Positions 1 through 64,000 of a DNA stretch of 64,000 nucleotides are shown here, one piece after another. Location: positions 25,747 to 89,746 of the forward strand of contig JAJRVJ010000005.1 of assembly GCA_024277435.1 (NCBI GenBank), given 5' to 3'. Position numbers and translations under genes: made by a program. This DNA comes from Patescibacteria group bacterium (GTDB lineage: Bacteria; Patescibacteriota; Patescibacteriia; UBA9570). Numbering within the stretch: position 1 is the stretch's first letter; the number at the start of each line of letters is the position of its first letter. The notes under the pieces are model-generated. The model did not search any database, was not told the DNA's origin, and saw only the letters and a list, made by a program, of their open reading frames with translations.

Positions 1-227
1 CTCCTGAAACCACCCTTGAAGATGTAAGTATAAATTTTGAGGAAAATACACTCGGGGCTAAAGGTGTCGTGAGTAATAGAGATGCGTTAGCCGAATTACA
101 AGCCGTACTTAATGAATTTACATACCTAGAAGACATAAACATATCAGTTGACGATCTATCAGCTAAAGAAGATATTGAATTTACCCTAAATGGAAATATT
201 ACCTATGAAATTACCGAGACTAAATAA
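1..227 (+). CDS. hypothetical protein, 3' partial (gene enters the window); possibly a pilus-assembly (PilN-like) protein, judged only from its PilO-like neighbour
   Basis: Frame-3 ORF open from the window edge to TAA at 225-227 (...NGNITYEITETK*). No diagnostic motif; the call rests on context. Confidence 0.25.
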   Translation, partial: PETTLEDVSINFEENTLGAKGVVSNRDALAELQAVLNEFTYLEDINISVDDLSAKEDIEFTLNGNITYEITETK

Positions 228-764
228 TATAGGAATACGCTATCGCATGATACTACTTGGGGGTATTGCAAGCCTCGTTATTATTGTAAGCATTAGTGCA
301 ATAATTATTCCTGGTCAGGCCGCGGTACGGGAAAAGAAAATTTCAATTCAAGAACTACAACAATCACTTGCTCTCGAAGAATCAAGTACAACAAATCTTA
401 TTATCGCAAAACGTCGCCTTGAGAACTAGAAGAAACCGAAGAGCTATTTTTACAGGCTTTTGTACCAATTAATGATCCTTTAGTGCTAGTAACAGCCATT
501 GAAAAAATTGCCGAGGACCAGGGACTAGATGTTGATATTAAAGTATCTGAACCGAGCGCAACTGATAAAAATGATGAGATACAAAAAGCTCCGATTACGC
601 TACGCTACCAAAGTGATCTTGAAAATAGTTTAGAGTTTATTAATGACCTACAACAACTACCTATGCATTTTGAAATTCACAACTTACATCTCAATGTTGG
701 CCTACCTAGCGGAGATGATATTCTGATTGTAACATCTATTGAAGCAGTAACGTATTGGAAATAA
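205..764 (+). CDS. PilO-like type IV pilus assembly protein: N-terminal TM helix, coiled coil, then a C-terminal domain. It is interrupted by a frameshift near 420-430 (ORFs 190..429 and 483..764).
   Basis: The first ORF ends ...IIAKRRLEN* (TAG 427-429). The other frame, opening after TGA 420-422, reads ELEETEELFLQAFVPINDPLVLVTAIEK... and continues into ORF 483..764. A 1-nt insertion would join them into one ~185-aa protein with PilO-like architecture. Confidence 0.4.
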
Positions 765-766
765 TT

Positions 767-1033
767 ATGCCACTACAACTATTAAAAAAATATTCCGCGC
801 CCGTTATTACACTCTGTATTGTTGTATACGGTGCATATATCGGCCTTACTTTATACAATGATGTATACGGCCCATTATTTATAGAAGATTCAACACAATC
901 TACTTCAACTAAATTTAAGATTCCTGAAAAACAAATTACAGAAATATCTGATCAAATTATTGAACGCAAAGAAAACAATCTTGATACAAATGTAAAGACG
1001 AATCCCTTTAATACTCAACACTCGCTACCATAA
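767..1033 (+). CDS. small single-pass membrane protein; possible pilus assembly accessory (PilP-like?)
   Basis: ORF MPLQLLKKYSAPVITLCIVVYGAYIGLTLY... has a hydrophobic helix near the N-terminus; assignment from context only. Confidence 0.3.
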   Translation: MPLQLLKKYSAPVITLCIVVYGAYIGLTLYNDVYGPLFIEDSTQSTSTKFKIPEKQITEISDQIIERKENNLDTNVKTNPFNTQHSLP

Positions 1034-1036
1034 GAT

Positions 1037-3607
1037 TTATTTAGAAAACACAACTTGATCATTGACAAAATCAACTTTCATAGTATCTCCATCATGAATA
1101 CTACCTTCAATAATTTCTAACGATAATTTATCGAGAATAACTTTTTGAATAACTCTCTGCAATGGTCGTGCTCCAAATTGCTGATCAAACCCAATTGTTG
1201 CCAAATGGCGCTTAACAGCATCAGTTAGCGTAAGGTGTATGTCTCTTTTAGCTAATCGTTTTTGCACGCGAGCAACTTGTAAATCAATAATACTCTCAAT
1301 ATGTTCTGGTTCAAGATGATGAAAAATAATAGAATCATCAATACGATTTAAAAACTCAGGCGGAAACGTTTCTTGCAATACAGTATTCACCGCATCACGC
1401 TGAGCAACAGTATCACCAATATGCTGAGCAATTTGTGTACTACCAAGATTTGATGTCATAATAATTACTGTATTTGTAAAATCAACCGTACGACCCTTAG
1501 AATCAGTTAATCTTCCATCATCTAATACTTGCAATAATATATTCAACACTTCTGGATGTGCTTTTTCAATTTCATCTAATAAAATTACTGTATATGGATA
1601 ACGCCGCACAGCCTCGGTAAGCTGTCCACCTTCTTCATGCCCTACATATCCTGGAGGTGAGCCGATGAGTCGAGCAACAGCGTGCCTCTCCATGTACTCA
1701 CTCATATCGATACGAACCAAGCGTTGTTCATCATCAAATAAAAATTCTGCCAAGGCCTTTGCTAATTCGGTTTTTCCAACTCCGGTGGGGCCTAGAAACA
1801 TAAATGATCCAATTGGGCGTGATTCTTCTTGGATTCCAGCTTTACTACGCCGTATAGCATTCGCCACAGCATGCAATGCTGGCTCCTGACCAATTACTCG
1901 CTCACCTAATAGTTGTTCTAATAGCGCCAACTTCTCTAACTCCTGTACTAACATCTTTGCTACTGGGATATGTGTCCAACGTGATACAATTTGCGCAATA
2001 TCAGTTTCAGTCACTTCCTCCTTTAGGAGGGTCTCATCCTGCTGAATGCTTGCCAAATCCTGCTGAGCCTTGATAATTGTTTTCTCCAATTCAGGTATTT
2101 GACCATACGTAATTTCAGCCACGCGCTCTAAATGACCATCGCGCTCAGCCTGTATTGCCTCTTCTTTGAGTAAATCAATCTCTTTACTCGATTCATTAAT
2201 TTTATCAATATACTTCTTTTCATTCTGCCATTGCAACTCAATATGTGTATATTCCTCACGTAATTCTGCTAACTCTTTTTCAAGATCACGTAATCGCTGT
2301 TTCGATGTTTTGTCTTTTTCTTTACGTAACGCTTCGCGCTCAATTTCTAATTGCCGAATACGACGATCAAATTGATCAATCACTGTAGGCTTACTATCAC
2401 GTTCAATGCGCAATACCGAACATGCCTCATCCATTAAATCAATTGCCTTATCTGGTAAAAAACGATCGGCAATATAACGATCAGATAACGTTACAGCAGC
2501 CACTAAAGCATTATCACGTATCTTCACGCCATGATGCACTTCATACTTCTCCTTAATGCCGCGCAAAATTGAAATAGCATCTTCAACCGACGGCTCCTCA
2601 ATAACGATTGGCTGAAAACGACGCTCCAGCGCAGCATCCTTTTCAATATACGTTCGATACTCACGTATTGTTGTTGCCCCAATGGCTCGTAACGTACCAC
2701 GCGCCAAAGCTGGTTTCAATAAATTACCAGCATCCACTGCACCATCAACTCCACCAGCCCCAACAATAGTATGGAGCTCATCAATAAATAAAATAACCCT
2801 ACCATCAGATGTTTCAATTTCTTGCAATACCGCTTTCAAGCGATCCTCAAATTCACCACGATACTTGCTGCCAGCCAATAGAGCTCCTAAATCGAGTGCT
2901 AACACCAACTTATCACGTAAACTATCCGGAACATCCCCATCAACTATTTTCTTGGCTAAGCCCTCCACAATAGCAGTTTTACCAACTCCTGGCTCTCCAA
3001 CTAATACTGGATTATTTTTCGTGCGGCGCGATACAATTTGCATCACACGACGAATTTCATCATCACGCCCAATGACTGGATCAATCTTTCCAGCTTTTGC
3101 CAGCTCAGTAAAATCAGTTGTATATTTATCAAGTGCCTCATATTTTCCTTCGGGATCTAGATCAGTTACGCGTTGACTACCTCGTACCGCTTGCAATGCC
3201 TGTATAACATCTTCACGTTGTACATTTAAGAGCTTAGCAATAGACTCCTGCTTGAGTAATGCTAATAACAAATGTTCTGTACTAATGTATTCATCACCTA
3301 ATTTACCTGCTTCGGATTCTGCATCTGTAAATACATTCTTTAATTCATTAGTAGCATACGGAGAATCACTAGTGCTGACCTGATGTTGTTTTTGTAATTC
3401 ATCCTGCAATTGTTGCTGAATATCTTCCGTAATAATTTCAAGCCGTTCGAACAACCGCGGCACAATTCCATCCTTCTGCTGAATCAATGAAAATAGCAAG
3501 TGCTGAGGCTGCACCGCTTGATGTTCTAAGGTTCCGGCTAATTGCATAGTAGCTTGGATAGCCTCAGCAGATTTAGTAGTATACTTTGAAAAATTCATAA
3601 TATTCAA
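1037..3607 (-). CDS. clpB: ATP-dependent chaperone ClpB (Hsp100 disaggregase)
   Basis: 856 aa; Clp N-domain repeats; two AAA+ modules ([15 protein letters not shown] / [15 protein letters not shown]); a long coiled-coil M-domain between them; sensor-2 [10 protein letters not shown]. Confidence 0.95.
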
Positions 3608-3685
3608 TGCTAAATATCTATTAGCCCTCTACAGTATAGAGTGCTAATTTAATTTCGTCAACCCTTATTATTAAGAGATAATACA

Positions 3686-4678
3686 TCACTTGTAGAGTTC
3701 AGTTTCCGGATGAAACGATGCCCATGCGAACCAAAATAATCGTAAAGTAACAATTTCTTCACCCGTATCAATATTTTGAGCTATTACCTCTCCTGAATCT
3801 AAGCGCTGTATAATAATAGCAACACCATTAATATCATCAGTAATACTATCGTGTTCTAGTAATGAATCCTCGGTATAAGCTTTAGCTACACCTCCGACCT
3901 CGATACCATATACTACGGTTTTGATTTGAAGCGATGTGTCTAAATTTTCTACTCCAAAATATATCTCATCATCCTGCTCATATGTACCGTATGGATATAA
4001 ATCATAATCTATCAACGCACCATTATCACGTGATAATACCTCGGTATTTGGATGCTCTGTAAACCACTCCATCCAAGTTGTAGTAGTGATAGCAAATGGC
4101 TCCAGTACCTCATCACGACGCGCTGCAGGCCCCACAATAGCCTCTCCTGTAATCTGCTGCCATAAATTACCCTCAAAACGATCGTACATCACTAAATCAC
4201 TATTATGTAGTTTTCCAGATACACCAAATTCAGTAATAACCCCATTTACTTCACGTGTAAACGCCACAGCCGATCCACATAACGGGCAGAACGTCATTGC
4301 AAAATACTCATCCCCTACTTGATCGTTAACAATCTCGTGACGATTAAGAATTTTTTGTGGGTACGCTCTCTTTACACCAAGTAAATCAATCGCGAATACC
4401 ATATCATCATCAGCCAACCAATCAACGGTAGCTCCCTCCTCAAATGAGGGGTGATCAATAGATTGAATGCAATCCTGACCCGTAAAACAGCCTTGTTCTA
4501 AATCGGATGCTGCAACTTTGGCGCCATCAAAATCTGTCTGCAAACTCACATCCTGCACAATCACCTGCCCAGCCAGGTCGTTAATATCTCCATCATTAGA
4601 ATTAGTAAGACTATCCGATTGCGTTATGCAGCCAGATAAAGCCAGTGCGGCTATTGTTGTTAATAGTAGTATACGCAT
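3686..4678 (-). CDS. lipoprotein of unknown function
   Basis: Signal peptide plus lipobox (LALSGC); FCPLCGS motif; no confident family assignment. Confidence 0.5.
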   Translation of the reverse strand: MRILLLTTIAALALSGCITQSDSLTNSNDGDINDLAGQVIVQDVSLQTDFDGAKVAASDLEQGCFTGQDCIQSIDHPSFEEGATVDWLADDDMVFAIDLLGVKRAYPQKILNRHEIVNDQVGDEYFAMTFCPLCGSAVAFTREVNGVITEFGVSGKLHNSDLVMYDRFEGNLWQQITGEAIVGPAARRDEVLEPFAITTTTWMEWFTEHPNTEVLSRDNGALIDYDLYPYGTYEQDDEIYFGVENLDTSLQIKTVVYGIEVGGVAKAYTEDSLLEHDSITDDINGVAIIIQRLDSGEVIAQNIDTGEEIVTLRLFWFAWASFHPETELYK

Positions 4679-4691
4679 AATAATTCATACG

Positions 4692-5909
4692 TTAGTTATT
4701 AGCAGTTTGACGCTTTGCAAAACTCGCAGCCTTAGCATCCTCTACCTCTGGTTGATCAAAAGGATCCTGGTCACGCAACAGTGCTGAATATACCGTATAG
4801 TAATGCCAAAATGAGATTAGTTCACCAATACTCGTTTCTGATACTTCATTCACTTCTAATGTAAGATGAGGAATCTCTAATGCCGTTGCATTTTCTGCTA
4901 CACCTTCATAATCGTATCGTAAACCATCCTGCAAAGGAATGCCGTGAATATCCGCCAGCGTACCATCACGCAATGCAAGTGATTGTACTTCGTCTGGTAT
5001 TACTGTAGATAAATTCTTCGTGCGTTGATTACGCAATGTCATAAAAAATCCAATGGCATTCTTGCGTCCACCAAAGAACCGCTGATTCGTATGATGTTGC
5101 GATTCCGGAGCTTGGTCACCAAAAATAGTCTGTCCCTTACCATCCTTACCAGTACTCTCATGAATCAATTGCACAATAAGCGGTAAAAATCCTGCTAGCG
5201 CTTGTGAATAGATTGGCATAAATATCTCTGTATAGCCTGCCTGATCATTTTTCCAGCAACTATAGGCTGCCTGCAGTGCGATATTATCTTCAACTGGCGC
5301 CGCATATCCAAAAGTGTCGTACGCCTGAACAGCTGCTGTATTAATAGCAGCAACATCTAAGCCCATTAGTTCAGCTGGCGCAAAAGCACATTCCGTGCGC
5401 CCAGAATAACGCCCACCCACTTCAGGATGCGGCACAATTGGCCAGTTATACTGTTTTGCTAATTCATATAACACACCTTTTTCTAGTGATGTTACAGCCA
5501 CAATCGGATAATCAAGAAATTGAAATAATGGCTCTAATACATCAATGTTCGTTCCTGATTTTGAAATCGGTAGCACCAACGTAGTGTCAGGTGAATATTT
5601 TTTATGTAACGCCTGAATCACATCTGGCTCCATCGTGCTAAGAAATTCAATGGTTGTATCATTCCGTAAATGTGCCAACGACTGCCAGTACGCCAATGCA
5701 CTTGTGCGTGACCCCCCATTAGCAATAATAATAACGTTCGTGTATTTCTGATAATCAACTACTACTGAATGGACATACTCTAAATCTACAGCATACCCCT
5801 GAAATGCAGGTAGTGGTAGTTTTTTCCACTCAGTTTGTAATTGAACCAGATCATCAATAGTAATTGATTGTTGATCGTGATCTGTGATTAAACGTAAATG
5901 TGAAGTCAT
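4692..5909 (-). CDS. pgi: glucose-6-phosphate isomerase
   Basis: PGI signature VGGRYSGRTE and sugar-isomerase region IIIANGGSRTSALAY. Start taken as MTSHLRL... (ATG 5907-5909) rather than the ORF-track extension. Confidence 0.85.
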   Translation of the reverse strand: MTSHLRLITDHDQQSITIDDLVQLQTEWKKLPLPAFQGYAVDLEYVHSVVVDYQKYTNVIIIANGGSRTSALAYWQSLAHLRNDTTIEFLSTMEPDVIQALHKKYSPDTTLVLPISKSGTNIDVLEPLFQFLDYPIVAVTSLEKGVLYELAKQYNWPIVPHPEVGGRYSGRTECAFAPAELMGLDVAAINTAAVQAYDTFGYAAPVEDNIALQAAYSCWKNDQAGYTEIFMPIYSQALAGFLPLIVQLIHESTGKDGKGQTIFGDQAPESQHHTNQRFFGGRKNAIGFFMTLRNQRTKNLSTVIPDEVQSLALRDGTLADIHGIPLQDGLRYDYEGVAENATALEIPHLTLEVNEVSETSIGELISFWHYYTVYSALLRDQDPFDQPEVEDAKAASFAKRQTANN

Positions 5910-5913
5910 AATA

Positions 5914-6432
5914 TTATAATTGATAAAGATAAATAGATATACGATCCTCACTGGGTTTATCAACAGTAAGGGGCTCTAGTCCTCGTATAGGAAATGTATA
6001 GGAAATCACCCTTGTACCAGGCGTTGCTTCAGTATACAACTTTTTTACTAATCTGCCTTCAAGCTTTTTTGGCATACCAAATACATAAATAACATCAGCA
6101 CTAGATAAATCTTGTGAAAATAGATTACCAAATACAAATGTAGCATTCTTGGTCCTAGTGAATAATTTACGAGCCACACATACTATGTATAGTGGAAACG
6201 CTAATTCCACACCAACAGCGGTAATATCATACCGTTGAGCAGCAGCTAACACTACCTTTCCATTACCACAACCAAGATCATAAAAACGCTCACCTGACTG
6301 TATATTAGCCAGCGCAAACACTCTATCTAAATCTTTTTTCCACATTGGCACCCATGGAGCCATTGATAATGCAGCAATCGTAAAGCTCAATATGAATAAA
6401 AAAACAATTAAAACAACAACTTGGAGAACCAT
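5914..6432 (-). CDS. class I SAM-dependent methyltransferase with an N-terminal TM helix
   Basis: Motif I FYDLGCGNGKVV; its start overlaps the stop of the upstream Clp-like gene (TAATG). Confidence 0.6.
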   Translation of the reverse strand: MVLQVVVLIVFLFILSFTIAALSMAPWVPMWKKDLDRVFALANIQSGERFYDLGCGNGKVVLAAAQRYDITAVGVELAFPLYIVCVARKLFTRTKNATFVFGNLFSQDLSSADVIYVFGMPKKLEGRLVKKLYTEATPGTRVISYTFPIRGLEPLTVDKPSEDRISIYLYQL

Positions 6433-9209
6433 TAAATTCTTTCGGCCTTAATAACTTCCACCTGGCCACCAGCTTGCAATTCAACAACATCTCTGCGCGA
6501 TAAACGACTCTGTAATAATAATTTTGCAATCGCATCTTGTGCGGTATCTTGTATCAAGCGCCGTAATGGTCGAGCCCCATATATTGGATCATATCCTCGC
6601 TCAGCAAAATCTACCACAGCCTCATCTGTCCAACGTAAGGTAATACCCTTTACTTCCATTTGCTTAGCTAAGCCAGCTAATAATAATTCACACACCTGTT
6701 GCAATTCTTCTTTTGTTAACGGCGTGAATACCACCACATGATCAAACCGATTTAATAACTCAGGACGAAAACTCTGATTGAGTAACCCCTCATTCAATAA
6801 TTGATCTTTAATGCCACCGCTAGTAGCGCCCTTCGCATACAGTTGCTGAATCACATCAGTACCTGCATTAGATGTTGCTACAATCATTGCGTTAGTAAAA
6901 TCTACCGTTCTACCAGTACCATCCGTTAAACGACCATCCTCCATTACCTGTAAAAAGATATTAATAACATCACTATGGGCCTTTTCGATTTCATCTAGTA
7001 ATACAATTCCAAAAGGAGTTTTACGAATAGCTTCAGTTAAATTTCCTTGCTGACCAGGTGCTCCAATTAGTTTCGATAATGAAGCCGGTGTTTGATACTC
7101 ACTCATATCAAAGCGCATCATGTTTGACTCATTACCAAAATACGCTTCCGCGATAGCTTTAGCAGTTTCTGTTTTACCTACACCAGTAGGCCCCAGAAAT
7201 AATAACGAAGCAATTGGACGAGTTGCATCGCGTAAATCTTCACGCGCCCTACGCAACGCCTTACCAATTGCATTAATAGCCTCATGTTGACCAATCACTC
7301 TACGATGCAATAAATCCTCCATGTTCAACAACTTATCAGCCTCATTTTGAGAAATTGCCGCTACTGCCACATTGGTTTTTTCGGACATAATCTGCTCAAC
7401 CGCCGATTTACGTACTAATTGCTTCACACCATAATGCTCACGCGTATAAATAGCAGCTTCCTCAATAATATCCACCGCCTTAGCTGGAAGATGACGATCT
7501 TGTATATAGCGATCACTCAATACCACAGCTGATTCAAGTGCATCATATGTAAAAAATACTTGGTTCTTTGCCTCAATATAAGGAGCGCGACCCTCAAGCA
7601 CTTTGATAGAATCCTGATGATTGAGTTCTGGAACTTGCACAACTTGAAAACGACGCAAAAATGTTTCTTGATTTTCGATGTGCTTCTGAAATTCAGGTGT
7701 AGTAGTAGTACCTAATACTTTTATGTATCCCTGAGAAATATAGTTCATCAAAATTTTACCAATATCAATACTAGACTGTGTTGATCCAGCCCCTAATAAG
7801 GTATGAATATCTTCAATAGCCCAAATAACATTTCCGGCTAAAATAATATCTTGAATAATCAATTGCATGCGTTGCTCTAAACCTCCAATACCTGATGCTC
7901 CAGCAATAATAGCACCCGGATCGGTAACTACTAAGCGCTTATCCTGTAACTGCGCCGGCACATCCTCGGAGGTCATTAAATTCGCAATGCCTTGCAAAAT
8001 TGTAGTTTTACCAACGCCTGAAGGGCCAACTAACATAACGCTACTATGACCCTCTTGCAACACACGAAATGCTTCATTAATTTCTTTCTCTCTACCAATT
8101 GGGGCCATAAATGCATTATTTTTTGCCATCAATGTAAGATCTTGCGAAACAGCGTCAAGATTCTTAGTAGGACGAGCTGTCATAGCCCGATTCATTACCG
8201 TTTTTGGCTTACCACGTGATAAGCGCTTACGACGATGCTCTTTATCCATCAAAGCCGTTACCAAATTACTCCAATGTACTAAATTACGAATCTTCTGCAT
8301 ATCCACATCTCTATCAAATAAAGCATCTTGAATATATTGATCTGCTAAAATTGATCCCACCATTACTTCAACCAAATCTACCGCCGGTTGCTCTTGATAA
8401 CGGGCCTCAGCATAGGCATACATAAGGGCCTTGCGCACCTCTGCGCCAAAATCTGGTGAATGTGTAAATTGATCTAGTTGATTTTCACGGTCGGCAATCC
8501 TCTGTATAGCTGCAACGAGATCTTGCGAGTTTATTTCCACACGATAGAACATTGATGCCACAGCTTCCTGTTCCATCAACGCTAAAAACAAATGACTAGC
8601 CCTCACCTCAGCATGCTTCAACTTAATTGCCAATTGATATGCGTCATCCAATACATTAAGCGCTCGGGTTTTAAAATAGTGTGATACATCAATTTTTTTA
8701 TGATTATCATAAGCACTCCAATACTCCCAACTGTTCATTTCATCAGTGAGGATTTCATCTGCAAAATGATTTGGTTCCGTAATCTCTGGTATTTGCTCAA
8801 GTACACGTTCTATCCGATAATACGCAAATAAATCCGCTAATACTGATAGCCAAAATATCAATAATTCACTCGATCGGTGAGTAAAGAAATCAACAAACGA
8901 GGCTCCAGCTTCATTTAATTCAACTACCTGAAGTACCATTGCCACAAAGCCACCGATACCAATAATTAATAATACTGAATTGATAAACCAATTCACTACT
9001 CGCTCCATCTTTTTTTCTAAGAGAGCAGCTGGGCTAATTTCATGACCCCAATACAATACGTCATTTTGAAAAAAACCATACACACTCTGCTTGTTGTGAC
9101 ACATCGAACATGTCACATGCTCACCAGATGCGGTAAGCGCATAGCCAAACCCATGACATTGTGGGCATTCTAAAAACGATGCGTTATATTGATCCTTCCC
9201 TATGTCCAT
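6432..9209 (-). CDS. atypical Clp/Hsp100-family AAA+ ATPase with an N-terminal zinc ribbon and one TM helix (ClpA/ClpC-like double ring, no M-domain)
   Basis: CPQC...CSMC zinc ribbon; TM helix WFINSVLLIIGIGGFVAMVL; Clp-N-like region; Walker A in D1 (GPSGVGKTT) and D2 ([12 protein letters not shown]); sensor-2 GARPLRRLIQ; short D1-D2 linker; no I/L-G-F/L ClpP loop visible. Confidence 0.85.
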   Translation of the reverse strand: MDIGKDQYNASFLECPQCHGFGYALTASGEHVTCSMCHNKQSVYGFFQNDVLYWGHEISPAALLEKKMERVVNWFINSVLLIIGIGGFVAMVLQVVELNEAGASFVDFFTHRSSELLIFWLSVLADLFAYYRIERVLEQIPEITEPNHFADEILTDEMNSWEYWSAYDNHKKIDVSHYFKTRALNVLDDAYQLAIKLKHAEVRASHLFLALMEQEAVASMFYRVEINSQDLVAAIQRIADRENQLDQFTHSPDFGAEVRKALMYAYAEARYQEQPAVDLVEVMVGSILADQYIQDALFDRDVDMQKIRNLVHWSNLVTALMDKEHRRKRLSRGKPKTVMNRAMTARPTKNLDAVSQDLTLMAKNNAFMAPIGREKEINEAFRVLQEGHSSVMLVGPSGVGKTTILQGIANLMTSEDVPAQLQDKRLVVTDPGAIIAGASGIGGLEQRMQLIIQDIILAGNVIWAIEDIHTLLGAGSTQSSIDIGKILMNYISQGYIKVLGTTTTPEFQKHIENQETFLRRFQVVQVPELNHQDSIKVLEGRAPYIEAKNQVFFTYDALESAVVLSDRYIQDRHLPAKAVDIIEEAAIYTREHYGVKQLVRKSAVEQIMSEKTNVAVAAISQNEADKLLNMEDLLHRRVIGQHEAINAIGKALRRAREDLRDATRPIASLLFLGPTGVGKTETAKAIAEAYFGNESNMMRFDMSEYQTPASLSKLIGAPGQQGNLTEAIRKTPFGIVLLDEIEKAHSDVINIFLQVMEDGRLTDGTGRTVDFTNAMIVATSNAGTDVIQQLYAKGATSGGIKDQLLNEGLLNQSFRPELLNRFDHVVVFTPLTKEELQQVCELLLAGLAKQMEVKGITLRWTDEAVVDFAERGYDPIYGARPLRRLIQDTAQDAIAKLLLQSRLSRRDVVELQAGGQVEVIKAERI

Positions 9210-9592
9210 AATTCAAATATATTCACAGGCATTAAACCAATTTGATAGAGAATATTATATAACACAAATACCGGAACAATCAGCCATAGTAACAATATTA
9301 ATATCAATACGGTCATATACGCGACAGCAATGATCATTAATAGCGAAAAATGCACTACGCGCACTGGAAAACTAATTAATCTACTCACAATATCATTAAG
9401 ACCATACATCGGAGTAAACAAAAACCGCGCAAGAATCTTTAAATTCAGCGTTCGCACTAAATCTTTAGCTTGATAGCGTAAAAGACCAATAATTTTTAGT
9501 GTTCCGCGATAATACCACCACGGAAGAAAATAGACTACGCTCCAAAGAATGTCTATAAACAAAAATTTAAGAGCACTTTTCACAGTCTGCAT
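9200..9592 (-). CDS. hypothetical membrane protein
   Basis: 130-aa ORF with 3-4 predicted TM helices. Confidence 0.4.
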   Translation of the reverse strand: MQTVKSALKFLFIDILWSVVYFLPWWYYRGTLKIIGLLRYQAKDLVRTLNLKILARFLFTPMYGLNDIVSRLISFPVRVVHFSLLMIIAVAYMTVLILILLLWLIVPVFVLYNILYQIGLMPVNIFELWT

Positions 9593-9636
9593 TTCAGAAT
9601 TATACCATTTTTATGGCATAAAAACAAATACGATGA

Positions 9637-10011
9637 TTATGTAAAATGCAAATATGGACCCATTGCCATAAGTAACACTAAAGCCCCTATAATAAAAATT
9701 GAAAATAACCAATTCCAACCGAAAAATAAAAGTAGTGCCAATCCAATAGCGGCGATACCTATGCAAAATATCCAGGCAATAATTTCTCGCTTAAAAATAT
9801 ACTTAAACATTAACGCCAATATCATCAGTACAGCTGCTACACCCAATAGAACATATATAGGCATGAATGAACGGTCTCCTGCGAATGGGGTTGTGTATTG
9901 CAAGCCATAGGCTAATGCTCCCATGGAAACTGTAAGCACCAATGAGATTATCCAGCCGGTATAGAGTGTTCCCATATTTCTATGGTCAATCAATGAATCT
10001 TTTTTTGCCAT
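9637..10011 (-). CDS. hypothetical membrane protein
   Basis: 124-aa ORF, strongly hydrophobic, 4 TM helices. Confidence 0.4.
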   Translation of the reverse strand: MAKKDSLIDHRNMGTLYTGWIISLVLTVSMGALAYGLQYTTPFAGDRSFMPIYVLLGVAAVLMILALMFKYIFKREIIAWIFCIGIAAIGLALLLFFGWNWLFSIFIIGALVLLMAMGPYLHFT

Positions 10012-10019
10012 GTAAAGCG

Positions 10020-10436
10020 TTACTTATGATAAGGATGCCCGCTCCAAATTGTCGTTGCACGATAAATTTGCTCAAGCAACAGTACTCTAGCAAATTCATG
10101 CGGAAATGTCATCTGTGATAGAGCGAGTGTGTTGTGCACATACTGACGAATAGAATCCGAAACACCGTCGCTATCACCTACTATAAATACCATATCTTTA
10201 TCCATGTTCAATTGTAACCAAGATGCAAACTCCAATGAAGTACTCTGCACGCCTCGCTCATCTAGTAATATATAGTGTGCAGATTGAGCCTGTATAGCAG
10301 CAAGTAATTTATCTTCGGTTTTATAGTACTGAAGATCTAATTGTAATTTTCCTTGGATGCGACGCACAAACTCAGCTTCCAATGAAGCTAATTCAACAAC
10401 TTTAGTTTTTCCAATCGAGGCTACCGTTAAACGCAT
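10020..10436 (-). CDS. rlmH: 23S rRNA (pseudouridine1915-N3)-methyltransferase RlmH (SPOUT)
   Basis: 138 aa; C-terminal ...TTIWSGHPYHK matches the RlmH HPYHR end motif; VGDSDG region also matches. Its start abuts the upstream stop (TAG-ATG). Confidence 0.7.
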   Translation of the reverse strand: MRLTVASIGKTKVVELASLEAEFVRRIQGKLQLDLQYYKTEDKLLAAIQAQSAHYILLDERGVQSTSLEFASWLQLNMDKDMVFIVGDSDGVSDSIRQYVHNTLALSQMTFPHEFARVLLLEQIYRATTIWSGHPYHK

Positions 10437-10766
10437 CTAACAACTGTAGACGTTTGAAAGAAAGTAAATCATCCAACTAGTAGCTATTGCCACAGCAATA
10501 CTTACAATAACCAACACAGAAATATGCTTCCTATGCATTTCATATAAATGATACGCCTCTAACACTAGGCCAACAAAAATTAAACCCACTCCCAAATACC
10601 CCATCCGAGCCGCACTATACAATATCTCTGTAGCACACACTTGTGTAAGTACTGGAAACAATAACATGCCAAATATAACGCTTACTAAGGCAATGCCTAA
10701 TACTACAACCGTTACTGGTAATACTGGATCTAATTTATACTTACTTTTGTGAGCTGATGTTTTCAT
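10437..10766 (-). CDS. hypothetical membrane protein
   Basis: 109 aa, 3 TM helices. Confidence 0.4.
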   Translation of the reverse strand: MKTSAHKSKYKLDPVLPVTVVVLGIALVSVIFGMLLFPVLTQVCATEILYSAARMGYLGVGLIFVGLVLEAYHLYEMHRKHISVLVIVSIAVAIATSWMIYFLSNVYSC

Positions 10767-10793
10767 ATATATAGTATATCTTTTTGAACAGCA

Positions 10794-11612
10794 TTAATCA
10801 ATATTAGAATTTACAACATATACTACTGATGGAACTGGTACAGAAACATTGTTATACTCTACATCACTTCCTTGTATAGCTATACCCGTAGAGGTACCAC
10901 CGTCTAAATTCAAGGCCATGTCCAAATTTAGGTCAAGGCTATTAACAAGTACACTACTTAATTCACTCAATGTCAGTACTCCATATTCTGCAACTATAAA
11001 ATAGAAATATCCATCTGCATCGTTTGCAATTACAGTTCGTTGCGCTACCTTGCCAGAGCTAGTTTGTACATTAACCTCACCATCGTCAATTAATACAGGA
11101 TACGATTGAATGGAATAGTCAGCCACTCCTGTGCGAGAGTCATCACTTGTGATGATTTCCCAGTCACCACCTACACTACGAACAAATCCTGTAGAATCAC
11201 TTAGTATTGGGCCATGAGATTCATCATTAACAACCGTACGCGTTGTAAGATCGTATATTTCAGTAAAATACGATGCATTAATAACCGCTGTGGCGGATAA
11301 ATCTTCCATCCACTGATTTACTGTTTTTGGAGCAGTGGTATCTACAGCCACTTGCAATGAAACCGTATCAGGAGCAAATTTTAATACGGATATTTTTTCT
11401 TGTTTCGCATCTAAATCAACAATATATTGCCTAAAATGCATCTCAGGGTCAGTTGCATCAACCTGCGTCCAAGATTGGTAATCGGATTCATTAACAATTA
11501 TTGGATCACCACCCGTATTTAGAGCTGTGAAATCAAGGGTAATAGAATCATCAGTACAACCAGCACCTAAGACCACAATAGATAAAATACAAAAACTCAA
11601 TAGCTTGTTCAT
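10794..11612 (-). CDS. phosphodiester glycosidase family (DUF2233-like) lipoprotein
   Basis: Lipoprotein signal MNKLLSFCILSIVVLGAGC; NLDGGTS motif typical of the family. Confidence 0.5.
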   Translation of the reverse strand: MNKLLSFCILSIVVLGAGCTDDSITLDFTALNTGGDPIIVNESDYQSWTQVDATDPEMHFRQYIVDLDAKQEKISVLKFAPDTVSLQVAVDTTAPKTVNQWMEDLSATAVINASYFTEIYDLTTRTVVNDESHGPILSDSTGFVRSVGGDWEIITSDDSRTGVADYSIQSYPVLIDDGEVNVQTSSGKVAQRTVIANDADGYFYFIVAEYGVLTLSELSSVLVNSLDLNLDMALNLDGGTSTGIAIQGSDVEYNNVSVPVPSVVYVVNSNID

Positions 11613-11625
11613 ACAGCCTACAATA

Positions 11626-12321
11626 TCACGAAAACTGACGAGATACAAACTGAATGAGATCTCCATTTCTTTGCAGCCATGCTTGCGAAGCTTTACGGCT
11701 TGAACTGTAGGTATCAACTAATTTCCAAAATTCCTTCGAGTGATTCAATTCGGAGATATGCACCAATTCATGAATAGCAACATACCCCTGAACATACGTA
11801 GGAGCGCACAAAAGCTTCCAATTCATACTAATAGAGCCCTTATTAGAACAGCTTCCCCACCGACTACTCTGACCGCGAATACTTAAGCGTTGATACGCAA
11901 TGCCAGACAATTGAGAATATTCATCTAGTATAGATGTAAATTGCTTACGCGCCTTTCGTTTGACCCATTGAGCATACATGCGTTTAATTTCGCTAATTGC
12001 ACTATCTCGATTACTTAATTGAATTACACCTCCTTGCATTATTACCCTTCTTGGGCCAGATATAATCTCTATAGATCTGGGCTCACCATTCCATAACGTT
12101 GTGCCACCATCCTGGAATTGATAACGCGCAAATCGCTTCTGGTCATATTCAATTGCGTTTAACTGCTCCTCTATCCATGGCCTATGCCTTCGTAATATTC
12201 TCTGTACATACGCATCCGATAGCTTTTTTGGCATTACAACGCGCAAACCATCGATAGGTGAAACCGTAAACGATAATCGCTTAGCTCGTGGATTAACAAC
12301 CGTAGTATATTCAAGATTCAT
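11626..12321 (-). CDS. YgjP-like zinc metallopeptidase (DUF45 / M48 family)
   Basis: HELVHISELNHSKEFW motif. Confidence 0.7.
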   Translation of the reverse strand: MNLEYTTVVNPRAKRLSFTVSPIDGLRVVMPKKLSDAYVQRILRRHRPWIEEQLNAIEYDQKRFARYQFQDGGTTLWNGEPRSIEIISGPRRVIMQGGVIQLSNRDSAISEIKRMYAQWVKRKARKQFTSILDEYSQLSGIAYQRLSIRGQSSRWGSCSNKGSISMNWKLLCAPTYVQGYVAIHELVHISELNHSKEFWKLVDTYSSSRKASQAWLQRNGDLIQFVSRQFS

Positions 12322-12363
12322 TTGGTGTAAATACGTACCAATTTTTGTGTAATAGTAACTCTG

Positions 12364-13819
<1,456 letters not shown>

Positions 13820-13824
13820 TTACT

Positions 13825-15930
13825 CTAGTTAGCGTTTTTCTTCACAACAACACCATCGTCTGTTGTGCCTGGATCATTAGTAAGATTTGAAGTTACCTGA
13901 CCAGTTTGCGCCTGCACAGTTTCTTCGCTCGAGGTATCGACTGCAGTAAGAATAGATTCACTTAGGAGTACAAGTAATTTACCTTTATCTTCCTTCGTAG
14001 GCGTTACAGAAACTTCAAAATCAGCAAACTTGCTATCGCCATCTTTCACCGATCGTAAATTCAACGCAACTGTATTATTCGAGGAAGAATAACTAACCCT
14101 ATCATCACTAGAGCCTTCATACGTAACATTATCCAGTAATGTAGTTTGTACTTGCAAGTCCTCCATATTTCCACCGCTTGACGCAACTGTCCAACGAATA
14201 ACATATGTTGTAGTACTACCTACTTTTGGCGGTAACGGCCCATCACCTAGCTTTGTAAGATCGTCATCATAATATCGCGCTTCACTCTCAAGACTTACAT
14301 TACCCTGTAGTTGAGTTTCTGCTTCTACGGAAGTATCAAACTCAATAGACGATCCACCCACCTCAGCAGATGCCACGCTAAATGTAGAGGTAATTTTAGA
14401 AACATCATTTGGTAATACGTCCTTCACGGTGGTAATATATTCAATATCAATAGATTCACCGGCTTCTAGAATTTCAATTGTATCCAACTCAACCTCGCTA
14501 GTATCAACAGCTTTGCCAGAAAACTGTAACTGCAACTGAATTTGTTCAATATCAACTTCAGATGAATTCTCAATACTTAATGTAAGTGGCAACACATCAC
14601 CAGCGCTAGCAAATTGTGGAGCCTCTATAGTAAGTTGCAATTCTGGATTCACAATAAGAATGTCATCACTAGCTTCGGCTTGGATGTTAAAAAATCCATC
14701 CGGTTCTTGAATACCAACCTGTGTAATCATTGTTAACGTTGTTCCTCCATCAGCTGTTACCTCACCCTTTATCTTTACCTTCTCACTAGCTCCAGGAGCT
14801 ATTTCATCAAACAGCCAAGTATGATCACTTTTATCTGCTGTTGGATCAGCTGAGGTTGCGTTAAATCCATCTGGATAATCAATAAATGCCTTAACATTCA
14901 CTAGTGATAACTCTTAATTATTTGTAAATGAATAGATATACTGAATCTCTTCACCGGAACGAGCTTGTTCTATAACATTAGTATCAACCTCAATAATAGA
15001 CTCATCTAACACCACGCTAGTATGAGCTGATTCCTGAAAATCAGAACTAAAATTCTCTGGAGTATACGTAAGTAATGCTGTAATCTCCTTCTGGTCATTA
15101 GTCTGCCCTACTAACTGCCCTATAATAACAATAGTTCCTGACGTACCTGGTTGAACACCTGCTATATCCCACTTATTAGTGGTAGCATCTCGTGGTTGCG
15201 GATCGGATGATCGAAAATAAAAACCTTGTGTAAATACCAACTCAAGTGCACCAGAATCAATTGTAGATTGTGTATTATTAGTATATGTAACCGTGAGCTC
15301 TAATTGATCACCAGATGCAAGCCGTTCAACTGTTTCAAGCTCAAGAGTAACTTCTCCGCTCCCAACCTCTGCTCGATTAGGACCAAATACTAAATACCCA
15401 AGCGCAGCAGCTACAAAAGATAACACAACAATAATAACAGTAAATGACGTTAAAATTGTACGAGTATTATTTTTTCGTTCCAAGGTTGTCATATCAACTG
15501 TTTCATCACCCTCTTCATTCTTATAGAGGTCAAAAAAATCATCCTGGATATCTTCGGTGGATTCTTCTTCATCACCCTCATCCTGGTCTTCATCCTCCTC
15601 GGTATCTTCTTCGTCCTCAATTACATCATCTTCATCGGCGCCTTCTGGTTCAGAATCCTCATCAAATTCATCAGTAGTCATTTCTTGATCAAGTCCCTCA
15701 TCTTGTCCCAAAATCTCCTCACTAACCAATTTTTCTTCTGTAACTTCTTCCTCTACTTTAACTGGTTGTTTTGGTTTACGAGTAGATTTCTTTTTAGGCT
15801 TTGCTTTTGTAGCTTTTCTAGTTGTTTTCTTTGTAACTTTACTGGCAGATTTCCTACTAGGTTTTCCGTTAGATACGGATCCTCCTTTGGCGGACTTTCC
15901 AGAATTTTTAGTTGTAGTCTTATTTGGCAT
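13825..15930 (-). CDS. DUF11-repeat cell-surface protein, membrane-anchored, with a Lys-rich then acidic N-terminal tail. One frame, interrupted by a single in-frame TAA at 14914-14916 (ORFs 14914..15930 and 13825..14901).
   Basis: The two ORFs are in the same frame, separated by TAA plus 4 codons (...YSFTNN*ELSLVNVKAFIDYPDGF). The DUF11-like repeat pattern (TNN...NV.V.D.P.G) runs through the stop. The downstream part has no start context or signal peptide of its own. Confidence 0.5.
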
Positions 15931-15937
15931 ACGCCAA

Positions 15938-16567
15938 TTATACTAAAAATTTAGCTGTCTGTATATGCCTAGATAGCTGTTGATAGTACCAGTTGTTAAT
16001 AGCTTCCTGTAACTGCCTCCATTGTTGTAAGGATAACCGCAATTTCTGCACTTCATCAAATGATTCTTGCTCTAACCAACGCGCGATCTTACTTATATCT
16101 GTCTTAATAATCTCTTCCGCTAAATCATACCCTAACAATCGCACTAACTTTATAGCAAAGCTTGATAATGCCATCCGCTGTGCTCCGTGATGATCAATCC
16201 ACGTAAGTGCTGTATATAGTAATGTGTAGAGCGCTTGATCTTTCGACCCCTCTTCTGTGAGTTGCGTAACAAGCTCGGCGCAATACCAAGCACCATTCTG
16301 AGCCTCCAACTCTGTATGCATGCGCTCGAAGCGTTGCGTAACAACTGCTCCACCAATTTTATTCATTTGTTTACCTTGAATTAGGTACATATCAATCTCC
16401 GCAAATGGCTCTAATGATCCAGCTAACTTTGATTTAATTTTTTGCGTTCCATGAGCACGTAAACGCTGCTTCCCATAACCCTCTGTATACACAGTGTATA
16501 GCCGATCAGCCTCTTTCCATGGAATGTATCCAAGTACGATAGCTTTCGTATTTGTTGTATTTGCCAT
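15938..16567 (-). CDS. recO: DNA repair protein RecO
   Basis: 209 aa; N-terminal OB-fold region AIVLGYIPWKEADRLYTVYTEGYGKQRL. Confidence 0.7.
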   Translation of the reverse strand: MANTTNTKAIVLGYIPWKEADRLYTVYTEGYGKQRLRAHGTQKIKSKLAGSLEPFAEIDMYLIQGKQMNKIGGAVVTQRFERMHTELEAQNGAWYCAELVTQLTEEGSKDQALYTLLYTALTWIDHHGAQRMALSSFAIKLVRLLGYDLAEEIIKTDISKIARWLEQESFDEVQKLRLSLQQWRQLQEAINNWYYQQLSRHIQTAKFLV

Positions 16568-16582
16568 GCAATATTGCTTTGT

Positions 16583-19399
16583 TTATGTGAATGCAATGAG
16601 AACAACTATACCATTCACTTTTAATTCTAACTCTCCAGTACCTTCGGTAATCGAATCTGCTCGCACAGCACCTTGTAATTCTTCAGCGAAATCATTCATC
16701 ACTTGCTTTACTAATGCATCGTCAGTTTGATATACAAGCCCTGTACGATCATTAATAGTTAAGCCCTGCTTTTTACGTTGTGCATTAATACCACGCACTA
16801 ATTCTCTATACATTCCTTCAGCTGCTAATTCAGGTGTTAATTCTGTATCTAGCCCTAACTCAGAACCCTCTTGCAACGCCTTCACATTTACTTCCGTCAT
16901 TAATACTTCATACAACTCCTCTGGTAATGTACTTAGTTGAGGAACGGTTGCCATCGCTAATGGCTGACGCACTTTTATGCCAGCCTCTTCTCGTGAAGCA
17001 AGTAATTTTTCTACCATACTACGTAAGGTATCCATATGCGTTAATAGATCTACATTTACGTATGCATCATTTACTTCCGGCCACATATCTAAATGCACTG
17101 AATCTTCAGGGCCATTCATATCTAGGTAAATGCGCTCTGTAACAAATGGAGTAAATGGGGCCAACATCTTCACTGTAGTAAGTAACACGTAACGCAATGT
17201 ACTAAGAGCAGCTAACTTTTCTTCAGTACTACCCTTAAAACGCGCTCGACTACGACGGAGGTACCATGTAGATACTTGATGCACTAGCTCCTCTAATTTT
17301 CGTGAGGCAGTTTGTAATTCGTAGGCTTCCATAGCTTCTGTAACATCTTTAACTATTTCTGAAGTATAGGCCAATACCCACTTATCCATAACATCATCCG
17401 ATTGTGGAATTTCTGGCACAGTTTCACCATCAGCAAACATTGCATAGAATGTATGCACGTTCCATAGCGTAAGAATTAATTTTTTCATCACCTGATCAAC
17501 GCCTTTTTCAGAAAAACGTAAATCTTCTGAGCGCACAACAGATGAACTCATCAAATACATACGCAGTGCATCTGCGCCATACTGCTCCATTACCTTGCCT
17601 GGTTCTGGATAATTCTTCAAACGCTTACTCATCTTCTTGCCATCCTCGGCTAATACCATGCCGTTCACAATCACATTCTCAAAAGCTGGTTTATCAAACA
17701 ATGCCGTACTTAATACGGTAAGCGTATAAAACCAACCACGCGTTTGATCTACGCCTTCCGCAATAAATTGAGCAGGGAAACCCGCCTCAAATTTTTCTTT
17801 ATTCTCAAATGGATAATGTTCCTGCGCGTATGGCATGGAACCGGATTCAAACCAACAATCTAATACCTGTGGTACACGCGTATATTTCTTACCATCTTTT
17901 TCTATTACCACCTTATCTACAAATTGTTTATGGAGATCATCCAATGCTTCACCTGTAAGATCTTCCAATTCTTGCGCGCTACCAACCACAATCGCATCAC
18001 CATCTTCCGCTAACCATACTGGCAATGGTGCGCCCCAATAGCGATCTCGAGATATTGCCCAGTCCTTAGCGCCTTCTAACCACTTACCAAAGCGACCATC
18101 CTTAATATGTTCAGGTAACCAATTCACTGTAGCATTATGTTTAATCATACGATCTTTCAGCTCTGTAACACGTACAAACCAAGAAGAGGTGGCGTAATTT
18201 AATAACGGCGTATCACAGCGCCAGCAATGTGGGTAGCTATGAAGATATTGCTCCTGGCGCCATACCAAATTCTTTGCCTCCATATCATCAACTAATTTCT
18301 GTTCTACATCTTTCACGTACTCATTAGCATACTCTGGCACCATCCCATTATAATGACCATTCATATCTACATCTATCAATACTGGCAAGTCATTCTTTTC
18401 AGCAGCCGTCATATCAATTTCACCATACGCTCCATTAATAGTTACAATACCAGTACCGTCGGTAACTTCAACATAATCACCTGCATATACCTTGTATGCA
18501 TTCGCGTTAGCTTGTACTTCAGGAAGATCTTTATACGATTGAATAATCGGCTCATAGTGCATTCCTACTAAATCACTACCCTTCATTTCTTCAACAACAA
18601 CGTAATCTGTAATATTATCTACTACGAACTCTAAACGAGCCTTCGCGCATACAACATATTCATCACCAATTTTTACTTTTACATACGTATGCTCGGGACT
18701 AATCGATAAACCAGTTGTACCCGGCGTACTCCATGGTGTAGTTGTCCAGGCTAATAAATATGTATCATCCTGATCTACAACTTTAAATTTCCAAACCACC
18801 GACAAATCTGCCACATCTTTATACCCCAGTGTTACTTCAAAATTGGATAATGTTGTTTCACAACGTGGACACACATGCATTGCCTTACGACCAAGATAAA
18901 TTAAATTATCATCATATAATTTCTTAAATGCCCACCATATTGATTCCGTATAACTAGAATCCATTGTCTTGTAGTCATTTTCCATGTCTACCCAGCGACC
19001 TAAGCGCTCGATGGTTACCTTCCATTCATCGGCATACTTAAGAACGCTTGCCTTGCAAGCCTCATTAAATTTATCTACACCAAGCTTTTCAATATCTTTC
19101 TTACTTTCTAAGCCTAATTCTTTTTCAATTAAATTTTCTAGCGGCAAACCATGACAATCCCATCCCCAACGCCGTTCTACACGAAAACCACGCATCGTAG
19201 CGTAACGCGGAATTACATCCTTCATTGTAGAAGCAATAATATGACCATAATGTGGTAAGCCGGTAGCAAATGGTGGTCCATCATAAAATACGAACCGATT
19301 ATCCTCCGGTCGCTCATTCACAGAACGTTCAAAAATTTTCTCTTTCTTCCAATGCTCTACGAGTTGTTGCTCCATTTCTGGAAAGTTCATTCGGGCCAT
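16583..19399 (-). CDS. ileS: isoleucine--tRNA ligase
   Basis: HIGH motif PHYGH and KMSKR motif KKMSKRLKNYPEP; CP1 editing domain. Start taken at MARMNFPEMEQ (ATG 19397-19399). Confidence 0.9.
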   Translation of the reverse strand: MARMNFPEMEQQLVEHWKKEKIFERSVNERPEDNRFVFYDGPPFATGLPHYGHIIASTMKDVIPRYATMRGFRVERRWGWDCHGLPLENLIEKELGLESKKDIEKLGVDKFNEACKASVLKYADEWKVTIERLGRWVDMENDYKTMDSSYTESIWWAFKKLYDDNLIYLGRKAMHVCPRCETTLSNFEVTLGYKDVADLSVVWKFKVVDQDDTYLLAWTTTPWSTPGTTGLSISPEHTYVKVKIGDEYVVCAKARLEFVVDNITDYVVVEEMKGSDLVGMHYEPIIQSYKDLPEVQANANAYKVYAGDYVEVTDGTGIVTINGAYGEIDMTAAEKNDLPVLIDVDMNGHYNGMVPEYANEYVKDVEQKLVDDMEAKNLVWRQEQYLHSYPHCWRCDTPLLNYATSSWFVRVTELKDRMIKHNATVNWLPEHIKDGRFGKWLEGAKDWAISRDRYWGAPLPVWLAEDGDAIVVGSAQELEDLTGEALDDLHKQFVDKVVIEKDGKKYTRVPQVLDCWFESGSMPYAQEHYPFENKEKFEAGFPAQFIAEGVDQTRGWFYTLTVLSTALFDKPAFENVIVNGMVLAEDGKKMSKRLKNYPEPGKVMEQYGADALRMYLMSSSVVRSEDLRFSEKGVDQVMKKLILTLWNVHTFYAMFADGETVPEIPQSDDVMDKWVLAYTSEIVKDVTEAMEAYELQTASRKLEELVHQVSTWYLRRSRARFKGSTEEKLAALSTLRYVLLTTVKMLAPFTPFVTERIYLDMNGPEDSVHLDMWPEVNDAYVNVDLLTHMDTLRSMVEKLLASREEAGIKVRQPLAMATVPQLSTLPEELYEVLMTEVNVKALQEGSELGLDTELTPELAAEGMYRELVRGINAQRKKQGLTINDRTGLVYQTDDALVKQVMNDFAEELQGAVRADSITEGTGELELKVNGIVVLIAFT

Positions 19400-19631
19400 A
19401 AATAATGTAAGAATAATAAATAAAAAAGTGACACTTGCTGAGGGCCCCATACTACTGGGCGGTACCACCTCAATTTATCACTTCATTGTGAGACTGGTTA
19501 CGGATCTCTGCCGACCTGATCTACTTATCGTATATGATGTTCTGCAGGCTACGTTCCATATATGGATTCCCCCAGTGATAACCAGGGTCTAACGCATGTG
19601 TATATTGTACAGACAAAATATCACTAATTCT
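19400..19631 (-). promoter_or_regulatory. candidate T-box riboswitch leader of ileS
   Basis: The minus-strand RNA contains AAUUGAGGUGGUACCGCCC (plus 19457-19475), which matches the T-box consensus AAUUAGGGUGGUACCGCG at 15 of 18 positions. The UGGU bulge would pair with the ACCA tail of tRNA-Ile. Several AUC(A) triplets lie upstream. I could not fold a clear terminator. Confidence 0.4.
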
Positions 19632-19925
19632 TCACTCTGTAAAGGCTAGGCGCTCTAATACTGCCGTATTCACAGATTCTGTAATAAGAATATTTTTCTC
19701 TGGTATGGTATCACCAAATGTAATAGCAATATGTTGCTTAGCTACATCTAACTGCCTTGCTAAAAAACTTACCAATTCTTTATTAGCCTTACCTTTCTCG
19801 GGTGGAGCTGCTATACGAATCTTTAAGCGATTACCAAGTAAGCCCATCACCTGTGTGGTGTGGGCCCCTGGAACTACTTTGATAAATAGTTGAGTAGTTG
19901 TTTCGTTATTACGATACCAACTCAT
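19632..19925 (-). CDS. YggU/DUF167 family protein
   Basis: 97 aa; GKANKELVSFLA motif. Its start abuts the stop of the upstream 1017-aa ORF. Confidence 0.7.
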   Translation of the reverse strand: MSWYRNNETTTQLFIKVVPGAHTTQVMGLLGNRLKIRIAAPPEKGKANKELVSFLARQLDVAKQHIAITFGDTIPEKNILITESVNTAVLERLAFTE

Positions 19926-22900
19926 TTATGCTTCCATACGATCTTCAAGAGCGCTACGCATAGCTCCATAATCGTAAGATTTAAACTGTGCACCTCGTGT
20001 TTTTGTAAGGCGCATTGACGCAAGCATAGTTTTTCCGCCTCCCTGCATCTTTGCAGTTATTTGCGCAAGATCTGCAAAACGCGCTAACGTAGCTTCAAGG
20101 TCAAAGTCTGGCTCAACTACTTTCTCAGAATCAAGTAGTGATGCAATAAGCGCTTCAACATCATTCGCATCTAATCCCAAGCCAAATACATCACCAAATT
20201 CTGTCTTGTATGAACCTGGACGCATTAACCTTTCTACCAGAGCTTTATTTGAAGCAACAGCTTGATATAGGCCATACTCGTTAAAACGGAATGCATCGCG
20301 CGCGCGCAATGTACTTGGTGGCAACATGTTCTTAACAGCCTCCTGTACTCGTGCTTCATTTAATTTCCAAGCACCATCCGCATCACCTTCGCCGTCTTGA
20401 TATTCATAAAATCCAACTTGGGTTTGCCATGCCCCCGCACCAGCTTCTCTAGACTGTCGAAACACAGCTTCTATCCTCTCACAATAGCCACCAACTTGCG
20501 CAAGTGCCTCAACTGTTTTCTCTGCTTCACCGCCAGTAGTATTACTAATTACATCTAATACAATCTTCGAAAGATCTGGATACTCCAATAGAGATTCAAC
20601 ATATCTAGTAAGCGTATCAACTTTACCTTGTAAATCCAGAGCCTGTTCTGGCGCCGCCGCATCAACTTCTGCAACATCAATATTAGCCTCGGCAAATTGT
20701 TCGCCAGCCTGTTGTTCATCCGCCCCAACTGGAGGCTTAGCATTAGGATTAAAAATTTCAACACCTTTTATCCCAGCTTGTAAATTACGAATAACAACAG
20801 CCACTTGTTCTGTATTAATTTCTTCTTTCGTACCAGCGCCAATTGCTGACAAGAAAATATTATCTAACCTTTCATTCAAGTCTTTCCGATCCTCCGGTGC
20901 AACTGCAGATACCGCCTCACTTCTGCGTCGTAATCTACCACCACTCTTACCAAGTGCATTGCGCCAATCAGTATTACCACCACGACGTGATTCCATTTTT
21001 CTACGCTTTGCTTCTAACGCACTCAAGAGCTCATTGGCCATTTCCGCTCGTTGCGCAGCTGGAACACTAACAGTAGCCTCACGAAACGCCGACACAAATT
21101 CAGCTCCTACCATGCGCCGTGTAAATTTAACTGCTTCCCGGAAATTACCGATAAATGGAGCGTCAACAATAGCCTGCTCAGCGAACGATCGTAATGCAGC
21201 GGCATCCGGCTGTTTATTTTTTACATATCCAAAATGCGTGGCCAGCCTAATCATACGGGCCTTAAATAATCCAGCTCGGCGCTGCGCAAAAACAGCCATT
21301 TTCTTTGAATAGGGTTTTATTTTTTTCTCATCATCAGTCATTTCAAATTCTGGCCCTAACGGCTCGGCCTCTTCTGCACGATCCAATAACCCTAATAAGG
21401 TATTTTCAATATCACTCAATGAAGCACCGCCACGAGCATTCATAGCAACCACTACCTGATTAGGAACAATTTGATATAGTTCCTGCTGAGTTTTAAATAA
21501 TAATCGATCAATCTGGTTCAATTCAACATTCACACCGTCTTCTTCAATTTTTCGATGAGCTCGCATTCTATCTAAGCGATCCAATTTACGCACATATCCT
21601 GCCGGCTGTCTTCGCAACACAATACCCTCGGTACCTGCAACTGCTGCAACCGCTTCTACTCCCTCAGCAGCTTCCACTGCTTCAATCGCCTTACTACCTT
21701 TTACTAGCTCAACTTCACGCTCATGTGTAAATTCAATCGTTCTACCATTTTTATATTTTGGTGGCTCTCCTACACTGGGCATGTCGGCCCATTCCATTAA
21801 CATATCTTTAATTTGAAAAATATCCATATCAGCAAGTGGTTCTACAGATCTACCTATACCGACTGCTTTATGGGCTTCTTCAAGAAATGTATCAAAGTTT
21901 GGAATACGTCTACGCGCAGCATCAATATCCCGTTCTGTATCAAGATTCAAGCGCTCGGTACCACCAGCAGCATTTGTTACCTTAAGTTCAACGCTACCAA
22001 TAACTGCTCGTTCAGCAACTGCCACTTTTCGCAACACACGTTCGCGATGCTTTTGTTCTCTACTCGGACCATTACGATCGTAAGCTGATACGCGCTCATC
22101 AGTAACACTTTCCCGCATCACTTTCAAATCCTCAATCATCTGATCAATCTCACTTTGTAATTCAGGCACCGGATTACCTTCCGGAGTTAATACCTTCGCA
22201 ACTGCAGATGTTACATCAACTGTTGGAAAGCGCTTATCAGCCTTATTCCAGGTTCCCATTTTTTCAATCCTACTCCTATCATCCATTACATCCTCCAACC
22301 GTGAGCTACGCGCGCGCACCCACTCAGCCACTCCATTATATGCATCCAACTGGGTATTGCGCAGTGTTCCTTCAGCTAATCGAATCATATCCTCAATTGT
22401 GCGCGCACTTTTAACTCTACCACGTTCTTTTTTAACCGAAACAAATGTATCGCTTCCAGTAAGCCACTGCTTACCTGGTTCAGCAGCCATCGCAGCCAAC
22501 TGTTCGCGAGCGGCTGCCACAGCAGCATATCCACGATCTACAAATTGCCCTAAAAGTACTTTAGCAACACCTCTGGCAGCCTCATGTGTTTCAACGCCTT
22601 GCCTACCTTCAGTAAAATATTCCTCTCGCAACAATGCAACCTGTGCTGGTAGTGTACGCTCCTCATATTCACGCTCGTCACCTTCAAGAGCATCTCCAAG
22701 AACATCTACTAATCCTGGACGCAATTTTTTATCATATACTCTTGCAGCACCTCTATTTACCTTTGCTTCACGCTTTGGCTGCTCTCGCTTCCGTTTACGA
22801 GGAGCTCTTTCGGAACGCGGGCTTTGCGCTGTAGCGGCATCTGTTGTAGGTGCAGCATCAGAGCCAAGATCAGCAGCAAAGGCTGCAAGCATATCTGGAT

Positions 22901-22979
22901 CAACGGGTTCTCCAGCCTGCCCTGGTTGCACTACTGGATCTGGATTGGGTTTTCGAGCTCCTGGTTTTGATTCTGGCAT
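19926..22979 (-). CDS. large hypothetical protein (1017 aa), Ala/Arg/Glu-rich, no recognised domain
   Basis: Long uninterrupted ORF; the DNA is GC-richer than its flanks. Composition: Pro/Gly-rich N-terminus, then long helical-looking Ala/Arg/Glu-rich segments. Confidence 0.6.
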   Translation of the reverse strand: MPESKPGARKPNPDPVVQPGQAGEPVDPDMLAAFAADLGSDAAPTTDAATAQSPRSERAPRKRKREQPKREAKVNRGAARVYDKKLRPGLVDVLGDALEGDEREYEERTLPAQVALLREEYFTEGRQGVETHEAARGVAKVLLGQFVDRGYAAVAAAREQLAAMAAEPGKQWLTGSDTFVSVKKERGRVKSARTIEDMIRLAEGTLRNTQLDAYNGVAEWVRARSSRLEDVMDDRSRIEKMGTWNKADKRFPTVDVTSAVAKVLTPEGNPVPELQSEIDQMIEDLKVMRESVTDERVSAYDRNGPSREQKHRERVLRKVAVAERAVIGSVELKVTNAAGGTERLNLDTERDIDAARRRIPNFDTFLEEAHKAVGIGRSVEPLADMDIFQIKDMLMEWADMPSVGEPPKYKNGRTIEFTHEREVELVKGSKAIEAVEAAEGVEAVAAVAGTEGIVLRRQPAGYVRKLDRLDRMRAHRKIEEDGVNVELNQIDRLLFKTQQELYQIVPNQVVVAMNARGGASLSDIENTLLGLLDRAEEAEPLGPEFEMTDDEKKIKPYSKKMAVFAQRRAGLFKARMIRLATHFGYVKNKQPDAAALRSFAEQAIVDAPFIGNFREAVKFTRRMVGAEFVSAFREATVSVPAAQRAEMANELLSALEAKRRKMESRRGGNTDWRNALGKSGGRLRRRSEAVSAVAPEDRKDLNERLDNIFLSAIGAGTKEEINTEQVAVVIRNLQAGIKGVEIFNPNAKPPVGADEQQAGEQFAEANIDVAEVDAAAPEQALDLQGKVDTLTRYVESLLEYPDLSKIVLDVISNTTGGEAEKTVEALAQVGGYCERIEAVFRQSREAGAGAWQTQVGFYEYQDGEGDADGAWKLNEARVQEAVKNMLPPSTLRARDAFRFNEYGLYQAVASNKALVERLMRPGSYKTEFGDVFGLGLDANDVEALIASLLDSEKVVEPDFDLEATLARFADLAQITAKMQGGGKTMLASMRLTKTRGAQFKSYDYGAMRSALEDRMEA

Positions 22980-23014
22980 AAGCGCAAATTGATATTAAAA
23001 ATTACCTAGTATGA

Positions 23015-23143
23015 TAGCAGAAAATTACTGCTCTGTCAAGTCGAAATCGGCAGGATTCCATGCTTCTCGCAAAGCCGCCTCTTCTTCTTTTGATACAGCA
23101 TTAGGCTGCTTTTGCTCGTCTTCGTCTGTATATAATGTATGTG
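23015..23143 (-). CDS. possible small acidic protein (42 aa) between the two giant ORFs
   Basis: ATG 23141-23143 to TAA 23015-23017: MNQSHTLYTDEDEQKQPNAVSKEEEAALREAWNPADFDLTEQ. Its C-terminal AWNPADF resembles the AWDPDDF C-terminus of the 1729-aa protein. Confidence 0.25.
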
Positions 23144-23194
23144 ATTGATTCATAGTATTTTTTATATGTACCATTGTACTTATACGCTTTTTTA

Positions 23195-26100
23195 TTAAGT
23201 AAAATCATCTGGATCCCATGCTCCCGCAAGTGGATCATCTTCAGCAATTTCTTCAGGCGCAGTTTCAGGAGCGGCTGACGGGAAACGATCAGGATCAATA
23301 ATTTGTAACCAGGTATCAGGAATTGCTGACTTAATAGCCCCGCGTGTATGCTCAGACCATCCTGCCCATACCATTGCCAACGCATCACGTACGGCGGTAT
23401 CATCAGCTGCAGCGCGTTGTTCAATATATGTTCTAAAATGATCGACATCATCAATGTGCTCTGGACGATACAATTGCTCACCATCAGCAATCTCTTGATC
23501 CCACATCGCAAACATGAAGCGTTCACGATTTTGACCTAGCTGATCCATTGAAATAGGCCCTAATTCGGAAAGTACACTTGAAAATTCAGATTGCCTCCAT
23601 GCCACATCTTCACGTATACCTATGTCACGCTGTCCCACGATGCGACGACGAACACGATCACGTAACCGATCATAATGCCCCTCTGCTTTCGCCCAATCTA
23701 TAAATGCAGTAAGAGCTTCTTCCTGTTCAGAATCTGGGCCTAAAAAAGCATCATACGTATTTCCTACTTGTATCGCCTTCAATAATGCGTCTGTATCCTC
23801 GCTCGTAAGAAATTCTTCTTGAAGCTCTTGTAAGCGTCGAGCAACTTCCTCAGTAAGCTCTGGAGCGCCTGTAGATTCTAGTTCCTCAGGTTGAGCGAAA
23901 GGAAAGTCTTCAGCTGGCGGCGCTTCAGTAAACCATTCATGTGGTATTTCTAGAACGCGTTTAAAATATAAAACCTCTCCTGCATCATCAGAAATTGCAG
24001 CCCAAATACGACGGCGTAATTCTGGTAATTCACCGGCAGATTCTAATTCTCGATAAAATTCCGAAAAGACAGCCACTTCTCTAGATGAAATTGGTGATAA
24101 AATTCCACCTCTCTCATAACTACCTCGTACATTAGTTGCAAAAATAGCTTTCTGACGCTGCTCCAGCTTATCGCTATCAGGAACAACAATATCAGCAACA
24201 AAATCACCCATACCAACAACTCTCCACGCTCGAGTAGTATTTATACCGTTAGAAAGATTATCTTTCACCATTTTTTGAACCCCAGTTCGTAATACATCTA
24301 ATTTACCGTTCTGTTCTGCCCATAAGCGTACTTGCGGCCATACTGCACGATCTTCTTCGTTATTAAAGGGAAACATAATAATACTTCCGCGCTCAAGTTG
24401 GTCAACAATCCTATCAAACGCTTCTCTATATCCTTCGGGAAGGCTTTGGCGTGGATCAGCCTCTGGCACTACAGGCGGCGCCTCTGCTGAAACTTGTTCT
24501 GGTGTTGCAGGAGTAGAAAAATCTGGTGGAGAAGCAGGTCCGCTAGGGGGCGCTGAAAAATCAGGAGGTGAGGTTGGCGCTGATGGCGTACCGAACGTTG
24601 GTGAAGCAACAGGTGTTCCAAAACTAAGTGGAGCAACCGGACCACCTCCTAGTCCACTTAAACCAACTGCGCTAGATGATGCTGAAGGTTTAATAACAAC
24701 CTTCGGAGCTGGTGCTTTAGGGGCGGCTGGCTTAGCTGGAGTTTTTGGTGTTGAAACAGCGGCGGTTGGCACCGAGGTTGTAGTATCAAAAATATCATAT
24801 CCTGCTACAGCATTCGCAACCACTTGACGAATCCTTGCGTTGTTAATACGAGGCACTAACCCGGTTGTTAAAAAACTGGCTGGCGGACCAGATACAGCAG
24901 CATGCTTATCTTCACCCGGCAATACTTCTATTGATCGCACTAACCGCTCCATAGCTGCTAATCCTGCATCACTTGTAAATGCGAATGGTAATGGATAATC
25001 AACTGAGGCATCAGTAACTGCGCCATGGTGACGCAATCGTTCCATAATATACTCACGCACTTTCACATTTGGGAACGCTAAATCAAATCGCACCACTAAT
25101 TCTGCTAAACGAAATAACTCCGTCACGTTTGTAAATTTTTGCATAATATCTGCACGCGCCCCATCAATAATTGCATTACCTGGCTCCACAGCAATAAAGT
25201 CGTTAAACCCATGCTGCATATCAATTAACGAGGTACGTAATCCACGGATATTACTTTGTAACGTACTTACACTTAAATCATTGCCACGATCAATCATTAA
25301 TTGCGAAACCACATCTACTAACGGACCAGGACTAGTAGCATCGGTAGATAAATAATTCTGCAAACCAGTTACCACAGCTGTATCTAATTGATCTGGATAC
25401 GGTGCCACCGTGGATTCTACGCCATTCAAAAATGGCTCGAAAGCACCATCGTACTGATCAGCATCGATATCCTGGTAAAACAAATCTCCCTCACCACCCT
25501 CATACCATTGTCGCGCCTCTATAACTTGCGTAACTATTGTACGAAGATCACGGCGTAATGTAGTTGCACTCTCTAGGAAATCAACACCTATATCACCATT
25601 CGTATTTACAGTTGTCATTACATCTTTCACACGCTCCGTTACACTCTGCTCTGCGGCATGTAAACGAGCATGACGTTGTCGTAATTCTAGCAACATTCCA
25701 GCTGGACGATCTCCTGTGTGTTCCTCTTCAGCAGCAGTTACTTCAGGATGTGAAAAATCACGCCCCTTGATACTATCTGGCACATACATTTCTGGTGAAC
25801 GTGGGGTGCGTCGCGTTTGCAAATTTTCCATGTTATATGGAGTGAGCTCTTCCTCAAGAAATGTACTTACTACAGCCTGACGCAATTCAGTATTTGTACC
25901 CTCCGAAACCTCACCTGCTAATTCACTTACGTTATGCATGATATCTTCTACTGCAAGTGTGTCAGCTAACTGCATTGTCACTTCACCGCCCCTAAAGAAT
26001 ATTTCTGCCAAACGATCGTTATTAATTGCTGAATTTAGACCAATGCTATCATTATACGTATACACGCTTAATTGCGATGCATGATTCAATGCTCCTGGTG

Positions 26101-28384
26101 GTAAATCAAATAACGACTCAGAAAATAACGACTCACTCGCCGTAAATATAGGAGTTCCGTCTGCTGGATTCAGTATTGTTACCATCCCTGTATTTGCATC
26201 AATGGTAATTGAAAAAGTATCTTCACCAATTTGAAATGGTTGTGCACTTCCATCAACAACACTTACCGTATTCGTTGTTTCAATAAGAGCCTCCCCAAGT
26301 GGCACACCATATTCCGTAATATCTATATGGTTTACTGTTTCACCAGTAGCGCTTATAAAATCTATTCTACTTCCATCTGGCGTAGCTTCTATTCCTACAG
26401 TGCGAATATCTACCCCCTCTGGAACCGGAATGATAGCATCTTGCACCATACCATCAGTGGTGTCACTAATAATAATTTCTGTACCACTCGCCGACAATGT
26501 AGCTATTCGATCACCACCAATATCAATCATGGCTGGCGCAGCTCCTTCAGGCCAAGCCGGTGGTGCACTTACTGGTTCAGTGTGCGGGAATGCCGCATCC
26601 AATACTAACGATACGGCTGACGCTGCAGCTCCACCAAGTAACGTGCCCTTGAGAATTTGTGTAAGCTCACCTTTACGAAGTTGTCCCTTAAATTTGCTTT
26701 CAACTTTCTCAATCAATTTCTTCCGTTTCTGATCTTCACGAATCATAGCATCTTGTAATTGTTTACGCGATTCATCTTCAAGCGTATCCATAAATGCAGT
26801 CACTTCAGAAAGCGCTCCCTCTAATTGTTGTGCGAACTGTAAGATAGCTGCGTCACGATTTTGATATCCAAAGCCAATGTAATCCTGCTCCCCACTTTTA
26901 CGTGAACGACGCATGCGCCCATGCGCGTCAGAAATTGTTCCATACAATACTAATACAGTATCATGTAATTCATTTTTTCGTTCGCGTAACTCAATTTCAT
27001 CATTTACAGAGTGTACTCCAAGTGGAGGTGCCTCCCCCTTTTTTCGCGCTTTAGCTTCTTGACTACGCGCTGCCCTCCATTTTTGCTCTGCATTCTTCAC
27101 TTCTTGTTCTGCTTTTTTTACAGCCATAACCTGCGCATCAAGAACTTGCACAATACGCTCAGCGCTGCGTACCACTTCATATTCTTCCTTGCCAACCTTT
27201 ACAGTGTATTCACGTGAACCAATAGCTGCATCTAATCGCTTCCGACGCTTCCGCTTTCGTGAATTCATTACTGCTCGTGCAAAACCAGCTACCGTACCTA
27301 AGCCTGCAGCAATAATTAAGCCAGTACCGCCAGTAAGCGCGCCTACACCCGCTGTAACACCTATTGTAAATTTTGCGCCTCCCCTTATTCCCACTGTCCA
27401 AGCGGTACCAGATGTTACAATGCGTTTCCCCCCATCAATAACTAACTGTAGCGCTGCTGGATAATCTCTATCAACTTCCTTTTCAATTACCTTTGAAGTA
27501 ACTGTGGCCTGCGCAGTTTCGGCTGCTAAATTTACTAGTTGATCTCGCAATAATACAGCCCAATGCTTATGAATAGCGTTTTTAATTTTAAATGCCTTAT
27601 TACCAGACTTCATTTCTGGAGTAGTGAAATCGAGTATCCCAAACGAACCTCCTAAATCGTACTCATTATTGCCGTGAATATTAATATGGCCAATAATCTG
27701 CTGGATACCATTAGTATATTCAGTATGCGCTAATACCTGAGCCACACTTATTTCACCGGCTTGAAATTCAGTAATAATTCGACGTAACTTCTTACCGCCC
27801 ATCTCCATATAATCTTCGAGACGCTTCCTATCAATTGCTCTGGTAATTGCCGATTCCAAAGCGGTATTCATATAACTCGTACGTTGACGAATCTCCGCTT
27901 TTTTCTTCGCTACATCACCAAAGTGCCTACTTTTACCAAAAGCCGAAAACGAAATATCATTCACTCCTAAATCTCTGCCCAACTCTTTCATTGCACCTGC
28001 AGTAAAACGATATAACCAACCAGACTGCGTCATGTTTTCGGCATGAGCATAATCCGATTCTGTTTTAGCTTCTAGTGAAATTTGCACTTCCAAATCACGT
28101 ACGGCATCACGTAGTATTTCGGATGAAATACCATGCTCATTCACTAAACCAGCTAAACGTTCTAATACATAGTCATCATGATATATTCCAGACTCACGAA
28201 ATCTCTTACCAAGCGCCTCACGAATATCATCAGTTTTTACAACTTGTACCTCAGGTACCTCACGAGATCGACGGCTTTTTCGCTGTAAATCAACCTCCCT
28301 TTTACGTACTCGCACATCACGTTCACGCTGTTGAGCACCATGTCTGTGGGTTTGCCGCTTAACTTGTTGTTCAGCTGGTAACAT
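23195..28384 (-). CDS. giant hypothetical protein (1729 aa) with a Gly-zipper TM hairpin, a long Pro/Ala/Ser-rich linker and unknown domains
   Basis: Single ORF. TM-like segment GVTAGVGALTGGTGLIIAAGLGTVAGF followed by RKRKRRKR. Low-complexity PAAPKAPAPK...SPPDFSAPPSGPASPPDF region. Its start lies 2 nt after the stop of the 104-aa ORF. Confidence 0.6.
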   Translation of the reverse strand: MLPAEQQVKRQTHRHGAQQRERDVRVRKREVDLQRKSRRSREVPEVQVVKTDDIREALGKRFRESGIYHDDYVLERLAGLVNEHGISSEILRDAVRDLEVQISLEAKTESDYAHAENMTQSGWLYRFTAGAMKELGRDLGVNDISFSAFGKSRHFGDVAKKKAEIRQRTSYMNTALESAITRAIDRKRLEDYMEMGGKKLRRIITEFQAGEISVAQVLAHTEYTNGIQQIIGHINIHGNNEYDLGGSFGILDFTTPEMKSGNKAFKIKNAIHKHWAVLLRDQLVNLAAETAQATVTSKVIEKEVDRDYPAALQLVIDGGKRIVTSGTAWTVGIRGGAKFTIGVTAGVGALTGGTGLIIAAGLGTVAGFARAVMNSRKRKRRKRLDAAIGSREYTVKVGKEEYEVVRSAERIVQVLDAQVMAVKKAEQEVKNAEQKWRAARSQEAKARKKGEAPPLGVHSVNDEIELRERKNELHDTVLVLYGTISDAHGRMRRSRKSGEQDYIGFGYQNRDAAILQFAQQLEGALSEVTAFMDTLEDESRKQLQDAMIREDQKRKKLIEKVESKFKGQLRKGELTQILKGTLLGGAAASAVSLVLDAAFPHTEPVSAPPAWPEGAAPAMIDIGGDRIATLSASGTEIIISDTTDGMVQDAIIPVPEGVDIRTVGIEATPDGSRIDFISATGETVNHIDITEYGVPLGEALIETTNTVSVVDGSAQPFQIGEDTFSITIDANTGMVTILNPADGTPIFTASESLFSESLFDLPPGALNHASQLSVYTYNDSIGLNSAINNDRLAEIFFRGGEVTMQLADTLAVEDIMHNVSELAGEVSEGTNTELRQAVVSTFLEEELTPYNMENLQTRRTPRSPEMYVPDSIKGRDFSHPEVTAAEEEHTGDRPAGMLLELRQRHARLHAAEQSVTERVKDVMTTVNTNGDIGVDFLESATTLRRDLRTIVTQVIEARQWYEGGEGDLFYQDIDADQYDGAFEPFLNGVESTVAPYPDQLDTAVVTGLQNYLSTDATSPGPLVDVVSQLMIDRGNDLSVSTLQSNIRGLRTSLIDMQHGFNDFIAVEPGNAIIDGARADIMQKFTNVTELFRLAELVVRFDLAFPNVKVREYIMERLRHHGAVTDASVDYPLPFAFTSDAGLAAMERLVRSIEVLPGEDKHAAVSGPPASFLTTGLVPRINNARIRQVVANAVAGYDIFDTTTSVPTAAVSTPKTPAKPAAPKAPAPKVVIKPSASSSAVGLSGLGGGPVAPLSFGTPVASPTFGTPSAPTSPPDFSAPPSGPASPPDFSTPATPEQVSAEAPPVVPEADPRQSLPEGYREAFDRIVDQLERGSIIMFPFNNEEDRAVWPQVRLWAEQNGKLDVLRTGVQKMVKDNLSNGINTTRAWRVVGMGDFVADIVVPDSDKLEQRQKAIFATNVRGSYERGGILSPISSREVAVFSEFYRELESAGELPELRRRIWAAISDDAGEVLYFKRVLEIPHEWFTEAPPAEDFPFAQPEELESTGAPELTEEVARRLQELQEEFLTSEDTDALLKAIQVGNTYDAFLGPDSEQEEALTAFIDWAKAEGHYDRLRDRVRRRIVGQRDIGIREDVAWRQSEFSSVLSELGPISMDQLGQNRERFMFAMWDQEIADGEQLYRPEHIDDVDHFRTYIEQRAAADDTAVRDALAMVWAGWSEHTRGAIKSAIPDTWLQIIDPDRFPSAAPETAPEEIAEDDPLAGAWDPDDFT

Positions 28385-28386
28385 AA

Positions 28387-28701
28387 TTAACTATCTTGTT
28401 TACACAACGTTATGTATTCTTCTTCAAAATGCTCTAACACCTCAAGTAACTTACCTTGTATTACCGGGGCTTGATCACCAAGAAATTCTTCTAGTTCTTT
28501 CTGCTCTACACCGCGCTCTAGTAAAGAACCGTATCGTACACGATCTTCAGCTGATAATTCCTGTAATACTGCAGCATCAAACTTCTGTTCAAGCTGAATG
28601 TACAGATCCATAATCATTTTTTCTTCCAGTTGCTCTGGAAGCTCCACATCATGAGCTTTATGCAGTAATTGGCGTATGCGCTCTACTAAACGTGGGTCCA
28701 T
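28387..28701 (-). CDS. small acidic helical protein (104 aa), first gene of the giant-protein operon
   Basis: ORF MDPRLVERIRQLLHKAHDVELPEQLEEKMIMDLYIQLEQKF..., tightly coupled to the 1729-aa gene. Confidence 0.5.
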   Translation of the reverse strand: MDPRLVERIRQLLHKAHDVELPEQLEEKMIMDLYIQLEQKFDAAVLQELSAEDRVRYGSLLERGVEQKELEEFLGDQAPVIQGKLLEVLEHFEEEYITLCKQDS

Positions 28702-28744
28702 ATATTAGTAAACATTATATAATTTCGATAAAGATTAACGAAAG

Positions 28745-28774
28745 ACAATAACACAAGATGACAACTTTGTCAAT
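28745..28774 (-). promoter_or_regulatory. putative sigma70-type promoter for the 104-aa / 1729-aa operon
   Basis: On the minus strand, TTGACA (plus 28769-28774), an 18-nt spacer, then TATTGT (plus 28745-28750), about 45 nt upstream of ATG 28701. Confidence 0.3.
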
Positions 28775-28832
28775 AGTTATTGCAAGTATATCATGTTTTG
28801 TAGGGGTCGCATACTATATAACCCATATACAA

Positions 28833-29390
28833 TTACCGTAATTCAAAATAGGCTCCAAAATTTACACTATCCCCTCCTCGATGAGAAAAATAGGTACCAT
28901 TATCACATTTTGTGCATACATCAACCAGTGCTATACGGTCATCCGTAACCCCATATTCTCTAGCCTGCACATAATTCTCTTGTTTAATATCAATATCTTC
29001 ATAACAACACGCCCCAATCGCCGGACCAATCGCAACGCGCACGGTTTCTGAATTAAACTCCTGAAGTACAACGGTAAGTATTTCTCGAATTGTACCCTGA
29101 AAACCCGCATGCACAACACCTCCGGAATGCGTAGATGGATCGTAAAGAATAATTGGCGTACAATCCGATACACCAACCCGCAATCGCAAGCCCACCTCTT
29201 TTGTAAGTAATGCATCCGTTTGAGAAACCGGTACCAATGTAGCGCTATCTACCCAGGCAAATGTATTGTGATGCACTTGCTCAGCAATAACGTCGTATTG
29301 TTGCAAATGCTCTGAATGTCGATTAGAAATTCCATGATCAATATTAAAATCTTCGAACAACGAAAATGTTAAAAGATCATTATTTCTCAT
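28833..29390 (-). CDS. YfiH/PgeF (DUF152) family laccase-domain / purine nucleoside phosphorylase-like protein
   Basis: VSDCTP, GVVHAGFQGT, CTKCDNGTYFSHRG motifs. Confidence 0.65.
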   Translation of the reverse strand: MRNNDLLTFSLFEDFNIDHGISNRHSEHLQQYDVIAEQVHHNTFAWVDSATLVPVSQTDALLTKEVGLRLRVGVSDCTPIILYDPSTHSGGVVHAGFQGTIREILTVVLQEFNSETVRVAIGPAIGACCYEDIDIKQENYVQAREYGVTDDRIALVDVCTKCDNGTYFSHRGGDSVNFGAYFELR

Positions 29391-30536
29391 TTACTTTTCG
29401 TTACCAATACTTTCATATACCTTGAGGGTTTCTTTAGCGCACTTATCCCAAGAAAAATTCTTTGCTTGTGCCTTTCCAGCCTTGCTCAAACGATCTCGAG
29501 TAGCTTTACGTGCAACAACCTTATTTATTGCTTTGCGTAGTGCAATTAGTGAGTTTGGTTTTACTAATTCGGCCGCCTTACCAGCCACCTCTGGTAATGA
29601 TGAAATATTTGAAGTAATTACTGGTGTGCCATAACTCATTGCTTCTAACACGGGCAAACCAAATCCTTCATACAATGATGGAAATAGAAATGCCTCTGCT
29701 CCATGCATCAGTGCAACCTTATCGCTTTGTGATAAATATCCCAAATAACGAATCTTTCCAGACTTTGCCTCTTGAATAGCTTTGTAATTTTCCTCAAAAC
29801 GATATCCTTTAGCTCCAGCAATCACTAACTGTACATCCTTATATTTCTTTGGATTTTTTACCGCAACCGTATCAAATGCCTCGATAATACCGGCGATATT
29901 TTTACGCGGCTCCAACGTTCCTACATATAATAAGTAGCGGCTTTGTAAATTATGTTTTTTTACCACCTGCCGTATTGTTAATTTCTTTGGTGCCTTCTCT
30001 TTTTCAATGCCTTCATGAACAACGACAAGTTTTTTCTTATCGACCTTAAATAATTTTCGAATGTCTTTAGCTGTAGATTCCGACACGGCAATAATACGAT
30101 CAGCTTTTTTTACACTTTTTGGTACTAATGTATTTACTGAAAAATCTTGTTTTGGCGGAAACCATTCCGGATGATTATAAATTGCCAAATCATGAACAGT
30201 AACCACTGAGGGTTTTTTATACTGCAGTGGTATTACATTAGCTGGCGCATGAAACACATCAAGCTTCGCTTTATTTAATACACTACTTACAAATGAATGC
30301 GAATATACGTAGGGGAAAAACTTCTTATACTCCGAGAATGCAAATTTAACTACCTCTGTATTCTTACGTTCAAACTGCTTGAGATTAGGTGCGCGATGAT
30401 CGAAAAATAATACATAGGTATTTTTCTTATCATGCTTTAATAAATATTTCACTAAGAAATAAGTGTAATGACCCACTCCAGCCTTTTCACCATGCTCCGG
30501 ACTTAAAATAGTTCTACAATCAATACCTATTCTCAT
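29391..30536 (-). CDS. glycosyltransferase family 4 (GT-B)
   Basis: EGFGLPVLEAMSYGTPVITSNISSLPEV C-terminal GT4 motif. Confidence 0.8.
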   Translation of the reverse strand: MRIGIDCRTILSPEHGEKAGVGHYTYFLVKYLLKHDKKNTYVLFFDHRAPNLKQFERKNTEVVKFAFSEYKKFFPYVYSHSFVSSVLNKAKLDVFHAPANVIPLQYKKPSVVTVHDLAIYNHPEWFPPKQDFSVNTLVPKSVKKADRIIAVSESTAKDIRKLFKVDKKKLVVVHEGIEKEKAPKKLTIRQVVKKHNLQSRYLLYVGTLEPRKNIAGIIEAFDTVAVKNPKKYKDVQLVIAGAKGYRFEENYKAIQEAKSGKIRYLGYLSQSDKVALMHGAEAFLFPSLYEGFGLPVLEAMSYGTPVITSNISSLPEVAGKAAELVKPNSLIALRKAINKVVARKATRDRLSKAGKAQAKNFSWDKCAKETLKVYESIGNEK

Positions 30537-30592
30537 TTATTTTTTGTTTCTATTCTTAATTATATTTTACTACCCTCTCCAACTACACTCTA

Positions 30593-32239
30593 TTACATTT
30601 TATCTGGCGCAGAAATACCCATTAATGCCAAGGTATTTGCTAGTACAATTTTAGCGGCCTGTGCCATCTGGGCGCGCGAAGCATTTACTGCATCATCTTC
30701 AATAATACGGCTACTCGCATAGAACTTATGAAATGCTCTAGCAACTTCTAGTGCATACTGTGGTAGCTTATGAACCCCGTACGATTGACTAACATCCTCA
30801 ACAACTTCTGGTAACTGAAATAACAACTTCGTTAAATGCTCTTCTGCAGAATTTGTATACGTAATTGGCGCACTCTCAATATCTCCAGCCTTATCTAGAA
30901 CACTCGCGATTCGCGCATGCGCATATTGCACATAATACACTGGGTTCTTATCCGATTCTTCTCGTGCAAGACTTAAATCAAAATCCATATGCGTATTTGC
31001 ATCATGCATCAAGAAAAACCACCGCACTACATCAAGACCAACTTCATCAATAAGTTCCTCAAGCGTAACAAACGTACCCTTACGCTTAGACATCTTTAAT
31101 TCCTTACCATTGAATATTAAGCGTACGAGTTGCGTGAAAATGATATCCATTTTTCCTTCATGACCAATCGCCTTCGAAGCTGCCTCCATTCGCCCTTTAT
31201 ATCCATGATGATCGGCACCTAATAACCACACCCAATGATCAATCTTGCGATCGACGTATTTATCGAGAAGATATAAAAGGTCTGAATAAAAATAGGTGTG
31301 CTCGCCGTTCTTTTTTACAATTACACGATCCTTATCATCGCCAAACTGTGAGGAGTTAAAAAACAATGCGCCATCTTGTTCATATACAAGATTATTATCA
31401 CGTAAGAATTTTTCAGCACGATCTACATTTTTCTTCGTATGTAATGATTTTTCCGATTTCCACACATCATACTGAATATCAAGTTTTTGTTCGCAAATCT
31501 CTTTGATACCATTAATCATTTCGTTAAGAGACCATTCCTTTACCTCATTGCGCATTTCTTGCATCGCTTCCTGGCTACCAAGCGGGGCATCTTTAAGCTT
31601 AATCTTCTTAGCAAGATCTTTAATATAATCACCCTTATATAAATCCTCAGGATAATCAATATTAATACCTTGTTCTTGCAAGTACCTACGCAGTACGGAC
31701 TCAGCTAACGTATCCACCTGAGCACCATAATCATTAATATAATATTCTGTAGTTACATTATAGCCACTTGATTTTAATACGCGCGCAATCACGTCACCGG
31801 TAAAACCACCACGACCATTCCCTAAATGAATTGGCCCAGTGGGATTGGCCGATAAAAATTCAACGAGGTATTCTTGTGGCTTACCATTTACCACGCCAAG
31901 GGTGTTCTTTCCATAATCAGCGCCCTGTTCTAATATTAGGCGCATTCCGCCAGCTAAAAACCGTTCATTCACGAAGAAATTAATAAAGCCTGGCTTTACA
32001 ACCTCCACAGTATCTACACCCTCCATATCAATATACTCCTTTATCTCCTCACCAATATCCATAGGACTCTTCTTCAAAATCTTTGCTAATGCCATAGCAA
32101 GATTAGTAGCATAATCTCCATGATCCTTATGTACTGGATACGTAATATCAAATTTTGGTAACTGAACATCTGGCCATACGTGATTGGCTTTTAGTTCGTC
32201 TACCACTCGTTCTAATTTATCTTTAATAACTTGCTTCAT
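30593..32239 (-). CDS. argS: arginine--tRNA ligase
   Basis: SANPTGPIHLGNGRGG (HIGH-region equivalent) and class I ArgS architecture. Start taken at MKQVIKDKLERV. Confidence 0.9.
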   Translation of the reverse strand: MKQVIKDKLERVVDELKANHVWPDVQLPKFDITYPVHKDHGDYATNLAMALAKILKKSPMDIGEEIKEYIDMEGVDTVEVVKPGFINFFVNERFLAGGMRLILEQGADYGKNTLGVVNGKPQEYLVEFLSANPTGPIHLGNGRGGFTGDVIARVLKSSGYNVTTEYYINDYGAQVDTLAESVLRRYLQEQGINIDYPEDLYKGDYIKDLAKKIKLKDAPLGSQEAMQEMRNEVKEWSLNEMINGIKEICEQKLDIQYDVWKSEKSLHTKKNVDRAEKFLRDNNLVYEQDGALFFNSSQFGDDKDRVIVKKNGEHTYFYSDLLYLLDKYVDRKIDHWVWLLGADHHGYKGRMEAASKAIGHEGKMDIIFTQLVRLIFNGKELKMSKRKGTFVTLEELIDEVGLDVVRWFFLMHDANTHMDFDLSLAREESDKNPVYYVQYAHARIASVLDKAGDIESAPITYTNSAEEHLTKLLFQLPEVVEDVSQSYGVHKLPQYALEVARAFHKFYASSRIIEDDAVNASRAQMAQAAKIVLANTLALMGISAPDKM

Positions 32240-32261
32240 CCGCTGCAGTATAGCGTGTTTT

Positions 32262-32666
32262 CTACACCTCCGCAATTATTTTTTGCAACGACTCTTCAAC
32301 ATGCTTTGCTACATCTGCAACCTTAGGATTATCTATGAAACCCATCGCCACACTTGGCCGAATTGCAGAAACAAATACCTCTCCAGCTTTCTCATACACT
32401 ATTACATTGCACGGCAGTAATAATCCAATCTCAATTTCATTATGAATGGCTTCATACGCAGATGGTGGATGACAGGCTCCTAAAATCACATAATTCTCCA
32501 TATCCTTTTCAAGTTTCTCTTGCATTTTTTCTCGAACATCAATTCTTGTGAGGATTCCAAATCCTTCGTCTGCGAGTAATATTGTTACACGCTCTATCGC
32601 TTCCTCAAACGCTAAATTTGTTTTTTTAGAAATGCCATAATGTTCCATACCATTGAATGTTATCAA
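32262..32666 (-). CDS. DUF302 domain protein
   Basis: 134 aa; ILGACHPPSA motif typical of DUF302. Confidence 0.65.
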   Translation of the reverse strand: MITFNGMEHYGISKKTNLAFEEAIERVTILLADEGFGILTRIDVREKMQEKLEKDMENYVILGACHPPSAYEAIHNEIEIGLLLPCNVIVYEKAGEVFVSAIRPSVAMGFIDNPKVADVAKHVEESLQKIIAEV

Positions 32667-32697
32667 TTAACTATCTGTGTATACTTAGAATTAAATA

Positions 32698-33009
32698 CTA
32701 ATGTGAAAATAGAATTTCAGCAAGGACAAATACCAAAACCAATAAGCCAATTCCCATTACAAGAAACACTACTGGTGATCGCTCCTGCTTCCACATAACA
32801 GCAAATACTCCAATAATAAGTGCTGCTATGGCGCAGAGAACTGCCAGCACCATTGGAACGGCTAATTTAGGATTACTAAAAAAAGCATCTCCACCACGCT
32901 CTCCAATAGATACAAACACCATAAACATTCCATACATTACTGCGAAAAAACCAATTAAGCGAACTGACCACTTACCTAAGATTGTTGTTGGTACAAATTG
33001 CATCTTCAT
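32698..33009 (-). CDS. hypothetical membrane protein
   Basis: 103 aa, 3 TM helices. Confidence 0.4.
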   Translation of the reverse strand: MKMQFVPTTILGKWSVRLIGFFAVMYGMFMVFVSIGERGGDAFFSNPKLAVPMVLAVLCAIAALIIGVFAVMWKQERSPVVFLVMGIGLLVLVFVLAEILFSH

Positions 33010-33055
33010 AATTCACTCCTTATTATGATATTAAATACGTCTAGTACTTTTAGCG

Positions 33056-33778
33056 TTACATTGGAAATAGTAAAAATTTCAATCCTACTACGAAAAGAAA
33101 TACTGCGATTACTATCCGAAATTTTTTCTGTGGTATACGATCCACTATTTTTTTTGCCGCGCTTGCCCCAAGTAATGATGCTGGGATAAAGAACAGAAAG
33201 CCCCACAGAAATCGTTGTTCTAATATAACGTCGTTCGATACATAGGTTGCAATACGCGTTGTATCAATAAATAATGCAATCGCTCCAGCTGTTGCGATAT
33301 AGACAGCTTTTGGTAAATCAAATGCAGTTAGAAATACTCCTCGAATAGCTCCACCAACACCAAATATGCCGGCAAAAAATCCTGATAACGCTCCGCCACT
33401 TACTGCCGCTACAGAACTTTTCGGAATTTTGAACGCAGGCTTCATAAAGAGAAACGCAACATACACTACTAAAAATCCTCCGAGGATTTGTGAAAGCAAC
33501 CTTTCAGAAACCGCGAATACCAAGTTTGCTCCTACGTAACTTGCAATAATACCTGTGATTCCAAATAGCAGTATCAATTTCCAACGAAATCCTTTTCGGA
33601 AAAGTATCATCTTCCAAATATCCCCAAACCAATGAATAACCCCAACAAGCAACAGCGTTTCGGGAAGCGGCAAGAACAATAACAATACAGGCACCATAAT
33701 GGTTGAGGTACCAAAACCTGTAAGCGTACCAACGCCACTAGCTACTACCGTAAGCAAGGTAATGTACAGTATTTCCAT
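33056..33778 (-). CDS. TSUP (TauE/SafE) family anion exporter
   Basis: 240 aa, about 8 TM helices; TLTGFGTSTIMVPVLLLF motif repeated in the second half. Confidence 0.7.
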   Translation of the reverse strand: MEILYITLLTVVASGVGTLTGFGTSTIMVPVLLLFLPLPETLLLVGVIHWFGDIWKMILFRKGFRWKLILLFGITGIIASYVGANLVFAVSERLLSQILGGFLVVYVAFLFMKPAFKIPKSSVAAVSGGALSGFFAGIFGVGGAIRGVFLTAFDLPKAVYIATAGAIALFIDTTRIATYVSNDVILEQRFLWGFLFFIPASLLGASAAKKIVDRIPQKKFRIVIAVFLFVVGLKFLLFPM

Positions 33779-33787
33779 AACGCCTAT

Positions 33788-34219
33788 TTATTCTTTTGTA
33801 ATTGATACTATTGCGAACGTTTCATAATCGCTATCAACAATAGTTGTTTCATAACCAAATGCCCTGGTTAAATTCATCCCCTTTTTCATTTCACCATCGT
33901 AGGTATATTCAAACGCAATCCCAACCCCCTCCCACACACATACTACATCTTCTGGGCATGGTGAATTTGCAAAACTTGTAATTGTTACTTCATACCCTTC
34001 ACTCTCAATCTTAGCTGATTGATTTTCGTGCAATGTAAATTCCTCGCCTAGAGAAACAGATAAATCTTCATACGTCTCAGGTACATCTAACACTTCTGAG
34101 GTATTTGTTACATCTGGCTCTTGAAGATCTTCTGGAGTTGACTCTGTAAATCGTGTGCAGCCCGCAGCAACTAGCACTCCTGCGATTAATACCGCCAATG
34201 TTAAATGTGTTTTGTTCAT
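33788..34219 (-). CDS. hypothetical lipoprotein
   Basis: Signal peptide plus lipobox (LVAAGC). Confidence 0.4.
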   Translation of the reverse strand: MNKTHLTLAVLIAGVLVAAGCTRFTESTPEDLQEPDVTNTSEVLDVPETYEDLSVSLGEEFTLHENQSAKIESEGYEVTITSFANSPCPEDVVCVWEGVGIAFEYTYDGEMKKGMNLTRAFGYETTIVDSDYETFAIVSITKE

Positions 34220-34339
34220 ATACTTTAAGTATAGTAATTTAAAAAGCCATACGTATTATAACGAAATTTTACCACCATCAGCCAATACGGGCGAATACCC
34301 ACTCTCTCTAATAATCTTCAGAGAGATCATCAACGCTTG

Positions 34340-34370
34340 CTAAAGTGCTAAATCTGGTATAATCTACGTA
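34340..34370 (+). promoter_or_regulatory. putative promoter of smpB (extended -10)
   Basis: TTGCTA, spacer, then TGGTATAAT immediately upstream of ATG 34375. Confidence 0.35.
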
Positions 34371-34374
34371 TTCT

Positions 34375-34821
34375 ATGCCAACGTTAGTACGAAACAAACG
34401 AGCTAAATATGATTACTCTGTCGTTGATGATTTTGAGGCTGGTTTGGTGTTAACTGGAGCGGAAGTAAAGTCTGTGAAAAACGGCCATGTTAGCCTTGAA
34501 GGCGCCTATGTAGGCATCACCGATAACCAACTTTGGCTTAAAAACATGCGGATTACACCCTATCAACAGAATAACCAACGGGAGTACGATCCTATGCGAC
34601 CGCGCCGCTTATTATTGCATCGTAAAGAGATTAGTAAACTAATTGGAAAAATGAAGCAGCAGGGCTTGACATTGGTTCCGGAATCCTTGTATACTACGAG
34701 GGGTTTTGTCAAGGCAAAACTCATTTTAGGTAAAGGTAAAAAGAAGTCCGACAAGCGAGCTACCATTAAAAAACGGGAGCTAGATCGCAGAGTAGGACGC
34801 GCCCTTCGACAAAAAGTCTAA
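34375..34821 (+). CDS. smpB: SsrA-binding protein SmpB
   Basis: 148 aa; KYDYSVVDDFEAGLVLTGAEVKS...; basic C-terminal tail. Confidence 0.95.
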   Translation: MPTLVRNKRAKYDYSVVDDFEAGLVLTGAEVKSVKNGHVSLEGAYVGITDNQLWLKNMRITPYQQNNQREYDPMRPRRLLLHRKEISKLIGKMKQQGLTLVPESLYTTRGFVKAKLILGKGKKKSDKRATIKKRELDRRVGRALRQKV

Positions 34822-34867
34822 TAATAAACGTTCACGTTATTATTTGTGCTAATGTTAGCAGTAATAA

Positions 34868-35260
34868 CGGGGATGTTTATATTCGATGATATCGTTCTTT
34901 TCATTGCTTGCTAGATGTGCTGAATATCACATTAATCTGTTCAAAAGTACAATTGCAAACATCGTACAAAAGGCTAAAGCGAAAGTTGCAGCATTATTTG
35001 CTCAACCACTAGCTTTTGCTCCTGCTGTAGCCTAAAACCTACAGCCATCCACTGATCTGATGCCTCATAGGATCACTCGGGTGTCACTTTATAAGGCTAT
35101 GCTATATAGTTCTGGGACTATGTAGATGAAAATTGCTCTCAGATCGAAGGTTGCCGTTTTGGCTGTTTTCCAGGTTAACCTTTTAAATGAAAAAACTGCC
35201 TAGCTAGTAGACGGTAATGCGATAGCGTATTAGACGCGGGTGTGAGCCCCGCCATCTCCA
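34868..35260 (+). ncRNA. ssrA: transfer-messenger RNA (tmRNA, SsrA)
   Basis: 5' GGGGAUGUUUAUAUUCGAUG pairs with 3' CAUCUCC-A to form a 7-bp acceptor stem with a G3:U70 wobble. The 3' GACGCGGGU...CCCGCC T-arm is near-identical to E. coli tmRNA. An internal tag frame, ...GCU AAA GCG AAA GUU GCA GCA UUA UUU GCU CAA CCA CUA GCU UUU GCU CCU GCU GUA GCC UAA, ends AFAPAVA*. The gene lies directly downstream of smpB. Confidence 0.75.
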
Positions 35261-35329
35261 CAATTACATGTAATGTACTGCCCCATCACACTTCAGTATC
35301 TTGCATAATTAATTACTAACACTACCACA

Positions 35330-35842
35330 ATTTCTAAGAAACGATTCCGCCGCAACGATCATATTCGCGTACCCGAAGTACGTGTAATTGACGAAAATGG
35401 CGAACAATTAGGCGTATTAAAAACCGCCGATGCTATACAACAAGCCAAAGCTCGAGGGCTAGACCTAGTGGAGGTATCTCCAATAGCTAAACCTCCTGTA
35501 TGTAAATTTGTTGATTATGGACAGTTACAGTACGAGCAAAAGAAAAAGGCTCGTCAACAAAAAGGCAAACAGAAGAAAACAGAAATCAAAGGCATTCGCC
35601 TTTCCACAACAATTGGAGAACACGATTTAGGTATTCGCCAAAAACAAGCAACAAAGTTCTTAGAAAAAGGGCATAAGGTTCAACTGGAACTACGCCTCCG
35701 TGGTAGACAAAAGGCTCATCCTGAAATCGGAGCTGATGTAATGAATAAATTTATTGAAGGATTAAGTGAAGTATCAAGTGTAGAAACACCTACACAAAGA
35801 AAAGGTGGAAAATTCACAGCAATGATTACCCCTAAAAAATAA
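35330..35842 (+). CDS. infC: translation initiation factor IF-3, probable AUU start codon
   Basis: The in-frame extension upstream of the annotated GTG reads (I)SKKRFRRNDHIRVPEVRVIDENGEQLGVLKTADAIQQAKARGLDLVEVSP..., matching the IF-3 N-domain. It starts at ATT 35330-35332, three codons after a stop; AUU starts are classic for infC. Confidence 0.8.
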   Translation: MSKKRFRRNDHIRVPEVRVIDENGEQLGVLKTADAIQQAKARGLDLVEVSPIAKPPVCKFVDYGQLQYEQKKKARQQKGKQKKTEIKGIRLSTTIGEHDLGIRQKQATKFLEKGHKVQLELRLRGRQKAHPEIGADVMNKFIEGLSEVSSVETPTQRKGGKFTAMITPKK

Positions 35843-35865
35843 TTAATGTAAGAACACGCCGCGGC

Positions 35866-36090
35866 ATGTTCCAACGAATGAATATGGCTAATTCAAAAAT
35901 GAAAACAGTGAAAACCATTAGTAAGCGCGTAAAGCTTTCTAAAGGTAAGAAGAAAACCATCTCCGTCATAAAAGCTGGACAAGGACACTTCAACGCACGA
36001 CAAACTGGTAAAACCAAGCGTAATAAACGCGGACACACTGGTGTAGCAAAAGCTAACACTCGAAACATTCGCCGCGCAATTAACGGATAA
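35866..36090 (+). CDS. rpmI: 50S ribosomal protein L35
   Basis: ...MKTVKTISKRVKLSKGKKKT..., basic, 65-74 aa. The true start may be the internal MANSKMKT (35884). Confidence 0.8.
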   Translation: MFQRMNMANSKMKTVKTISKRVKLSKGKKKTISVIKAGQGHFNARQTGKTKRNKRGHTGVAKANTRNIRRAING

Positions 36091-36101
36091 TAAGATTATA
36101 T

Positions 36102-36449
36102 ATGCCACGAGTAAAACGAGGAACTCAACACCTGAAAAAACGACGTAAACTATTAAAGCAAGCTAAGGGTTTTAAATGGGGTCGTAAGAATAAGGTAAAA
36201 TTAGCTAAAACTGCCGTAACAAAAGCTGGTGCAAATGCATACCGCGGACGTAAGCAAAAGAATCGTAACCGTAGAGCTGTATGGAATACAAAGATTAATG
36301 CAGCTGTTCGACCACATGATTACTCTTACAGCCGTTTTATCAACGACCTGAAGAAGAAAGATATTGTACTAAACCGAAAAGTACTCAGTGAACTCGCTGA
36401 ACATCATCCAGAAATAATGGAAAAATTAATCAATGAGGTAAAAGGATAG
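36102..36449 (+). CDS. rplT: 50S ribosomal protein L20
   Basis: MPRVKRGTQHLKKRRKLLKQAKGF... is a canonical L20 N-terminus; infC-rpmI-rplT gene order. Confidence 0.9.
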   Translation: MPRVKRGTQHLKKRRKLLKQAKGFKWGRKNKVKLAKTAVTKAGANAYRGRKQKNRNRRAVWNTKINAAVRPHDYSYSRFINDLKKKDIVLNRKVLSELAEHHPEIMEKLINEVKG

Positions 36450-36473
36450 TCGGTAATACAATTAGATACAAAT

Positions 36474-36509
36474 AAAAAATAGCGGCGATTAAGCCGCTAT
36501 TTTTTATTT
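36474..36509. terminator. bidirectional rho-independent terminator (rplT on plus, FN3-protein gene on minus)
   Basis: AAAAAAU-AGCGGC-gauuaa-GCCGCU-AUUUUUUAUUU: a 6-bp GC stem flanked by an A-run and a U-run. Confidence 0.6.
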
Positions 36510-36524
36510 CAGTGTGCAACTCTA

Positions 36525-37661
36525 TTAGTAGAGTTGCACTTTCACTTTTTTGGACTTCTTTGTTTTCTCACCAGTACTGTACTTAGCCCAAGCTTGTACA
36601 TACACCTTTTTATTCTTCTTCCAGTGTTTCTTAGTGATCTTCTTTTTTATTGTTACTTTATTTTTACTTGCATTGAGCTTGTATTTTTTAGATACTTTTT
36701 TCTTTGATCCAACAGTTACGTAAATTTTACTTACATAATCGATCTCATTTTTATCCAAAGAATTTTTCCAATTCTTAAAGTTCACAACGAATGTTTTCTT
36801 TTTTGTGTTCTTCTTTTTAATCTTTGGTTTAGAAAATCGTTGCTTAGCAATACTATTGCTATCGGTAGTGAACGACGTCACTTCACTGGCAGCTATTTGA
36901 TTGGTCTCAAGATCTTCTGCCTCAATAGTATAATAATACGTAGTATTAGCTTCTAAATCAGAGATGGTAATTGTAGTATCTGTTGTTAAATCACTAAACG
37001 TTGGTTCACCGCCTTCTTGTAATTGCGATTCATCTGTACTATATAATACAGAATACCCGTTCAACGCTTCATTATCATACGCATCCCAAGTAAAGGCAAC
37101 ATTATTACCAAATACCACAGCTGCCGCATTTTCAACTTGAGCAGGAGCACCACTGTCGGCACCTGAGCAATCACCATCTCCGATGGTAAACGGCTCAGAC
37201 ATAGTATAACCAGAATCCTCTCCTGGTGGATTATCGGTAGTAGCACGTAATTCATAACAACCAGCTTCCGTAGGATTTACAATATTATTTAGAGTAAAAT
37301 TTGCTTCTGAACTAATGGAGGATACACTTAAGCTATACCCAATGCTTTGTCCACCCTGTTGAAGGGTTTCACCAATTGCGGAAATCCCTTCGCCCACAAC
37401 CAAGTTAGTAGAACTCCAGCCGTAGGTTGAATCTGTAGGCGAGCCATTTGGAGATTCTGCTAAAAACAGATGAATATACTCTACATCTGTACTCGCCATA
37501 TTTAACGTAACATTATAATCTGTAGCTGAACTTATAGTTGTATCATCAGCCGTAACAGTAACGGTAGAAATGTTACTGTCAGATGCTGCCTGAGCGCTAC
37601 CTACAAATGCCAACATAGTTGCCAGCGTAGTTGTAAGAAGAATTGAAAATACGCTCTTCAT
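36525..37661 (-). CDS. secreted protein with beta-sandwich/FN3-like domains and a C-terminal lysine-rich FN3-like module
   Basis: Signal peptide MKSVFSILLTTTLATMLAFVGSAQA; TYYYTIEAEDLETN FN3-like strand; C-terminal tail about 35% Lys. Confidence 0.5.
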   Translation of the reverse strand: MKSVFSILLTTTLATMLAFVGSAQAASDSNISTVTVTADDTTISSATDYNVTLNMASTDVEYIHLFLAESPNGSPTDSTYGWSSTNLVVGEGISAIGETLQQGGQSIGYSLSVSSISSEANFTLNNIVNPTEAGCYELRATTDNPPGEDSGYTMSEPFTIGDGDCSGADSGAPAQVENAAAVVFGNNVAFTWDAYDNEALNGYSVLYSTDESQLQEGGEPTFSDLTTDTTITISDLEANTTYYYTIEAEDLETNQIAASEVTSFTTDSNSIAKQRFSKPKIKKKNTKKKTFVVNFKNWKNSLDKNEIDYVSKIYVTVGSKKKVSKKYKLNASKNKVTIKKKITKKHWKKNKKVYVQAWAKYSTGEKTKKSKKVKVQLY

Positions 37662-37766
37662 AGTGTACTTATATTTATTTAATATTTGTTAATTATACCA
37701 CTTAATTTAACACAGTATATCACAACATGCTTGTATTCTCAATATCAATAATGTTACCATTACACT

Positions 37767-38381
37767 ATGAAATTACTACAGCACAACTATACACCCGAAC
37801 AATGGCAGAAAATACTGCACTATGCAGACCTATTAAAAGAAAAAAATGCCGTTGTAAATTTAATATCTCGAAAAGATGTAGATAATGTACTGGAGCACCA
37901 TATCGCGCCTAGCCTTGCATTTGAGGTATTAGATAGAATAGAACCCAATGAATACATCATAGATATAGGTAGTGGTGGTGGATTACCTGGAATTGTGAAT
38001 GCTATACTATTTCCCGATAGTGAATTTCTTTTAGTGGATTCTACTAAGAAAAAAGTTGTGGCTATGCAAGAAATGATTACTGCACTTGGCCTATCCAATG
38101 TGGAAACACGCTGGAGCCGAGTTGAAGAGCTAGCGAAAGACCCAGCGCTAAAAGGTGTGTTTGATCGTAGTACTAGCCGGGCAGTAGCCAGTATGGATAA
38201 GCTTATTACCTGGAGTAAGCCATTACTCAAACCCGGCGGATGGGTTGAAGCCTTGAAAGGCGGCGATGTTTCCGAAGAGCTCAAACATATTACGCAACCA
38301 TATACCATTCATGAGTTCCCAAGCGAGTATCATATAAACGAAAAACTAGCCTCTGCCAAAATTATTAGTGTTCAGGTATAG
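37767..38381 (+). CDS. rsmG: 16S rRNA (guanine527-N7)-methyltransferase RsmG
   Basis: 204 aa; SAM motif IIDIGSGGGLPGI; GidB-like N-terminus. Confidence 0.85.
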   Translation: MKLLQHNYTPEQWQKILHYADLLKEKNAVVNLISRKDVDNVLEHHIAPSLAFEVLDRIEPNEYIIDIGSGGGLPGIVNAILFPDSEFLLVDSTKKKVVAMQEMITALGLSNVETRWSRVEELAKDPALKGVFDRSTSRAVASMDKLITWSKPLLKPGGWVEALKGGDVSEELKHITQPYTIHEFPSEYHINEKLASAKIISVQV

Positions 38382-38421
38382 GTGGACAAGGGGTCATTTT
38401 TCTGCTATAATTCGTTGTAAT

Positions 38422-40209
38422 ATGAAAAAACACACGCCCCGCTGGTATATTCTACCAACAATTATTCTTAGTGCGCTCTTATGCGTATCGGTTGCAGCAC
38501 CGGCTCATGCAAAAGCTGCTCAATTTAAAAAAATCAATGATAGTGATCTTCGAATTACTAAAGTAACCATGCGCTATAAAAAGATTTCTAGCGCCAAACG
38601 CTATAAATTTGAATTATGGAGCAAAGGCGTTACTCGATCAAAATACGGTAAAGACAAAACATTTTATAAAAAACCCAAGAAGAAGAAAAAGAAAAAATAT
38701 TTTAAACTAAAAAGAGGTAATCTCAAAGCCAATCGTGACTACCGCATTCGTTATCGGGCTGTCTACAGTGGTAAACGCTTAGGGCAATGGTCGAATTGGA
38801 AAAATTTTACTACTAAAGATTATACCGCCACATTCAACCTCACTACCGATGACTCTCTACCTACGAATGATATCCCCTACGTATTCGTGGATGACTCATC
38901 TGATATTGAATCCGGCTCATACATGATGACTAAGGTAAGTGATAATGTTTGGACCGTGGATATAAATGACATTTCTACTGGTGACACAATTAAGTTTGCC
39001 TATAGCCGTAATGGTGGCGGACCAACTCTCTTTGAACAATTCACGCCAGATTACCCTACTGCACTACGTAGCTTTACCATAGATTCTGTTCCCTACGAAC
39101 GAGATATGGACACAGTAGAACAATGGCGCTGGGCAGAAAACCCAGAACCGAATGGAATAGTAGATGATACAAATTATGTTATTGATGATAGAAATCAATA
39201 TGTATTAAGTATTGGCCTACCAGAGGATCATAACGATGGATACGATGCGTTGGTAGAATCTACTATGCAAAAAATCGCCGACAATGGATTCAACTACGTT
39301 ACCATTAATAATTCCCCTCGCGTTATTATTAATGGAGATCCTGTTGAGTTAAGCAATGAGCCATTAGGAACGCAAACCGATGAACAACTCGCTACAATGA
39401 TTGCTGCAGCTGAAAGCGCTGGCTTGCAAGTAATTCTTTCAGTGCAAATGAAGGTTGATCCGGATAATGCGGATGAAATAGAATCTGAAATGAGTGGCAC
39501 GCATAGTGATAGTTACTACGAAGCCTATCTTACTCGCTGGCGTGAAGTAATGAATGATGGCGTAGATTTAGCTATCGAGCACAATGTACCAATTGTTGTA
39601 CTTGATAATCCATGGCATGACATGACTTACACCGATGACGATCAAAAAGCCATGGTAAACGGAAATATCAAAGGACTCTTAGCTACCATTACCGATGGTT
39701 ATTCAGGCACCGTAACAACTAGTACCTATGAAGAAGACGCCAAGTTAGATTTTTATAACTCCACATACATTGACTGGGTGGGTGTGCAGTGGTATCCAGA
39801 TCTATCAGATGATTATGATGACTCCGTGGCAAATATGTATGCAGATGCACTTACTGATATAGCAGAGATAGAAACCATTGGCACTACCTACTCTAAGCCA
39901 GTATTCATTCACAAATTTGGTGTTCATGGTTGGGATGGTGCCGCCGGGCCAGAATCAAGCAATACTGCTGGTGAAGGTTATGGCGCTGAGTATGCAGATG
40001 ACTCCACTCATCCAATCGACTATCAAGAACAAGCTGATGCCTATGAAGCAGCTTTTCATGCCATCGCCGATACAAACAATATTATTGGATCAACTTCAAT
40101 AAACTACACCTACCAAGATCAATTCGCAAAAACAGCCAATATTCGTAGCAAAATTGCGGAACAAGTTTGGCAACGCTGGGATGCACTGTTCGACGCCCAG
40201 ATAAATTAA
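38422..40209 (+). CDS. secreted protein: N-terminal lysine-rich FN3-like module plus a GH5-like (TIM-barrel glycoside hydrolase) domain
   Basis: Signal peptide MKKHTPRWYILPTIILSALLCVSVAAPAHA; YRIRYRAVYSGKRLGQWSNW FN3 motif with a KKPKKKKKKKYFK run; NEP motif (LSNEPLG) typical of GH5 acid/base. Start taken at MKKHT rather than the ORF-track MFRY. Confidence 0.5.
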   Translation: MKKHTPRWYILPTIILSALLCVSVAAPAHAKAAQFKKINDSDLRITKVTMRYKKISSAKRYKFELWSKGVTRSKYGKDKTFYKKPKKKKKKKYFKLKRGNLKANRDYRIRYRAVYSGKRLGQWSNWKNFTTKDYTATFNLTTDDSLPTNDIPYVFVDDSSDIESGSYMMTKVSDNVWTVDINDISTGDTIKFAYSRNGGGPTLFEQFTPDYPTALRSFTIDSVPYERDMDTVEQWRWAENPEPNGIVDDTNYVIDDRNQYVLSIGLPEDHNDGYDALVESTMQKIADNGFNYVTINNSPRVIINGDPVELSNEPLGTQTDEQLATMIAAAESAGLQVILSVQMKVDPDNADEIESEMSGTHSDSYYEAYLTRWREVMNDGVDLAIEHNVPIVVLDNPWHDMTYTDDDQKAMVNGNIKGLLATITDGYSGTVTTSTYEEDAKLDFYNSTYIDWVGVQWYPDLSDDYDDSVANMYADALTDIAEIETIGTTYSKPVFIHKFGVHGWDGAAGPESSNTAGEGYGAEYADDSTHPIDYQEQADAYEAAFHAIADTNNIIGSTSINYTYQDQFAKTANIRSKIAEQVWQRWDALFDAQIN

Positions 40210-40220
40210 ATTACACGGTG

Positions 40221-40256
40221 CACAGTAGAGGCGCATTGCAATGTGCCTCTACTGTG
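40221..40256. terminator. 16-bp hairpin between convergent genes; likely terminator (stronger for the minus-strand rarA)
   Basis: CACAGTAGAGGCGCAT-tgca-ATGTGCCTCTACTGTG; the minus-strand transcript follows it with UAAUUUAAUUUAU. Confidence 0.5.
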
Positions 40257-40284
40257 ATAAAAACACATCTCCTACCATACTACA

Positions 40285-41475
40285 TTATCTCTGGTAATAT
40301 TCCCTGCCTTCTAGATGTTTAGGTAAATTAGACTCCCCTTTTTTTTGTGCACCATATCCTACATCCTTCATTAACTGTGTAGGAGCATTACGTAAATGCA
40401 TAGGCACTGCATCGTTAGGTGAATCTTTAATATCTTGCGCTACTTGCTTTGCGGCATTGTATGCTGCTCGCGATTTTGGAGCATTAGCGCAGTATGCTAC
40501 AGCCTGGAACACTGCATACTGGCACTCCGGCATCCCCAAAAAATGACAGGTTTGCTGTGCCGCCATACATAATTGCAATGCTTGCGGATCTGCATTCCCG
40601 ATATCTTCAGATGCAAATACAATTATTCGACGCATGATATACAAAGGATCCTCTCCAGCAAATAACATTCTTCCACACCAGTACAATGCGCCATTCACAT
40701 CACTTGCCCGCATAGTTTTATGCAGAGCGGAAATAATATTGTAGTGCTGTTCATCATGCTTGTCATAACGCAAAGCTACTTTTTCTAATATCCCATGCAC
40801 ATCATCCACTGTTACCGTCGAAACATCATCGTAGGTACTTTCCAGCATTTCAATAGTATTTAATGCTACGCGCGCATCTCCATCTGCTACATTTACAATT
40901 AATTCAACAACATCAGAGTGTAGGATCATGCCATGGCGTGATCCTACACGAGAAATGATCTCACGAATATTATCTTTATCAAGACGTTCGAATACAAATA
41001 CCTGACTACGAGATAATAACGCATTATTCAATTCAAATGATGGATTTTCTGTAGTAGCCCCAATGAGCGTAACAATACCCTGTTCTATATGTGGCAATAA
41101 CGCATCCTGCTGACTTTTATTCCAACGATGAATTTCATCAACAAACAATATCGTTTTTTTTGAATGCAGCTCTTTATCGTTACGCGCTGTCTCAACAATT
41201 GTTCGCAACTCTCGTACACCGGAACTCACAGCTGATATGGTGACAAATTTAGCTTGGGTAGATTCAGCAATAATTTTCGCCAACGTAGTTTTACCGGTTC
41301 CTGGTGGACCCCAAAATATCATCGATACCAATTGATCATTATCAATCATTCTACGAATTGCGCCATCCTTACCCACAATTTTTTCTTGCCCAATAAACTC
41401 AGATAAATTACTTGGTCGCAATTTCTCGGCTAGTGGCTGATGTTGTGATAAATTATTTTGAAATAGTGAGTCCAT
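40285..41475 (-). CDS. rarA: replication-associated recombination protein A (RarA/MgsA AAA+ ATPase)
   Basis: LAEKLRPSNLSEFIGQEKIVG, Walker A GPPGTGKTTLAKIIA, Walker B FVDEIHR. Confidence 0.85.
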   Translation of the reverse strand: MDSLFQNNLSQHQPLAEKLRPSNLSEFIGQEKIVGKDGAIRRMIDNDQLVSMIFWGPPGTGKTTLAKIIAESTQAKFVTISAVSSGVRELRTIVETARNDKELHSKKTILFVDEIHRWNKSQQDALLPHIEQGIVTLIGATTENPSFELNNALLSRSQVFVFERLDKDNIREIISRVGSRHGMILHSDVVELIVNVADGDARVALNTIEMLESTYDDVSTVTVDDVHGILEKVALRYDKHDEQHYNIISALHKTMRASDVNGALYWCGRMLFAGEDPLYIMRRIIVFASEDIGNADPQALQLCMAAQQTCHFLGMPECQYAVFQAVAYCANAPKSRAAYNAAKQVAQDIKDSPNDAVPMHLRNAPTQLMKDVGYGAQKKGESNLPKHLEGREYYQR

Positions 41476-41490
41476 ATGTATCGCTCATTA

Positions 41491-42147
41491 TTATATTTTG
41501 GTAGCAATCATAATGCCGGAATGTACCGGTATTGGTACGGCAATAAATTCATCGCTGCAAGCTAATAGTGCATTAAATTTTTGAGCTTGCTGAATACGCT
41601 CATCATCGGTTTCATCGGCCACAGTAGTATTGTTCCAGCTCGATGAAAAAATAATATTATCAACAACTAACATTGCTCCCGATTTCATTAAAGGGGTTAC
41701 AAGTTCTAAAAATTGTGGATACTCACGCTTATCTGCATCGATGAATACAAAGTCAAATGGCTCACCATCAAATTCTGTAAGATACTCCAACGCATCAACA
41801 TGATGTAAGAGCGCTGAATTCATATGCATGGCTGAAAAAAATTCTTTCGCTAAAGTATAATGCTTCAGCTCTTTTTCTAAAGTGATGATTGAACCCTTAT
41901 TGACAAGCCCCCGATGCATCCACCACGCTGAATATCCCCACATTGTTCCAATTTCCAAAATGTTCTTACTAGCAGTAGCTGCTACAAGAATTTGTAATAA
42001 CTTACCAAAGTCAGGTTTTATATGATGCGGCGGAATAGGAAGGGCGCGAGCCTTTTTTTCAAATTCACTAACAATATTAGGAACAACAATAAATGTGTCT
42101 CTGATATACTGATTTACTTTATCGCGTGATTCTAATGGTATTTCCAT
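41491..42147 (-). CDS. class I SAM-dependent O-methyltransferase (family 3, catechol-OMT-like)
   Basis: ILEIGTMWGYSAWW motif I and FDFVFIDADKREY. Start taken at MEIPLESRDK (ATG 42145-42147). Confidence 0.7.
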   Translation of the reverse strand: MEIPLESRDKVNQYIRDTFIVVPNIVSEFEKKARALPIPPHHIKPDFGKLLQILVAATASKNILEIGTMWGYSAWWMHRGLVNKGSIITLEKELKHYTLAKEFFSAMHMNSALLHHVDALEYLTEFDGEPFDFVFIDADKREYPQFLELVTPLMKSGAMLVVDNIIFSSSWNNTTVADETDDERIQQAQKFNALLACSDEFIAVPIPVHSGIMIATKI

Positions 42148-42154
42148 ATAATAA

Positions 42155-42172
42155 AAGCGCCTTAAGGCGCTT
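42155..42172 (-). terminator. perfect 18-nt palindrome; putative intrinsic terminator after the anti-sigma gene
   Basis: AAGCGCCTTAAGGCGCTT is followed on the minus strand by UUUAUUAU, immediately before the OMT ATG. Confidence 0.4.
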
Positions 42173-42240
42173 GTAGATGTAGTATACCAAACATACTCAA
42201 CCATGCAATAGGGCGCGGAATTAACCACGCCCTATATATG

Positions 42241-43524
42241 TTACTGAGTTGTATCTTGCGTCGATTTGCGTAATTGCATATTCTTTCTAATCTTACGATA
42301 GATAGCGCGAATTACTAGCCAGATTGGTACAAATATTACACTATACACGGCTAACCAGATAAAGAATCGTGTGAGTTTTCCGGTAGAATGGATTAATGAA
42401 GATAGCGCTTTACCTACTTCATACTTCACCATACCTGAGAATGTTGAACGATCATATTGATAGTAGTTACCATCCCAGAATGATTCATACTCTTTAACAA
42501 TCACTTCTACATCTACCATATTGAATTCGGTAATTGTTTCCTCACGCTCTAGTTGAGTATCTTCTAAGCGATCCTGAGCAATCTCTAAGGCATATTTAGT
42601 ATTCTCAATTACTTCTTCGCTAAGCTCCTCATCTTCAAGTGTTTTTTCTAAATCGGCAACATCATCTTCTAACACTGCAATCTGCTCATCAAGCTCAACC
42701 ACGTCTACACTTACATTATCAATTGAATAGGCGTTAATTTCTACCTCTTTATTACCATCAATGCCCTGTAAATAATCCTGAAAGGCATTCAGTTGATCAG
42801 CAGGAATGCGCACATTAATTTCACCAATAGTATTGTTATAGTCCGTAGCAATTACTGCCCCACCTAGATTCTTAGCTTCATTCTGAATCCCTTGTATGGA
42901 TTCCAACATATTATCCTTCACTTCAACAGTTAAGCTAACGGCCTCATCGTATAGTTGAAGTTTTTCTCCATCTTTAGAAACATAACTCGTTGCCTGAGTA
43001 TTTGCATTGCCATACGAGTTAATATCATCAAATTTATATTCTTCAAACTCATAACCAGACACACGTTTAGGTGTAGCTTCATCAGAAGCTGTTAGTGAAT
43101 CTCCTAAATCAGAATCTGGAGATCCAAAACCCGTAGCCTCCGATGAAGTATCAGAATATTCTGCAGAATCAAACGATACCGTTGAGCTACCTGAAGTAAA
43201 TTTATCTTTCTTTTCTTCTGCTTGATAGGCAATGCGTCCTTCAAGTACTGTAGTTGGAGAAGTTACATCATTCATCGTAACGGTGGTAATGAGCGCTAAT
43301 ACAGCTAAGCTAGATGCTCCTCCAATATATCCAAGCCACATCAGCCAGACAGGTGTTTTTTTAGTATTTAGGGATTCTTTCATAGGAATAGTTGATTGTT
43401 GTGAATTAGTGCGTTGTGTCCATGCTGAACGCAAACCATTTTCCACTCGCGTTTCCATAGCAGAAGTATTCGCTTCATCGAGTTGTTTACGCAATTGTTT
43501 GAATTGTTGTTCAGTATGGCTCAT
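42241..43524 (-). CDS. putative anti-sigma factor (DUF4349-like: N-terminal TM, coiled coils, C-terminal TM)
   Basis: Start ATG overlaps the sigma-factor stop (ATGA). Two TM segments (WLMWLGYIGGASSLAVLALITTV and FIWLAVYSVIFVPIWLVI) flank an acidic coiled-coil region. Confidence 0.5.
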   Translation of the reverse strand: MSHTEQQFKQLRKQLDEANTSAMETRVENGLRSAWTQRTNSQQSTIPMKESLNTKKTPVWLMWLGYIGGASSLAVLALITTVTMNDVTSPTTVLEGRIAYQAEEKKDKFTSGSSTVSFDSAEYSDTSSEATGFGSPDSDLGDSLTASDEATPKRVSGYEFEEYKFDDINSYGNANTQATSYVSKDGEKLQLYDEAVSLTVEVKDNMLESIQGIQNEAKNLGGAVIATDYNNTIGEINVRIPADQLNAFQDYLQGIDGNKEVEINAYSIDNVSVDVVELDEQIAVLEDDVADLEKTLEDEELSEEVIENTKYALEIAQDRLEDTQLEREETITEFNMVDVEVIVKEYESFWDGNYYQYDRSTFSGMVKYEVGKALSSLIHSTGKLTRFFIWLAVYSVIFVPIWLVIRAIYRKIRKNMQLRKSTQDTTQ

Positions 43525-44042
43525 AGGTATTCTTGTAGACGTTTTAATGCACGATGAATCTTTACTCCGCAACTATTTGGTAACACTCCAAGTACTTCAG
43601 CAATATCTTGATTCGACATATCCTCAACGTACTTGAATGTGAGTAATTCCTGCTCTTCATTAGATAGTTTATGTAAGGCCATAAAGAAATCAGTCCACTG
43701 TTGTTGCTGAGTACCATCACCGCTCGATAATTCAACAACCACATCAAGATCTACAGTTGCGGCATTGGATTTCTTGCGAAAATACATGCGAGCGTGATTC
43801 AGCGCGATTTGTAATAGCCAGCTAGAAAACTTCGCACCAGTAACGGTATATGTATCTAGCTTATTCATTACCGTCACAAAGGTTTCTTGCGTAAGATCCT
43901 CTGCCAGCTGCACATTACTAGTTTTAACGAGTAGAAAACGATGCACCCGCTGAACATAAAACCGGTAAAGCTCTACAAAAGCTTCTTCTTCATGCTTGGC
44001 GGACTCTATCACTGCTGGAGCGATTTCCGGAAATTGGCTCAT
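43521..44042 (-). CDS. ECF-type RNA polymerase sigma-70 family factor
   Basis: 173 aa; region 2 ELYRFYVQRVHRFLLVKT...AEDLTQETFVTVMNKL; region 4 LLTFKYVEDMSNQDIAEVLGVLPNSCGVKIHRALKRLQ. Confidence 0.8.
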   Translation of the reverse strand: MSQFPEIAPAVIESAKHEEEAFVELYRFYVQRVHRFLLVKTSNVQLAEDLTQETFVTVMNKLDTYTVTGAKFSSWLLQIALNHARMYFRKKSNAATVDLDVVVELSSGDGTQQQQWTDFFMALHKLSNEEQELLTFKYVEDMSNQDIAEVLGVLPNSCGVKIHRALKRLQEYL

Positions 44043-44109
44043 AATTACGCGTAAATACTGAGTAGTTTTCGTTTCTCGTACCTGTATAATGCGTGTGGTA
44101 TAGCAAATA

Positions 44110-45972
44110 TTACACAGCTTTAAACTGCTGTATTGCCACTACTTCATCATCGCCGTATACTTCCTGTGCTGTTGGCATTTGATCTCTTGCTGGTTGATCG
44201 CCAGAGAGCATAGGCCTTATTACTTCATACACTATTTGCGCAACTCGCTCATCGGTACGTTCTTTTCTGGGAATGTTATTACGTGGTCCATCTGATTGAA
44301 TTACTAATATATCATTAGGCCGTACATCAACGCGCCGTACTAACGAGACTTTATTTTTTCGAATATCACCTATTTGCGCACCACCATGCCGGTCTTTGGA
44401 AATATTTAATGGCAATCCCTGAGTTTTTTTCTCTTCGTTTATAGAGGCTGGCAATAATTGAGCTTCACCATTGCGTACCAAATACGCCTCACAATCTCCT
44501 ATATCTACTACTAGCACTTGCCCTACCTCTGGAAAGTATAATGAACCAAATATCGTAGAACCACCTTCGTCTTCTAAATCTTCTAGTGACGCTGGAAGAT
44601 CAGATAGGTGCTCTAAAATATATGCCTCAGCTTCATCTATATTCATTGCTGATGCATGATTAAATATATCCATTAATGCATGAGTAATTCTGCGAGCTGT
44701 TTCCGCAGAATTACTAAAGGTAGTGTTACCATCTGCAACTATCATGGCCCCAATTTTTGAATTCGTTAATACATAATCTTCACCGTGATCATTAAGATGA
44801 TACTCCATATTTTCTGGCCATATATCATAGTCTGCGTGAAATGTACGACGCTTTGGAACTTTATCTTTCTTCTTTACTCCAAGCGTAACGATTCGTGATA
44901 CAGTAGTTTCTATATCTTCAATAATTTCAGGGATACCAGTTGATCTACGCTGTTCAATTCTACCAGTTAAGACATATGTCTCTCTAATACGCTTCACTAC
45001 ACCTTTAAAAAAGTCTGGGGTATACGCATCTCGATTCGCTGCCATCATATTATATAAATCACGCAGTTCACTACGAATATCCAAAATATCTTGCTCCGAC
45101 CCTTCAATAATTTCTGTATTCTTTTTATCTTGATAATATTTTTCGTGCGCAATAATTCTAGCATTAAAATCGTAGTACGTAATTTGTTCACGTAACATTT
45201 CTCGGCTAAATTCAAAAGGCTTTTCAGTACTTCCAAATACCTCTGGTAATTCATGTTCTAAGTATGCTCTTGCAGTAAGTGCCTCTGCCTGCTGTGCAAA
45301 CACATCGATATCATCATCACTCTGCATGGTTTTAACTTCCGCATTTAAACTTTGCAGACGACTTAATAAATCATACAAATGAGCCTGATCCGAATCGCTA
45401 GCCTCCTTTGCTAGGACGTTAATACTCACAACGAAATCATGCAAATATTTCACTAGAATATACTTCCGCTCGGCAATATCAGATGAAACTGATAAGTCTG
45501 GAAAGTGCGGCATCTCATGAACTTTGGGTAAATCACGAACCTCACCATGAGTAGATTCAACTAACGTCGCTATTTTTTCTACCTCAGACTCTATGGCATG
45601 TAATACATCTTCTTGGGTAGAAATTGAAGCTTCCTGCCAAGATTGGAGCTTCTCTCTGTGCCCATTAAGTATACGCTTCCTACCTTCTAACCCTTGAACA
45701 GTTTTTACAAGCCATCCCACTAATCCACTTAAGCCTTCTAACTTATATTCTAGCGAACGCTGCTCACGTTCAACTACATGCAAAATAGCATCCACACGAT
45801 CTTGTAAAACTGTATGGCGATCGCTTTCATAATGTGGCACTTCAACTCCTAAAGCCTCTTCAGCGCGAACCACTGCATCCGCTGGAGCGTCCTCTATACC
45901 CTCACTCTGCGCAGCTCCGTCAACTAAGACTGGCGATCGTGATTGAACTCTATCTATACCTGGTTCTTGCAT
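44110..45972 (-). CDS. protein with a novel ~380-aa N-terminal domain and a C-terminal PP2C-family Ser/Thr phosphatase domain
   Basis: PP2C motifs MIVADGNTTFSNSAETAR, VVDIGDCEAYLV, LVIQSDG. Confidence 0.6.
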   Translation of the reverse strand: MQEPGIDRVQSRSPVLVDGAAQSEGIEDAPADAVVRAEEALGVEVPHYESDRHTVLQDRVDAILHVVEREQRSLEYKLEGLSGLVGWLVKTVQGLEGRKRILNGHREKLQSWQEASISTQEDVLHAIESEVEKIATLVESTHGEVRDLPKVHEMPHFPDLSVSSDIAERKYILVKYLHDFVVSINVLAKEASDSDQAHLYDLLSRLQSLNAEVKTMQSDDDIDVFAQQAEALTARAYLEHELPEVFGSTEKPFEFSREMLREQITYYDFNARIIAHEKYYQDKKNTEIIEGSEQDILDIRSELRDLYNMMAANRDAYTPDFFKGVVKRIRETYVLTGRIEQRRSTGIPEIIEDIETTVSRIVTLGVKKKDKVPKRRTFHADYDIWPENMEYHLNDHGEDYVLTNSKIGAMIVADGNTTFSNSAETARRITHALMDIFNHASAMNIDEAEAYILEHLSDLPASLEDLEDEGGSTIFGSLYFPEVGQVLVVDIGDCEAYLVRNGEAQLLPASINEEKKTQGLPLNISKDRHGGAQIGDIRKNKVSLVRRVDVRPNDILVIQSDGPRNNIPRKERTDERVAQIVYEVIRPMLSGDQPARDQMPTAQEVYGDDEVVAIQQFKAV

Positions 45973-45977
45973 TTCTA

Positions 45978-47708
45978 TTATTTACCGGTATGGTGCTTAC
46001 GAGCGCTTGATTTAAATTGCGAACGACGATTTCGACCTCGCACCTTACCGCCCGACGAAACATGAGAACCAACGGCCATTTGCATCTGTTTAGGTCCACT
46101 TCGAATATAAAAATGAGGCGCAGTCCATTCCTGCTTCGAAATCTGTCCTGTCATAACTGGATCCACACCTGGTGGTGGATTACCCTTACCAGTCTCGCCC
46201 TCTCCTTTGCTCGCTCCATCAGATTCACCTAATGATGTTGGCTCACCATGCGATTGCCCATTACGAGAGCGTCGCCGTTCATCCTCGCGCTGTATTTTAC
46301 CTAAACGTGTGTACGTTTTACGCAGCTTCTGGCGAGCTCGACGCAACGCATTATCGCTCATATCACCATTATTCCCAGAGAGAAGTTGGTGAAATAATAA
46401 TGCAGACTGGTTTAAATAATACTCAATGCGCGGATGCGCTACCAATTCTGTATTAGTCAATATATTTGCTAAAGTTTCCAAATGCTCACTCGTAAAACCA
46501 CCACGTAGCCACTTTGGCGTTTCGTCTGGATTATTTACACAATACTGTAAGTTCTCTAACTGCCAACCTAACACTGTTACACCTGGATCGGATTGTACTT
46601 CATCAGAATTCCTACCATGTTCAATCTGACGCTCTATCCAGGTGGACAATGATTGCATTTCACTAGGTAATTCACCAGCCGTCTCTTGAATATGTTTAAT
46701 CAATCGTTGTGTTTCAGTTTGTCCTTCTTCACGTGCCCACTCTTTATAATGCACATTCTCGGCTGGAATATCAGCCGGCACCAAAGCATTCACACCCTTT
46801 ACATCAACGATTGTATGTAATGTAACGCCACGCTGTAAACCATCTTCAAGTACCGACTCAGCTTCAGCTGGAACATCTTTTCCATGATTTACCTTATCAA
46901 TTAAACGAGTAACTTCTCGAAGTTTACCAGCTTCACTTTCAGCTTTAAATGTATAACCAGCAGCCTCTAAATCACTAATCATATCTTGTTCACTACCACG
47001 CTCGCCAACACCTTCTATTGTAACGATTGCGTTTTCAAAACCCATGTCATGTAATTTTGTAGTAAGCCAAACCTGCGCATGCTCTGCAGTATTCAAAGAT
47101 AATTGCATATTCGCCTCCGCTGAACCCTCCGGACTACGATATGCCTCACCTGTAACCGTAACTCCTGTAACCATACTCATATCCTTGGATTGCAACACTT
47201 GTGCTAACTCACCAAACGACTGTTGCACAGCACTTTCAAGAGCCGCTTCAGCAGCTACTTGCTCAGCATCTTCACCAGCTTCCGTTTCAACTCGGCTAAA
47301 ATCACGTCCTGCAAAATGATATGGTACCTCTTGCTCGAATACCACAGTTTGAGCGGGTTGTAATTCAACAATAGTTCCTGCATCAACCGTTGCGCCATCT
47401 ACAGCAATTACCGCTACATCAGACGAGGTATCAACCTGCACATCATGATTTTGCAAAAGTTTACGCAAACCTTGCTCTGATGAAAAGTCCATATCAGATG
47501 AAGGAGATTCAGCGGCCTTAGCTTCAATCGAATGCTCACGTGGCTGCATTACAGCAAAATTAAAAGCCGCAACTAACGATGCTGCCATTCCTAAACGAAA
47601 ACGCAATCCCTCACGAAGTGATTGTAAAAATGCTTCTGGCCCGCTTTCTCGTTCGGGCGATAATGAATGACGCGCTGGATGATTAGGCTCTCGAGTGTTG
47701 TTATTCAT
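45978..47708 (-). CDS. hypothetical protein (576 aa) with one N-terminal TM/signal segment and a basic C-terminal tail
   Basis: ORF 5 nt upstream of the PP2C gene; LRFRLGMAASLVAAFNFAVM hydrophobic segment; no recognised domain. Confidence 0.5.
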   Translation of the reverse strand: MNNNTREPNHPARHSLSPERESGPEAFLQSLREGLRFRLGMAASLVAAFNFAVMQPREHSIEAKAAESPSSDMDFSSEQGLRKLLQNHDVQVDTSSDVAVIAVDGATVDAGTIVELQPAQTVVFEQEVPYHFAGRDFSRVETEAGEDAEQVAAEAALESAVQQSFGELAQVLQSKDMSMVTGVTVTGEAYRSPEGSAEANMQLSLNTAEHAQVWLTTKLHDMGFENAIVTIEGVGERGSEQDMISDLEAAGYTFKAESEAGKLREVTRLIDKVNHGKDVPAEAESVLEDGLQRGVTLHTIVDVKGVNALVPADIPAENVHYKEWAREEGQTETQRLIKHIQETAGELPSEMQSLSTWIERQIEHGRNSDEVQSDPGVTVLGWQLENLQYCVNNPDETPKWLRGGFTSEHLETLANILTNTELVAHPRIEYYLNQSALLFHQLLSGNNGDMSDNALRRARQKLRKTYTRLGKIQREDERRRSRNGQSHGEPTSLGESDGASKGEGETGKGNPPPGVDPVMTGQISKQEWTAPHFYIRSGPKQMQMAVGSHVSSGGKVRGRNRRSQFKSSARKHHTGK

Positions 47709-47770
47709 AACAATAATAATACGTTTTTATAATTATTAACGAATCACTATACATAAATATTTACATATTG

Positions 47771-49252
47771 TCAAGTATGCCAACGAATACCATTGTATTT
47801 AGCGATAAGATCCACAGCGCCTGCCGGACCCCATGACGCTTGTTCATATGTTTCAACTGAAATATCTGCGTCACTAGCCCAGGCATCTAATACTGGTTGA
47901 ATAATCTCCCACTGCCGCATTACTTCTTTAGTGGTTGGAAATAATGATTGATCACCTACAATCACGTCATGAATTAAACGTTCATATGGAGAAGGCTGTT
48001 CTTTAGTAAATGCATTTTTATAGAAAAAATCCATATCAACCTGATCCGTAGCAATATCAAAACCTGGTTGCTTAGCATAAAGGCGTAACGTAACACCCTC
48101 CTCTGGTTGTACACGAATTTTTAAAATATTGGGAGCTGTTTGAATGCCTTGCGTGCTACAAATATTTGAAGTGCATGGTGAAAAATGAATAGAGATAGTA
48201 GTAGACTTACGTTTCATACGTTTACCAGTTTGAATAAAAATTGGCACATCAGTCCACGATGGATGATTAGATTGTAAACGCAGCGCCGCATATGTATCCG
48301 TTTTTGAATCTTCCTTTACTCCAGGAATATCTTGATAACCCTCATACTGTCCACGTACAGCAATGTCACTAATAGTTGCATGAGACGCTAAGCGCAAAGA
48401 ATCTAAAATAGCCTCCTTGCTGCGATGAATATCTTTTGATTCTAAACTAAATGGTTCATCCATCATTACTAGTGCAAGCAATGCTAACACATGACTTTGC
48501 ACCATATCACGTAATGCACCTGCTCCATCGTAATACGCCGCTCGCTGTTCTACACCTAAATCTTCCGCGGCCGTAATTTGAATATGATCAATCCCCTGTG
48601 GATTCCATGAATCACGAATCACTGGATTGGTAAATCGAAATAATAAAATGTTCTGCACGGTTTCTTTAGCAAGATAATGATCCATCCGATAAATCTGCTC
48701 TTCTTCAGCATAATTCAATACCGTTTCATTTAAAGCCTTGGCTGTTTCTACATCATGTCCAAATGGTTTCTCTATAACAATTTTAGCTTTCACTCCAATC
48801 TCGGAACATTCTCCCGCTAAATCAGCAGATTTAAGTTGCTCAATGATAGGAATAAAAAACTGTGGAGCCGTTGCTAAATAAAACACCGATTGATGCGGCA
48901 TCTTACATTGTTCATCACGCGCGCGTAACTCCTGGGTGATGCGTTCATATGTAGCTGTATCATCAAACACACCTGATACATAATCAAATAACTGCACAAA
49001 CTCATCAAGTCGATCTAGTGATCGATTATTATCAATATAGGTTTTAACACTGTCTTTTACTAACTGCCGATATTCAGCTTGAGAAATATCTCTACGTGCC
49101 ACGGCAATAAAACTAATATCATCTGGTAATAAATGATTGATATATAAATGATATATTGCCGGCAATAACTTACGCCGAGATAAATCACCGGTTCCACCAA
49201 AAATTACAAAATTGGTTGGATGATATGTAGCACCTTCTAACTTCTGAATCAT
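47771..49252 (-). CDS. zwf: glucose-6-phosphate 1-dehydrogenase
   Basis: NAD(P) motif FVIFGGTGDLSRRKLLPAIYHL; MDHYLAKE (DHYLGKE signature); EKPFGHD. Uses a TGA stop. Confidence 0.9.
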   Translation of the reverse strand: MIQKLEGATYHPTNFVIFGGTGDLSRRKLLPAIYHLYINHLLPDDISFIAVARRDISQAEYRQLVKDSVKTYIDNNRSLDRLDEFVQLFDYVSGVFDDTATYERITQELRARDEQCKMPHQSVFYLATAPQFFIPIIEQLKSADLAGECSEIGVKAKIVIEKPFGHDVETAKALNETVLNYAEEEQIYRMDHYLAKETVQNILLFRFTNPVIRDSWNPQGIDHIQITAAEDLGVEQRAAYYDGAGALRDMVQSHVLALLALVMMDEPFSLESKDIHRSKEAILDSLRLASHATISDIAVRGQYEGYQDIPGVKEDSKTDTYAALRLQSNHPSWTDVPIFIQTGKRMKRKSTTISIHFSPCTSNICSTQGIQTAPNILKIRVQPEEGVTLRLYAKQPGFDIATDQVDMDFFYKNAFTKEQPSPYERLIHDVIVGDQSLFPTTKEVMRQWEIIQPVLDAWASDADISVETYEQASWGPAGAVDLIAKYNGIRWHT

Positions 49253-49336
49253 ATATACAGTATACCACATCTACTACAGCCTGTAATAGACAACGCCCCA
49301 TGATCTTGCAACCATGAGGCGTTTGTCCTCCTCGTA

Positions 49337-50407
49337 CTAATCATCACGTTCGCACCGCTCGAAAGCGAGCTGGCGCCTGGTGTTACGCAGAGTCTCTGCT
49401 CCACCGCCATTCTTCAGCTGCCGCAGCAACCGATGAATTTCTACGCCCATCTGATACCAGACCAGTGGATTGTAGAAAGCGGTGTGACCCAGCTGCAGCC
49501 ACAGCGGCTGCGCATAGTACCAGCGCGTCCGCAGCTCTTCCAGCGTGATTCCGGCATCTTCATCCGGTGGGACGATTCTGGCATTGCTACGCAGAACCAC
49601 CCGATCGCCCCAGGTGGCACAGAAGAACCGCATGTGTACACCCCACTCACTATGAAGCTGCAACACACGATCTCTCCAACGGACAGCCGTGGAATGCTTC
49701 AGGCTCATACTCACAGCGGTCATGTGCTTACTCAGCACCGATAACCCAGATCCGCGCCAGGGCGTGGAAATGGTGAAGATGCTGTCCAGCACAATTCCAT
49801 ACTCTTCAATGAGCCGCTCAGCCAGAACAGTGATGTCTCTACCACCCTTGCTAAAGGCCAGTCCGATCACGGGAATGTCTGCTACGTAGTCCGCTACGAT
49901 GGCTTCGTACACGGGCTGAAGCTGAAGCTCTGCAATGCGGGCAGCCGACCGAACGTTGCCGTTGGTTGGCGTTACCATCATCACGATGCGCACGCCCCAC
50001 CAGCGTGACAGAGCTCGGGCAATCCAGTACGCTTCCTCTGTGAGCTGCTGAAAGCCCAAAGATACCACCACGGTAGCCAAGTGCTTGCCATGAGGTTCGA
50101 ACTGGCGCGGCATCTTACCGTACCGAAGCCGAACATACCGAATTGTAATGGCTGCCAGCAAGAGAATTGGAATGTGCGTAACGGCCAAGACGAAGATCTC
50201 GCGATCCGTCAGCACGCGGCGCAACTTCCGCAGAACGAATCGTGCTTTTCTCCACTGCACAGACACCTTCCACCGGAAGGAATCGCGCGGCGCCTTGTTA
50301 AACCAATGCATTACTCCCTCCGATGTCCAGTGATTATAAAAGTACTCTCTATCAAATAACTCGATTCTAGCAGTTTTGTCAATCAAAAACACCCCATAGA
50401 TATCCAT
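49337..50407 (-). CDS. hypothetical membrane-anchored protein in a GC-rich patch; possible alpha/beta-hydrolase-like
   Basis: 356-aa ORF in DNA of roughly 55% GC; N-terminal TM helix IFVLAVTHIPILLLAAITI; AFSKGG (A-x-S-x-G-like) elbow. The family assignment is weak. Confidence 0.4.
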   Translation of the reverse strand: MDIYGVFLIDKTARIELFDREYFYNHWTSEGVMHWFNKAPRDSFRWKVSVQWRKARFVLRKLRRVLTDREIFVLAVTHIPILLLAAITIRYVRLRYGKMPRQFEPHGKHLATVVVSLGFQQLTEEAYWIARALSRWWGVRIVMMVTPTNGNVRSAARIAELQLQPVYEAIVADYVADIPVIGLAFSKGGRDITVLAERLIEEYGIVLDSIFTISTPWRGSGLSVLSKHMTAVSMSLKHSTAVRWRDRVLQLHSEWGVHMRFFCATWGDRVVLRSNARIVPPDEDAGITLEELRTRWYYAQPLWLQLGHTAFYNPLVWYQMGVEIHRLLRQLKNGGGAETLRNTRRQLAFERCERDD

Positions 50408-50433
50408 GGGGTGCTTATTTACTTCTCTACAAT

Positions 50434-51660
50434 TTATGAGCTAAGCGCTTTCGTTTTTACGCCACGATATTTTGTGTAAGGAAGCCACTGGTCATCAACC
50501 CTCACGCGTACCCGAACTGTATATGTAGTTTCTGGATCAAGTCCACGAAATGTAGCTCTTCGTTTTCTAATAGTTTTTTGTTGCACTAATTTTCCATCCG
50601 AGCCTTTAATTTGCCAACGATACTTACTAGCACCTTTAATCTTTTTAGTTTTTATAGTTAGTTTATGAGCTTTACGGAATTTTTTAATCACTCGCGGTTG
50701 ATTACCTTTTAGCTTCTTTAATTTATAACGACCAACCTCCGTAGAATCAATAGCTTTGTTGACGTCTGTAGAGGCTAATACTGTTCCAAAATAACTATCA
50801 TCAAAAGTACTTAACGACACCTCTAGATAATCATAATAATTCCAACCCGTAACATTAAATACATCATCGCCAGAGGCCACTAATGCCATATCTACCTCTA
50901 ACGCACCTTCGGTATAGAGTTTACTGCCGCTATTATTTGCATTACTAGATAACTGAGCAGTTGTAAAATCAATTAATTCTGTATCAACATTATAGTGAAA
51001 TGTTCCTGAATTATCAGTATCTTCCCAAAATTTAATCTCTACCGGATTATCAATACCAGGCTCCATACCAGGAATGCTGCTATCAAATTCATCCATGGTA
51101 AGATGAATCGTATAAAAGTAGAGGTCATCTTGCGCCGTAAGATTATTTATACTAAACACCAGCCATTTATCAAAATCTACTGGACTACCAATCGTGTCAC
51201 CAGGACCATTCGTAGAATCTACGTCACCTAATTCAAAATACGATCCACCGCCATCACCAGTAACCACATCTAATGGCTCAATCCCAACGAGCGGAAAAAA
51301 TGATTTGTAGTACACATAAAACCATTGCGCATCATTGCATACTTTTACATCTTCAATATCCATCATGCGATCAACGTCTAAGCGCCAATCATAACCAGCC
51401 GCTAAAGCGGCGGCGCCAGTTACTTCAGTTACTTCATTTACCCAAGTATCAGTAGTGCTATTATAGTACCACCAATTTTCTGTAACATCAGCTCCATCAC
51501 TAACTAGCGATGTAATAGGCGTCCATTCGGAAGCATTATTATCAATAACTACTGAAGAGCAAGCACTTACAGCGCTAGCACTTGTTGGCACGACGAACCA
51601 TGTAATCATCATGGCTGGAGCAATCAACCAACTGACGATGCGAATAAATCTTTTATGCAT
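50434..51660 (-). CDS. secreted protein with a C-terminal lysine-rich FN3-like module
   Basis: Signal peptide MHKRFIRIVSWLIAPAMMITWFVVPTSASA; C-terminal ...TYTVRVRVRVDDQWLPYTKY with K/R-rich strands. Confidence 0.5.
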   Translation of the reverse strand: MHKRFIRIVSWLIAPAMMITWFVVPTSASAVSACSSVVIDNNASEWTPITSLVSDGADVTENWWYYNSTTDTWVNEVTEVTGAAALAAGYDWRLDVDRMMDIEDVKVCNDAQWFYVYYKSFFPLVGIEPLDVVTGDGGGSYFELGDVDSTNGPGDTIGSPVDFDKWLVFSINNLTAQDDLYFYTIHLTMDEFDSSIPGMEPGIDNPVEIKFWEDTDNSGTFHYNVDTELIDFTTAQLSSNANNSGSKLYTEGALEVDMALVASGDDVFNVTGWNYYDYLEVSLSTFDDSYFGTVLASTDVNKAIDSTEVGRYKLKKLKGNQPRVIKKFRKAHKLTIKTKKIKGASKYRWQIKGSDGKLVQQKTIRKRRATFRGLDPETTYTVRVRVRVDDQWLPYTKYRGVKTKALSS

Positions 51661-51879
51661 ACTATTTCTATTATTTATGAATTATAAAAAAGATATGTTG
51701 CACTAATGACACTGTTTATCATTATGCGAACATACCCATTCCCTGTTTGAGTATTATAGTATATGGTCTCGCTTATAAGAGCCTACACAGGATGACCACG
51801 TATAGTTTATACAACAAGATTCATGTGTCAATCAAAAATATCACAACTACTGAGTAGTGAGTTGATAGCCTCGATACTA

Positions 51880-53658
51880 TTAATCGGAAATATGTTTCGT
51901 TAAGTAACGACGACGCCAGTTATGATAATGCTTTTCTTTTATTTCTTCTTCCAAGGTTGGGCGGTATAATACATCGATATAATCTTCTACCATGCGCTGA
52001 GCTGAAAAATCCTGCCACACTAAACCAATTGTCTTCTTCATACGCTCAACCCACTCATTCGGTACATTCTTATCATCACGTTTATAAAATATATCTGTCA
52101 TTTCACCTTCAAGTAATTTGTATACATGCTCAGCTGGATTATCAGGATCTAATGTCCAGCCCATACCATCTAAACTTACTTCAGCAACCCAACCATCACT
52201 TACTGAACACTGTAAAATGCCATTGGCTGCCGCTTTCATTCCGCTGGTACCACTAGCCTCCCGGCCATAGATGGGAGTGTTTAACCACACGTCAGAACCA
52301 GATACTAATACATCAGCTAATTTAATATTATAATCTGGTATAAAAATAAAATCATTTTCAAGCCCATTGTCTTTAATGGCTTTCAATATACGCTTAATAA
52401 TTTCATGTCCTAACGTATCCGCTTGATGAGCTTTGCCAGCAATGAGAAATTTAACAGGTTTGTGTGCATGAAAAATAATATCCTTTAAACGCGCAATATC
52501 TTCAAATATTGTTTCCGGACGTTTGTATGACGCAAATCGACGCGCCCATGTAACGATCATGGCATCTGGATTAATTTCTCTACCAGTTCGATATTTTACT
52601 TCATCACGTAAACGATATTTAGCCATGGTATGTAGTCGCCATAACGCATAATTAGGCAGCTCATCAATTTGCTTCACACTAAACTTTGGCGCTTGAGCTT
52701 TAAGATCAGCGCTTACCCAACTAGGCATATGCACACCATTGGTGATACCCTCCATAGTTTTATCTGGCCATACTTCTTTCGCCATCTTGGCGTGCAATTT
52801 ACTTACCGCATTCATTCGAGCAGCCATATTTAATGCCAAGGCAGACATGCTAAATAATTCTGGTTTACCATCTACTTTTCCTTTATCTAAAATATATTCA
52901 ACCGACAACGTAAGGTCTTCTGCGTAGGTTTTAAGATAATGAATTACCAAATCACGCTGAAACACTTCATTGCCAGCTGGTACTAATGTATGATTCGTAA
53001 ATACAATTTTATTATGCGCATATTCATAGGCCTCCTCGAATGTCATATCATACTCTGCCTGATAATGTGCAGTAATTTCAAAAATCGCAAATGCGGAGTG
53101 CCCCTCATTCAAGTGAAATAATGATGGATGAATATGTAAGGTTCGCAGAGCTCGTACCCCACCAATACCAAGAACCATTTCTTGCAAAATACGAGTTTCT
53201 TTATCACCGCCATATAATCGACGAGTAATCAAACGATGCTCGGATGTATTTTCGGGGATATCAGTATCAAGCAGATACAATGAAACATCCCCTTCAATAT
53301 GTTCCCAAATCTGAAAATGCAACAAGTGCTCATCTACCGGAATAGTGATTTTGATCGGCTCTCCATGACTATCTACTACTAAATTAATTGGCGCCGCCGC
53401 AACATTAAGAAGAGGATATTTTTCTTGCTGCCCTTCCTTTTCATCAATAATTTGTTGAAAATATCCTTCTTTATATAAAAGACCCACCGCTACAAACGGC
53501 AACTCCATATCGTTAGCGGCCTTTACAATATCACCCGCTAAAATACCTAAGCCACCAGAATAAATTGGTAAACGATCGTCTAAGCCAAACTCGGCGCTCA
53601 TGTATGCAATAGGATGCTGTCCAAGCGTCCACCGAAATTTTTGTAAGTCCATAACCAT
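51880..53658 (-). CDS. glgP: alpha-glucan (glycogen/maltodextrin) phosphorylase, GT35 family
   Basis: AYMSAEFGLDDRLPIYSGGLGILAGD N-terminus; PLP-site EASGTSGMKAAANG. Confidence 0.9.
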   Translation of the reverse strand: MVMDLQKFRWTLGQHPIAYMSAEFGLDDRLPIYSGGLGILAGDIVKAANDMELPFVAVGLLYKEGYFQQIIDEKEGQQEKYPLLNVAAAPINLVVDSHGEPIKITIPVDEHLLHFQIWEHIEGDVSLYLLDTDIPENTSEHRLITRRLYGGDKETRILQEMVLGIGGVRALRTLHIHPSLFHLNEGHSAFAIFEITAHYQAEYDMTFEEAYEYAHNKIVFTNHTLVPAGNEVFQRDLVIHYLKTYAEDLTLSVEYILDKGKVDGKPELFSMSALALNMAARMNAVSKLHAKMAKEVWPDKTMEGITNGVHMPSWVSADLKAQAPKFSVKQIDELPNYALWRLHTMAKYRLRDEVKYRTGREINPDAMIVTWARRFASYKRPETIFEDIARLKDIIFHAHKPVKFLIAGKAHQADTLGHEIIKRILKAIKDNGLENDFIFIPDYNIKLADVLVSGSDVWLNTPIYGREASGTSGMKAAANGILQCSVSDGWVAEVSLDGMGWTLDPDNPAEHVYKLLEGEMTDIFYKRDDKNVPNEWVERMKKTIGLVWQDFSAQRMVEDYIDVLYRPTLEEEIKEKHYHNWRRRYLTKHISD

Positions 53659-53692
53659 GATGGACTGAGTATAGCACTTTTTTGAAGCTATT

Positions 53693-54049
53693 TCAAGATG
53701 AAGGCAACTGCTTATTACACCAATTGTTAAACATATTGGTAATTGCTAGAAAAGCTGGGATGGTTCCAAGGTCATCTACGTATCCAATAACTGGAAGAAA
53801 TAATTCTGGCACCACATCAATTGGAAATAGTATATACAACAGCATAGCAATTCCGGCTAATACATAAGCGGTTTTTGCTTTACCTGGAACTGCGGTATTT
53901 CGTAAGTATGCCCAAGCAATTGGTAGAGTTTTCCAAAACTCCCACCAGGGTGGTAAAAACTGTTTAATAAAATCATTATCTGTAACAGACTTTTTTTCTG
54001 GTGATTCTTTCGGTTCGCTCTGTACCAATGGCAATTTCTCTTCATTCAT
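53693..54049 (-). CDS. YkvA/DUF1232 family membrane protein
   Basis: FPIDVVPELFLPVIGYVDDLGTIPAFL matches the DUF1232 core motif. Confidence 0.65.
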   Translation of the reverse strand: MNEEKLPLVQSEPKESPEKKSVTDNDFIKQFLPPWWEFWKTLPIAWAYLRNTAVPGKAKTAYVLAGIAMLLYILFPIDVVPELFLPVIGYVDDLGTIPAFLAITNMFNNWCNKQLPSS

Positions 54050-54201
54050 ATATACATTGTAGCACGTTTTAGTACTACCTACTCTCTAACTTCAAGCTGG
54101 ATTGAAGATTAAAGTTACAGCGTAGGTGCCCCGTCTCAACTTTCGTCGATTCGGGGCGCCGCTGGCTTACGCCGGCAGCTCCTTCTAGGAACCTTCGTCT
54201 A

Positions 54202-54666
54202 CTACGTTTCATCATTGCGCAAGATAGGTACGACCTCGCGCTCCACGGCCACAGCCGGGTCCACCATGAGGTCGATGAACCGCGGGTGCCGAGAGCTGGC
54301 TCCGATCCGCTTCTCCCAGTGACTGGCGAAGGCGAAGGGCACGAAGATCGTAATCCAGTAGAGCAGCCAGTCCTCCAGGCAGAACAATAACGCGGCGCCC
54401 AGAGTGTGGACACCGAAGATGCTGTGGAGCAGAACGGCGTAGAAGCCGAACTCCACTAGGTAGCGGAGGATGGTGTAGAGGTACCAAGCTCCGGCCGGCA
54501 CGTACTCCTTCAGGCTGCGCACCCGAGCCACCTCGATGGCCTTGGCCTCTCGCGACTCCCGGATGAGCTGGAAGAGACCCTTGCGGGTCATGGGGATCAA
54601 GATCGCGTACTGCTTAAGGATAATCACGATCTTTGCGAAGATGGTCAGGCTGATGGGATCAACCAT
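54202..54666 (-). CDS. hypothetical polytopic membrane protein in a GC-rich patch
   Basis: ORF MVDPISLTIFAKIVIILKQYAILIPM... with 4 TM helices; DNA roughly 58% GC. The overlapping ORFs 54075..54413 and 54212..54487 are spurious alternate frames. Confidence 0.4.
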   Translation of the reverse strand: MVDPISLTIFAKIVIILKQYAILIPMTRKGLFQLIRESREAKAIEVARVRSLKEYVPAGAWYLYTILRYLVEFGFYAVLLHSIFGVHTLGAALLFCLEDWLLYWITIFVPFAFASHWEKRIGASSRHPRFIDLMVDPAVAVEREVVPILRNDET

Positions 54667-54863
54667 AGGTCTCAGGTCCTTCAGGCACATACTCAGCGAC
54701 TGTGCCTATTAGGTTGGCGGGGGTGAATGAACAGTATGTCTTGAGTGTGTCTTACGACCCGTAGGGCTACGTGCACACTTAAAGACAGAACAGTATACTT
54801 AATAAGTGATCATTTGTCAATCCTTATGTACAAAAAACCATAATATATGGTAAACATATCTAT

Positions 54864-55532
54864 ATGAGCAAAACGAAACCTAGCAATCGAGGTAAAACTG
54901 AACGCTTCGCAAAAATACAAGAATTCTCTAATGTTCTTCATTTTGGAGCTTCAACAAAGGGTAAGTGGAATAAAAAGGTGTTCAATAATACAAACCCAAT
55001 TATTCTTGAATTAGCATGCGGCAAAGGTGAATATACCGTAGAGATGGCCCGCAGATTTCCTGATAAAAATTTTGTTGGTATAGATATAAAAGGAGAGCGT
55101 ATATACATTGGCGCAAAACAAGCGCTAGAAGAGAACCTAATGAATGTGAGATTTCTTCGTACAAAGATTGAAGATTTAGCTAAATACTTCAAAAAAAACG
55201 AAGTGTCAGAAATTTGGATTACCTTCCCCGATCCATTTCCAAAGATGAAGCAAATGAAACATCGGCTTACAGCACCAAGCTTCATGACTATGTATACAAA
55301 TATATTAAAGCCAAAGGGCTTACTGCATTTAAAAACCGACGCCGGACATTTACATCATTATACAATTGGAACAATGCAGGCTGCTGATTTTAAAATTCGT
55401 AAGATGTCTGAAAACATATACGCGCAAGATACGCTCGCTCATCCCCTACTGGATATTAAAACCAACTTTGAAAATAAGCATTTAGCCGCTGGGAAAAAAA
55501 TTTATTATGTACGTGGTGAAAATCGCAAGTAA
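54864..55532 (+). CDS. trmB: tRNA (guanine46-N7)-methyltransferase TrmB
   Basis: ILELACGKGEYTVEMARRFPDKNFVGIDIKGERI; WITFPDPFPK. Confidence 0.85.
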   Translation: MSKTKPSNRGKTERFAKIQEFSNVLHFGASTKGKWNKKVFNNTNPIILELACGKGEYTVEMARRFPDKNFVGIDIKGERIYIGAKQALEENLMNVRFLRTKIEDLAKYFKKNEVSEIWITFPDPFPKMKQMKHRLTAPSFMTMYTNILKPKGLLHLKTDAGHLHHYTIGTMQAADFKIRKMSENIYAQDTLAHPLLDIKTNFENKHLAAGKKIYYVRGENRK

Positions 55533-55535
55533 TGC

Positions 55536-56189
55536 TTACGACAAATAATGCAGCATCAACCAAAAGTGACAGAAGCTTCCAGTAATCACAAATAAGTGAA
55601 AAATTTCATGGTACCCAAATACTTTTATTGGCGGAAGGATTTTTTCGAATACATAAAAAATAACACCGGCCGTATAAATTACACCGCCTAAGGCCAACCA
55701 TGTCATGGCTCCAGGTTCCAACGTAGCTCGTAATGGAATATAGGCAATCATCACAATCCAACCCATTACTACATACATTACAGAATATACCCAAATTGGC
55801 ACTGGGATACTACTTACTTTCAAGTACATCCCTAGGAAAGCCAATCCCCAACTAATTCCAAATATTGTCCAACCCCAGGTACCACGCAAAGCTACTAGAC
55901 TAATAGGTGTATAGGTTGCTGCGATCAACACAAAAATCATCGCAAAATCCATTTTACGCAAAAATGCTTTAGCTCTATGTAGCTGTGGTGAAACTAAATG
56001 ATAAATCGCACTAGCGGTATACAGTAATATTAAACCAGATCCAAAAATAGACACCGTAGTTACTTTACGATCCGATTCATATAAAGCTGCGTAGACAATC
56101 ATAATAATCAAAGCTGCAATAGCTAACCCAATACCAATAGCATGTAACACGCCGCTCATAATATCGTTACTACGATGAGAATTACTCAT
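55536..56189 (-). CDS. hemolysin III / PAQR family channel protein
   Basis: 217 aa, 7 TM helices; SAIYH and GYHEIFHLFV motifs. Confidence 0.8.
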   Translation of the reverse strand: MSNSHRSNDIMSGVLHAIGIGLAIAALIIMIVYAALYESDRKVTTVSIFGSGLILLYTASAIYHLVSPQLHRAKAFLRKMDFAMIFVLIAATYTPISLVALRGTWGWTIFGISWGLAFLGMYLKVSSIPVPIWVYSVMYVVMGWIVMIAYIPLRATLEPGAMTWLALGGVIYTAGVIFYVFEKILPPIKVFGYHEIFHLFVITGSFCHFWLMLHYLS

Positions 56190-56304
56190 AGTTACTACCT
56201 TACAAGAATACCATCCATTTTAGCAATGATACCCTCAATTGACATAGCGCTCTAATAGAGTAAGCTGTGTGCACCCACATTGGGACCACCTCAGGAGAAA
56301 AAAC

Positions 56305-56457
56305 ATGCGTGACTCACGCGTTCAAATATTGGTAGCGGTACTGGCGATCGGCGTACTGGCGTACTTCGGCTACATCAGCGTCAAATCGATCAGCTTCGTG
56401 GAAATGGCCGCCGAGGCCATGAACATCTCCAATCCCACTGCAGATCTGGAGGAGTAA
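56305..56457 (+). CDS. possible small membrane protein (50 aa) in a GC-rich patch
   Basis: GGAG 8 nt upstream of ATG 56305; MRDSRVQILVAVLAIGVLAYFGYISVKSISFVEMAAEAMNISNPTADLEE has one TM helix. Confidence 0.3.
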   Translation: MRDSRVQILVAVLAIGVLAYFGYISVKSISFVEMAAEAMNISNPTADLEE

Positions 56458-56644
56458 TGAAGCAGGAGGAACTTCCACCCCGAGCACGACCAACGTCGGC
56501 TCGGGGTGCGCTCATGTATACACGTACCTTATTCCGAAATTTATAGCTCGCTTTCATTTATAATACACTACTGGACAAATTACCCAAAAAACTGTACAGT
56601 ATACCTCATCTTTGGAGGATATTAATATATAATTTTAAATACTC

Positions 56645-57178
56645 ATGACTAATATTTGGCACGACTTAAAGCCTGGAAACAATGCTCCAGAAGAAGTAAA
56701 TGTGGTTATTGAAGTACCACAAGGTTCACAAAATAAATATGAATTCGACAAAGTTAGTGGTTTAGTAAAGCTCGATCGCGTACTATTTTCTTCAGTACAT
56801 TATCCAGCTGATTATGGAATGATTCCACAAACCTATGCTCCTGATGGCGATCCATTAGATGCTCTGGTACTTGTTACCAACCCAACGATGCCTGGCGTAC
56901 TTATTGAGGCTCGTGCACTTGGTGTAATGAAAATGATTGATAATGGCGAACAAGATGATAAACTACTATGCGTACCAATCAATGATGTACGTTTTGAACA
57001 CATGAAAGATTTAAAGGATGTTCCTCAACGTATCATAGATGAAATTACCAACTTCTTTGAAACATACAAAATTCTCGAAAAAAAAGAAGTAAAAATCACT
57101 GACTGGCTTGACGCTAAAGCCGCCAAAGAAATTATCTTAGAATCCATTCAAGGATATAAAGATAAGTTTGGTAAATAA
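56645..57178 (+). CDS. ppa: inorganic pyrophosphatase (family I)
   Basis: 177 aa; NVVIEVPQGSQNKYEFD; DGDPLDALVL. Confidence 0.95.
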   Translation: MTNIWHDLKPGNNAPEEVNVVIEVPQGSQNKYEFDKVSGLVKLDRVLFSSVHYPADYGMIPQTYAPDGDPLDALVLVTNPTMPGVLIEARALGVMKMIDNGEQDDKLLCVPINDVRFEHMKDLKDVPQRIIDEITNFFETYKILEKKEVKITDWLDAKAAKEIILESIQGYKDKFGK

Positions 57179-57213
57179 ACCAGCACCTACATAACGCATA
57201 GATGCTGTATAAT

Positions 57214-57245
57214 AACCCCAGTTAATACCTGGGGTTATTTTTTAT
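57214..57245 (+). terminator. rho-independent terminator of ppa
   Basis: AACCCCAG-uuaauac-CUGGGGUU followed by AUUUUUUAU. Confidence 0.65.
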
Positions 57246-57255
57246 ACCATCCATT

Positions 57256-58538
57256 ATGCCTATAAATCATTCAAACATTCTTGCGCTGTGCTCAGATTGG
57301 TACTACACCTACCTGAATAATAAATTTAAGCATAGCACAACGTATAACCTTACCGTTGTAAAAAGCTCAGAGATCACACAAATTGGTATTGAAAAATTTA
57401 TCGATGCAACAATAACCGGCATTCAGAATAACACAACCCCCTACCAAGGTATTATTGCTACCAATTCACTAGTAGCTGCTATCGCCGCAGTTATTACGAA
57501 ACGCACAGGATTAATCGGCCCGAGCCCAGAGGCTGTATTGCGTTGCCAAAATAAATATATTTCCCGCATGATACAAAAAGAATGTGTGCCAAATAACACA
57601 CCAGATTTTATTGTGAGCTCAGAGTACTTCAAAGATTCATCACAAGCGCCAGCTTTCCCATTATTTATCAAACCAGTTAAGTCACATCTATCACTGTGCT
57701 CGTATCTCGTTAAAAATGATGCCGATTTACGAAAAAAATACATGAATCAACCCCTATCGTTGAAGAAGCTAATGTAGCATATTCTGAACTACAAGGCCTG
57801 CAATATACGAACCAGCCCAATCAACATCGCTTTAATGAATTTATTTGCGAACAAGTATTAGAAGGTGAACAAATTACGATTGATGGCTATGTATATAATG
57901 GTAACGTACAATTTTTTGGTATTACAAAATCTGTGTTCATACCAGATACCATTAGTTTTGACCGATTTGAATACCCGTACCAACTCCCTATCGCCATGCA
58001 AAAAATTATTGAACAATCCTCTCGCAATCTTATCACTGGGATTGGTTTAAATAACAGCTTGTTCAATATTGAGTATAAATTAAATATTAATGATAACACC
58101 GCGCACATCATTGAAATAAATAGTCGATTGAGTTCTCAATTTGCTGTACTCATAGAATCGGTTACTGGACAAAATCCACTTACCAGTATTTGTGATATTA
58201 GTGTAGGTGCACAACCAAGCTTTCAAGATGATTGGTCTAGTACACCATATAATTACTGTACTTCATTTGTATCGCGTGTGTTTGAAAATAAATATATCAC
58301 TAAAATACCATTAGCTACAGAAATTGATGCATTGCAGCACAGGTATCCTAGTGCACAAATTCATAATCTTATAGAGAAACCCAATGCGTACCTTTCAGAT
58401 TATGAGCAAGATAATGATACATATCGTTATGCAATTATTAATGTTGCAGGCGCTACTCTTGAAGAAGTGAATGTAATACACACACAAGTACACACAGAAC
58501 TCGATGCACTTTATGAATTCCAGCCAGCCAAACAGTAG
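57256..58538 (+). CDS. ATP-grasp family ligase, interrupted by a -1 frameshift at an A7 homopolymer (57732-57738); ORFs 57256..57777 and 57720..58538
   Basis: The N-half has PLFIKPVKS; the C-half has IIEINSRLS (ATP-grasp E-x-N-x-R). The second frame is open from 57720 and reads ...KKIHESTPIVEEANVAYSELQGLQYTNQPNQHRFNEFICEQVLEGEQITIDGYVYNG... An A8 run instead of A7 would fuse the two frames. Confidence 0.55.
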
Positions 58539-58585
58539 GTAATTTTCATGATATACTACTCATAATACAATATGTACCATTATTT

Positions 58586-59500
58586 ATGAACTGGCTAGTC
58601 ATCGTATCCATCGGACATCTCCTAAGTGCGGTTTCGCTTATCTTAAGCAAAGCGCTGCTTAGTGACAAACTGAATAACCCAGTAGTATTTGCATTTTGGG
58701 TAAGCGCATTTGGCCTCATTACACTTGCGGCCATTCCTTTTGGCGTGGTTATACCATCCGCTACAGAATTACTACTGAATTTTATAACTGGCGCAGCATT
58801 TACATTTGCGGTACTACTATTATTTGAAGCCCTAATTAAGGGCGAAGCCTCACGCATTGTCCCATTAGTTGGCGGCGTAATCCCTATCGTGAGCCTGTTA
58901 TTAGAGCGCCTACTGCTAGGAGCTCAGTTAAACATGTGGCAATTAGCTGCCTTTGGAATATTAGTACTCGGTTCAATAGTTATCACCTACGAACCACGTA
59001 AGCCCGGATTTAGTAAGCCAGAAAATCATCGCAAATACATTCTTTTTGGCATTGCTGCTGGTTGCTTATATGGCTTATCATTTGCTCTTACAAAACTCGC
59101 TTTCGAAACACAACCGTTTGTAAGTGCCTTTGTGTGGATGCGTATTGGGGGCTTTATGGCCGCGTCATCGCTACTACTCCCTCGTAAATTCCGATCCCAT
59201 TTGTACGATTCAGCTATGGTATTAAAAACCAAGGTTGGTTTTCTCTTTTTAAGCTCGCAGGTATTTGGTGGAGCTGGTTTTATTCTTGTAAATTTTTCTA
59301 TCACCCTAGCTTCGGTAGCACTTGTAAACGCTATGCAGGGAGTACAATATATATTCTTAATGCTAATGGCTGTTATTGCATCAATTAAATTTCCTAAACT
59401 AGTTCAAGAAAATTTACGACGTGAATCGTTGGTATTTAAAATAGTAGGAACCATTATTATTTCCGGGGGCATTTATATTATTGCCCAGACTGCGCTATAA
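58586..59500 (+). CDS. DMT-superfamily (EamA-like) membrane transporter, 10 TM
   Basis: 304 aa; two 5-TM halves; hydrophobicity pattern only. Confidence 0.45.
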   Translation: MNWLVIVSIGHLLSAVSLILSKALLSDKLNNPVVFAFWVSAFGLITLAAIPFGVVIPSATELLLNFITGAAFTFAVLLLFEALIKGEASRIVPLVGGVIPIVSLLLERLLLGAQLNMWQLAAFGILVLGSIVITYEPRKPGFSKPENHRKYILFGIAAGCLYGLSFALTKLAFETQPFVSAFVWMRIGGFMAASSLLLPRKFRSHLYDSAMVLKTKVGFLFLSSQVFGGAGFILVNFSITLASVALVNAMQGVQYIFLMLMAVIASIKFPKLVQENLRRESLVFKIVGTIIISGGIYIIAQTAL

Positions 59501-59501
59501 G

Positions 59502-61169
59502 TTAAAGTGCGTATATCCGTATGTCATCATCTTGAAATACTGGTTCAATCTGCTGAAGCTCTCGTTTCGTTATAATATAGTTTACTCCCAGTTCACGTAA
59601 AAAATTACGGTCGGTTATTTTTGCGTTAAGAATATTACGATGTGATTTCATTTTTTTGGCATGCAACTTAATATTCTGATAATAACTTTCGAAATACATT
59701 GAATCGTATCCAAAGATTGAACGAATGCCATAAAGGCTGTATAAATTAAGCGGCGATATTTCTGAATACACTAAAGGTTGCTCAATATCTTGTTCTCGCA
59801 AATAGGTTACATACGCCGGTGGATTAAGTAGCGGCTCAGGATCTTGCTGTGGCGTAAACCCGCCAAATACCATCCACTGATTCATAAATGCGATAGCTAT
59901 AATACCAGCCGTATACCACGGTTTCCATAATCGAGTTGTAATTAAGTGTTGTAATACTAATGCGGCCAATATGATTAATGCAAAATCAACAATAAATATA
60001 GCCCTGAATGGTGGGAAGCTATTTATAAATTCTATTGGCCATGTAGTAGGAACCATCATGTATCCTAAGCCAGTGACCGCTACAGCCAACCAAAATATAT
60101 ATGGTGACCAATTAATATCTTTTACACGCCTGATAGCCAGCACTACTCCAATACCAATAAGTACTAATGGTAGTATGCCAATATAGCCAGCACTTTCTAA
60201 ATAATTAAGCGGCCCAGCATAGTCCTGGTAACTACCCCATGCATTTGGATAAATGAACTGTAATAAATTTTGAAGTTGCAAATAACTAGTATCACTTAAA
60301 CCTGTACGATGACTAAGTGAGATAGCTTGTACAAATGGTGTTATCACAAAAAGTACCGCAACCATATTTACTAGAGCAGTAATACCAACCAGCATCCAAT
60401 TTCGCAACGAATTCTTTATTTTATCAGCAAGCACTGGATGTATTAATGGTAAGAAAAAGATATAGAGAAATACTACTCCCATACCATAAAGATAAAATTG
60501 CAGGTGTCCAGCCGTTAAGCTAATGTACTGCGCAATAGTAAATACTACTAACCAAATTGGATTATGCGTTTGTCGATAATAACTAATAGCTGCCAACATC
60601 AATGGAAGCATAGCGATGGCACCAGATATTGTTCCCCAAGCCATCCATCCCAGAAGTGGCGCACTGAGTTGAAAAACAACTCCGCCAAATATAGCCACGC
60701 CTACATCCAATTTCATGCTACGCAAAAATGCATACATACCTACTCCACTTAGTAAGCAATAGACAACAATAATAAATGAAAAGAACGCTAGCGAACTATT
60801 AAATAAGGGTATGAATACATTAAGTGGAGACCATAGAGTAGATTGACCACTAGCAGCCATATTTAAACCTTGAGAATCCCCAGCAAAAATATATGGATTC
60901 ACTACCACGCTATCCCCCTCTTTATATGCAGTAAACATTACGTGAGCATTTGGATATAGCTGCACAACTGAATCTCTAATTAATGGATTCTCCCCTTCTT
61001 TAGGTTCATCCAATAAATAATCGTGCGCCAAATCTGTTGGTAACGGTACTTTTCCCTGAAATATGGTTGGAAACAATACAAATATTGTTGTACTACAAAA
61101 AAATGCTATGGCTATGATATATGATTTGCGCTTCAAGAGTTCTTTCACAATATGATAAGTATACCACAT
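59502..61169 (-). CDS. large polytopic membrane protein; putative GT-C-type glycosyltransferase (YfhO/ArnT-like)
   Basis: About 555 aa with 12 or more TM helices. Start taken at ATG 61167-61169, preceded by GGAG (MWYTYHIV...). Family call from architecture only. Confidence 0.35.
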   Translation of the reverse strand: MWYTYHIVKELLKRKSYIIAIAFFCSTTIFVLFPTIFQGKVPLPTDLAHDYLLDEPKEGENPLIRDSVVQLYPNAHVMFTAYKEGDSVVVNPYIFAGDSQGLNMAASGQSTLWSPLNVFIPLFNSSLAFFSFIIVVYCLLSGVGMYAFLRSMKLDVGVAIFGGVVFQLSAPLLGWMAWGTISGAIAMLPLMLAAISYYRQTHNPIWLVVFTIAQYISLTAGHLQFYLYGMGVVFLYIFFLPLIHPVLADKIKNSLRNWMLVGITALVNMVAVLFVITPFVQAISLSHRTGLSDTSYLQLQNLLQFIYPNAWGSYQDYAGPLNYLESAGYIGILPLVLIGIGVVLAIRRVKDINWSPYIFWLAVAVTGLGYMMVPTTWPIEFINSFPPFRAIFIVDFALIILAALVLQHLITTRLWKPWYTAGIIAIAFMNQWMVFGGFTPQQDPEPLLNPPAYVTYLREQDIEQPLVYSEISPLNLYSLYGIRSIFGYDSMYFESYYQNIKLHAKKMKSHRNILNAKITDRNFLRELGVNYIITKRELQQIEPVFQDDDIRIYAL

Positions 61170-61444
61170 GAAAGCACTCCTCAAGTACAGCGGGGTCGAT
61201 CAGCAAAAAGCGAACCAGATCGCCAGGTTGAAGGTAATGTAGACGCAGACGGTGAGGAGTGGAAAGCGCAGCATGTCGATACCTCTTATTGAGAGATGAA
61301 GTAGGAAGAGCTGATGAAACAGCCCAAAATTGAACCATTAGAACAATTATGCATTAAGTTATAATTATACTAATGGTTCAGGGCTGAGTTTTTAATAAAA
61401 GAGCAAAACATGTTATTTTCATAAAAAAACAACGCATCGTGCTA

Positions 61445-61476
61445 CCAAAAAAGACCCTCTTTGTCAAGGGCCTTTT
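61445..61476 (-). terminator. putative rho-independent terminator of the VKOR-like gene
   Basis: On the minus strand: GGCCCU-ugacaaag-AGGGUC followed by UUUUUUGG. Confidence 0.4.
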
Positions 61477-61494
61477 GGCGGATATCTAATAGAA

Positions 61495-61893
61495 TTATAG
61501 CCAACCTACCAACAGCACTGCAGCTAGTAATAGAAAATCAATTGCCGAAAGAACGCACCATGTACAAAATGCCTTTATCACAAAGGCCTGAATAATGATG
61601 AAGTACAATGAAAATGCAAAACCAAATAGAACAATTACCGTAATTGGCCAAAATGACACAATCCCATTTAAAAATAGTATCGCTAACACTACTATGGCAA
61701 CGTACATCAGTAATCCTAAATATGGATTAGGGATGCCTAATGTTTTACTGTACTTACTAGCCTGTACTTTTCTGCACCACTCTGGTGGAAAACCAATACA
61801 CTTTACATGAGTTTTATTAATGGCATGATACGTTAAATAGAGAGTATTCAAAATACCAATCCCGGCGAGTAGTAAAATAATAGTTATGTTCAT
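61495..61893 (-). CDS. vitamin K epoxide reductase (VKOR) family membrane protein
   Basis: 132 aa; loop cysteine pair CIGFPPEWC; active-site CTWC in the last TM helix. Confidence 0.6.
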   Translation of the reverse strand: MNITIILLLAGIGILNTLYLTYHAINKTHVKCIGFPPEWCRKVQASKYSKTLGIPNPYLGLLMYVAIVVLAILFLNGIVSFWPITVIVLFGFAFSLYFIIIQAFVIKAFCTWCVLSAIDFLLLAAVLLVGWL

Positions 61894-61942
61894 ATACTAA
61901 ATATAATTACTATTTAGATACGTGACATTCGTGATGCTCTAG

Positions 61943-62545
61943 CTATAGTATATCATAAATAACGGGCCAATCATCGAGTTGATCAGATTCAACGCAATCA
62001 TATTCCGCTTCAAAGCGCATCAAATCAAACTCTTTTGTAGCGTCATTCCAGGCGTAAGATGCTCGTTCACCGCAAGTACCATGACCAGCGTACTTTGTAT
62101 AAGTAAGCAAAGTACCATCTTCATACCAGGCGAAGCCACCTAGGTCATAATCCTTATACGGCGACGGACCACCATCAGTACCCTGATAACGCACCACTTC
62201 AAGTGGTGTTGCGTCACCGGTTGTATGATTATAATAAAATGCCAAATAATCAGCCTGATATGCATACACATTACACACCACTAATACTAACGACTCATTA
62301 TCATTAAGTGCATGCACTTCAATGCCCGCATCCTCTTGCCCAAAACCAGATTCCTCACTGCAATCACGATACTCATTCCACTGCAAACGATCTTGCCAAT
62401 AAATACGCGTAACCACCTCCTTTACCGAAGGGATATCTTTTACCTCATTATACCTTTCCTCTAACCGGCTACAGCCAGAAATTACACCAATAAAACCAAG
62501 AACAATAATTATGATATAAAGATGCCTTCGGATATTATCCTTCAT
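61943..62545 (-). CDS. hypothetical lipoprotein
   Basis: Lipobox GVISGC after a TM signal; its start overlaps the 3' end of the upstream gene. Confidence 0.4.
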   Translation of the reverse strand: MKDNIRRHLYIIIIVLGFIGVISGCSRLEERYNEVKDIPSVKEVVTRIYWQDRLQWNEYRDCSEESGFGQEDAGIEVHALNDNESLVLVVCNVYAYQADYLAFYYNHTTGDATPLEVVRYQGTDGGPSPYKDYDLGGFAWYEDGTLLTYTKYAGHGTCGERASYAWNDATKEFDLMRFEAEYDCVESDQLDDWPVIYDIL

Positions 62546-63923
62546 CAATTCCCAATAACGCTTGAGCATTCTCATACATAATCGCACGAGCTATATCTTC
62601 TGGAAGCTGATCACTTAATTGTTGCAGTGGCTGCACGGAACTGCGTAAAGACTTCTTCAAATCATGATTATCCTCACTCCAATATTTTTCGTCAGTTTCC
62701 ACCATAACGCGATCACTATAGGTTGTAAATATATTCTTCCAAGCAGATCGCAATGTACCATCGCGTTTAATTGGCCGATGTGGTGTGTAAGCATCTTCAC
62801 TACGCATTTTTACAGCCACATATAAATTATCATGTTGCTCCAACATATCTACATATGTAGAGGGCCGAGATAAATCTGTTTCATACCAACCTAAGTGTCC
62901 CCAGATAATCTTTGTATCACGATTATGTTCAAGTAAATTGGCTAATTGTTGTAACTTAGCAGTAGTGGGCTCCATATGAATATAGAGGAACATATCATTC
63001 TCAGCAGCTAAATCACTGAGCCATAACATTAATTCCTGATCTGCTGGATACGTAATATATGGATGCCCTTCACGATATGATAGATGCAGTGGCGCTAACT
63101 CACCAAACCCAAGATAGTTACCAGATTCTGCAGCAGCTCGAGCCCGATTCTTAAACCGCGTTTCCCAGGCATTAGGATTTTCCAATATTTCCTGTGCGGT
63201 TTCAAATTCACTGGAGTAATCCTTTTCACCTGGCCCATTTGGAAATACGGTACCTTCTGTAATATCTTGTTCTTCACCTAATATATGTGCTATTCCATTA
63301 AGTTTGGTGCCACCATATAAAAAACTATAGTTTCTATCAGACTCACCTATAAAATCCACTATATCAGATGCCTTACCAGAATCCTGAGAATTCTCCAATG
63401 GTGCTGGTACCGGTTTTAACACCTGATGTGTAATATTCCAAGCTGTCATGGCTTCTTCTATAGCCTCTAATGAAGCCTGCTCATTATTTACATTAGCATG
63501 CGCATGCATATCTACGACTTCCGGCTTGTTCTCAGCGGAAACTCCTGACTGTGTTCTAAACGACTTCGATACCCATTTACCGTAACCCTTATCCGTTACT
63601 GAACGTACTCGTATTTTATAGGACTTGTTCGGCTTGAGCTTATTAATAATTTTCCCAGTACGCTTGGCATCTAAATCACTAGAAACCGTAAAGCTTTGAA
63701 TTGTAGTAGAGTCCTTGCGAATTTGAACGCGATAATACTTAAACTGTGATTTATTGCTAAATGGAACATTTTTCCATGAAGCATATATAGATCGTGTAGT
63801 GCGATACGTGGTTTTTATATTAGTTGGCGCTTTTGGCGAAGCCGATGCCTGAGCAACAATAGGCGCTGACAAAAGTATTGCCACTGACAAAAGAGACGTT
63901 AGTATATATTGTGTTATTTTCAT
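62535..63923 (-). CDS. secreted protein: N-terminal lysine-rich FN3-like module plus a metal-dependent hydrolase (amidohydrolase/TIM-barrel-like) domain
   Basis: Signal peptide MKITQYILTSLLSVAILLSAPIVAQA; YKIRVRSVTDKGYGKWVS FN3 motif; VDMHAHA, YIHMEPT, IIWGHLGW metal-ligand-like motifs. Confidence 0.5.
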   Translation of the reverse strand: MKITQYILTSLLSVAILLSAPIVAQASASPKAPTNIKTTYRTTRSIYASWKNVPFSNKSQFKYYRVQIRKDSTTIQSFTVSSDLDAKRTGKIINKLKPNKSYKIRVRSVTDKGYGKWVSKSFRTQSGVSAENKPEVVDMHAHANVNNEQASLEAIEEAMTAWNITHQVLKPVPAPLENSQDSGKASDIVDFIGESDRNYSFLYGGTKLNGIAHILGEEQDITEGTVFPNGPGEKDYSSEFETAQEILENPNAWETRFKNRARAAAESGNYLGFGELAPLHLSYREGHPYITYPADQELMLWLSDLAAENDMFLYIHMEPTTAKLQQLANLLEHNRDTKIIWGHLGWYETDLSRPSTYVDMLEQHDNLYVAVKMRSEDAYTPHRPIKRDGTLRSAWKNIFTTYSDRVMVETDEKYWSEDNHDLKKSLRSSVQPLQQLSDQLPEDIARAIMYENAQALLGIDEG

Positions 63924-64000
63924 ACTAACATCTTATCATAAGAATTTTCTTCTATCTACTAAGGTATGGGCATCGCATTACCCGGCCGATGCCTACCACG

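Follow-up and report, generated by a model that had tools for sequence, protein, structure and literature searches.

The window analysed here, a 64,000-nucleotide stretch of DNA from a member of the Patescibacteria, encodes the predicted canonical ClpB (1037..3607, minus strand), which passed the TIGR03346 equivalog model with 1250 bits against a cutoff of 1232, and a second Hsp100-like ATPase. Few protein-remodelling machines are understood as well as the Hsp100/Clp ATPases, and to our knowledge the characterised classes are all soluble and all rely on pore-loop tyrosines. The original prediction for the second ATPase was a membrane-anchored, double-ring protein outside the textbook classes, and the locus therefore raises the question of what kind of Hsp100 this is and what it would do at a membrane. 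The open reading frame was found at exactly the predicted position, on the minus strand. The features of the ATPase and of the gene that precedes it are:

6432..9209, minus strand: coding sequence of the membrane-anchored Hsp100-like ATPase, 925 aa, ATG start (open reading frame list and translation)
9051..9182, minus strand: putative DnaJ-type zinc finger, residues 10-53 (C15, C18, C34, C37), followed by a conserved LYWG motif (W54) (motif, conservation)
8922..8996, minus strand: TM helix 1, residues 72-96 (Kyte-Doolittle, family hydropathy, AF2)
8817..8870, minus strand: second hydrophobic helix, residues 114-131, with conserved F119, W120, D126 and R132 (conservation, AF2)
8313..8675, minus strand: divergent Clp_N-type domain, residues 179-299 (Pfam Clp_N, alignments to ClpC and ClpB N-domains)
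8154..8300, minus strand: long helix (residues 304-332) and flexible family-specific linker (conservation, AF2, alignment)
7416..8153, minus strand: D1 AAA+ module, residues 353-598, degenerate (alignments with the genome's own ClpB and with ClpC)
6435..7337, minus strand: D2 AAA+ module and D2-small domain, residues 625-925 (Pfam, alignments)
9200..9592, minus strand: partner, a 130-aa membrane protein of an unannotated family (sequence, alignments A2 and A4)

From the N terminus to the C terminus the ATPase thus consists of a putative DnaJ-type zinc finger, a predicted two-helix membrane hairpin, a divergent Clp_N domain, a KPK..MNRAMTA linker, a degenerate D1, and D2. An AF2 model of the protein had a pLDDT of 88.4 and a pTM of 0.80. 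An identical protein was present in a public collection (P0001), and the same features recurred in 110 full-length homologs with 36-70% identity, an architecture that, judged from sequence, is far beyond chance. Named records with this family came from Kerfeldbacteria, Falkowbacteria, Buchananbacteria, Uhrbacteria, Kuenenbacteria, Magasanikbacteria, and Komeilibacteria, all of which are Patescibacteria. Taken as a whole, the evidence is best explained, we hold with moderate confidence, by a lineage-specific Hsp100/Clp class found in Patescibacteria and of a kind so far undescribed. Statistics on the motifs of the family were computed from 73 species-level members.

The domains of a double-ring class-I Clp/Hsp100 ATPase were all present and in order: Clp_N, D1 with AAA_lid_9, and D2 with AAA_2 and ClpB_D2-small, the four Pfam models each scoring over their cutoffs. 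Pfam Clp_N matched residues 190-238 (24.1 bits, cutoff 20.7), and R223 in this domain was invariant. The linker carries the motif KPKxxMNRAMTAxxTP (residues 334-349), in which T344 was 100% and R341 96% conserved; its residues 341-343 had an AF2 pLDDT below 50, and the genome's own ClpB shows a 9-residue gap opposite it. The motif was specific enough to pull 120 loci of the family out of metagenomes.

ClpC was the nearest relative by both solved structure and sequence (E = 5e-143), and Foldseek gave TM-scores of up to 0.86 against the cores of ClpC and ClpB. However, the ATPase fell under every NCBIfam Clp cutoff (ClpA, ClpB, ClpV, ClpG, and ClpK), which agrees with its predicted place outside the textbook classes. 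ClpB identity was rejected (TIGR03346, 575 bits against 1232) and the alignment came in two stretches that skipped the M-domain; in BLASTP against the genome's own ClpB, positions 400-528 of the latter stayed unaligned. ClpA identity was rejected on score (TIGR02639, 499 against 993) and because the IGL docking loop was absent. In the alignment with Staphylococcus aureus ClpC, the M-domain (residues 445-467) was skipped and FAGFGG stood opposite YAKGAT, which rejected ClpC identity. ClpV/TssH was rejected as well (TIGR03345, 464 against 885), and no type VI secretion genes were among the neighbours of the ATPase. FtsH, which has a single AAA module of the classic clade and an M41 zinc protease domain, was rejected since no Peptidase_M41 match was found and the AAA modules of the ATPase are of the Clp clade. 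PADLOC returned generic AAA_2-domain matches only (PDC-M37B and DolB) for the ATPase and none for the partner; these do not make up a known anti-phage defence system, and the neighbourhood consists of housekeeping genes.

Two absences on which the original prediction relied were both found. The ClpA model aligned without interruption (184-910 of the ATPase to 6-731 of 734), while the ClpB and ClpC models aligned as two stretches with the coiled coil omitted, and the AF2 model had no coiled-coil insertion; the M-domain is missing and the D1-D2 junction is short, as in ClpA. At the position of the ClpP loop, E. coli ClpA has KSIGLIH (with IGL) and ClpC has AGF, whereas the ATPase has YAKGATS. 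The helix-loop-helix at residues 783-812 contains A-K-G-A-T and no hydrophobic-Gly-hydrophobic tripeptide, and the loop was variable across the family.

The zinc finger and TM segment of the N-terminal extension were kept in homologs aligned at 99-100% coverage, and because this was true for hundreds of homologs the extension is a genuine part of the protein; a true start downstream of the TM helix is not compatible with these alignments. The predicted CPQC (residues 15-18) and CSMC (34-37) were present, and residues 72-96 behind them form a strongly hydrophobic helix. The family consensus is CPxCxGxG...CxxCxG, each of the four cysteines was at least 90% conserved (alignment A1), and all four were present in 58 of the 73 species-level members. 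DnaJ-type (CR) zinc fingers have paired CxxCxGxG motifs and bind one zinc. What had been called a zinc ribbon therefore appears to be specifically a DnaJ-type finger, with predicted zinc binding; this assignment is at the level of the motif and of Pfam matches that all fell below the gathering cutoff (Anti-TRAP, DnaJ_CXXCXGXG/PF00684, and BSD2_CRD; E-values 1e-4 to 0.1). The region had a beta-rich fold in the AF2 model.

The anchor itself is as predicted, in the homologs too, but two conserved hydrophobic helices were found where a single TM helix had been proposed. TM helix 1 reached 2.47 in a 19-residue Kyte-Doolittle window and lies within an AF2 helix at residues 60-100; the second helix lies within an AF2 helix at 114-137, and both had a family mean hydropathy of 1.8. 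The second is probably TM2 of a hairpin, and a helix hairpin was predicted here by AF2, but it is short (16 residues) and has a conserved Asp, and it may lie at the membrane interface instead of spanning the membrane. The mean number of Lys and Arg residues in the family was 3.3 in the N-terminal flank, 1.4 in the loop, and 4.5 in the C-terminal flank. This positive-inside pattern fits an N-in/C-in hairpin, which on this charge distribution and the model is more likely than a single TM helix. With such a topology the zinc finger would stay in the cytoplasm together with the ATPase.

The gene for the partner ends inside the gene for the ATPase, its stop codon overlapping the ATPase start by 10 nt, and overlaps of 4-10 nt were found in distant relatives too, a gene arrangement from which the two are predicted to be translationally coupled. 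The partner has the invariant motifs FPxWWYxxG, PM[FY]GxxD, and SFxxR and a strongly hydrophobic C-terminal half, and its AF2 model (pLDDT 90.8) has two helices of about 50 residues. All 2309 homologs of the partner were hypothetical proteins without a Pfam domain. When loci were surveyed from both genes, the two were adjacent in about 97% of about 150 loci: starting from the partner, in 68 strict loci and about 10 with an ambiguous start, of 81 genome loci with room; starting from the linker motif of the ATPase, in 72 of 74 metagenome loci. By gene order, then, the 130-aa protein is an obligate operon partner found essentially everywhere with the ATPase. No other neighbour was conserved across the surveyed loci. 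The co-directional small membrane proteins and rlmH (RlmH/SPOUT) to which the original prediction had pointed are present upstream, but of these only the partner was conserved, and rlmH and the remaining neighbours were not conserved beyond close relatives. No link to a secretion or pilus process, as had also been suggested, was found. The coupled partner, a recurrent WecA/TagO-like neighbour, and a D1-only subfamily are additions to the original prediction.

Two AAA+ modules were present, as predicted, but they were not both complete. In D1 the Walker A motif (GPSGVGKT, residues 395-402) was intact and AAA_lid_9 followed, but Walker B was IEDIH (465-469) in place of IDELH, and the pore-1 loop was ASGIGG (438-443) where ClpB has SKYRGE. 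Across the family, none of the 73 members had an aromatic residue in the D1 pore loop, none had a DE Walker B (IED, IDN, IEN, IDD, and others were found), and the Arg-finger RR was conserved in fewer than 40%. D1 thus lacks the hhhhDE Walker B, with its catalytic Glu, of an active AAA+ module.

D2 matched AAA_2 at residues 664-824 (4.5e-52) and ClpB_D2-small (1.2e-20). Its Walker A, Walker B, sensor-1 Asn, Arg finger, and sensor-2 were intact and 99-100% conserved among the 73 members, with the Arg finger at 100% and the motif GARPLRR at 99-100%. All of the sequence elements of an active module (Walker A GKT, Walker B DE, sensors, and Arg finger) were therefore present, and the D2 ring is predicted to be catalytically intact and active. 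Its pore-1 loop was APGQQGN (717-723), in which a 6-residue deletion relative to ClpB takes out PGYVG; the aromatic-hydrophobic-Gly loop of a processive AAA+ translocase was absent from what would be the main motor ring. The loop was full length in 18 of the 73 members, PGY was retained in 15, and 55 had no aromatic. It shrinks stepwise across the family from 13 to 7 residues, which indicates relaxed selection on that loop.

Most likely, the ATPase is a ClpP-independent remodelling ATPase at the membrane face that is driven by D2 only. It would form a ClpB/ClpC-like hexamer that 12 TM helices hold to the membrane on its cytoplasmic side, the channel entrance and the Clp_N/D1 face being turned to the membrane. 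D1 would bind nucleotide chiefly for assembly or allostery and D2 would be the sole motor, while the partner would be a stoichiometric membrane subunit that regulates the machine, acts as its adaptor, or delivers clients to it. Working without ClpP, the machine would be a membrane-proximal protein-remodelling or holding chaperone and not a protease component. Because both pore-1 loops are free of aromatics and the D2 loop is eroding, its work is probably not classical processive threading, and the missing D1 Walker B Glu makes canonical hand-over-hand threading or extraction doubtful as well. The machine would more likely use ATP to clamp and release a client associated with the membrane, or to remodel the conformation of that client.

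The order Clp_N-D1-D2-D2small and the best sequence and fold matches are those of ClpC (Bacillus and Staphylococcus) and ClpA (E. coli), but the ATPase lacks the ClpP tripeptide, the ClpC M-domain, the pore-1 tyrosines, and a proper D1 Walker B (ED), has a zinc finger and TM hairpin in addition, and has a small membrane partner in place of MecA or ClpS. It resembles ClpB/Hsp104 in being ClpP-independent and in D2 and the docking-loop region (D2 is 42% identical to that of the genome's own ClpB), and differs in having no coiled-coil M-domain, neither pore tyrosine, a degenerate D1, and a membrane anchor. ClpE, an Hsp100 of the Firmicutes, likewise has two rings and a zinc-binding Cys4 element at its N terminus. 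However, ClpE is soluble, has no Clp_N domain, and has a short M-domain, a ClpP loop, and intact pore loops; the ATPase has a zinc finger of the DnaJ type with TM helices after it, and it matched the ClpE structure (PDB 29hb) over the AAA core only. In FtsH, Msp1/ATAD1, and Bcs1 an N-terminal anchor likewise positions an AAA+ ring on the cytoplasmic side of the membrane, and FtsH shares the pair of TM helices per subunit and the presence of small membrane partners (HflKC and YccA). These proteins belong to other AAA+ clades and have a single ring, and the pore loop of FtsH is aromatic and its ring carries an M41 protease domain. The likeness is functional only, with homology limited to the generic AAA fold.

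The original proposal of a membrane-tethered unfoldase or extractor, which would thread membrane or secreted proteins through its channel like an FtsH ring or Msp1 and without an attached protease, stood as far as tethering is concerned. An FtsH-like hairpin anchor and a fully conserved D2 motor would suit it, the Clp_N domain and DnaJ-type zinc finger could capture unfolded segments, and with PGY still present in 15 of the 73 relatives an ancestral ATPase may have threaded substrates. But translocation by ClpB, Hsp104, and ClpA depends on the tyrosine of the D2 pore loop, and this protein has no aromatic in either pore-1 loop and no D1 catalytic Glu, in a family whose loops are largely aromatic-free and shortening. 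The ATPase in the window might still translocate by other loops; on balance we consider the threading reading unlikely.

About half of the loci carry a WecA/TagO-like phosphoglycosyl transferase gene that is co-directional with the ATPase gene and downstream of it. Among 78 genome loci there were 34-36 with this gene, in about 20 of which it lies no more than 150 nt away; for the metagenome loci the count was 29 of 60. The best NCBIfam model for its product was ECA_wecA, below cutoff. The gene also follows the ATPase of a D1-only subfamily (about 600 aa), which retains the zinc finger, TM hairpin, Clp_N, and dead D1, and on a single contig there was one in-frame fusion to the transferase. It was absent from the window and from about half of the loci, and the link may be lineage synteny and not function. 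Nevertheless, we infer that this polyprenyl-phosphate sugar-phosphate transferase, and with it the initiation of envelope glycopolymers, is the only recurrent candidate client or pathway. In a speculative extension, to which we give a small chance, the ATPase and partner would be a new non-threading, membrane-embedded Hsp100 machine with a wide aromatic-free channel and about 12 + 12-18 TM helices, in which D2 gates or remodels envelope-biogenesis enzymes such as the WecA/TagO-like transferase or moves bulky or folded membrane cargo as Bcs1 does. If true, such a machine would add to the Clp/Hsp100 family a mechanistic branch that is new and confined to CPR bacteria. With its membrane-integral rings, perfect D2 engine, and loss of the D1 Glu and, stepwise, of the D2 pore loop, the family is a natural experiment in what an Hsp100 ring does without threading, and it hints at an unrecognised, apparently universal module for the envelope or for proteostasis in a large class of bacteria that are ultra-small and uncultivated and about whose membranes very little is known.

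It is fairly improbable that the protein acts mainly as a scaffold or a regulator, in essence a pseudo-enzyme that does little mechanical work and, with its partner, organises or gates a membrane enzyme (for example the WecA-like transferase), the binding of ATP to D2 serving as a switch. The D1-only subfamily and its WecA-like neighbour, the eroded pore loops, the obligate partner, and the single fusion point this way. Such a protein would resemble Torsins, which with LAP1/LULL1 are membrane-associated, Clp-D2-related AAA+ proteins that have no aromatic pore loops and require membrane-protein cofactors. However, Torsins are eukaryotic, single-ring, and luminal and have no Arg finger of their own, whereas that of D2 is invariant here, and the partner has no similarity to LAP1. 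That the D2 catalytic Glu, sensor-1, Arg finger, and sensor-2 are all completely conserved speaks for genuine hydrolysis and work beyond switching, and the transferase is lacking in about half of the loci, the window among them.

Still less probable is a membrane-dedicated, ClpB-like disaggregase that works with DnaK/DnaJ on aggregates of membrane proteins, its own DnaJ-like finger replacing part of the DnaJ input. ClpP independence, the ClpB-like docking-loop region, the finger, and a canonical ClpB 2.8 kb away in the window and also in loci L008 and L079 are in keeping with it, but that proximity was not conserved across loci, the M-domain is the element by which DnaK activates ClpB, and disaggregation needs the pore-loop tyrosines; M-domain and tyrosines are both missing. 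An ordinary ClpC/ClpA-type unfoldase that feeds ClpP and is merely membrane-localised is a very remote reading in spite of the closeness to ClpC, the end-to-end ClpA alignment, and the database names, in view of the equivalog scores, the variable loop with no I/L/V-G-F/L tripeptide, the absent pore tyrosines and degenerate D1, and, as weak evidence from local context (about 1 Mb), the finding of no clpP or clpS in the window or about 165 related loci. Homologs are automatically annotated in their sources as ClpC or "ATP-dependent Clp protease ATP-binding subunit", a label that probably misleads metabolic and proteostasis reconstructions of CPR bacteria.

The gene for the membrane-anchored Hsp100-like protein (hereafter the ATPase) was found to be a single ORF of 925 codons with an ATG start, at 6432..9209 on the minus strand. 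The coordinates and ORF of the original prediction were borne out. That prediction proved largely correct and needed amending on three points: the strand, the number of membrane helices and the completeness of the AAA+ modules. A plus-strand reading has stops throughout and was rejected. The protein begins MDIGKDQYNASFLECPQCHGFGY...VTCSMCHNK. Homologs of 890-940 aa, about 120 among the matches listed in a search of 5.8 billion proteins, matched the query over 99-100% of its length with 36-70% identity, and in alignments of 110 and 96 ATPase homologs C15, C18, C34, C37, G20, W54 within an LYWG motif, F119, W120 and R132 were each conserved to 90% or more. The start codon, first in the ORF, lies in a 10-nt overlap with the stop of the upstream gene (tta-tgg-aca-tag / ATGGACATAG). 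Because of this position, the overlap and the conserved N-terminus, a true start downstream of the membrane segment was ruled out, and the N-terminal zinc-ribbon and membrane extension, predicted to be part of the protein, is genuine, being conserved in homologs.

The upstream gene (9200..9592, minus strand) encodes a 130-aa membrane protein, here called the partner, which has a strongly hydrophobic C-terminal half and no match in Pfam, NCBIfam or PADLOC. Its family had 2309 members at E ≤ 1e-3, all 'hypothetical' and all from Patescibacteria-labelled sources, in which W25, W26, Y27, G30, P61, M62, S74, R78 and P107 were invariant. The AlphaFold2 model of the partner (pLDDT 90.8) consisted of two ~50-residue helices and a connecting loop that bears PM[FY]GxxD, and a fold search with it against the PDB gave no significant match (best E-value 2.2).

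Relatives at 59%, 46%, 40% and 39% identity, whose neighbourhoods otherwise differed, each had a partner homolog immediately ahead of the ATPase gene and overlapping it by 4-10 nt. A first survey, made from the partner on one-genome-per-species contigs, turned up 549 relatives, and 80 loci were retained; together with the earlier loci and the window, these contained 85 partner genes. An ORF with the ATPase N-terminal module started at most 60 nt downstream in 68 of the 85. About ten further partner genes adjoined the ATPase once ORF-start ambiguity was allowed for, locus L030 likewise had the ATPase downstream, four partner genes were at contig ends, and two (L061 and L062) were without an ATPase gene. 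In a second survey, made from a linker motif of the ATPase on metagenome contigs, the partner was directly upstream in 72 of the 74 loci with room. The partner is an obligate operon partner of the ATPase. All-against-all clustering of neighbourhood ORFs yielded no other conserved neighbour across the loci, so of the co-directional rlmH and several small membrane proteins originally pointed out, only the partner was conserved; rlmH and the small membrane ORFs at 9637..10011 and 10437..10766 were rejected as parts of the system, being absent near more distant homologs. A defence-system reading was rejected on the PADLOC search and the housekeeping context. When the surroundings of the operon were scanned for promoters and terminators, sites were no more numerous than in shuffled sequence.

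The AlphaFold2 model of the ATPase, built on 96 sequences (mean pLDDT 88.4, pTM 0.80), and Pfam matches gave the following features.

Features of the ATPase, by residue
10-53, beta-rich small domain (model)
60-100, long helix, then a short loop (model)
114-137, helix (model)
181-299, helical Clp_N domain (model); 190-238, Clp_N (Pfam)
304-332, 29-residue helix (model)
333-348, disordered stretch, then the two AAA+ modules, D1 and D2 (model)
~371-420, D1 P-loop (Pfam)
531-598, AAA_lid_9 (Pfam)
664-824, AAA_2 (Pfam)
831-910, ClpB_D2-small (Pfam)

The cysteines of the finger follow a DnaJ-type pattern, CPxCxGxG...CxxCxG, and matches of three family members to Anti-TRAP, DnaJ_CXXCXGXG and BSD2_CRD in Pfam were subthreshold; the DnaJ-type assignment is a resemblance at the motif level, and membership is putative. 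A single TM helix had been predicted, and residues 72-96 alone exceeded a Kyte-Doolittle value of 1.4 in 19-residue windows of the ATPase. Across 73 family members, a conserved 16-residue segment at 115-130 had a mean hydropathy of 1.8, equal to that of 72-96, and K+R counts around the hydrophobic helices were 3.3 in the N-flank, 1.4 in the loop and 4.5 in the C-flank, the positive-inside signature of an N-in/C-in hairpin. Because of the equal hydropathy and this charge pattern the ATPase is read as carrying two membrane helices, not one. With such a hairpin, the Cys4 finger and the ATPase would both be cytoplasmic.

The expectation of two complete AAA+ modules failed when the ATPase was aligned to ClpB of the same genome and to S. 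aureus ClpC. The D1 Walker B is IWAIEDIH against ILFIDELH in ClpB and ClpC, the aligned D1 pore-1 loop (AGASGIGGLEQ) has no aromatic residue, and the D2 pore-1 loop (IGAPG------QQGNLTEA) is six residues shorter. Family statistics were taken from 73 species-level relatives, retrieved independently via the partner gene. None of the 73 had an aromatic residue in the D1 pore loop, and none had DE in the D1 Walker B (IED in 12, IDN in 12, IEN in 8, IDD in 5, and others). Position 467 of D1 was D in 37 and N in 34, the D1 Walker A lysine was present in 66, the next Thr/Ser in only 37, and the D1 RR Arg-finger pair in fewer than 40%. In D2, the Walker A, Walker B (DE), sensor-1 Asn, Arg finger and sensor-2 were 99-100% conserved. 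The D2 pore-1 loop had 7 residues in 22 relatives, as in the window ATPase, 8 in 13, 9 in 9, 10-12 in 11, and 13-14, close to the 13 of ClpB, in 18; PGY or PGF occurred in 15, and 55 were without any aromatic residue in this loop. The conservation pattern in the 73 relatives indicates that D1 is a degenerate ring, nucleotide-binding at best, and that D2 is a conserved engine, its substrate-gripping loop eroding stepwise across the family.

Our preferred reading, held with slightly more confidence than doubt, is a ClpP-independent and probably non-threading Hsp100 at the membrane face, driven by D2 and working with a membrane partner. A hexameric ring would sit at the cytoplasmic face with its Clp_N/D1 side toward the bilayer, D1 would serve in assembly or allostery, D2 would be the sole motor, and the partner would be a membrane subunit, adaptor or regulator. 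It is proposed that the machine clamps and releases a membrane-associated client or remodels its conformation. Architecture and ClpP independence are much surer than mechanism. The unfoldase or extractor originally suggested was supported only in part, as membrane anchoring and the D2 engine fit an extractor that threads its substrate but the pore-1 aromatics are missing, and threading is considered unlikely. A scaffold or switch, to which the eroded pore loops and a subfamily with a decayed D1 and no D2 would be suited, is countered by a D2 with its catalytic elements kept, and appears improbable. Two known systems are the nearest functional analogues. Torsin, a Clp-D2-like AAA+ protein that has no aromatic pore loops and needs membrane cofactors, is alike in these respects and not homologous in the relevant parts; FtsH, each subunit of which has two TM helices and which has small membrane partners, is alike in these and in membrane anchoring, and is not homologous there.

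By domain content and fold the ATPase belongs to the class-I Clp/Hsp100 superfamily. It scored under every NCBIfam Clp equivalog cutoff (ClpB 575 against 1232 bits, ClpA 499 against 993, ClpV 464 against 885), and ~450 against 1900 with the ClpG/ClpK models, while the ClpB predicted at 1037..3607 (minus strand) is bona fide, at 1250 bits against the cutoff of 1232 (TIGR03346). The ClpA model aligned in one stretch (ATPase 184-910 with 6-731 of 734), and ClpB and ClpC each in two stretches that left out their coiled-coils, confirming the predicted lack of an M-domain; no coiled-coil insertion is present in the AlphaFold2 model. A membrane disaggregase is very unlikely, the M-domain that defines ClpB being absent. 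The docking helix-loop-helix reads RFAGFGG in ClpC, RKSIGLIH in E. coli ClpA and LYAKGATSG in the ATPase, and this position varies across the family (KGAT, AGAT, QGVS, LQRA, DSES and others); as foreseen, there is no ClpP-docking tripeptide. With E. coli ClpP, ClpS, ClpX and Lon as tblastn queries, only AAA cross-matches were found in the window and ~85 loci; ClpP may still be encoded elsewhere in these genomes. A conventional ClpP partner, for all its Clp fold, is scarcely credible.

The ATPase therefore lies, as predicted, outside the textbook Hsp100 classes, for it is under all NCBIfam Clp cutoffs and without their defining features: it lacks the M-domain of ClpB and the ClpP loop of ClpA and ClpC, its context does not fit ClpV, and, unlike ClpE, it is neither soluble nor equipped with a ClpP loop. 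It represents an Hsp100 class that is real, conserved and undescribed, and its obligate partner is unannotated. No description of its architecture or class, or of the partner, was found in the literature; PMC12419801, which mentions Patescibacteria and ClpP, was not relevant. Named records were Kerfeld-, Falkow-, Buchanan-, Uhr-, Kuenen-, Magasanik- and Komeilibacteria and 'Patescibacteria group', and restriction to Patescibacteria holds as far as record names allow. Many MAG records with the pair were titled 'uncultured Gammaproteobacteria', 'Bdellovibrionales' or 'Acutalibacteraceae' (L009, L012, L015, L024 and others); these labels are probably placeholders or mistaken, or else the contigs were wrongly binned.

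A linker motif of the family, KPKxxMNRAMTAxxTPxLD, lies between Clp_N and D1, with K334 conserved in 92%, R341 in 96%, T344 in 100%, A345 in 90%, P349 in 95% and L351 in 99%. ClpB has a 9-residue gap there, and the motif falls within the sole low-confidence part of the ATPase AlphaFold2 model. It was deemed specific because the pattern [KR]PK[GST]x[MI][ND]RAM pulled 120 family loci from metagenomes. Since the linker would sit where the D1 ring opens toward the membrane, it may be where the partner or a client makes contact.

For a D2-driven, membrane-face remodeller, the only recurrent candidate pathway would be that of a WecA/TagO-like phosphoglycosyl transferase (Glycos_transf_4). Its gene was downstream of the ATPase on the same strand in 34-36 of 78 genome loci, within 150 nt in ~20 of these and often at 0-15 nt, and in 29 of 60 metagenome loci with room; it is not in this window. 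The best NCBIfam model was ECA_wecA, with scores under cutoff for ECA_wecA and for MraY. In L027:4231-7935 (P0281, contig CAYXZR010000015.1), a 1234-aa ORF joins the ATPase C-terminus in-frame to the transferase, with the first TM helix of the transferase and the zinc finger both missing. This could be a genuine fusion or, as a single sequence on one contig, an assembly artefact.

When 1.84 billion representatives were searched with a profile of the first 180 residues, 387 proteins were recovered, including, beside those of ~900 aa, a recurring D1-only class of 583-631 aa (P0276, P0294, P0297-P0299, P0310, P0313, P0315, P0338 and P0357; loci L089:2894-4717 and L090:767-2590). These proteins keep the zinc finger, TM hairpin and Clp_N and end just past the D1 small domain, at the motif ...VPYTKILK, with D2 gone. 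Their D1 has decayed further still, with an altered Walker A, no Walker B, a deletion of 11 residues and no RRFQ. In both loci a DUF6922 gene takes the place of the upstream partner gene. Because the D1-only variant still precedes the Glycos_transf_4 gene there, the part from zinc finger to D1 is suggested to have a function of its own, tied to the transferase.

Other genes were noted in the window and around the pair.

Further genes in the window and loci
5914..6432 (-), 172 aa, N-terminal TM helix and class-I methyltransferase fold
483..764 (+) and 755..1033 (+), short overlapping ORFs beside clpB
23195..28384 (-), 1729 aa, and 19926..22979 (-), 1017 aa, no Pfam match at E ≤ 1e-3
13825..14901 (-), 14914..15930 (-) and L003:3744-5525, weak DUF11/CARDB/CLIPPER-type repeats
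L007:6433-7431 (-), 332 aa, AAA and AAA_lid_9, a divergently oriented gene for a stand-alone D1-like module, adjoining the pair on a 1.36-Mb Patescibacteria contig
L034:3174-5813, L054:100-2739 and L070:3222-5864, second Clp ATPase of ~879 aa adjoining the pair

The methyltransferase-fold gene begins on the last base of the ATPase stop codon, a 1-nt overlap; the best NCBIfam match was an archaeal protein-lysine N-methyltransferase (54 bits, cutoff 200), and the gene was kept downstream of the ATPase in close relatives only (L003, L004). The first of the ORFs beside clpB was a marginal PilO match (23.2 against a cutoff of 22 bits), and the two could derive from a pilus-assembly gene by splitting or decay. 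The ~879-aa Clp ATPase has a KYRG D1 pore loop and no G[YF]VG motif, and canonical ClpB was near the pair in the window, L008 and L079. The two repeat genes of the window lie between recO and tgt, an arrangement shared with the close relative L003, and, like the L003 protein, probably encode cell-surface proteins.

Follow-up and report, generated by a model that had tools for sequence, protein, structure and literature searches.

A lineage-specific 8.9-kb block encoding two giant proteins between YfiH and YggU in a patescibacterial genome

In the window (the whole 64,000-nucleotide stretch of Patescibacteria DNA analysed here), an 8.9-kb block encoding a 1729-aa and a 1017-aa protein together with two small ORFs interrupts a conserved housekeeping gene cluster between YfiH and YggU. 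The block is compositionally native, either old or arisen within the lineage, and not a recent import. The reading that we prefer, tentatively and with a little less than even confidence, is that this insertion encodes a fast-evolving, membrane-anchored envelope or surface module.

Gene structure and insertion site

On the minus strand the order is 104-aa ORF, 1729-aa ORF, 49/42-aa ORF, 1017-aa ORF, YggU and ileS (Table 1). The flanks of the block are YggU/DUF167 and ileS on one side, Cu-oxidase_4/YfiH, GT4 and argS on the other. The ORFs with their strand, positions, 2-nt spacing and contact with YggU, as well as the housekeeping flanks, are those described in an earlier note on this DNA. Both giant ORFs are real, being too long to have arisen by chance: at 0.055 stop triplets per triplet, an open frame has a probability of ~1e-42 over 1729 aa and of ~1e-25 over 1017 aa.

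Table 1. Positions of the genes, promoter-like sites and protein segments in the window
Feature	Coordinates	Strand	Description
YggU/DUF167	19632..19925	-	first base directly after the 1017-aa stop codon; lower insertion edge
1017-aa ORF	19926-22979	-	stop abuts YggU start at 19925
Promoter-like site P2	23011..23039	-	TTGACA-N17-TATCAT with TG; 11/12 matches; directly upstream of the 1017-aa gene
Small ORF	23025-23174	-	49 aa (first ATG) or 42 aa (second ATG)
1729-aa ORF	23195-28384	-	ATG 2 nt past the 104-aa stop
1729-aa protein, residues 600-1729	23198..26587	-	acidic, Cys-free
1729-aa protein, residues 577-599	26588..26656	-	third hydrophobic segment, Kyte-Doolittle 1.67; basic before, acidic after
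1729-aa protein, residues 407-564	26693..27166	-	four long helices (predicted model)
1729-aa protein, residues 333-383	27236..27388	-	Gly/Ala-rich hydrophobic, glycine-zipper-like (333-375, Kyte-Doolittle up to 1.68), then RKRKRRKR (376-383)
1729-aa protein, residues 1-50	28235..28384	-	basic N-terminal segment, 15 K+R per 50 residues
104-aa ORF	28387-28701	-	D+E 24%, net charge -13, 17% Glu, 16% Leu
Promoter-like site P1	28745..28773	-	TTGACA-N17-TATTGT, TG extended -10; 10/12 consensus positions
YfiH/Cu-oxidase_4	28833..29390	-	upper insertion edge; not truncated relative to the L009 copy

For the 104-aa protein no homolog was found by family and sequence searches; its gene may be translationally coupled to the 1729-aa gene, as the 2-nt spacing suggests. 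The small ORF, previously given as 42 aa, has this length from its second ATG, while the NCBI call is the 49-aa form. The C-terminal LREAWNPADF of this acidic ORF is a copy of the end of the 1729-aa protein (LAGAWDPDDF-T), and among 558 six-frame ORFs these two are the only ones with the motif W[DNE]PxDF. The similarity extends to DNA: the local alignment with the 3' end of the 1729-aa gene scores 26, a value that none of 500 shuffles reaches (12.2 +/- 2.1). The ORF thus looks like a partial duplication of that 3' end.

P1 lies in the 131-nt intergenic region between YfiH and the 104-aa gene, and its -35 box is overlapped by a 6+6 palindrome, TGACAA-AG-TTGTCA (28772-28759). The promoter-like sequence previously proposed at this place is present, with a TG, but with a spacer one nucleotide shorter than the 18 first given. 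P2 scores better than P1; the 64-kb window contains five 11/12 matches including P2, two of them with TG, again including P2. Since P2 is located upstream of the 1017-aa gene, transcription of the block as a single operon is not assured. If both sites work as promoters, as their match to the consensus suggests, there are probably two transcription units: one from P1 with the 104-aa and 1729-aa genes and perhaps the 49-aa ORF, the other from P2 with the 1017-aa gene and YggU.

The insertion site is given by comparison with relatives. The Kerfeldbacteria locus L009 has argS-GT4-YfiH-YggU-ileS-RecO, the order of the window, without the block, which identifies the 8.9 kb as an insertion between YfiH and YggU that is specific to the lineage. 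In L009 the gap between YfiH and YggU is 4 nt, so that YggU marks the lower edge of the insertion. The arrangement argS-GT4...ileS-RecO is common to L012, L050, L064 and L068, and a tmRNA adjoins argS in the window, L009 and L012. In L012 different genes occupy the slot between GT4 and YggU, which indicates that this slot tolerates insertions. The absence of the block from L009 is in line with the lineage-specific system proposed in the earlier note, and so is the lack of a family assignment for its proteins.

The same note had considered a Saccharibacteria-like organism, an affinity that is not specifically supported: the best matches and the gene order are those of other Patescibacteria. The best ileS, argS and GT4 matches are records labelled Kerfeldbacteria, Magasanikbacteria or "Patescibacteria group", and Saccharibacteria-labelled loci come 31st or lower in the ranking. 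The organism is an ultra-small bacterium from a poorly sampled part of the Patescibacteria.

Composition, homology searches and origin

Both giants are rich in Ala, Arg and Glu as first noticed: 10.2, 7.2 and 8.3% in the 1729-aa protein and 13.1, 8.9 and 9.9% in the 1017-aa protein, against a background of 7.7, 4.6 and 6.8%. The DNA of the block is indeed GC-richer (43.8% versus 39.6% in the rest of the window), but modestly so and at codon positions 1 and 2 only, with an excess of Gly+Ala+Arg+Pro. This GC1/GC2 excess arises because the proteins are rich in Ala, Arg, Gly, Pro and Glu. At the third position the giants (GC3 of 0.287 for the 1729-aa and 0.276 for the 1017-aa gene) resemble their neighbours (0.24-0.35). 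Their synonymous codon usage is indistinguishable from that of flanking genes: the deviation G/df is 1.70 and 1.49, compared with 1.60 for ileS and 1.63 for ClpB. The earlier note had itself named such codon usage as an outcome that would speak against its reading. With GC3 and synonymous usage as in ileS and ClpB, the block therefore bears no high-GC donor signature.

These data bear on the other origin that had been put forward, a horizontally acquired island from a high-GC actinobacterial host, and on its alternative, an ancient transfer since ameliorated. Three observations are compatible with acquisition: L009 and other Patescibacteria lack the block at the syntenic position, its total GC exceeds that of the remaining window by 4 points, and the GT4-YggU slot tolerates insertions. 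Native GC3 and codon usage refute its recent version, and no homolog was found in Actinobacteria, the single relative found in any organism being P0004, a metagenomic homolog of the 1017-aa protein. Within its own genome P0004 also combines high GC1 with low GC3, so that this pattern is a property of the protein family. The true compositional outliers of the window are two other, unrelated single genes (G/df of 6.3 and 7.3), and its foreign-signature genes (GC3 of 0.64 and 0.83) have the look of a recent import, unlike the block. Marks of mobility are missing as well: there is no tRNA in the 64-kb window, no meaningful flanking (direct) or tandem repeat around the block, and no integrase among the abutting genes, which are all housekeeping. 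We consider acquisition from outside decidedly improbable, and conceivable only as an ancient transfer since ameliorated.

As the earlier note stated, the giants carry no recognisable motif. None of the four ORFs has a Pfam or NCBIfam match at the curated cut-off, and a search of 5.8 billion clusters returned only self matches for the giants. For the 1729-aa protein no homolog was found by a word-indexed search, which is less sensitive than that used for the 1017-aa protein and may miss sources, P0004 not being returned although it was in the query. Block proteins gave no plasmid, PDB or defence match. PHROGs gave no hit for the giants and nothing at E <= 0.1 for any of the four ORFs, the only matches (E of 0.18 and 0.27) being families of unknown function; 50,697 phage records searched with tblastn and the IMG/VR viral contigs yielded no match either.

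These negative results weigh against a further reading, a remnant phage tail or secretion module (chaperone, tape-measure-like giant, tail/hub protein) or a T7SS-like variant with a WXG100-type small protein and a large membrane component. Pairs of a small chaperone and a tape-measure protein are known from phages in such a gene order. Here an acidic helical protein of ~100 aa directly precedes a long, helical, Cys-free glycine-zipper protein, and both the order and the Gly-rich hydrophobic segments are alike, a lead only. The beta-rich region and Pro/Ser/Thr linker of the 1729-aa protein are untypical of tape-measure proteins, from which its acidic C-terminal region also sets it apart. There are no phage genes nearby: the flanks are of housekeeping type and include no gene for capsid, terminase, sheath, tube or baseplate. 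For the T7SS-like variant, the 104-aa protein has no WxG motif, and no Trp whatever, and no FtsK/SpoIIIE-type ATPase is found among the annotated neighbours. This reading is very unlikely.

The 1017-aa protein and its relative

The 1017-aa protein is mostly helical, with an N-terminus that is Pro-rich and then basic; it has no transmembrane segment, signal peptide or export signal. Among 1.84 billion cluster representatives it has one homolog, P0004 (E = 1.9e-11, ~22-27% identity), a protein of 1051 aa from locus L081 in the Logan assembly of SRR22387933. The two are collinear end to end, share a Pro-rich N-terminus and a single Cys, and P0004 is likewise rich in Ala, Arg, Glu and Pro. Judged from these alignments, they form a real and constrained two-member family of which the 1017-aa protein is the founder. 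The ileS of the window is 73.5% identical to that of L081 over the first 204 residues, compared with ~25% for the 1017-aa family, which is therefore fast-evolving.

The context of P0004, 4.9 kb in all, resembles that of the window in part. P0004 has the same place as the 1017-aa gene, directly upstream of ileS, but with no YggU between, and is preceded by a near-consensus promoter-like site with an extended -10 (TTGACA-N16-TATATT); the promoter alignment between the window and L081 scores 24, a value reached by 7 of 500 shuffles. The gene upstream of P0004, with no small ORF between, is a fragment that ends in a J-domain (E = 2e-24) and a Pro/Ala-rich acidic tail, not in a W[DN]PxDF tail like that of the 1729-aa protein, with which no homology is detected. 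This J-domain must be cytoplasmic. If the L081 protein corresponds to the 1729-aa protein, the C-terminus of the latter would then be inside the cell, contrary to the preferred reading. With no export signal in the 1017-aa protein, only the adjacency of their genes connects the two giants.

Predicted topology and role of the 1729-aa protein

The 1729-aa protein has a net charge of -75, unevenly distributed (residues 1-332 carry +5, residues 377-576 +9 and residues 601-1729 -93), and no Cys in 1729 residues against 0.58% in the background (P = 4e-5); the DUF11 surface-type proteins of the window are also Cys-free. The glycine-rich hydrophobic stretch, the RKRKRRKR run and the Pro/Ala/Ser linker announced in the earlier note were all found. 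Of the 109 residues of the linker (1203-1311), 27 are Pro and 26 are Ser or Thr. It belongs to the long C-terminal part, which comprises a beta-rich Ser/Thr-rich region (~610-760), a helical region, the Pro/Ala/Ser/Thr linker and an acidic Trp-rich C-terminal region. The protein lacks a signal peptide and any known adhesion or wall-binding domain.

The AlphaFold models of the giants are unusable overall (pLDDT of 36.4 and 40.8), the only usable confidence in either being at residues 420-475 of the 1729-aa protein (pLDDT 73-84). Beta strands are predicted at 619-749 in this low-confidence model. Foldseek gave no fold match at E <= 1e-3; the weak matches are all beta-propellers (E >= 5e-3), a hint only with such a model.

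Two hydrophobic segments (Kyte-Doolittle 1.67-1.68) have a charge pattern that follows the positive-inside rule. From hydropathy and charge alone, residues 333-375 are predicted to form a membrane hairpin with both ends cytoplasmic, the protein looks membrane-anchored, and its C-terminal 1,130 residues are probably outside the cell.

The main competitor of this topology is a cytoplasmic, membrane-associated scaffold or chaperone-linked module, in which the 1729-aa protein would face the cytoplasm entirely, its hydrophobic segments being re-entrant or peripheral anchors, and would share with the 1017-aa protein a function linked to DnaK/J or in morphogenesis. The J-domain and Pro/Ala-rich acidic tail of the L081 neighbour, a tail in the style of that of the 1729-aa protein, point to it, as do the missing export signal of the 1017-aa protein and the abundance of long helices in both giants. 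DjlA, a membrane-anchored co-chaperone, has a C-terminal J-domain like the L081 neighbour of P0004, and the 1729-aa protein is likewise predicted to be membrane-anchored, its gene being the immediate upstream neighbour of one from the 1017-aa family. However, DjlA is about six times shorter, and neither Pfam nor a motif search finds a J-domain or an HPD motif in the 1729-aa protein.

A further point for this module is that in Firmicutes YfiH and YggU are part of the ylm/ygg neighbourhood ahead of divIVA-ileS. Yet, without any Pfam match at cut-off, DivIVA, SepF and YggT are unmatched in the four ORFs. Upstream of ileS in 58 patescibacterial loci we find mainly argS, with some GT4 and SmpB, and no division family, DivIVA and SepF included, among the 25 most frequent. 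L009 moreover shows YfiH next to YggU as the ancestral arrangement, so that the block replaces no division gene. An external location accords better with the positive-inside pattern, the charge of -93, the absence of Cys and the linker rich in Pro, Ser and Thr. We thus regard a wholly cytoplasmic module as doubtful, although less so than an acquired island.

In the preferred reading, the 1729-aa protein would be an envelope protein anchored in the membrane. Its basic N-terminus and helical N-domain would be kept in the cytoplasm, and the Gly-zipper hairpin, pinned by RKRKRRKR, would lie with a coiled-coil stalk at the inner face of the membrane. The third transmembrane segment would lead the remaining 1,130 residues outside: the beta-rich region, the helical region, the linker, which would span the wall, and an acidic Trp-rich head. 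The acidic 104-aa protein may serve as partner or chaperone for the basic N-terminus, and the helical 1017-aa protein, the only component with a detectable relative, would be a cytoplasmic partner. The orphan status of the giants would follow from both evolving very fast, in a lineage of which only one genome has been sequenced.

Another member of the CPR, Vampirococcus, has a membrane proteome enriched in giant proteins (1392-4163 aa), for which a function in attachment to the host has been proposed (PMC8080830). In Vampirococcus lugosii the ten longest proteins are, like the 1729-aa protein, very long products of an ultra-small reduced genome and lineage-restricted; they have a predicted membrane anchoring, which may also apply here, and a proposed role at the surface or in host contact. 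Most have recognisable interaction domains, whereas the 1729-aa protein has none; it also differs by the lack of a signal peptide and by an unusual order of cytoplasmic N-domain, hairpin, coiled coil, transmembrane segment and ectodomain. They are not homologous in sequence, and are alike in kind rather than as members of one family. If outside the cell, the C-terminal part of the 1729-aa protein would be a structural or contact element of the cell surface.

Gene content and insertion site of the block

The genes of the block are real. The ORFs that the earlier note had described were all found on the minus strand, in that order and with those flanking genes: Cu-oxidase_4/YfiH, a GT4 glycosyltransferase and argS upstream, YggU and ileS downstream. 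At a stop-triplet frequency of 0.055 the chance probability is ~1e-42 for the 1729-aa ORF and ~1e-25 for the 1017-aa ORF, thus these long open frames are not due to chance in the DNA of the window.

Features of the block and its surroundings (window coordinates or, where indicated, residues of the 1729-aa protein)
Feature	Position	Strand	Details
104-aa acidic ORF	28387-28701	-	stop 2 nt before the ATG of the 1729-aa ORF
1729-aa ORF	23195-28384	-	ATG 2 nt past the stop of the 104-aa ORF
Small acidic ORF	23025-23174	-	49 aa with the first ATG as start, 42 aa with the second
1017-aa ORF	19926-22979	-	stop abuts the YggU start
YggU/DUF167	19632-19925	-	next gene after the 1017-aa ORF, then ileS
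P2, promoter-like site	23039-23011	-	TTGACA-N17-TATCAT with extended -10, directly upstream of the 1017-aa gene
Palindrome	28759-28772	-	TGACAA-AG-TTGTCA, perfect 6+6
T-box-like leader	19437-19682	-	upstream of ileS
ClpB-like double-AAA+ paralogs	1037-3607 and 6432-9209	-	3 kb apart
Two adjacent acidic proteins, weak DUF11 matches	13825-14901 and 14914-15930	-	between TGT and RecO
SmpB and tmRNA	34375-35263	+	near argS
Foreign-looking gene, 356-aa product	49337-50407	-	GC3 0.635, G/df 6.3
Foreign-looking gene, 162-aa hydrophobic product	54202-54690	-	GC3 0.833, G/df 7.3
Basic N-terminus	residues 1-50		15 K+R
Predicted helical region	residues 51-330		
Gly/Ala-rich hydrophobic stretch	residues 333-375		Kyte-Doolittle up to 1.68; RKRKRRKR directly after (376-383)
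Long helices	residues 407-564		confident model for 420-475 only, pLDDT 73-84
Third hydrophobic segment	residues 577-599		Kyte-Doolittle 1.67; basic residues before, acidic after
Ser/Thr-rich region, predicted beta strands	residues about 610-760		then a helical region
109-residue linker	residues 1203-1311		27 Pro and 26 Ser+Thr; then an acidic Trp-rich end
C-terminal part	last 1,130 residues		net charge -93, versus +5 and +9 in the two soluble parts before it

P1, the promoter-like site that precedes the 104-aa gene, has a spacer of 17 nt and not 18 nt as had been noted. The palindrome overlaps its -35 box and could be an operator. A second promoter-like site (P2) precedes the 1017-aa gene, so that the block may consist of two transcription units; P2 is a better promoter match than P1 and among the best few in the 64-kb window.

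The -35 box of P2 falls inside the last codons of the small ORF. This ORF ends in LREAWNPADF, a copy of the C-terminal end of the 1729-aa protein (LAGAWDPDDF; 23201-23230, minus strand), and within the six-frame set of 558 ORFs W[DNE]PxDF is present in these two and in no other. The alignment of the two 3' ends at the DNA level scores 26, a value reached by none of 500 shuffles (12.2 +/- 2.1); a 1-nt indel precedes the 3' part common to both. The small ORF appears to be a partial duplicate of the 3' end of the 1729-aa gene.

A scan anchored on ileS, with one genome per species, gave 80 loci, mostly from Patescibacteria, the best ileS being only 53% identical. No relative of any block protein was found in these loci by tblastn, phmmer or the alignment profile A1. 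When these loci were searched with the flanking genes of the window, the locus L009 (Kerfeldbacteria) proved to carry argS, GT4, YfiH, YggU, ileS and RecO in the same order and orientation as the window, with 4 nt between YfiH and YggU. Judged from this gene order, the 8.9-kb block is a lineage-specific insertion exactly at the YfiH/YggU junction of a conserved housekeeping cluster. YfiH is not truncated by the block. The “lineage-specific” half of the initial reading is thus supported, the block being absent from the L009 cluster and its proteins having no family assignment; the description of the organism as Saccharibacteria-like is not. Best matches and common gene order are those of Patescibacteria resembling Kerfeldbacteria or Magasanikbacteria, and do not point to Saccharibacteria in particular.

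Three other loci (L050, L064 and L068) show the order argS-GT4-ileS-RecO. In L012 the order is argS-GT4-(TSP3-repeat protein)-(serine hydrolase)-YggU-...-ileS-RecO, and between GT4 and ileS (7291-9619) there is also a 305-aa ORF, unannotated and in opposite orientation; the slot occupied by the giant genes is thus variable across Patescibacteria. In the two best syntenic relatives tmRNA adjoins argS (4539-4932 in L009, 2065-2467 in L012). It also lies near argS in the window (81.9 bits), with four additional small genes (DUF302, TauE and two of no assigned family) between argS and SmpB, which indicates that the conserved neighbourhood reaches beyond argS. We also considered whether the block had taken the place of sepF/divIVA in a Firmicutes-like ylmD...divIVA-ileS cluster. 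This was rejected because the relatives show argS-GT4-YfiH-YggU-ileS with YfiH and YggU adjacent; no division family is among the genes frequent near ileS in the patescibacterial loci.

Composition, codon usage and origin

The GC content of the block is 43.8%, versus 39.6% for the remaining window. The GC excess reported in the earlier note is thus real, but it is not a signature of transfer. It is confined to codon positions 1 and 2 (GC1 0.60-0.64, GC2 0.43-0.44), while the GC3 of the giants (0.276 and 0.287) lies within the span of their neighbours (0.24-0.35). Synonymous codon usage, assayed by a likelihood-ratio measure (G/df) against the pooled other genes of the window, is 1.49 and 1.70 for the giants, as compared with 1.60 for ileS and 1.63 for ClpB, and among the 40 genes tested the per-codon deviation is smallest for the 1729-aa gene. 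The unlike composition is therefore an amino-acid effect and codon usage is native; the fraction of Gly+Ala+Arg+Pro is 0.30-0.34 in the giants versus ~0.21 in neighbours. Two ClpB-like paralogs are present in the window, the second (6432-9209) having a long N-terminal extension, with the first AAA module starting at ~residue 370.

The same measures single out two other genes, with GC3 of 0.64 and 0.83, the G/df of native genes being 0.6-2.5. Each gene forms an island by itself, with 55-60% GC and sharp boundaries against a background of ~39%. Their products have no match in Pfam, and the 356-aa protein has none among plasmids or phages. If any genes of the window came in recently from a high-GC donor, the candidates are these two and not the giants. 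More generally, a raw GC excess can arise purely from amino-acid composition, and GC3 together with synonymous codon usage separates the native block from these two foreign-looking genes.

For the block itself, the recent transfer from a high-GC donor that had been envisaged, with an actinobacterial host as the source, is rejected on GC3, codon usage, the absence of homologs and the absence of mobility marks: the block has no flanking direct repeats, the window contains no tRNA, and the abutting genes are housekeeping genes. The insertion site, the lack of repeats and tRNA and the native codon usage together point to an insertion that is lineage-specific and either old or endogenous. An ancient transfer followed by amelioration appears improbable.

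Relatives of the block proteins

None of the four block ORFs has a match in Pfam, NCBIfam, PHROGs or PADLOC, and searches of PDB sequences with whole proteins and sub-regions were negative. Neither giant contains Walker A, HExxH, LPxTG or HPD in a motif scan. Searches of phage and plasmid collections by tblastn and scans of viral contigs gave no match; a remnant of a phage tail or of a T7SS is a very unlikely reading of the block. JGI metagenome scans with A1 and with P0004 (see below) gave no match either. The block proteins are all singletons at 90% identity, as are YggU and YfiH of the same genome. The two giants were also compared with each other as possible paralogs, with negative results by BLASTP and hhalign.

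When the 1017-aa protein was run with full HMMER against 1.84 billion cluster representatives, a single relative was retrieved: P0004 (1051 aa, E = 1.9e-11), encoded on the 4.9-kb contig L081 (Logan assembly of SRR22387933). The two proteins are collinear end to end with about 22-27% identity, and have in common a Pro-rich N-terminus and one cysteine. The N-terminal peptide (residues 1-25, or 1-27 in P0004) keeps P2, P6, G7, P11, P13, D14, P19, E24 and P25, with ~25% identity overall, and might serve in docking or export. As in the window giants, GC1 is high and GC3 low for P0004 in its own genome. L081 carries, in order, the 3' end of a J-domain gene, a 94-nt spacer with TTGACA-N16-TATATT, P0004, a 296-nt leader and ileS, the latter 73.5% identical to that of the window over 204 residues; it has no equivalent of the small ORF. 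From this match, the collinearity and the place upstream of ileS, the 1017-aa protein founds a real, fast-evolving family of two members, with conserved position and promoter.

The leader of ileS in the window is T-box-like, with a weak Rfam match (26.7 bits, E = 0.0086, which is under the gathering score of 93). Its core, AGGTGGTACCGCC at 19470-19458, is followed by a U-run, and on L081 (4036-4330) GGGTGGTACCG and a U-run occupy the equivalent position. Given this leader, the true start of ileS is probably the ATG at 19390 (MNFPEMEQ...) and not the GTG at 19468.

Each of the two giants matches only itself among 5.8 billion protein clusters in a word-indexed search. The same search with alignment A1, which includes P0004, gave back the query and not P0004; the index is probably incomplete for some sources. 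As the 1729-aa protein is longer than the limit of the sensitive HMMER search, its no-homolog result comes from the word-indexed search and is the weaker one. Modules of ~40 aa, seen by eye as repeats in its C-terminal 400 residues, gave pairwise z-scores <= 3, and an HMM of these modules did not retrieve the L081 upstream fragment, which they seemed to resemble, among ~2,800 ORFs; repeats and resemblance were both rejected.

Proposed topology and possible role of the giant proteins

The Gly-rich hydrophobic stretch, the basic run that follows, the Pro/Ala/Ser/Thr linker and the enrichment in Ala, Arg and Glu reported in the earlier note were all found. By the positive-inside rule, the simplest topology would place the N-terminus inside the cell, with a hairpin whose two ends are inside and a third segment exporting the C-terminal two-thirds. 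The 1729-aa protein has no cysteine (background 0.58%, P = 4e-5). Cysteine is also absent from the two DUF11-type proteins of the window, which are probably surface proteins. The AlphaFold2 models are of unusable quality, with a mean pLDDT of 40.8 for residues 1-1200 of the 1729-aa protein and of 36.4 for the 1017-aa protein with a two-sequence alignment. Foldseek against the PDB gave no match at E <= 1e-3 for either low-confidence model; the weak matches of the 1729-aa model are uniformly beta-propellers, which is a hint only.

We tentatively propose that the 1729-aa protein may be a membrane-anchored envelope protein displaying a large, acidic, cysteine-free region outside the cell, that the acidic 104-aa protein would be a partner of its basic N-terminus, and the 1017-aa protein a cytoplasmic partner. 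Such display fits the giant proteins in which CPR membrane proteomes are enriched, and which are thought to mediate host attachment (PMC8080830). The main rival, a wholly cytoplasmic, membrane-associated scaffold, seems rather unlikely. It is suggested by the gene upstream of P0004 (L081 1-783, plus strand), cut at its N-terminus by the contig end. The C-terminal end of its product has a genuine J-domain (Pfam DnaJ, E = 2e-24), preceded by a stretch rich in Gly and Phe and followed by an acidic, Pro/Ala-rich tail that terminates in DEDEY. Envelope display also has a bolder, doubtful extension: the 104-aa, 1729-aa and 1017-aa proteins would form an undescribed envelope-spanning apparatus of new folds in a deep-branching patescibacterial lineage, with a cytoplasmic platform, a glycine-zipper hairpin plus transmembrane segment, and a wall-spanning acidic head contacting a host or partner cell, the W[DN]PxDF tail copy of the small ORF acting as competitor or regulator of tail docking.

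The useful outcomes are an exact insertion site, a single homolog with conserved synteny and a testable topology model. If surface display is true, the block would provide candidates for host contact in a patescibacterial lineage with one sequenced genome and no cultured member, and the poorly understood set of giant proteins of ultra-small bacteria would gain new, unmodelled folds. Otherwise the situation is a common one, that of orphan genes evolving fast in an undersampled lineage of Patescibacteria, and this block is a typical though large case of it.

Follow-up and report, generated by a model that had tools for sequence, protein, structure and literature searches.

Why do four secreted, otherwise acidic proteins encoded on one stretch of DNA each carry a single, strongly cationic module of about 100 amino acids (aa)? 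The window (the whole stretch analyzed, 64,000 nucleotides) comes from a tiny, uncultured, groundwater-type bacterium. The original prediction was that a lysine-rich fibronectin type III (FN3)-like module had been shuffled among secreted proteins as an anchoring module. Four open reading frames (ORFs) were found, labeled A (36525..37661), B (38422..40209), C (50434..51660), and D (62535..63923). The translations bear out the export signals: every ORF opens with a signal peptide of the Sec type whose cleavage site is AxA-like (A, GSAQA/AS; B, PAHA/KA; C, TSASA/VS; D, IVAQA/SA). For B, the ATG start at 38422 is sensible because the upstream rsmG stops at 38381. Each protein has one module, always terminal, and the end differs as predicted: in B and D it opens the mature protein at the very N-terminus, and in A and C it closes the chain at the very C-terminus. 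The features are as follows.

37587..37661, minus strand: A, signal peptide, residues 1-25, MKSVFSILLTTTLATMLAFVGSAQA (translation; flagged by the signal-peptide heuristic)
37146..37586, minus strand: A, N-terminal acidic domain, residues ~26-172 (conserved in orthologues L025_375 and L026_373)
36861..37145, minus strand: A, internal acidic FN3, residues ~173-267 (near-threshold Pfam matches and charge profile)
36528..36860, minus strand: A, C-terminal polycationic module, residues 268-378 (FN3 by orthology)
38422..38511, plus strand: B, signal peptide, residues 1-30, ending VSVAAPAHA (translation; aligned in 16 orthologues)
38512..38826, plus strand: B, N-terminal polycationic FN3, residues 31-135 (AlphaFold, phmmer, profile)
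38827..39171, plus strand: B, middle beta-sandwich, carbohydrate-binding module (CBM)-like, residues ~136-250 (weak matches, AlphaFold beta strands)
39172..40206, plus strand: B, putative GH113-like (clan GH-A) TIM barrel, residues ~251-595 (Foldseek; Pfam in orthologues)
51571..51660, minus strand: C, signal peptide, residues 1-30 (translation; alignment with P0019)
50761..51570, minus strand: C, N-terminal acidic domain, residues 31-300 (conserved in orthologue P0019)
50437..50760, minus strand: C, C-terminal polycationic FN3, residues 301-408 (phmmer; weak Pfam fn3)
63846..63923, minus strand: D, signal peptide, residues 1-26, ending SAPIVAQA (translation and heuristic)
63540..63845, minus strand: D, N-terminal polycationic FN3, residues 27-128 (Pfam, phmmer)
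62538..63539, minus strand: D, amidohydrolase-superfamily domain, residues 129-462 (Pfam, HxH motif)

The modules are as extremely rich in lysine and arginine as had been claimed. Lys plus Arg make up 23-35% of their residues, and the net charges and pI values are +34 and 10.5 for A (37 K and 1 R), +31 and 10.7 for B, +26 and 11.0 for C, and +19 and 10.7 for D. The remainders carry -36, -59, -38, and -27, respectively (computed pI, 4.05 to 4.72). Among the window ORFs, only these four combine at least +18 over 90 aa with an acidic remainder. For comparison, 830 ordinary FN3 domains from 146 best-matching representative proteins, a set in which the bacterial share was not counted, had a mean net charge of -1.3 (standard deviation, 4.2; maximum, +9), with 0 of 830 reaching +10. 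Thus, the four modules are 5 to 8 standard deviations more positive than the ordinary FN3 domains sampled. The charge is kept in two orthologues of A, in 16 of B (36-56% identity; modules, +6 to +31; remainders, -43 to -60), and in one of C (P0019; best 90-residue window at the C-terminus, +21). An extra protein of a relative, L001_407, likewise carries at its C-terminus an FN3 that is significant by Pfam and has a charge of +25 (remainder, -28).

Such lysine richness might mean nothing functional and be a compositional by-product of an A-rich genome or of low-complexity expansion in FN3 spacers. The genome has a G+C content of about 40%, the lysine run in the C'-E loop of the window's B is longer than in its orthologues, and A is so saturated with lysine that its FN3 similarity is no longer detectable. 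However, the same proteins are strongly acidic elsewhere, with the internal FN3 of A (0 K/R, 8 D, 10 E by hand count; net about -18) directly adjoining the +34 module. Neither tandem repeats nor long homopolymers were found in the DNA under the lysine runs. In the B orthologues, columns 68, 72, 77, 89, 105, 108, 110, 112, and 119 are at least 85% basic, conserved position by position with both K and R in use. In addition, families A, B, and C keep the charge, and every module is terminal. A purely compositional origin is therefore highly improbable.

The predicted FN3 fold was recovered directly in B, C, and D and indirectly in A. The D module matched Pfam fn3 at 4.6e-11 (43.2 bits; cut-off, 25 bits). 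The C module (4.7e-4) fell under the cut-off, and its orthologue P0019 gave 1.8e-3, spanning profile positions 3-83. In phmmer searches against FN3 proteins, B, C, and D scored 54.8, 149.7, and 124.1 bits, and shuffled queries scored no more than 9 bits (B, at most 7.6; C, at most 8.8). A profile built from B alone matched 48 multi-FN3 proteins and 0 decoys; its top PDB matches were FN3 domains (Ihog 2ic2, interleukin-3 [IL-3] receptor), none significant. The AlphaFold model of the B module (pLDDT, 82-91) has an FN3-like strand order, with strands at residues 48-53, 60-68, 76-83, 93-98, 106-114, and 127-130. B, C, and D thus carry what are predicted to be folded domains, not disordered tails. 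For the A module, phmmer (1.9 bits), hhalign (probability, 0.3%), and Foldseek (no significant match) gave no direct FN3 signal, and its pLDDT was 55. It lies co-linear with the modules found in two A orthologues, L025_375 (identity, 41%; E, 1e-84) and L026_373 (31%; E, 4e-42), and the L026_373 module exceeds the Pfam fn3 cut-off (4.7e-7; 30.4 bits), so that A is assigned to FN3 through orthology only.

In the multiple alignment, the strand signatures that had been quoted fall on FN3 strands F and G. Along the strands, basic and hydrophobic residues alternate (RIRYR, RVRVRV, KIRVR). The B module combines a KKPKKKKKKK C'-E loop, where its charge peaks (average of +5 for this loop across the orthologues), with RIRYR in strand F and the motif WSNW; some of its conserved arginines (RIRYR with WSNW) may have a structural role, in a Trp/Arg ladder like that of cytokine receptors, and not bind a ligand.

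The idea of one module family shuffled among enzymes did not hold. B, C, and D scored 24 to 31 bits against ordinary FN3 domains and only 2 to 10 bits among themselves, and their mutual matches ranked 84 to 703 of 836; these bit scores and ranks rule out B, C, and D as each other's closest relatives. When the four modules were aligned pairwise, similarity did not rise above composition-preserving shuffles except between B and D (z = 3.2). Cationization appears to have occurred in parallel in different FN3 lineages, with no single recently shuffled cassette, which suggests that the charge itself is the selected property. The B orthologues sit in metagenome-assembled genomes (MAGs) of Candidatus Kerfeldbacteria (Patescibacteria group). 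In Bathyarchaeota, Thermococci, Humimicrobiaceae, and Dehalococcoidia, the alignable part of the B homologues begins at residue ~136, and these proteins start directly with the CBM-like domain, without the module. Its absence from homologues outside Kerfeldbacteria shows lineage-specific domain accretion in B.

The partner domains do differ among the four proteins, as predicted, and the reading of D as amidohydrolase-like stood: residues 304-459 matched Amidohydro_2 (5.6e-10; 39.9 bits against a cut-off of 26.4), and DMHAH (HxH) lies near the start of the domain. The NEP motif cited for the GH5-like reading is not conserved in the orthologues of B. From fold and profile matches, the B barrel is best described as GH113-like: Foldseek matched the GH113 mannanase 5yli (E, 7.8e-12; TMt, 0.73), Pfam GH113 was over threshold in orthologues P0007 and P0009 (the window's own B being below it), and weak sequence matches to 4cd6 and 3civ were found. 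The middle domain of B gave weak matches to Pfam CBM_56 (0.0032) and to 5t7a (BH0236 protein), and it is present in the non-Kerfeldbacteria homologues. The N-terminal domains of A and C had no family match in Pfam, NCBIfam, or PDB. That of A has a conserved Cys pair (GCY...GDC), and residues 185-266 of A matched Pur_ac_phosph_N (1.1e-6) and fn3 (2.9e-5), both just under the gathering score. C is 44% identical to P0019.

How, then, is the module distributed among exported proteins? Across ~196 kb of Kerfeldbacteria-type DNA, all five signal-peptidase-I-type secreted families (A, B, C, D, and L001_407) carry it and all five lipoproteins (window 3686, 10794, 33788, and 61943; L023:3-932) are without it. 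The two-sided Fisher value, by our own calculation, is ~0.008, for a small sample classed by home-made signal-peptide and lipoprotein heuristics, with most of the extra DNA from the same syntenic neighborhood. As heuristically classed, the cationic modules are distributed complementarily to lipid anchors, with the signal type of C ambiguous. Heuristic 1 typed C as a lipoprotein, and both heuristics so typed P0019. Because a conserved [VI]SAC follows the hydrophobic core of the C signal peptide, cleavage by signal peptidase I or II is ambiguous; the motif could be a lipobox, making C a lipoprotein that carries the module. C34 and C108 are invariant between C and P0019, which would fit a disulfide better than lipidation.

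The opposite charges could also serve each other, the cationic FN3 packing on acidic domains of its own protein or of neighbors to help folding or solubility, to act as an autoinhibitory pro-domain, or to glue together a self-assembling surface lattice or coacervate, with no non-protein polyanion as its ligand. Module and remainder nearly cancel in A (+34/-36), in its two orthologues (+22/-28 and +24/-27), and in L001_407 (+25/-28), and they do so partly in D (+19/-27) and C (+26/-38); the B model (pTM, 0.64) leaves the arrangement of domains undefined. However, B is unbalanced (+31/-59), and module charge does not track the remainder among its orthologues. Moreover, the window lipoproteins, equally acidic (-18 to -40), manage without a module, as do the B homologues from other phyla (-34 to -61). 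Such charge complementation is thus quite unlikely.

We consider it somewhat probable that the polycationic FN3 is a putative noncovalent, largely electrostatic tether to a polyanionic surface. This putative surface tether fits the charge conserved in orthologues, the accretion in B, the complementarity with lipoproteins, and the heparin-binding FN3 domains of animals. A to D would be exported by Sec and the signal peptide then removed. The mature protein would expose at one end an FN3 beta-sandwich with Lys/Arg filling solvent-facing positions and loops, and this charge would mediate binding to the surface, most likely the wall of the producer or its secondary wall polymers. Exo-enzymes and surface proteins that are acidic and would otherwise be repelled could thereby be kept there, namely, the GH113-like glycanase with its CBM, the amidohydrolase, and the beta-rich proteins A and C.

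The same electrostatics might instead be directed at a host envelope, at extracellular DNA or exopolysaccharide (EPS) in a biofilm, or at aquifer minerals. The B orthologues come from Candidatus Kerfeldbacteria, and members of that radiation are described in one report (PMC7906910) as small-celled groundwater symbionts. Two partners are putative hydrolases that could act on foreign polymers, and A and C are insertions of low conservation in a conserved syntenic backbone, as expected of host-interaction genes. However, retention on the producer explains the complementarity with lipid anchors more simply, and the sequence offers nothing that would give specificity for a foreign surface, making this target rather unlikely. 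If tethering to a negatively charged surface is true, the module would plausibly be a novel means by which such cells display enzymes.

Fusions of FN3 domains with carbohydrate-active enzymes and CBMs occur in secreted bacterial proteins, and the FN3 linkers of bacterial glycoside hydrolases usually lie between domains. B resembles them in combining FN3, a CBM-like domain, and a GH-A barrel, whereas the modules here are terminal. B also matches the TIM-barrel fold of the GH113 beta-mannanases AaManA and BaMan113A, but sequence identity is only 15-18%, and the two catalytic Glu residues could not be placed in B.

Lactobacillus S-layer proteins are anchored to teichoic acids by cationic domains (PMC11181022), and binding to anionic walls has been found to be governed by enzyme net charge (PMC9241647). 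In a 2018 review on surface display by monoderm bacteria (PMC5817068), "Fn3" does not occur, and the passages drawn on here name fibronectin only as a ligand. The SLAP/TAB domain of SlpA is likewise a high-pI terminal domain on an otherwise acidic secreted protein; it binds phosphate-rich wall polymers electrostatically (PMC11181022). It has an unrelated fold, built of tandem SlpA motifs instead of FN3, and SLAP, SLH, LysM, SH3b/GW, and CWB2 domains had no match in any of the four proteins.

Fibronectin FNIII12-14 are heparin-binding FN3 domains. Heparin is also bound by a basic FN3 surface of Ihog Fn1 (PMC8131103), by IL-12 p40 D3 through basic residues clustered in its C'D' loop (PMC6109204), and by tenascin TNCIII5 (PMC3630135). 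Ihog Fn1 (2ic2) is the best PDB sequence match of the B profile, although nonsignificant, the charge of B peaks in the C'-E loop equivalent to the C'D' cluster of p40, and B has a WSXW-like motif after its Arg-rich F strand. The animal domains use a patch of about six basic residues, whereas here the whole domain is affected (23-35% Lys plus Arg; +19 to +34); the modules are terminal on bacterial secreted enzymes, where no glycosaminoglycan is expected. The likeness lies in the FN3 fold, a basic surface or loop of which binds a linear polyanion in animals and, putatively, here.

The four secreted proteins named in the original prediction were all found in the window, each with a typical Sec signal peptide. 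They are designated A to D here and are listed with the net charge of their terminal modules and of the rest of each protein.

Secreted proteins of the window that carry a cationic terminal module
36525-37661, minus strand: protein A, 378 aa, Sec signal peptide at start; module at residues 268-378, net +34, pI 10.5; remainder net -36
38422-40209, plus strand: protein B, 595 aa, Sec signal peptide at start; module at residues 31-135, net +31, pI 10.7; remainder net -59
50434-51660, minus strand: protein C, 408 aa, Sec signal peptide at start; module at residues 301-408, net +26, pI 11.0; remainder net -38
62535-63923, minus strand: protein D, 462 aa, Sec signal peptide at start; module at residues 27-128, net +19, pI 10.7; remainder net -27

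The pI calculation bore out the claim that all four modules are cationic (net +19 to +34, pI 10.5-11.0), and these were the sole open reading frames (ORFs) of the window to pair a stretch of at least +18 with an acidic remainder. As a background, 830 FN3 domains were taken from the 146 best-scoring representative proteins of a 1.84-billion-protein library; their net charge averaged -1.3 (standard deviation 4.2, maximum +9), which places the window modules 5 to 8 standard deviations above it. In A, an ordinary FN3 domain of about -18 (hand count) directly precedes the +34 module. Thus, charge is no general property of the FN3 domains of this organism. That the lysine richness is merely a compositional artefact is highly improbable, given that the remainder of the same proteins is acidic and that the basic columns are conserved position by position; in the alignment of B modules, nine columns are at least 85% K/R and the C'-E loop averages +5. 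Lysine runs from slippage-prone homopolymers or tandem repeats were ruled out, neither tract type being present. Elsewhere in the window, weak DUF11/CARDB-type repeats occur in two adjacent envelope proteins (13825-14901 and 14914-15930, minus strand). A Lys-rich cytoplasmic N-terminus precedes the membrane anchor of the second, and this basic segment is unlike the FN3 modules.

The G+C content of the window is about 40%, and its GC skew is negative throughout. The genes and their order (SmpB, IF3, L35, L20, rsmG, B, RarA onwards) are those of Candidatus Kerfeldbacteria contigs (Patescibacteria / Parcubacteria group), and the placement of the window in this lineage rests on the names of the B orthologues and on this conserved synteny. 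Five loci with Kerfeldbacteria-type B orthologues in the same rsmG/RarA surroundings (L004, L006, L007, L012, and L013) are nevertheless titled "uncultured Gammaproteobacteria bacterium," and these labels are probably wrong. Two very large adjacent ORFs on the minus strand (19926-22979 and 23195-28384; 1017 and 1729 aa) match no Pfam family and have a G+C of 0.44-0.455, compared with about 0.38-0.40 around them. In the related locus L021, a DnaJ-containing giant of 5316 aa continues past the upstream end. On the plus strand, an ATP-grasp-like gene is seemingly split in two consecutive ORFs (57256-57777 and 57933-58538), the second with a weak CPSase_L_D2 ATP-binding match; a frameshift may have turned it into a pseudogene, or the gene may truly consist of two parts.

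The modules had been described as FN3-like, and this assignment stood for B, C, and D on their own signal and for A by orthology alone. With the Pfam PF00041 gathering score of 25 bits (clan E-set/Ig-like) as the cutoff, the D module was clearly a member (43.2 bits, 4.6e-11), as were the modules of an A orthologue, L026_373 (30.4 bits, 4.7e-7), and of L001_407, a 407-aa protein from a relative (33.1 bits). The C module fell under the cutoff (20.7 bits, 4.7e-4), its orthologue P0019 matched nearly the entire profile at 1.8e-3, and neither the B module nor the cationic module of A was matched by the Pfam fn3 search. When phmmer was run against 146 multi-FN3 proteins, B, C, and D reached 54.8, 149.7, and 124.1 bits, respectively, compared with shuffled-query maxima of 7.6-11.2 bits (at most 8.8 bits for shuffled C). 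The panel had been picked with a profile that included the query modules; its fn3 nature was upheld by Pfam on two of its proteins, P0083 and P0120, and the A module alone gave no FN3 signal (phmmer, 1.9 bits; hhalign probability, 0.3%), so the selection of the panel by itself makes no signal. A profile built from the B-orthologue modules alone matched 48 multi-FN3 proteins at an E value of 1e-3 or less and no shuffled decoys. For B residues 31-135, AlphaFold predicted six clear strands and, at the N-terminus, a short one, all in the order of an FN3 (pLDDT 82-91), and the best PDB sequence matches, which were not significant, were FN3 domains (Ihog Fn1, IL-3 receptor).

A homologue search with A returned A itself alone, and its orthologues were reached by walking the synteny of the B orthologues.

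Positional orthologues of protein A, each co-linear with it up to and including the C-terminal module
L025, 1214-2341: 41% identity, E 1e-84
L026, 3072-4193: 31% identity, E 4e-42

Because the module of the co-linear L026 orthologue passes the Pfam fn3 threshold, the A module appears by orthology to be an FN3 domain saturated with lysine. The G-strand Trp-Ser is lost in A (TKKSKKVKV, versus TKWSNWIKV and GKWSKTKAF in the orthologues). The charge of the A-family modules stays at +22 to +34. For the A module, AlphaFold predicted seven strands from a mixed alignment at a pLDDT of 55, and Foldseek with this low-confidence model found no significant match, the best TM-scores (about 0.5) being to monobodies and 10Fn3; this model is not counted in favor of an FN3 fold. 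The A family also has a conserved Cys pair (GCY...GDC). The stop codon of A lies within a strong hairpin (36480-36540, minus strand), followed by a second GC-rich one (-28.5 kcal/mol, z -8.7); the L20 and A genes converge here, and the two hairpins resemble a pair of terminators between them.

The original prediction of one module family shuffled among different proteins failed, as B, C, and D are nearer to ordinary FN3 domains than to one another. In a database made up of the cationic modules and 830 ordinary FN3 domains, their best matches were ordinary domains at 24-31 bits; against one another they scored 2-10 bits, at ranks 84-703 of 836. The sole moderate kinship was that of D with the L001_407 module (18.5-19.9 bits). 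Smith-Waterman z scores among the four modules, relative to composition-preserving shuffles, ranged from -0.9 to 1.6, with the exception of B-D (z = 3.2). An alignment of full-length A with the other modules was left out, as it placed the modules across a domain boundary. The modules have three things in common: membership of the FN3 superfamily, a terminal position, and their charge. At the level of sequence, this suggests that different FN3 lineages were cationized in parallel, or diverged very long ago, rather than that one cassette was recently shuffled. An exhaustive search with a profile made from the aligned modules gave 3037 matches, of which the best 150 were nearly all giant multi-FN3 proteins of 1000-7000 aa. 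Consequently, this search informs FN3 identity and the charge background and gives no count of cationic-module fusion partners.

The terminal placement of the modules and the variety of their partner domains were both upheld. B is conserved throughout Kerfeldbacteria, where its 17 homologues have identities of 36-56%. Its homologues in Bathyarchaeota, Thermococci, Humimicrobiaceae, and Dehalococcoidia align from residue ~136 only, with the CBM-like domain directly after the signal or lipobox. Because these outside homologues begin with the CBM-like domain, it was in the Kerfeldbacteria lineage that an older CBM + barrel enzyme gained the cationic FN3. The partners in B are a weakly CBM56-like beta-sandwich and a GH113-like clan GH-A barrel. 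Foldseek matched the barrel to 5yli, 7dvj, and 3civ (E 1e-10 to 8e-12, 7.8e-12 for 5yli; TMt 0.66-0.73), and Pfam GH113 scored 32.6 and 29.4 bits in the orthologues P0007 and P0009 (cutoff, 27 bits), with no match for B of the window itself. A HMMER alignment of B to 4cd6 covered two short stretches only. The NEP sequence (window 39340-39360, B residues ~311-313), proposed as a GH5 catalytic motif, is conserved in no orthologue, and in alignment A1 no conserved Glu was evident just after predicted strands 391-394 and 494-499 (predicted beta4 and beta7), which leaves the chemistry of the barrel uncertain. Three neighbors of B orthologues (L023 7785-8924 and 8971-10122; L027 6782-7903) were considered as further cationic-module proteins and rejected; they look cytoplasmic and are without the module.

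The amidohydrolase-like partner predicted for D was substantiated by a Pfam Amidohydro_2 (PF04909) match in the C-terminal domain (39.9 bits versus a 26.4-bit cutoff, profile positions 132-289), with DMHAH, a putative HxH metal motif, upstream of the match. A combines an unassigned acidic domain with its acidic FN3, and C has an acidic domain to which no family was assigned. A and C are lineage-restricted insertions in an otherwise conserved gene order; the closest relatives have them, and loci L021, L023, L024, and L027 are without them. One orthologue alone, P0019, was found with C, and its best 90-residue C-terminal window is +21; scanning metagenomes with D, or with C aligned to P0019, gave no matches, and D was left with 0 orthologues. 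L001_407 (L001 3179-4402, minus strand), an extra secreted protein that adjoins the C orthologue, contains tandem acidic beta-rich domains and, as a fifth architecture, a Pfam-significant C-terminal FN3 of net +25. The sample that yielded the closest B orthologue is also the source of the L001 relative. This protein suggests that there are more cationic-FN3 proteins per genome than the four seen in the window. A and L001_407 have a common architecture and a weak MAFFT alignment, but BLASTP found no similarity, and the two are not called orthologues.

The distribution of the module has a bearing on its function. Signal peptides and lipoboxes were called by a home-made heuristic in the window and Kerfeldbacteria-type loci (~196 kb, much of it syntenic). 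The module was present in A, B, C, D, and L001_407, all five of the soluble exports that lack a lipobox, and in none of five lipoproteins (window 3686, 10794, 33788, and 61943; L023:3-932), which are equally acidic (net -18 to -40); by our own calculation, the two-sided Fisher value is ~0.008 for this small, non-independent sample. The signal type of C is ambiguous, with a conserved [VI]SAC after the hydrophobic core; the first heuristic called it a lipoprotein, and both heuristics did so for P0019. Just two cysteines of C are invariant, C34 and C108. A VKOR-family gene (61495-61893, minus strand) adjoins the DUF1176 lipoprotein (61943-62587) and protein D, and it implies disulfide formation outside the cytoplasm. 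Given the two invariant cysteines and this gene, it seems more likely that the cysteines of C are in a disulfide than that one is lipidated. The window lipoproteins (3686-4678, 10794-11717, 33788-34219, and 61943-62587) are strongly acidic, as are all its exported proteins, and it seems that the exoproteome of this organism is acidic in general.

Charge complementation, within or between molecules, might also account for a basic module beside an acidic domain. We consider this quite improbable, because the charges of B do not balance (module +6 to +31 and remainder -43 to -60 in the 16 orthologues whose N-terminal region is complete) and because the module is missing from lipoproteins and out-group homologues that are just as acidic. 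We instead favor, as narrowly probable on balance, the view that the module is an electrostatic tether. Once exported, the folded polycationic FN3 would bind a polyanionic surface and, when bound, would retain there a highly acidic protein that would otherwise be repelled. This tether reading draws on the export signals, the fold family, the extreme conserved terminal charge, the lineage-specific accretion onto B, and the complementarity with lipid anchors. A role for the modules as an FN3-scaffold polyanion-binding or wall-tethering domain, and hence as anchors, is plausible. The same mechanism might be aimed at minerals, at the envelope of a host, or at extracellular DNA or EPS; the data fit this as well as they fit self-retention, and we regard it as rather unlikely. 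The lipoprotein at 10794-11717 (minus strand) has a phosphodiester glycosidase (NAGPA) domain. It would act on sugar-1-phosphodiester linkages such as those in wall-polymer attachments, a weak hint that phosphodiester-containing glycopolymers are present.

These results bear on how the ultra-small cells of Patescibacteria (CPR) retain adhesins and exo-enzymes on the cell surface or deliver them to a host. A broader proposal, which we advance as tentative and rather doubtful, is that in Kerfeldbacteria, and perhaps in other Patescibacteria, a terminal polycationic FN3 is a general surface-display tag on essentially every soluble signal-peptidase-I export, gained independently from different FN3 lineages and electrostatically holding the protein on an anionic polymer in the wall of its producer or on the envelope of a host. 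The tag would be recognizable from sequence as a terminal FN3 of at least +10 on an otherwise acidic secreted protein. If true, it would amount to a rule of protein sorting that had not been described before and to a wall anchor built on FN3, would make the surface proteome of these uncultured organisms predictable from genomes alone, would point to an uncharacterized anionic envelope polymer, and would add to the scaffolds that can be engineered for electrostatic display on surfaces. The apparent parallel cationization of unrelated FN3 lineages would then be a clean case of selection on a bulk physical property and not on a specific binding site.

As reported previously, heparin is bound through a basic surface or loop by the FN3 domains Ihog Fn1 (PMC8131103) and TNCIII5 (PMC3630135), and through the C'D' loop by the FN3 domain IL-12 p40 D3 (PMC6109204). 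For heparin-type polyanion binding by the modules studied here, it is the prerequisite alone, an extreme and conserved positive charge, that is observed. Judging from the discussion of the IL-12 p40 study (PMC6109204), some of the conserved arginines of B (those in RIRYR, ahead of WSNW) may belong to a Trp/Arg ladder like that of cytokine receptors, in which case their role would be in structure and not in ligand binding. Among anchors of other bacteria, Lactobacillus S-layer proteins are anchored to teichoic acid via a highly positive cleft (PMC11181022), and the binding of wall hydrolases to anionic walls is governed by enzyme net charge (PMC9241647). No open-access paper was found that describes a cationic FN3 domain from CPR bacteria or one that serves as a wall anchor; in a 2018 review of monoderm surface display, "Fn3" is absent and, in the parts consulted, fibronectin appears as a ligand only (PMC5817068). 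At an E value of 1 or less, A, B, C, and D had no Pfam match to SLH, LysM, SH3b/GW, CWB2, SLAP, or choline-binding domains, and NCBIfam gave nothing significant, just unrelated matches far under the cutoff on A and L001_407. The proposed tag would stand in for the sortase/LPXTG, SLH, LysM, or SLAP anchors of other monoderm bacteria.

Follow-up and report, generated by a model that had tools for sequence, protein, structure and literature searches.

A lipase-like hydrolase gene of a CPR lineage whose GC-richness is probably inherited and maintained rather than recently imported

Introduction

In the Lawrence-Ochman literature, a classical compositional genomic island owes its atypical GC content to recent transfer and then ameliorates. 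When an AT-rich genome has GC-rich patches, structured non-coding RNA usually accounts for them. Native genes can also be GC-rich and persistently atypical; Mycoplasma pneumoniae, which is AT-rich, has such genes in its P1 adhesin operon. The gene described here, gene X, lies in a 64,000-nucleotide stretch of DNA from a Patescibacteria group bacterium (the window). It resembles a classical island in being a single gene with sharp boundaries and strongly atypical GC, GC3, and codon usage, but differs in being syntenic in deeply diverged relatives, in showing no amelioration despite apparent synonymous saturation, and in combining a dinucleotide signature like that of the host with a lack of mobility features. 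Like the P1 operon, it appears to be native and vertically inherited, with GC far above that of its AT-rich genome. Unlike that operon, it has no evident RepMP-type repeat-driven recombination system, and its product is predicted to be an enzyme, not an adhesin.

The described proteins closest to the predicted product are the human monoacylglycerol lipase MGLL (3jw8/3hju), the small lipase/esterase BlEst2 of Bacillus licheniformis (6wpy), and RavL of Legionella pneumophila (Lpg1108, 7x2p). MGLL and BlEst2 share with it the core fold (Foldseek E 1e-7 to 6e-7; TM 0.62 normalised on BlEst2), the Ser-Asp-His order, and a GxSxG-type elbow, and three distant members of the X family match the MGL-like Hydrolase_4 model (PF12146) weakly, at 1e-5. 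X differs from both in its low identity (13-17%), in matching no Pfam or NCBIfam model, and in having two long N-terminal helices and an invariant sTPxxGs motif. RavL is a lid-less alpha/beta hydrolase effector of unknown substrate for which a Ser-Asp-His triad has been predicted (PMC11696984). Among PDB sequences it is the only lipase-like solved structure reached by the X-family sequence profile, at a marginal E of 0.034. The alignment spans the elbow (AHSRGG in RavL, GFSKGG in the X family) and the TPxxGS motif, and the Foldseek TM is 0.61-0.62 normalised on RavL. Unlike X, RavL is a secreted, eukaryote-targeting effector without N-terminal helices, and nothing points to common descent of the two beyond the superfamily.

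Results

Extent and composition of the GC-rich patch

The GC content of 300-nt windows rises from 0.34-0.42 to 0.54-0.57 and returns to its former level over about 49250-50450. The patch (~49290-50311) corresponds to one minus-strand gene, X. As a 324-aa CDS, X has a GC of 0.565, with GC1 0.603, GC2 0.437, and GC3 0.655, and the codon positions thus follow the order GC3>GC1>GC2 in its frame. Across the window's 46 other long ORFs, GC is 0.394 (sd 0.024) and GC3 is 0.308 (sd 0.039, maximum 0.426), which places X at z(GC) = 7.2 and z(GC3) = 9.0. Codon usage departs in the same way. CTG makes up 54% of Leu codons in X versus 5% in the rest of the window and TTA 3% versus 42%, while CAG accounts for 100% of Gln codons (40% elsewhere) and AAG for 90% of Lys codons (39% elsewhere). 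Arg contributes 10.7% of residues versus 4.3% (sd 2.1). GC3 is even along the gene and does not depend on residue conservation. The windowed GC and the GC and GC3 of X (z of 7 and 9), together with its codon usage, bear out the earlier note's description of a ~1.1-kb GC-rich patch confined to a single gene, and the GC step is sharp.

The composition-normalised dinucleotide signature of X is within the host range. Its delta* is 0.109, versus 0.081 (sd 0.026) for 122 window segments of the same size (z = 1.1), 13 of which are at least as deviant as X.

Start site, transcription signals, and neighbours

The features assigned to the locus are listed in Table 1.

Table 1. Features of the gene X locus in window coordinates.
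Feature	Position	Strand	Remarks
CDS of X	49337..50311	-	324 aa, ATG 50311 (probable start) to TAG 49337; all homologues begin at the same Met
AT-rich 5' extension of the 356-aa ORF	50312..50407	-	Missing in all homologues; GC falls
Shine-Dalgarno sequence GGAGGG	50316..50321	-	4 nt upstream of ATG 50311, by direct reading
Candidate sigma-70-type promoter	50354..50382	-	TTGACA 50377-50382, 17-nt spacer, weak -10 TTATTT 50354-50359
Terminator hairpin of upstream FN3-like gene	50390..50413	-	CACCCCAT, 8-nt loop, ATGGGGTG, then TTTTTG
14-bp hairpin, GCAA loop	49292..49323	-	13 nt past the stop of X; stem present in the minimum-free-energy fold

The 356-aa ORF at 49337..50407 from which the earlier note started does exist on the minus strand, but its first 32 codons are probably not part of the gene. 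These codons are AT-rich, are missing in homologues, and overlap the upstream terminator hairpin, and the true start is therefore probably Met33. The extension contains promoter-like elements, the ribosome binding site of X, and part of the upstream terminator, and it is probably not translated. GAGG-type motifs are found at the equivalent place in the orthologues. The promoter is a candidate only; the promoter scan made no call at its position, owing to the weak -10. The TTGACA that directly follows the upstream terminator is kept in L001, L004, and L005. A perfect TATAAT is present at 50333-50338, without a matching -35. TTGACAAA was considered as a mark of the GC-rich genes, but the window shows no enrichment for it (6 copies versus 3.9 expected), and it is therefore an ordinary promoter element. 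A candidate Shine-Dalgarno switch involving a CCUUCC-GGU-GGAAGG hairpin (codons 12-16) showed covariation of about zero in a poor alignment of 4 sequences.

The terminator of the upstream gene would set X apart as its own transcription unit. This hairpin is palindromic; the scan assigned it to the plus strand and reading of the sequence gives the minus strand. The hairpin past the stop codon, at the limit of the GC-rich patch, has a weak U tract and appears to be a 3' end of terminator-like form. X would thus be a monocistronic minus-strand gene. Its neighbours were correctly named in the earlier note. On the low-coordinate side is zwf (G6PD_N/G6PD_C, E 1e-58 and 1e-94), and the product on the high-coordinate side has a sub-threshold fn3 match (E 4.7e-4). 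No tRNA, integrase, or transposase gene is found near X.

The product is a predicted serine hydrolase

Comparison of the X protein with the Pfam, NCBIfam, PHROG, and PADLOC models gave no match, and for the monoacylglycerol-lipase-like Hydrolase_4 (PF12146) and PGAP1-like (PF07819) none was obtained at E<=1. Distant family members match Abhydrolase_6, Hydrolase_4, Thioesterase, and LCAT weakly (3e-6 to 3e-5), and two of them match PGAP1 at E 0.11; the models matched all belong to the AB-hydrolase clan. Comparison of 19 family sequences reveals that Ser154, Asp236, and His276 are invariant and in canonical order, their contexts in X being AFSKGG, WGDRVV, and GHTAF, and the sTPxxGs motif is invariant in the same 19 members. 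The earlier note's possible A-x-S-x-G elbow is present as AFSKG(G). This is the family's invariant nucleophile elbow, and it reads GFSKG(G) in the orthologues.

The AF2 model of X (pLDDT 90.3, pTM 0.87) places Ser154 between strand 148-153 and helix 156-171, Asp236 after the next-but-one strand (226-231), and His276 after the last strand (267-269). A Foldseek comparison of this model with the PDB gave 397 matches at E<=1e-3. The top 50 of these are all lipases, esterases, thioesterases, or serine hydrolases with a probability of 1.0; this probability was obtained for MGLL, BlEst2, RavL, and type II thioesterases, and alpha/beta hydrolases are matched at E 1e-7. X is predicted to encode a serine hydrolase of the alpha/beta-hydrolase fold that is lipase/esterase-like. 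It falls outside the Hydrolase_4 and PGAP1 families as filed, though it is predicted to work like those enzymes.

In such an enzyme, Ser154 in the nucleophile elbow would attack an ester (or thioester) bond, with His276 and Asp236 serving as the charge relay. One of the two long N-terminal helices is hydrophobic (residues 39-57) and is probably a membrane anchor, in keeping with the earlier note's membrane-anchored product. That description suits the window protein but not the whole family, since the helix is not kept in P0005 or P0006. The structural neighbours, and the view that CPR bacteria cannot make their own membrane lipids, suggest that, at the membrane, the likeliest substrates are small esters of the acyl-glycerol or lyso-lipid type. 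One report describes CPR bacteria as unable to make their membrane lipids and as enriched in lysolipids (PMC7242380).

The patch could in principle lack a protein gene altogether. It might be a chimera created in assembly, or a structured, GC-rich element of RNA or DNA in which an open frame occurs by chance. GC-rich DNA yields long chance ORFs on both strands, and gene callers chose wrong frames in other GC-rich patches of the relatives. This explanation has next to no probability. The same junctions around X are found in independent assemblies from several projects, the codon-position order is that of a coding frame, and the catalytic motifs are conserved in a confidently predicted fold. The antisense ORFs are not conserved, and Rfam gave no match in 49000-55000 even at E<=1.

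Size and distribution of the family

Searches of 5.8 billion and 1.84 billion proteins yielded 4 close homologues of X and 16 in total, the closest of which are syntenic orthologues. The family is tiny, with 16 matches among the 1.84 billion representatives. Its profile found no match in GTDB species genomes, JGI metagenome contigs, or IMG/VR, and tblastn of plasmids and phages found none for X. The scan of GTDB species genomes was likewise uninformative for glgP, whose sole match was at 23% identity in a Cloacimonadota MAG. The X family is one of undescribed lipase-like serine hydrolases confined to CPR bacteria. Literature searches turned up no earlier account of GC-rich genes conserved among CPR genomes, and the assemblies were not mentioned in what they returned.

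Synteny and probable vertical descent

Five relatives (L001, L004, L005, L007, and L011/L012), one of them named Candidatus Kerfeldbacteria, carry an orthologue of X within the trmB/glgP neighbourhood, adjacent to glgP or trmB. The relatives were compared over about 20 kb each. X is 58/43/36% identical to its orthologues, versus 57/45/37% for trmB and 80/59% for glgP. Between L001 and L005, four-fold distances are 0.31-0.88 for GC-type genes and 0.55-1.17 for AT-type genes, which are of the same order. Gene content near X varies, with FN3 and zwf in the window and an 87-aa gene in the relatives. Duplicate contigs of the same populations are 100% identical.

The earlier note took the patch as a hallmark of recent horizontal acquisition, and it named orthologues of the same high GC across the lineage as evidence that would speak against this. 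Such an import would be one foreign gene, received from a donor of high GC and not yet ameliorated, and the atypical composition and codon usage, and the orphan status of a protein without a curated family, are what it would look like. The GC-rich orthologues were found, however, at the same locus in all five relatives and co-diverging with the neighbouring trmB and glgP. Synonymous sites appear to be near saturation (see below) and the dinucleotide signature is host-like. Flanking direct repeats, also raised in that note, are represented only by short chance repeats, none of which brackets the patch, and the database searches for foreign homologues returned nothing donor-like in any database, the two protein searches included. 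Together with the lack of a tRNA, an integrase, and phage or plasmid homologues, these observations make a recent import very improbable.

X would instead have been inherited vertically, within a conserved trmB / (DUF1232) / glgP neighbourhood, in a lineage of CPR bacteria for which the NCBI name of P0005 suggests kinship with Candidatus Kerfeldbacteria.

Probable maintenance of high GC

The orthologues of X have a GC of 0.55-0.61 versus 0.42-0.44 in their flanks, and a GC3 of 0.61-0.75 versus 0.30-0.38 in their genomes over the stretches compared. The GC3 z-scores of X in the six genomes are 9.0, 13.8, 13.2, 9.7, 7.0, and 7.8. Identity at four-fold sites between X of the window and its orthologues is 0.28-0.42, similar to that of glgP and set against an expectation from composition of 0.27-0.30, which suggests that these sites are near saturation. 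Four-fold G+C of X is 0.60-0.81, versus 0.32-0.39 in glgP and trmB of the window, L001, and L005; the L007 copies of glgP and trmB reach about 0.51-0.55. Polarised four-fold changes in X number 6 AT>GC versus 12 GC>AT, counts that are few and subject to a parsimony bias seen in the control gene.

GC3 stays high despite near-saturated synonymous sites, and a gene-wide force therefore appears to keep X GC-rich. Judged from these comparisons, the high GC would be actively maintained and not merely short of time to ameliorate, with G/C-ending codons and the bias for Arg over Lys kept steady in each of the lineages. The force could be selection on coding-region GC or on a codon dialect, or it could be strongly GC-biased fixation or gene conversion. 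Intergenic DNA between adjacent GC-rich genes in the relatives is somewhat enriched in GC (0.44-0.54), a pattern that biased conversion or another regional process would explain about as readily as selection at the codon level. Selection for translational accuracy is unlikely, as GC3 is equal at invariant and variable residues. No tRNA genes were found in the window or at the locus of any relative.

An older transfer, into the ancestor of the CPR clade from a moderately GC-rich lineage whose composition was then retained, is possible but is not the favoured explanation. It is consistent with the sparse and patchy family, with the distant members P0008, P0010, and P0013, which lie in contexts of 51-56% GC with little or no contrast, and with the GC3 of X (0.61-0.75), which is below that of apparently younger GC-rich genes (0.80-0.90). 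It leaves the persistence of the composition unexplained, since neutral amelioration predicts a GC3 of ~0.30-0.38 and all the orthologues are far from it, and it does not predict the host-like dinucleotide signature. With four-fold sites saturated and GC3 still high, a maintaining force would be needed even if the transfer was ancient.

Taken as a whole, X is probably one monocistronic, lipase-like hydrolase gene, vertically inherited, whose GC-richness is maintained, and not a recent import.

Other GC-rich genes of the lineage

X would be one of several small, lineage-restricted genes with maintained GC-richness in these genomes. The sole homologue of the window's second GC-rich gene is also GC3-rich (0.88) and lies beside glgP in L018, and further GC3-rich genes (0.72-0.90) are common to L001 and L005. 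A GC-rich gene occupies the trmB-DUF1232 gap both in the window and in L001/L005, and no protein similarity was detected between the second gene of the window and the gene at the same position in L001.

That dissimilarity, and the variable gene content around X, would also be expected if trmB and glgP lay near a hotspot of insertion where related GC-rich cassettes had been gained repeatedly and independently. Such a history is very unlikely, however, given that the divergence of X parallels that of trmB at three depths, that the donor pool would have to be invisible in every database searched, and that att-like repeats and integrases are lacking.

If X is instead a maintained native gene, it may tentatively be placed in a small set of lineage-restricted CPR genes written in a GC-rich codon dialect that has been held throughout the divergence of the lineage. 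The proposed set comprises X and the window's second GC-rich gene and, in the relatives, a His-box membrane enzyme, an Asp-rich lipoprotein, and an 87-aa Cys/His protein. If real, the dialect would define an expression class by codons or GC, for example one whose translation is gated by the supply or modification of tRNAs for G/C-ending codons, or one whose transcripts are shielded by high GC. Alternatively, these genes would show GC-biased fixation that, on the scale of single genes, exceeds any so far seen in bacteria.

Implications

X runs cleanly counter to the rule that a compositional island of one gene indicates recent transfer. Scans for horizontal transfer that use GC or codon usage alone would misfile it in every genome of the clade. 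A gene that stays at GC3 0.61-0.75 in genomes of GC3 0.30-0.38 through synonymous saturation amounts to a natural experiment, and it bears on how GC and codon heterogeneity is kept up in bacteria, whether by synonymous selection, biased gene conversion, or local mutation bias. For the organisms themselves, the reported lack of membrane-lipid synthesis and enrichment in lysolipids of CPR bacteria (PMC7242380) make the predicted hydrolase a candidate for lipid scavenging or remodelling.

Composition and boundaries of gene X

In 300-nt windows, the stretch from about 49250 to 50450 has a GC content of 0.54-0.57; it is 0.34-0.42 before this stretch and 0.35-0.39 after it. The sole long ORF in this patch lies between zwf, at lower coordinates, and a gene that matches fn3 weakly (FN3-like), in line with the neighbours named in the earlier note. 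In its 324-aa form, gene X has a GC content of 0.565 (z = 7.2) and a GC3 of 0.655 (z = 9.0), against 0.394 (sd 0.024) and 0.308 (sd 0.039, maximum 0.426) in the 46 other long ORFs of the window. Leucine is encoded by CTG at 54% and by TTA at 3% in X, compared with 5% and 42% elsewhere; CAG reaches 100% (elsewhere 40%) and AAG 90% (elsewhere 39%). This codon usage is of the GC-rich-genome type, and the product is Arg-rich and Lys-poor (10.7% and 3.1%; 4.3% and 5.8% in the other ORFs). The single-gene patch reported in the earlier note is therefore real, and the windowed GC, GC3 and codon usage that it suggested checking place X far outside the window's spread.

The 356-aa ORF described in that note exists, but its start is probably Met33, since every homologue has its first residue aligned with it; the 32-codon AT-rich extension is probably untranslated. 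Orthologues of X in relatives L001, L004 and L005 have the same upstream arrangement of terminator, TTGACA and GAGG-type ribosome-binding site. By this layout, together with the hairpin after the stop codon, the patch is one monocistronic unit. It has no Rfam match, even at E = 1, and a non-coding element is contradicted as its explanation.

Positions of features in the window and in loci of relatives (L numbers).
Feature	Position	Strand	Remarks
ORF of the GC-rich patch	49337-50407	minus	356 aa
Gene X	49337-50311	minus	324 aa; ATG at 50311
FN3-like gene, end	50434	minus	upstream of X
Hairpin CACCCCAT-N8-ATGGGGTG	50390-50413	minus	TTTTTG tail; between FN3-like gene end and X
TTGACA	50377-50382	minus	upstream of X; weak -10 seventeen nt further on
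GGAGGG, Shine-Dalgarno	50316-50321	minus	before X start
Hairpin, X codons 12-16	50261-50275	minus	CCUUCC-GGU-GGAAGG, perfect
Hairpin, 14 bp	49292-49323	minus	thirteen nt past TAG stop of X
zwf start region	49220-49287	minus	annotated start 49270; second in-frame ATG 49252
zwf promoter-like site	49287-49259	minus	ATTACA, 17-nt spacer, TG-TATACT
Second GC-rich patch	54050-54800
ORF of second patch	54202-54690	minus	162-aa predicted membrane protein; GC3 0.83
Promoter-like element of second ORF	54815-54820, 54792-54797		TTGACA, 17-nt spacer, TATACT
tmRNA	34869-35263	plus	full length; Rfam 81.9 bits, E 3e-30
ClpB/ClpC-type AAA+ gene, first	1037-3598	minus
ClpB/ClpC-type AAA+ gene, second	6432-9209	minus
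L001 GC3-rich genes	3958-4704 (-), 5042-5734 (-), 6818-7483 (+)		GC3 0.79-0.90
L005 GC3-rich genes	1474-2307 (-), 2556-3287 (-), 3989-4660 (+)		GC3 0.79-0.90
Gene after X, 81-87 aa, GC3-rich	L001 11105-11368, L004 2147-2410, L005 10321-10566	plus	conserved
Gene for P0010, distant X homologue	L015/L016 8001-9014

The 5' arm of the hairpin in codons 12-16 can also pair with the ribosome-binding site, and the same codons in L001 and L005 read CCCUCC-NUU-GGAGGG, altered on both sides relative to the window. The hairpin may be a translational switch; the covariation term is near zero (four sequences, poor alignment). The promoter-like site of zwf overlaps the annotated start, and the ATG directly after it, which gives a better fit to the N-terminal domain of G6PD, may be the real start of zwf, whose mRNA would then have a very short leader or none. 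Across the whole window ARAGORN reported neither tRNA nor tmRNA; Rfam models find the tmRNA. The two ClpB/ClpC-type genes lie less than 3 kb apart; the second has about 370 aa ahead of its first matched AAA+ domain, and most of this region matches nothing in Pfam, a weak Clp_N repeat being the one exception.

The product of gene X

The X protein has no match among Pfam, NCBIfam, PHROG or PADLOC models. A word-indexed search of 5.8 billion proteins returned only the protein itself and three relatives (56-58% identity), and 1.84 billion cluster representatives, searched exhaustively with a profile, yielded 16 proteins at E<=1e-3. Ser154, Gly156, Pro184, Gly187, Leu219, Asp236 and His276 are invariant in a 19-sequence alignment, with Ser154 in the motif G/A-F-S-K-G-G. 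The AlphaFold2 model from this alignment (pLDDT 90.3, pTM 0.87) puts the Ser between strand 148-153 and helix 156-171, the Asp after strand 226-231 and the His after strand 267-269, the predicted placement being the canonical alpha/beta-hydrolase arrangement. Foldseek against the PDB gives 397 matches at E<=1e-3. Every top match listed is a serine hydrolase, whether esterase, lipase, thioesterase or another type; at their head are human monoacylglycerol lipase (E 1e-7), the lipase BlEst2 and RavL of Legionella (both TM 0.62 on target) and type II thioesterases. RavL is a lid-less alpha/beta hydrolase with a predicted Ser-Asp-His triad (PMC11696984); when PDB sequences are searched with the profile, the elbow and sTPxxGs motif of the X family align with it at E 0.034. 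Weak matches to Abhydrolase_6, Hydrolase_4, Thioesterase and LCAT occur in distant members of the family. The nucleophile elbow proposed in the earlier note is thus borne out, and X represents a new, very small family inside a well-known superfamily.

The membrane anchoring claimed there is supported as probable. Residues 39-57 form a 19-residue hydrophobic segment (Kyte-Doolittle mean 2.2-2.5) in the window protein and its closest orthologues, but the homologues P0005 and P0006 lack it; an N-terminal anchor is therefore probable here and is not shared by the whole family.

The structural neighbours include monoacylglycerol lipases, small lid-less lipases and thioesterases, and the gene for P0010 adjoins genes for an acyl-CoA-binding protein and a CDP-alcohol phosphatidyltransferase-like protein, a lipid-related context. 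In one account, CPR bacteria are described as putative symbionts that cannot synthesise membrane lipids and in which lysolipids are enriched (PMC7242380). From these we infer an ester or lipid substrate, with trimming or scavenging of acyl lipids at the membrane as the most likely role. P0010 is widespread, being listed in 93 blocks of the collection; its marine metagenome contigs (from Tara Oceans and JGI) have about 51% GC with no GC contrast at the gene; its neighbours also include Stig1-domain giants and a Ser/Thr kinase.

Conservation of the locus

In L001 (GCA_040960375.1, 583-kb contig), L005 and L004 the gene order is trmB, a GC-rich gene, DUF1232, glgP-like phosphorylase, X, 87-aa gene, PP2C-like, sigma-70, DUF4349, methyltransferase and MgsA. 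L007 (GCA_016182495.1), whose X protein NCBI names as from Candidatus Kerfeldbacteria, has trmB, glgP, X and DUF4349, and in L011/L012 (GCA_041910155.1) X adjoins trmB. Gene order in the window matches that of the relatives, except that the FN3-like gene has been inserted before X and that zwf and a 576-aa ORF follow X.

The earlier note attributed the patch to recent horizontal acquisition. Identity of X to the window copy is 58% in L001/L005, 43% in L007 and 36% in L011, in parallel with trmB (56-58%, 45% and 37%); glgP is 80% identical in L001/L005 and 59% in L007, and ArgRS 63% in L007 (ArgRS was not seen in L001/L005, nor either gene in L011). X has thus diverged in step with its neighbours. 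Its orthologues are as anomalous as the window copy: GC3 is 0.748 in L001 (neighbours' mean 0.330, z 13.8), 0.751 in L004 (0.329, 13.2), 0.729 in L005 (0.295, 9.7), 0.612 in L007 (0.379, 7.0) and 0.684 in L011 (0.359, 7.8). Recent transfer is rejected on both counts, the second being a pattern that the note itself had set against it, and the flanking direct repeats that it suggested seeking were not found around X. Re-acquisition of X at a hotspot and a chimeric assembly are likewise contradicted. More distant family members lie in contexts of 47-56% GC with little contrast (z = 2.8 in L010, 0.9 in L014, none in marine L015).

Other GC-rich genes

X is one member of a class of GC-rich genes. 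The product of the second GC-rich gene of the window has no family match, and among 5.8 billion proteins its one homologue is P0025 (63% identity), whose gene (L018; GC3 0.88, flanks 0.41 GC) lies upstream of a glgP with 74% identity to that of the window. Further GC3-rich genes (0.72-0.90) are common to L001 and L005; the window has no counterpart of any of them. They encode an Asp-rich lipoprotein-like protein with CDDxD repeats, a His-box membrane enzyme (HxxHH, HDTAH, HMQHH), a transmembrane protein and an 87-aa Cys/His protein; in several of these patches the deposited gene calls miss the true strand or frame (GC1 about 0.8). The gene for this Cys/His protein (81-87 aa), about 120 nt past X in the relatives, encodes zinc-ribbon-like CPxCG...H...HxC motifs, and its product may be a partner of the X hydrolase. 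It is not in the window, where zwf and the 576-aa ORF occupy that position.

Maintenance of the GC-rich composition

Amelioration was assessed at four-fold degenerate sites under identical residues. Between the window and relatives, these carry the same base at 28-42% in X (composition alone predicts 27-30%) and at 27-39% in glgP (23-29%), so both genes are close to saturation. Four-fold G+C is nevertheless 0.60-0.81 in X orthologues, against 0.32-0.39 in the glgP and trmB copies of the window, L001 and L005 (about 0.51-0.55 in L007). For L001 and L005, a closer pair, corrected four-fold distances are of the same order in the GC-type set (five genes; 0.31-0.88, mean 0.54) and the AT-type set (ten genes; 0.55-1.17, mean 0.81), and each GC-type gene has equal GC3 in both lineages. 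The synonymous sites have thus kept G or C through their turnover: the composition of X is maintained, not passively inherited.

GC3 is flat along X and does not differ between invariant and variable residues; this speaks against site-specific selection for translational accuracy. Because G-ending and C-ending codons are both raised and Arg stands in for Lys, nucleotide content over the entire coding region is what the force acts on. In its composition-normalised dinucleotide signature, X falls inside the host range (delta* 0.109 vs 0.081, sd 0.026; 13 of 122 window segments deviate as much or more), consistent with long residence; unlike X, the second GC-rich gene (0.163) exceeds every other window segment.

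On the best-supported reading, X is a serine hydrolase gene restricted to its lineage, passed down vertically and actively kept GC-rich. X may have originated by ancient transfer from a GC-richer relative, which leaves the persistence of its composition unexplained. One option for that persistence is selection on GC content or codon dialect, for example for transcript stability, or for slow or regulated translation by way of codons little used in this genome; the sharp switch to AT-rich sequence at the 5' boundary of X and the uniform composition inside its coding sequence fit it. The other is GC-biased gene conversion, with which the faster protein evolution of GC-type genes and the partial GC enrichment of spacers between adjacent GC-type genes are in keeping. 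The conserved compositional anomaly is what is unusual here, and it merits a genome-wide look.
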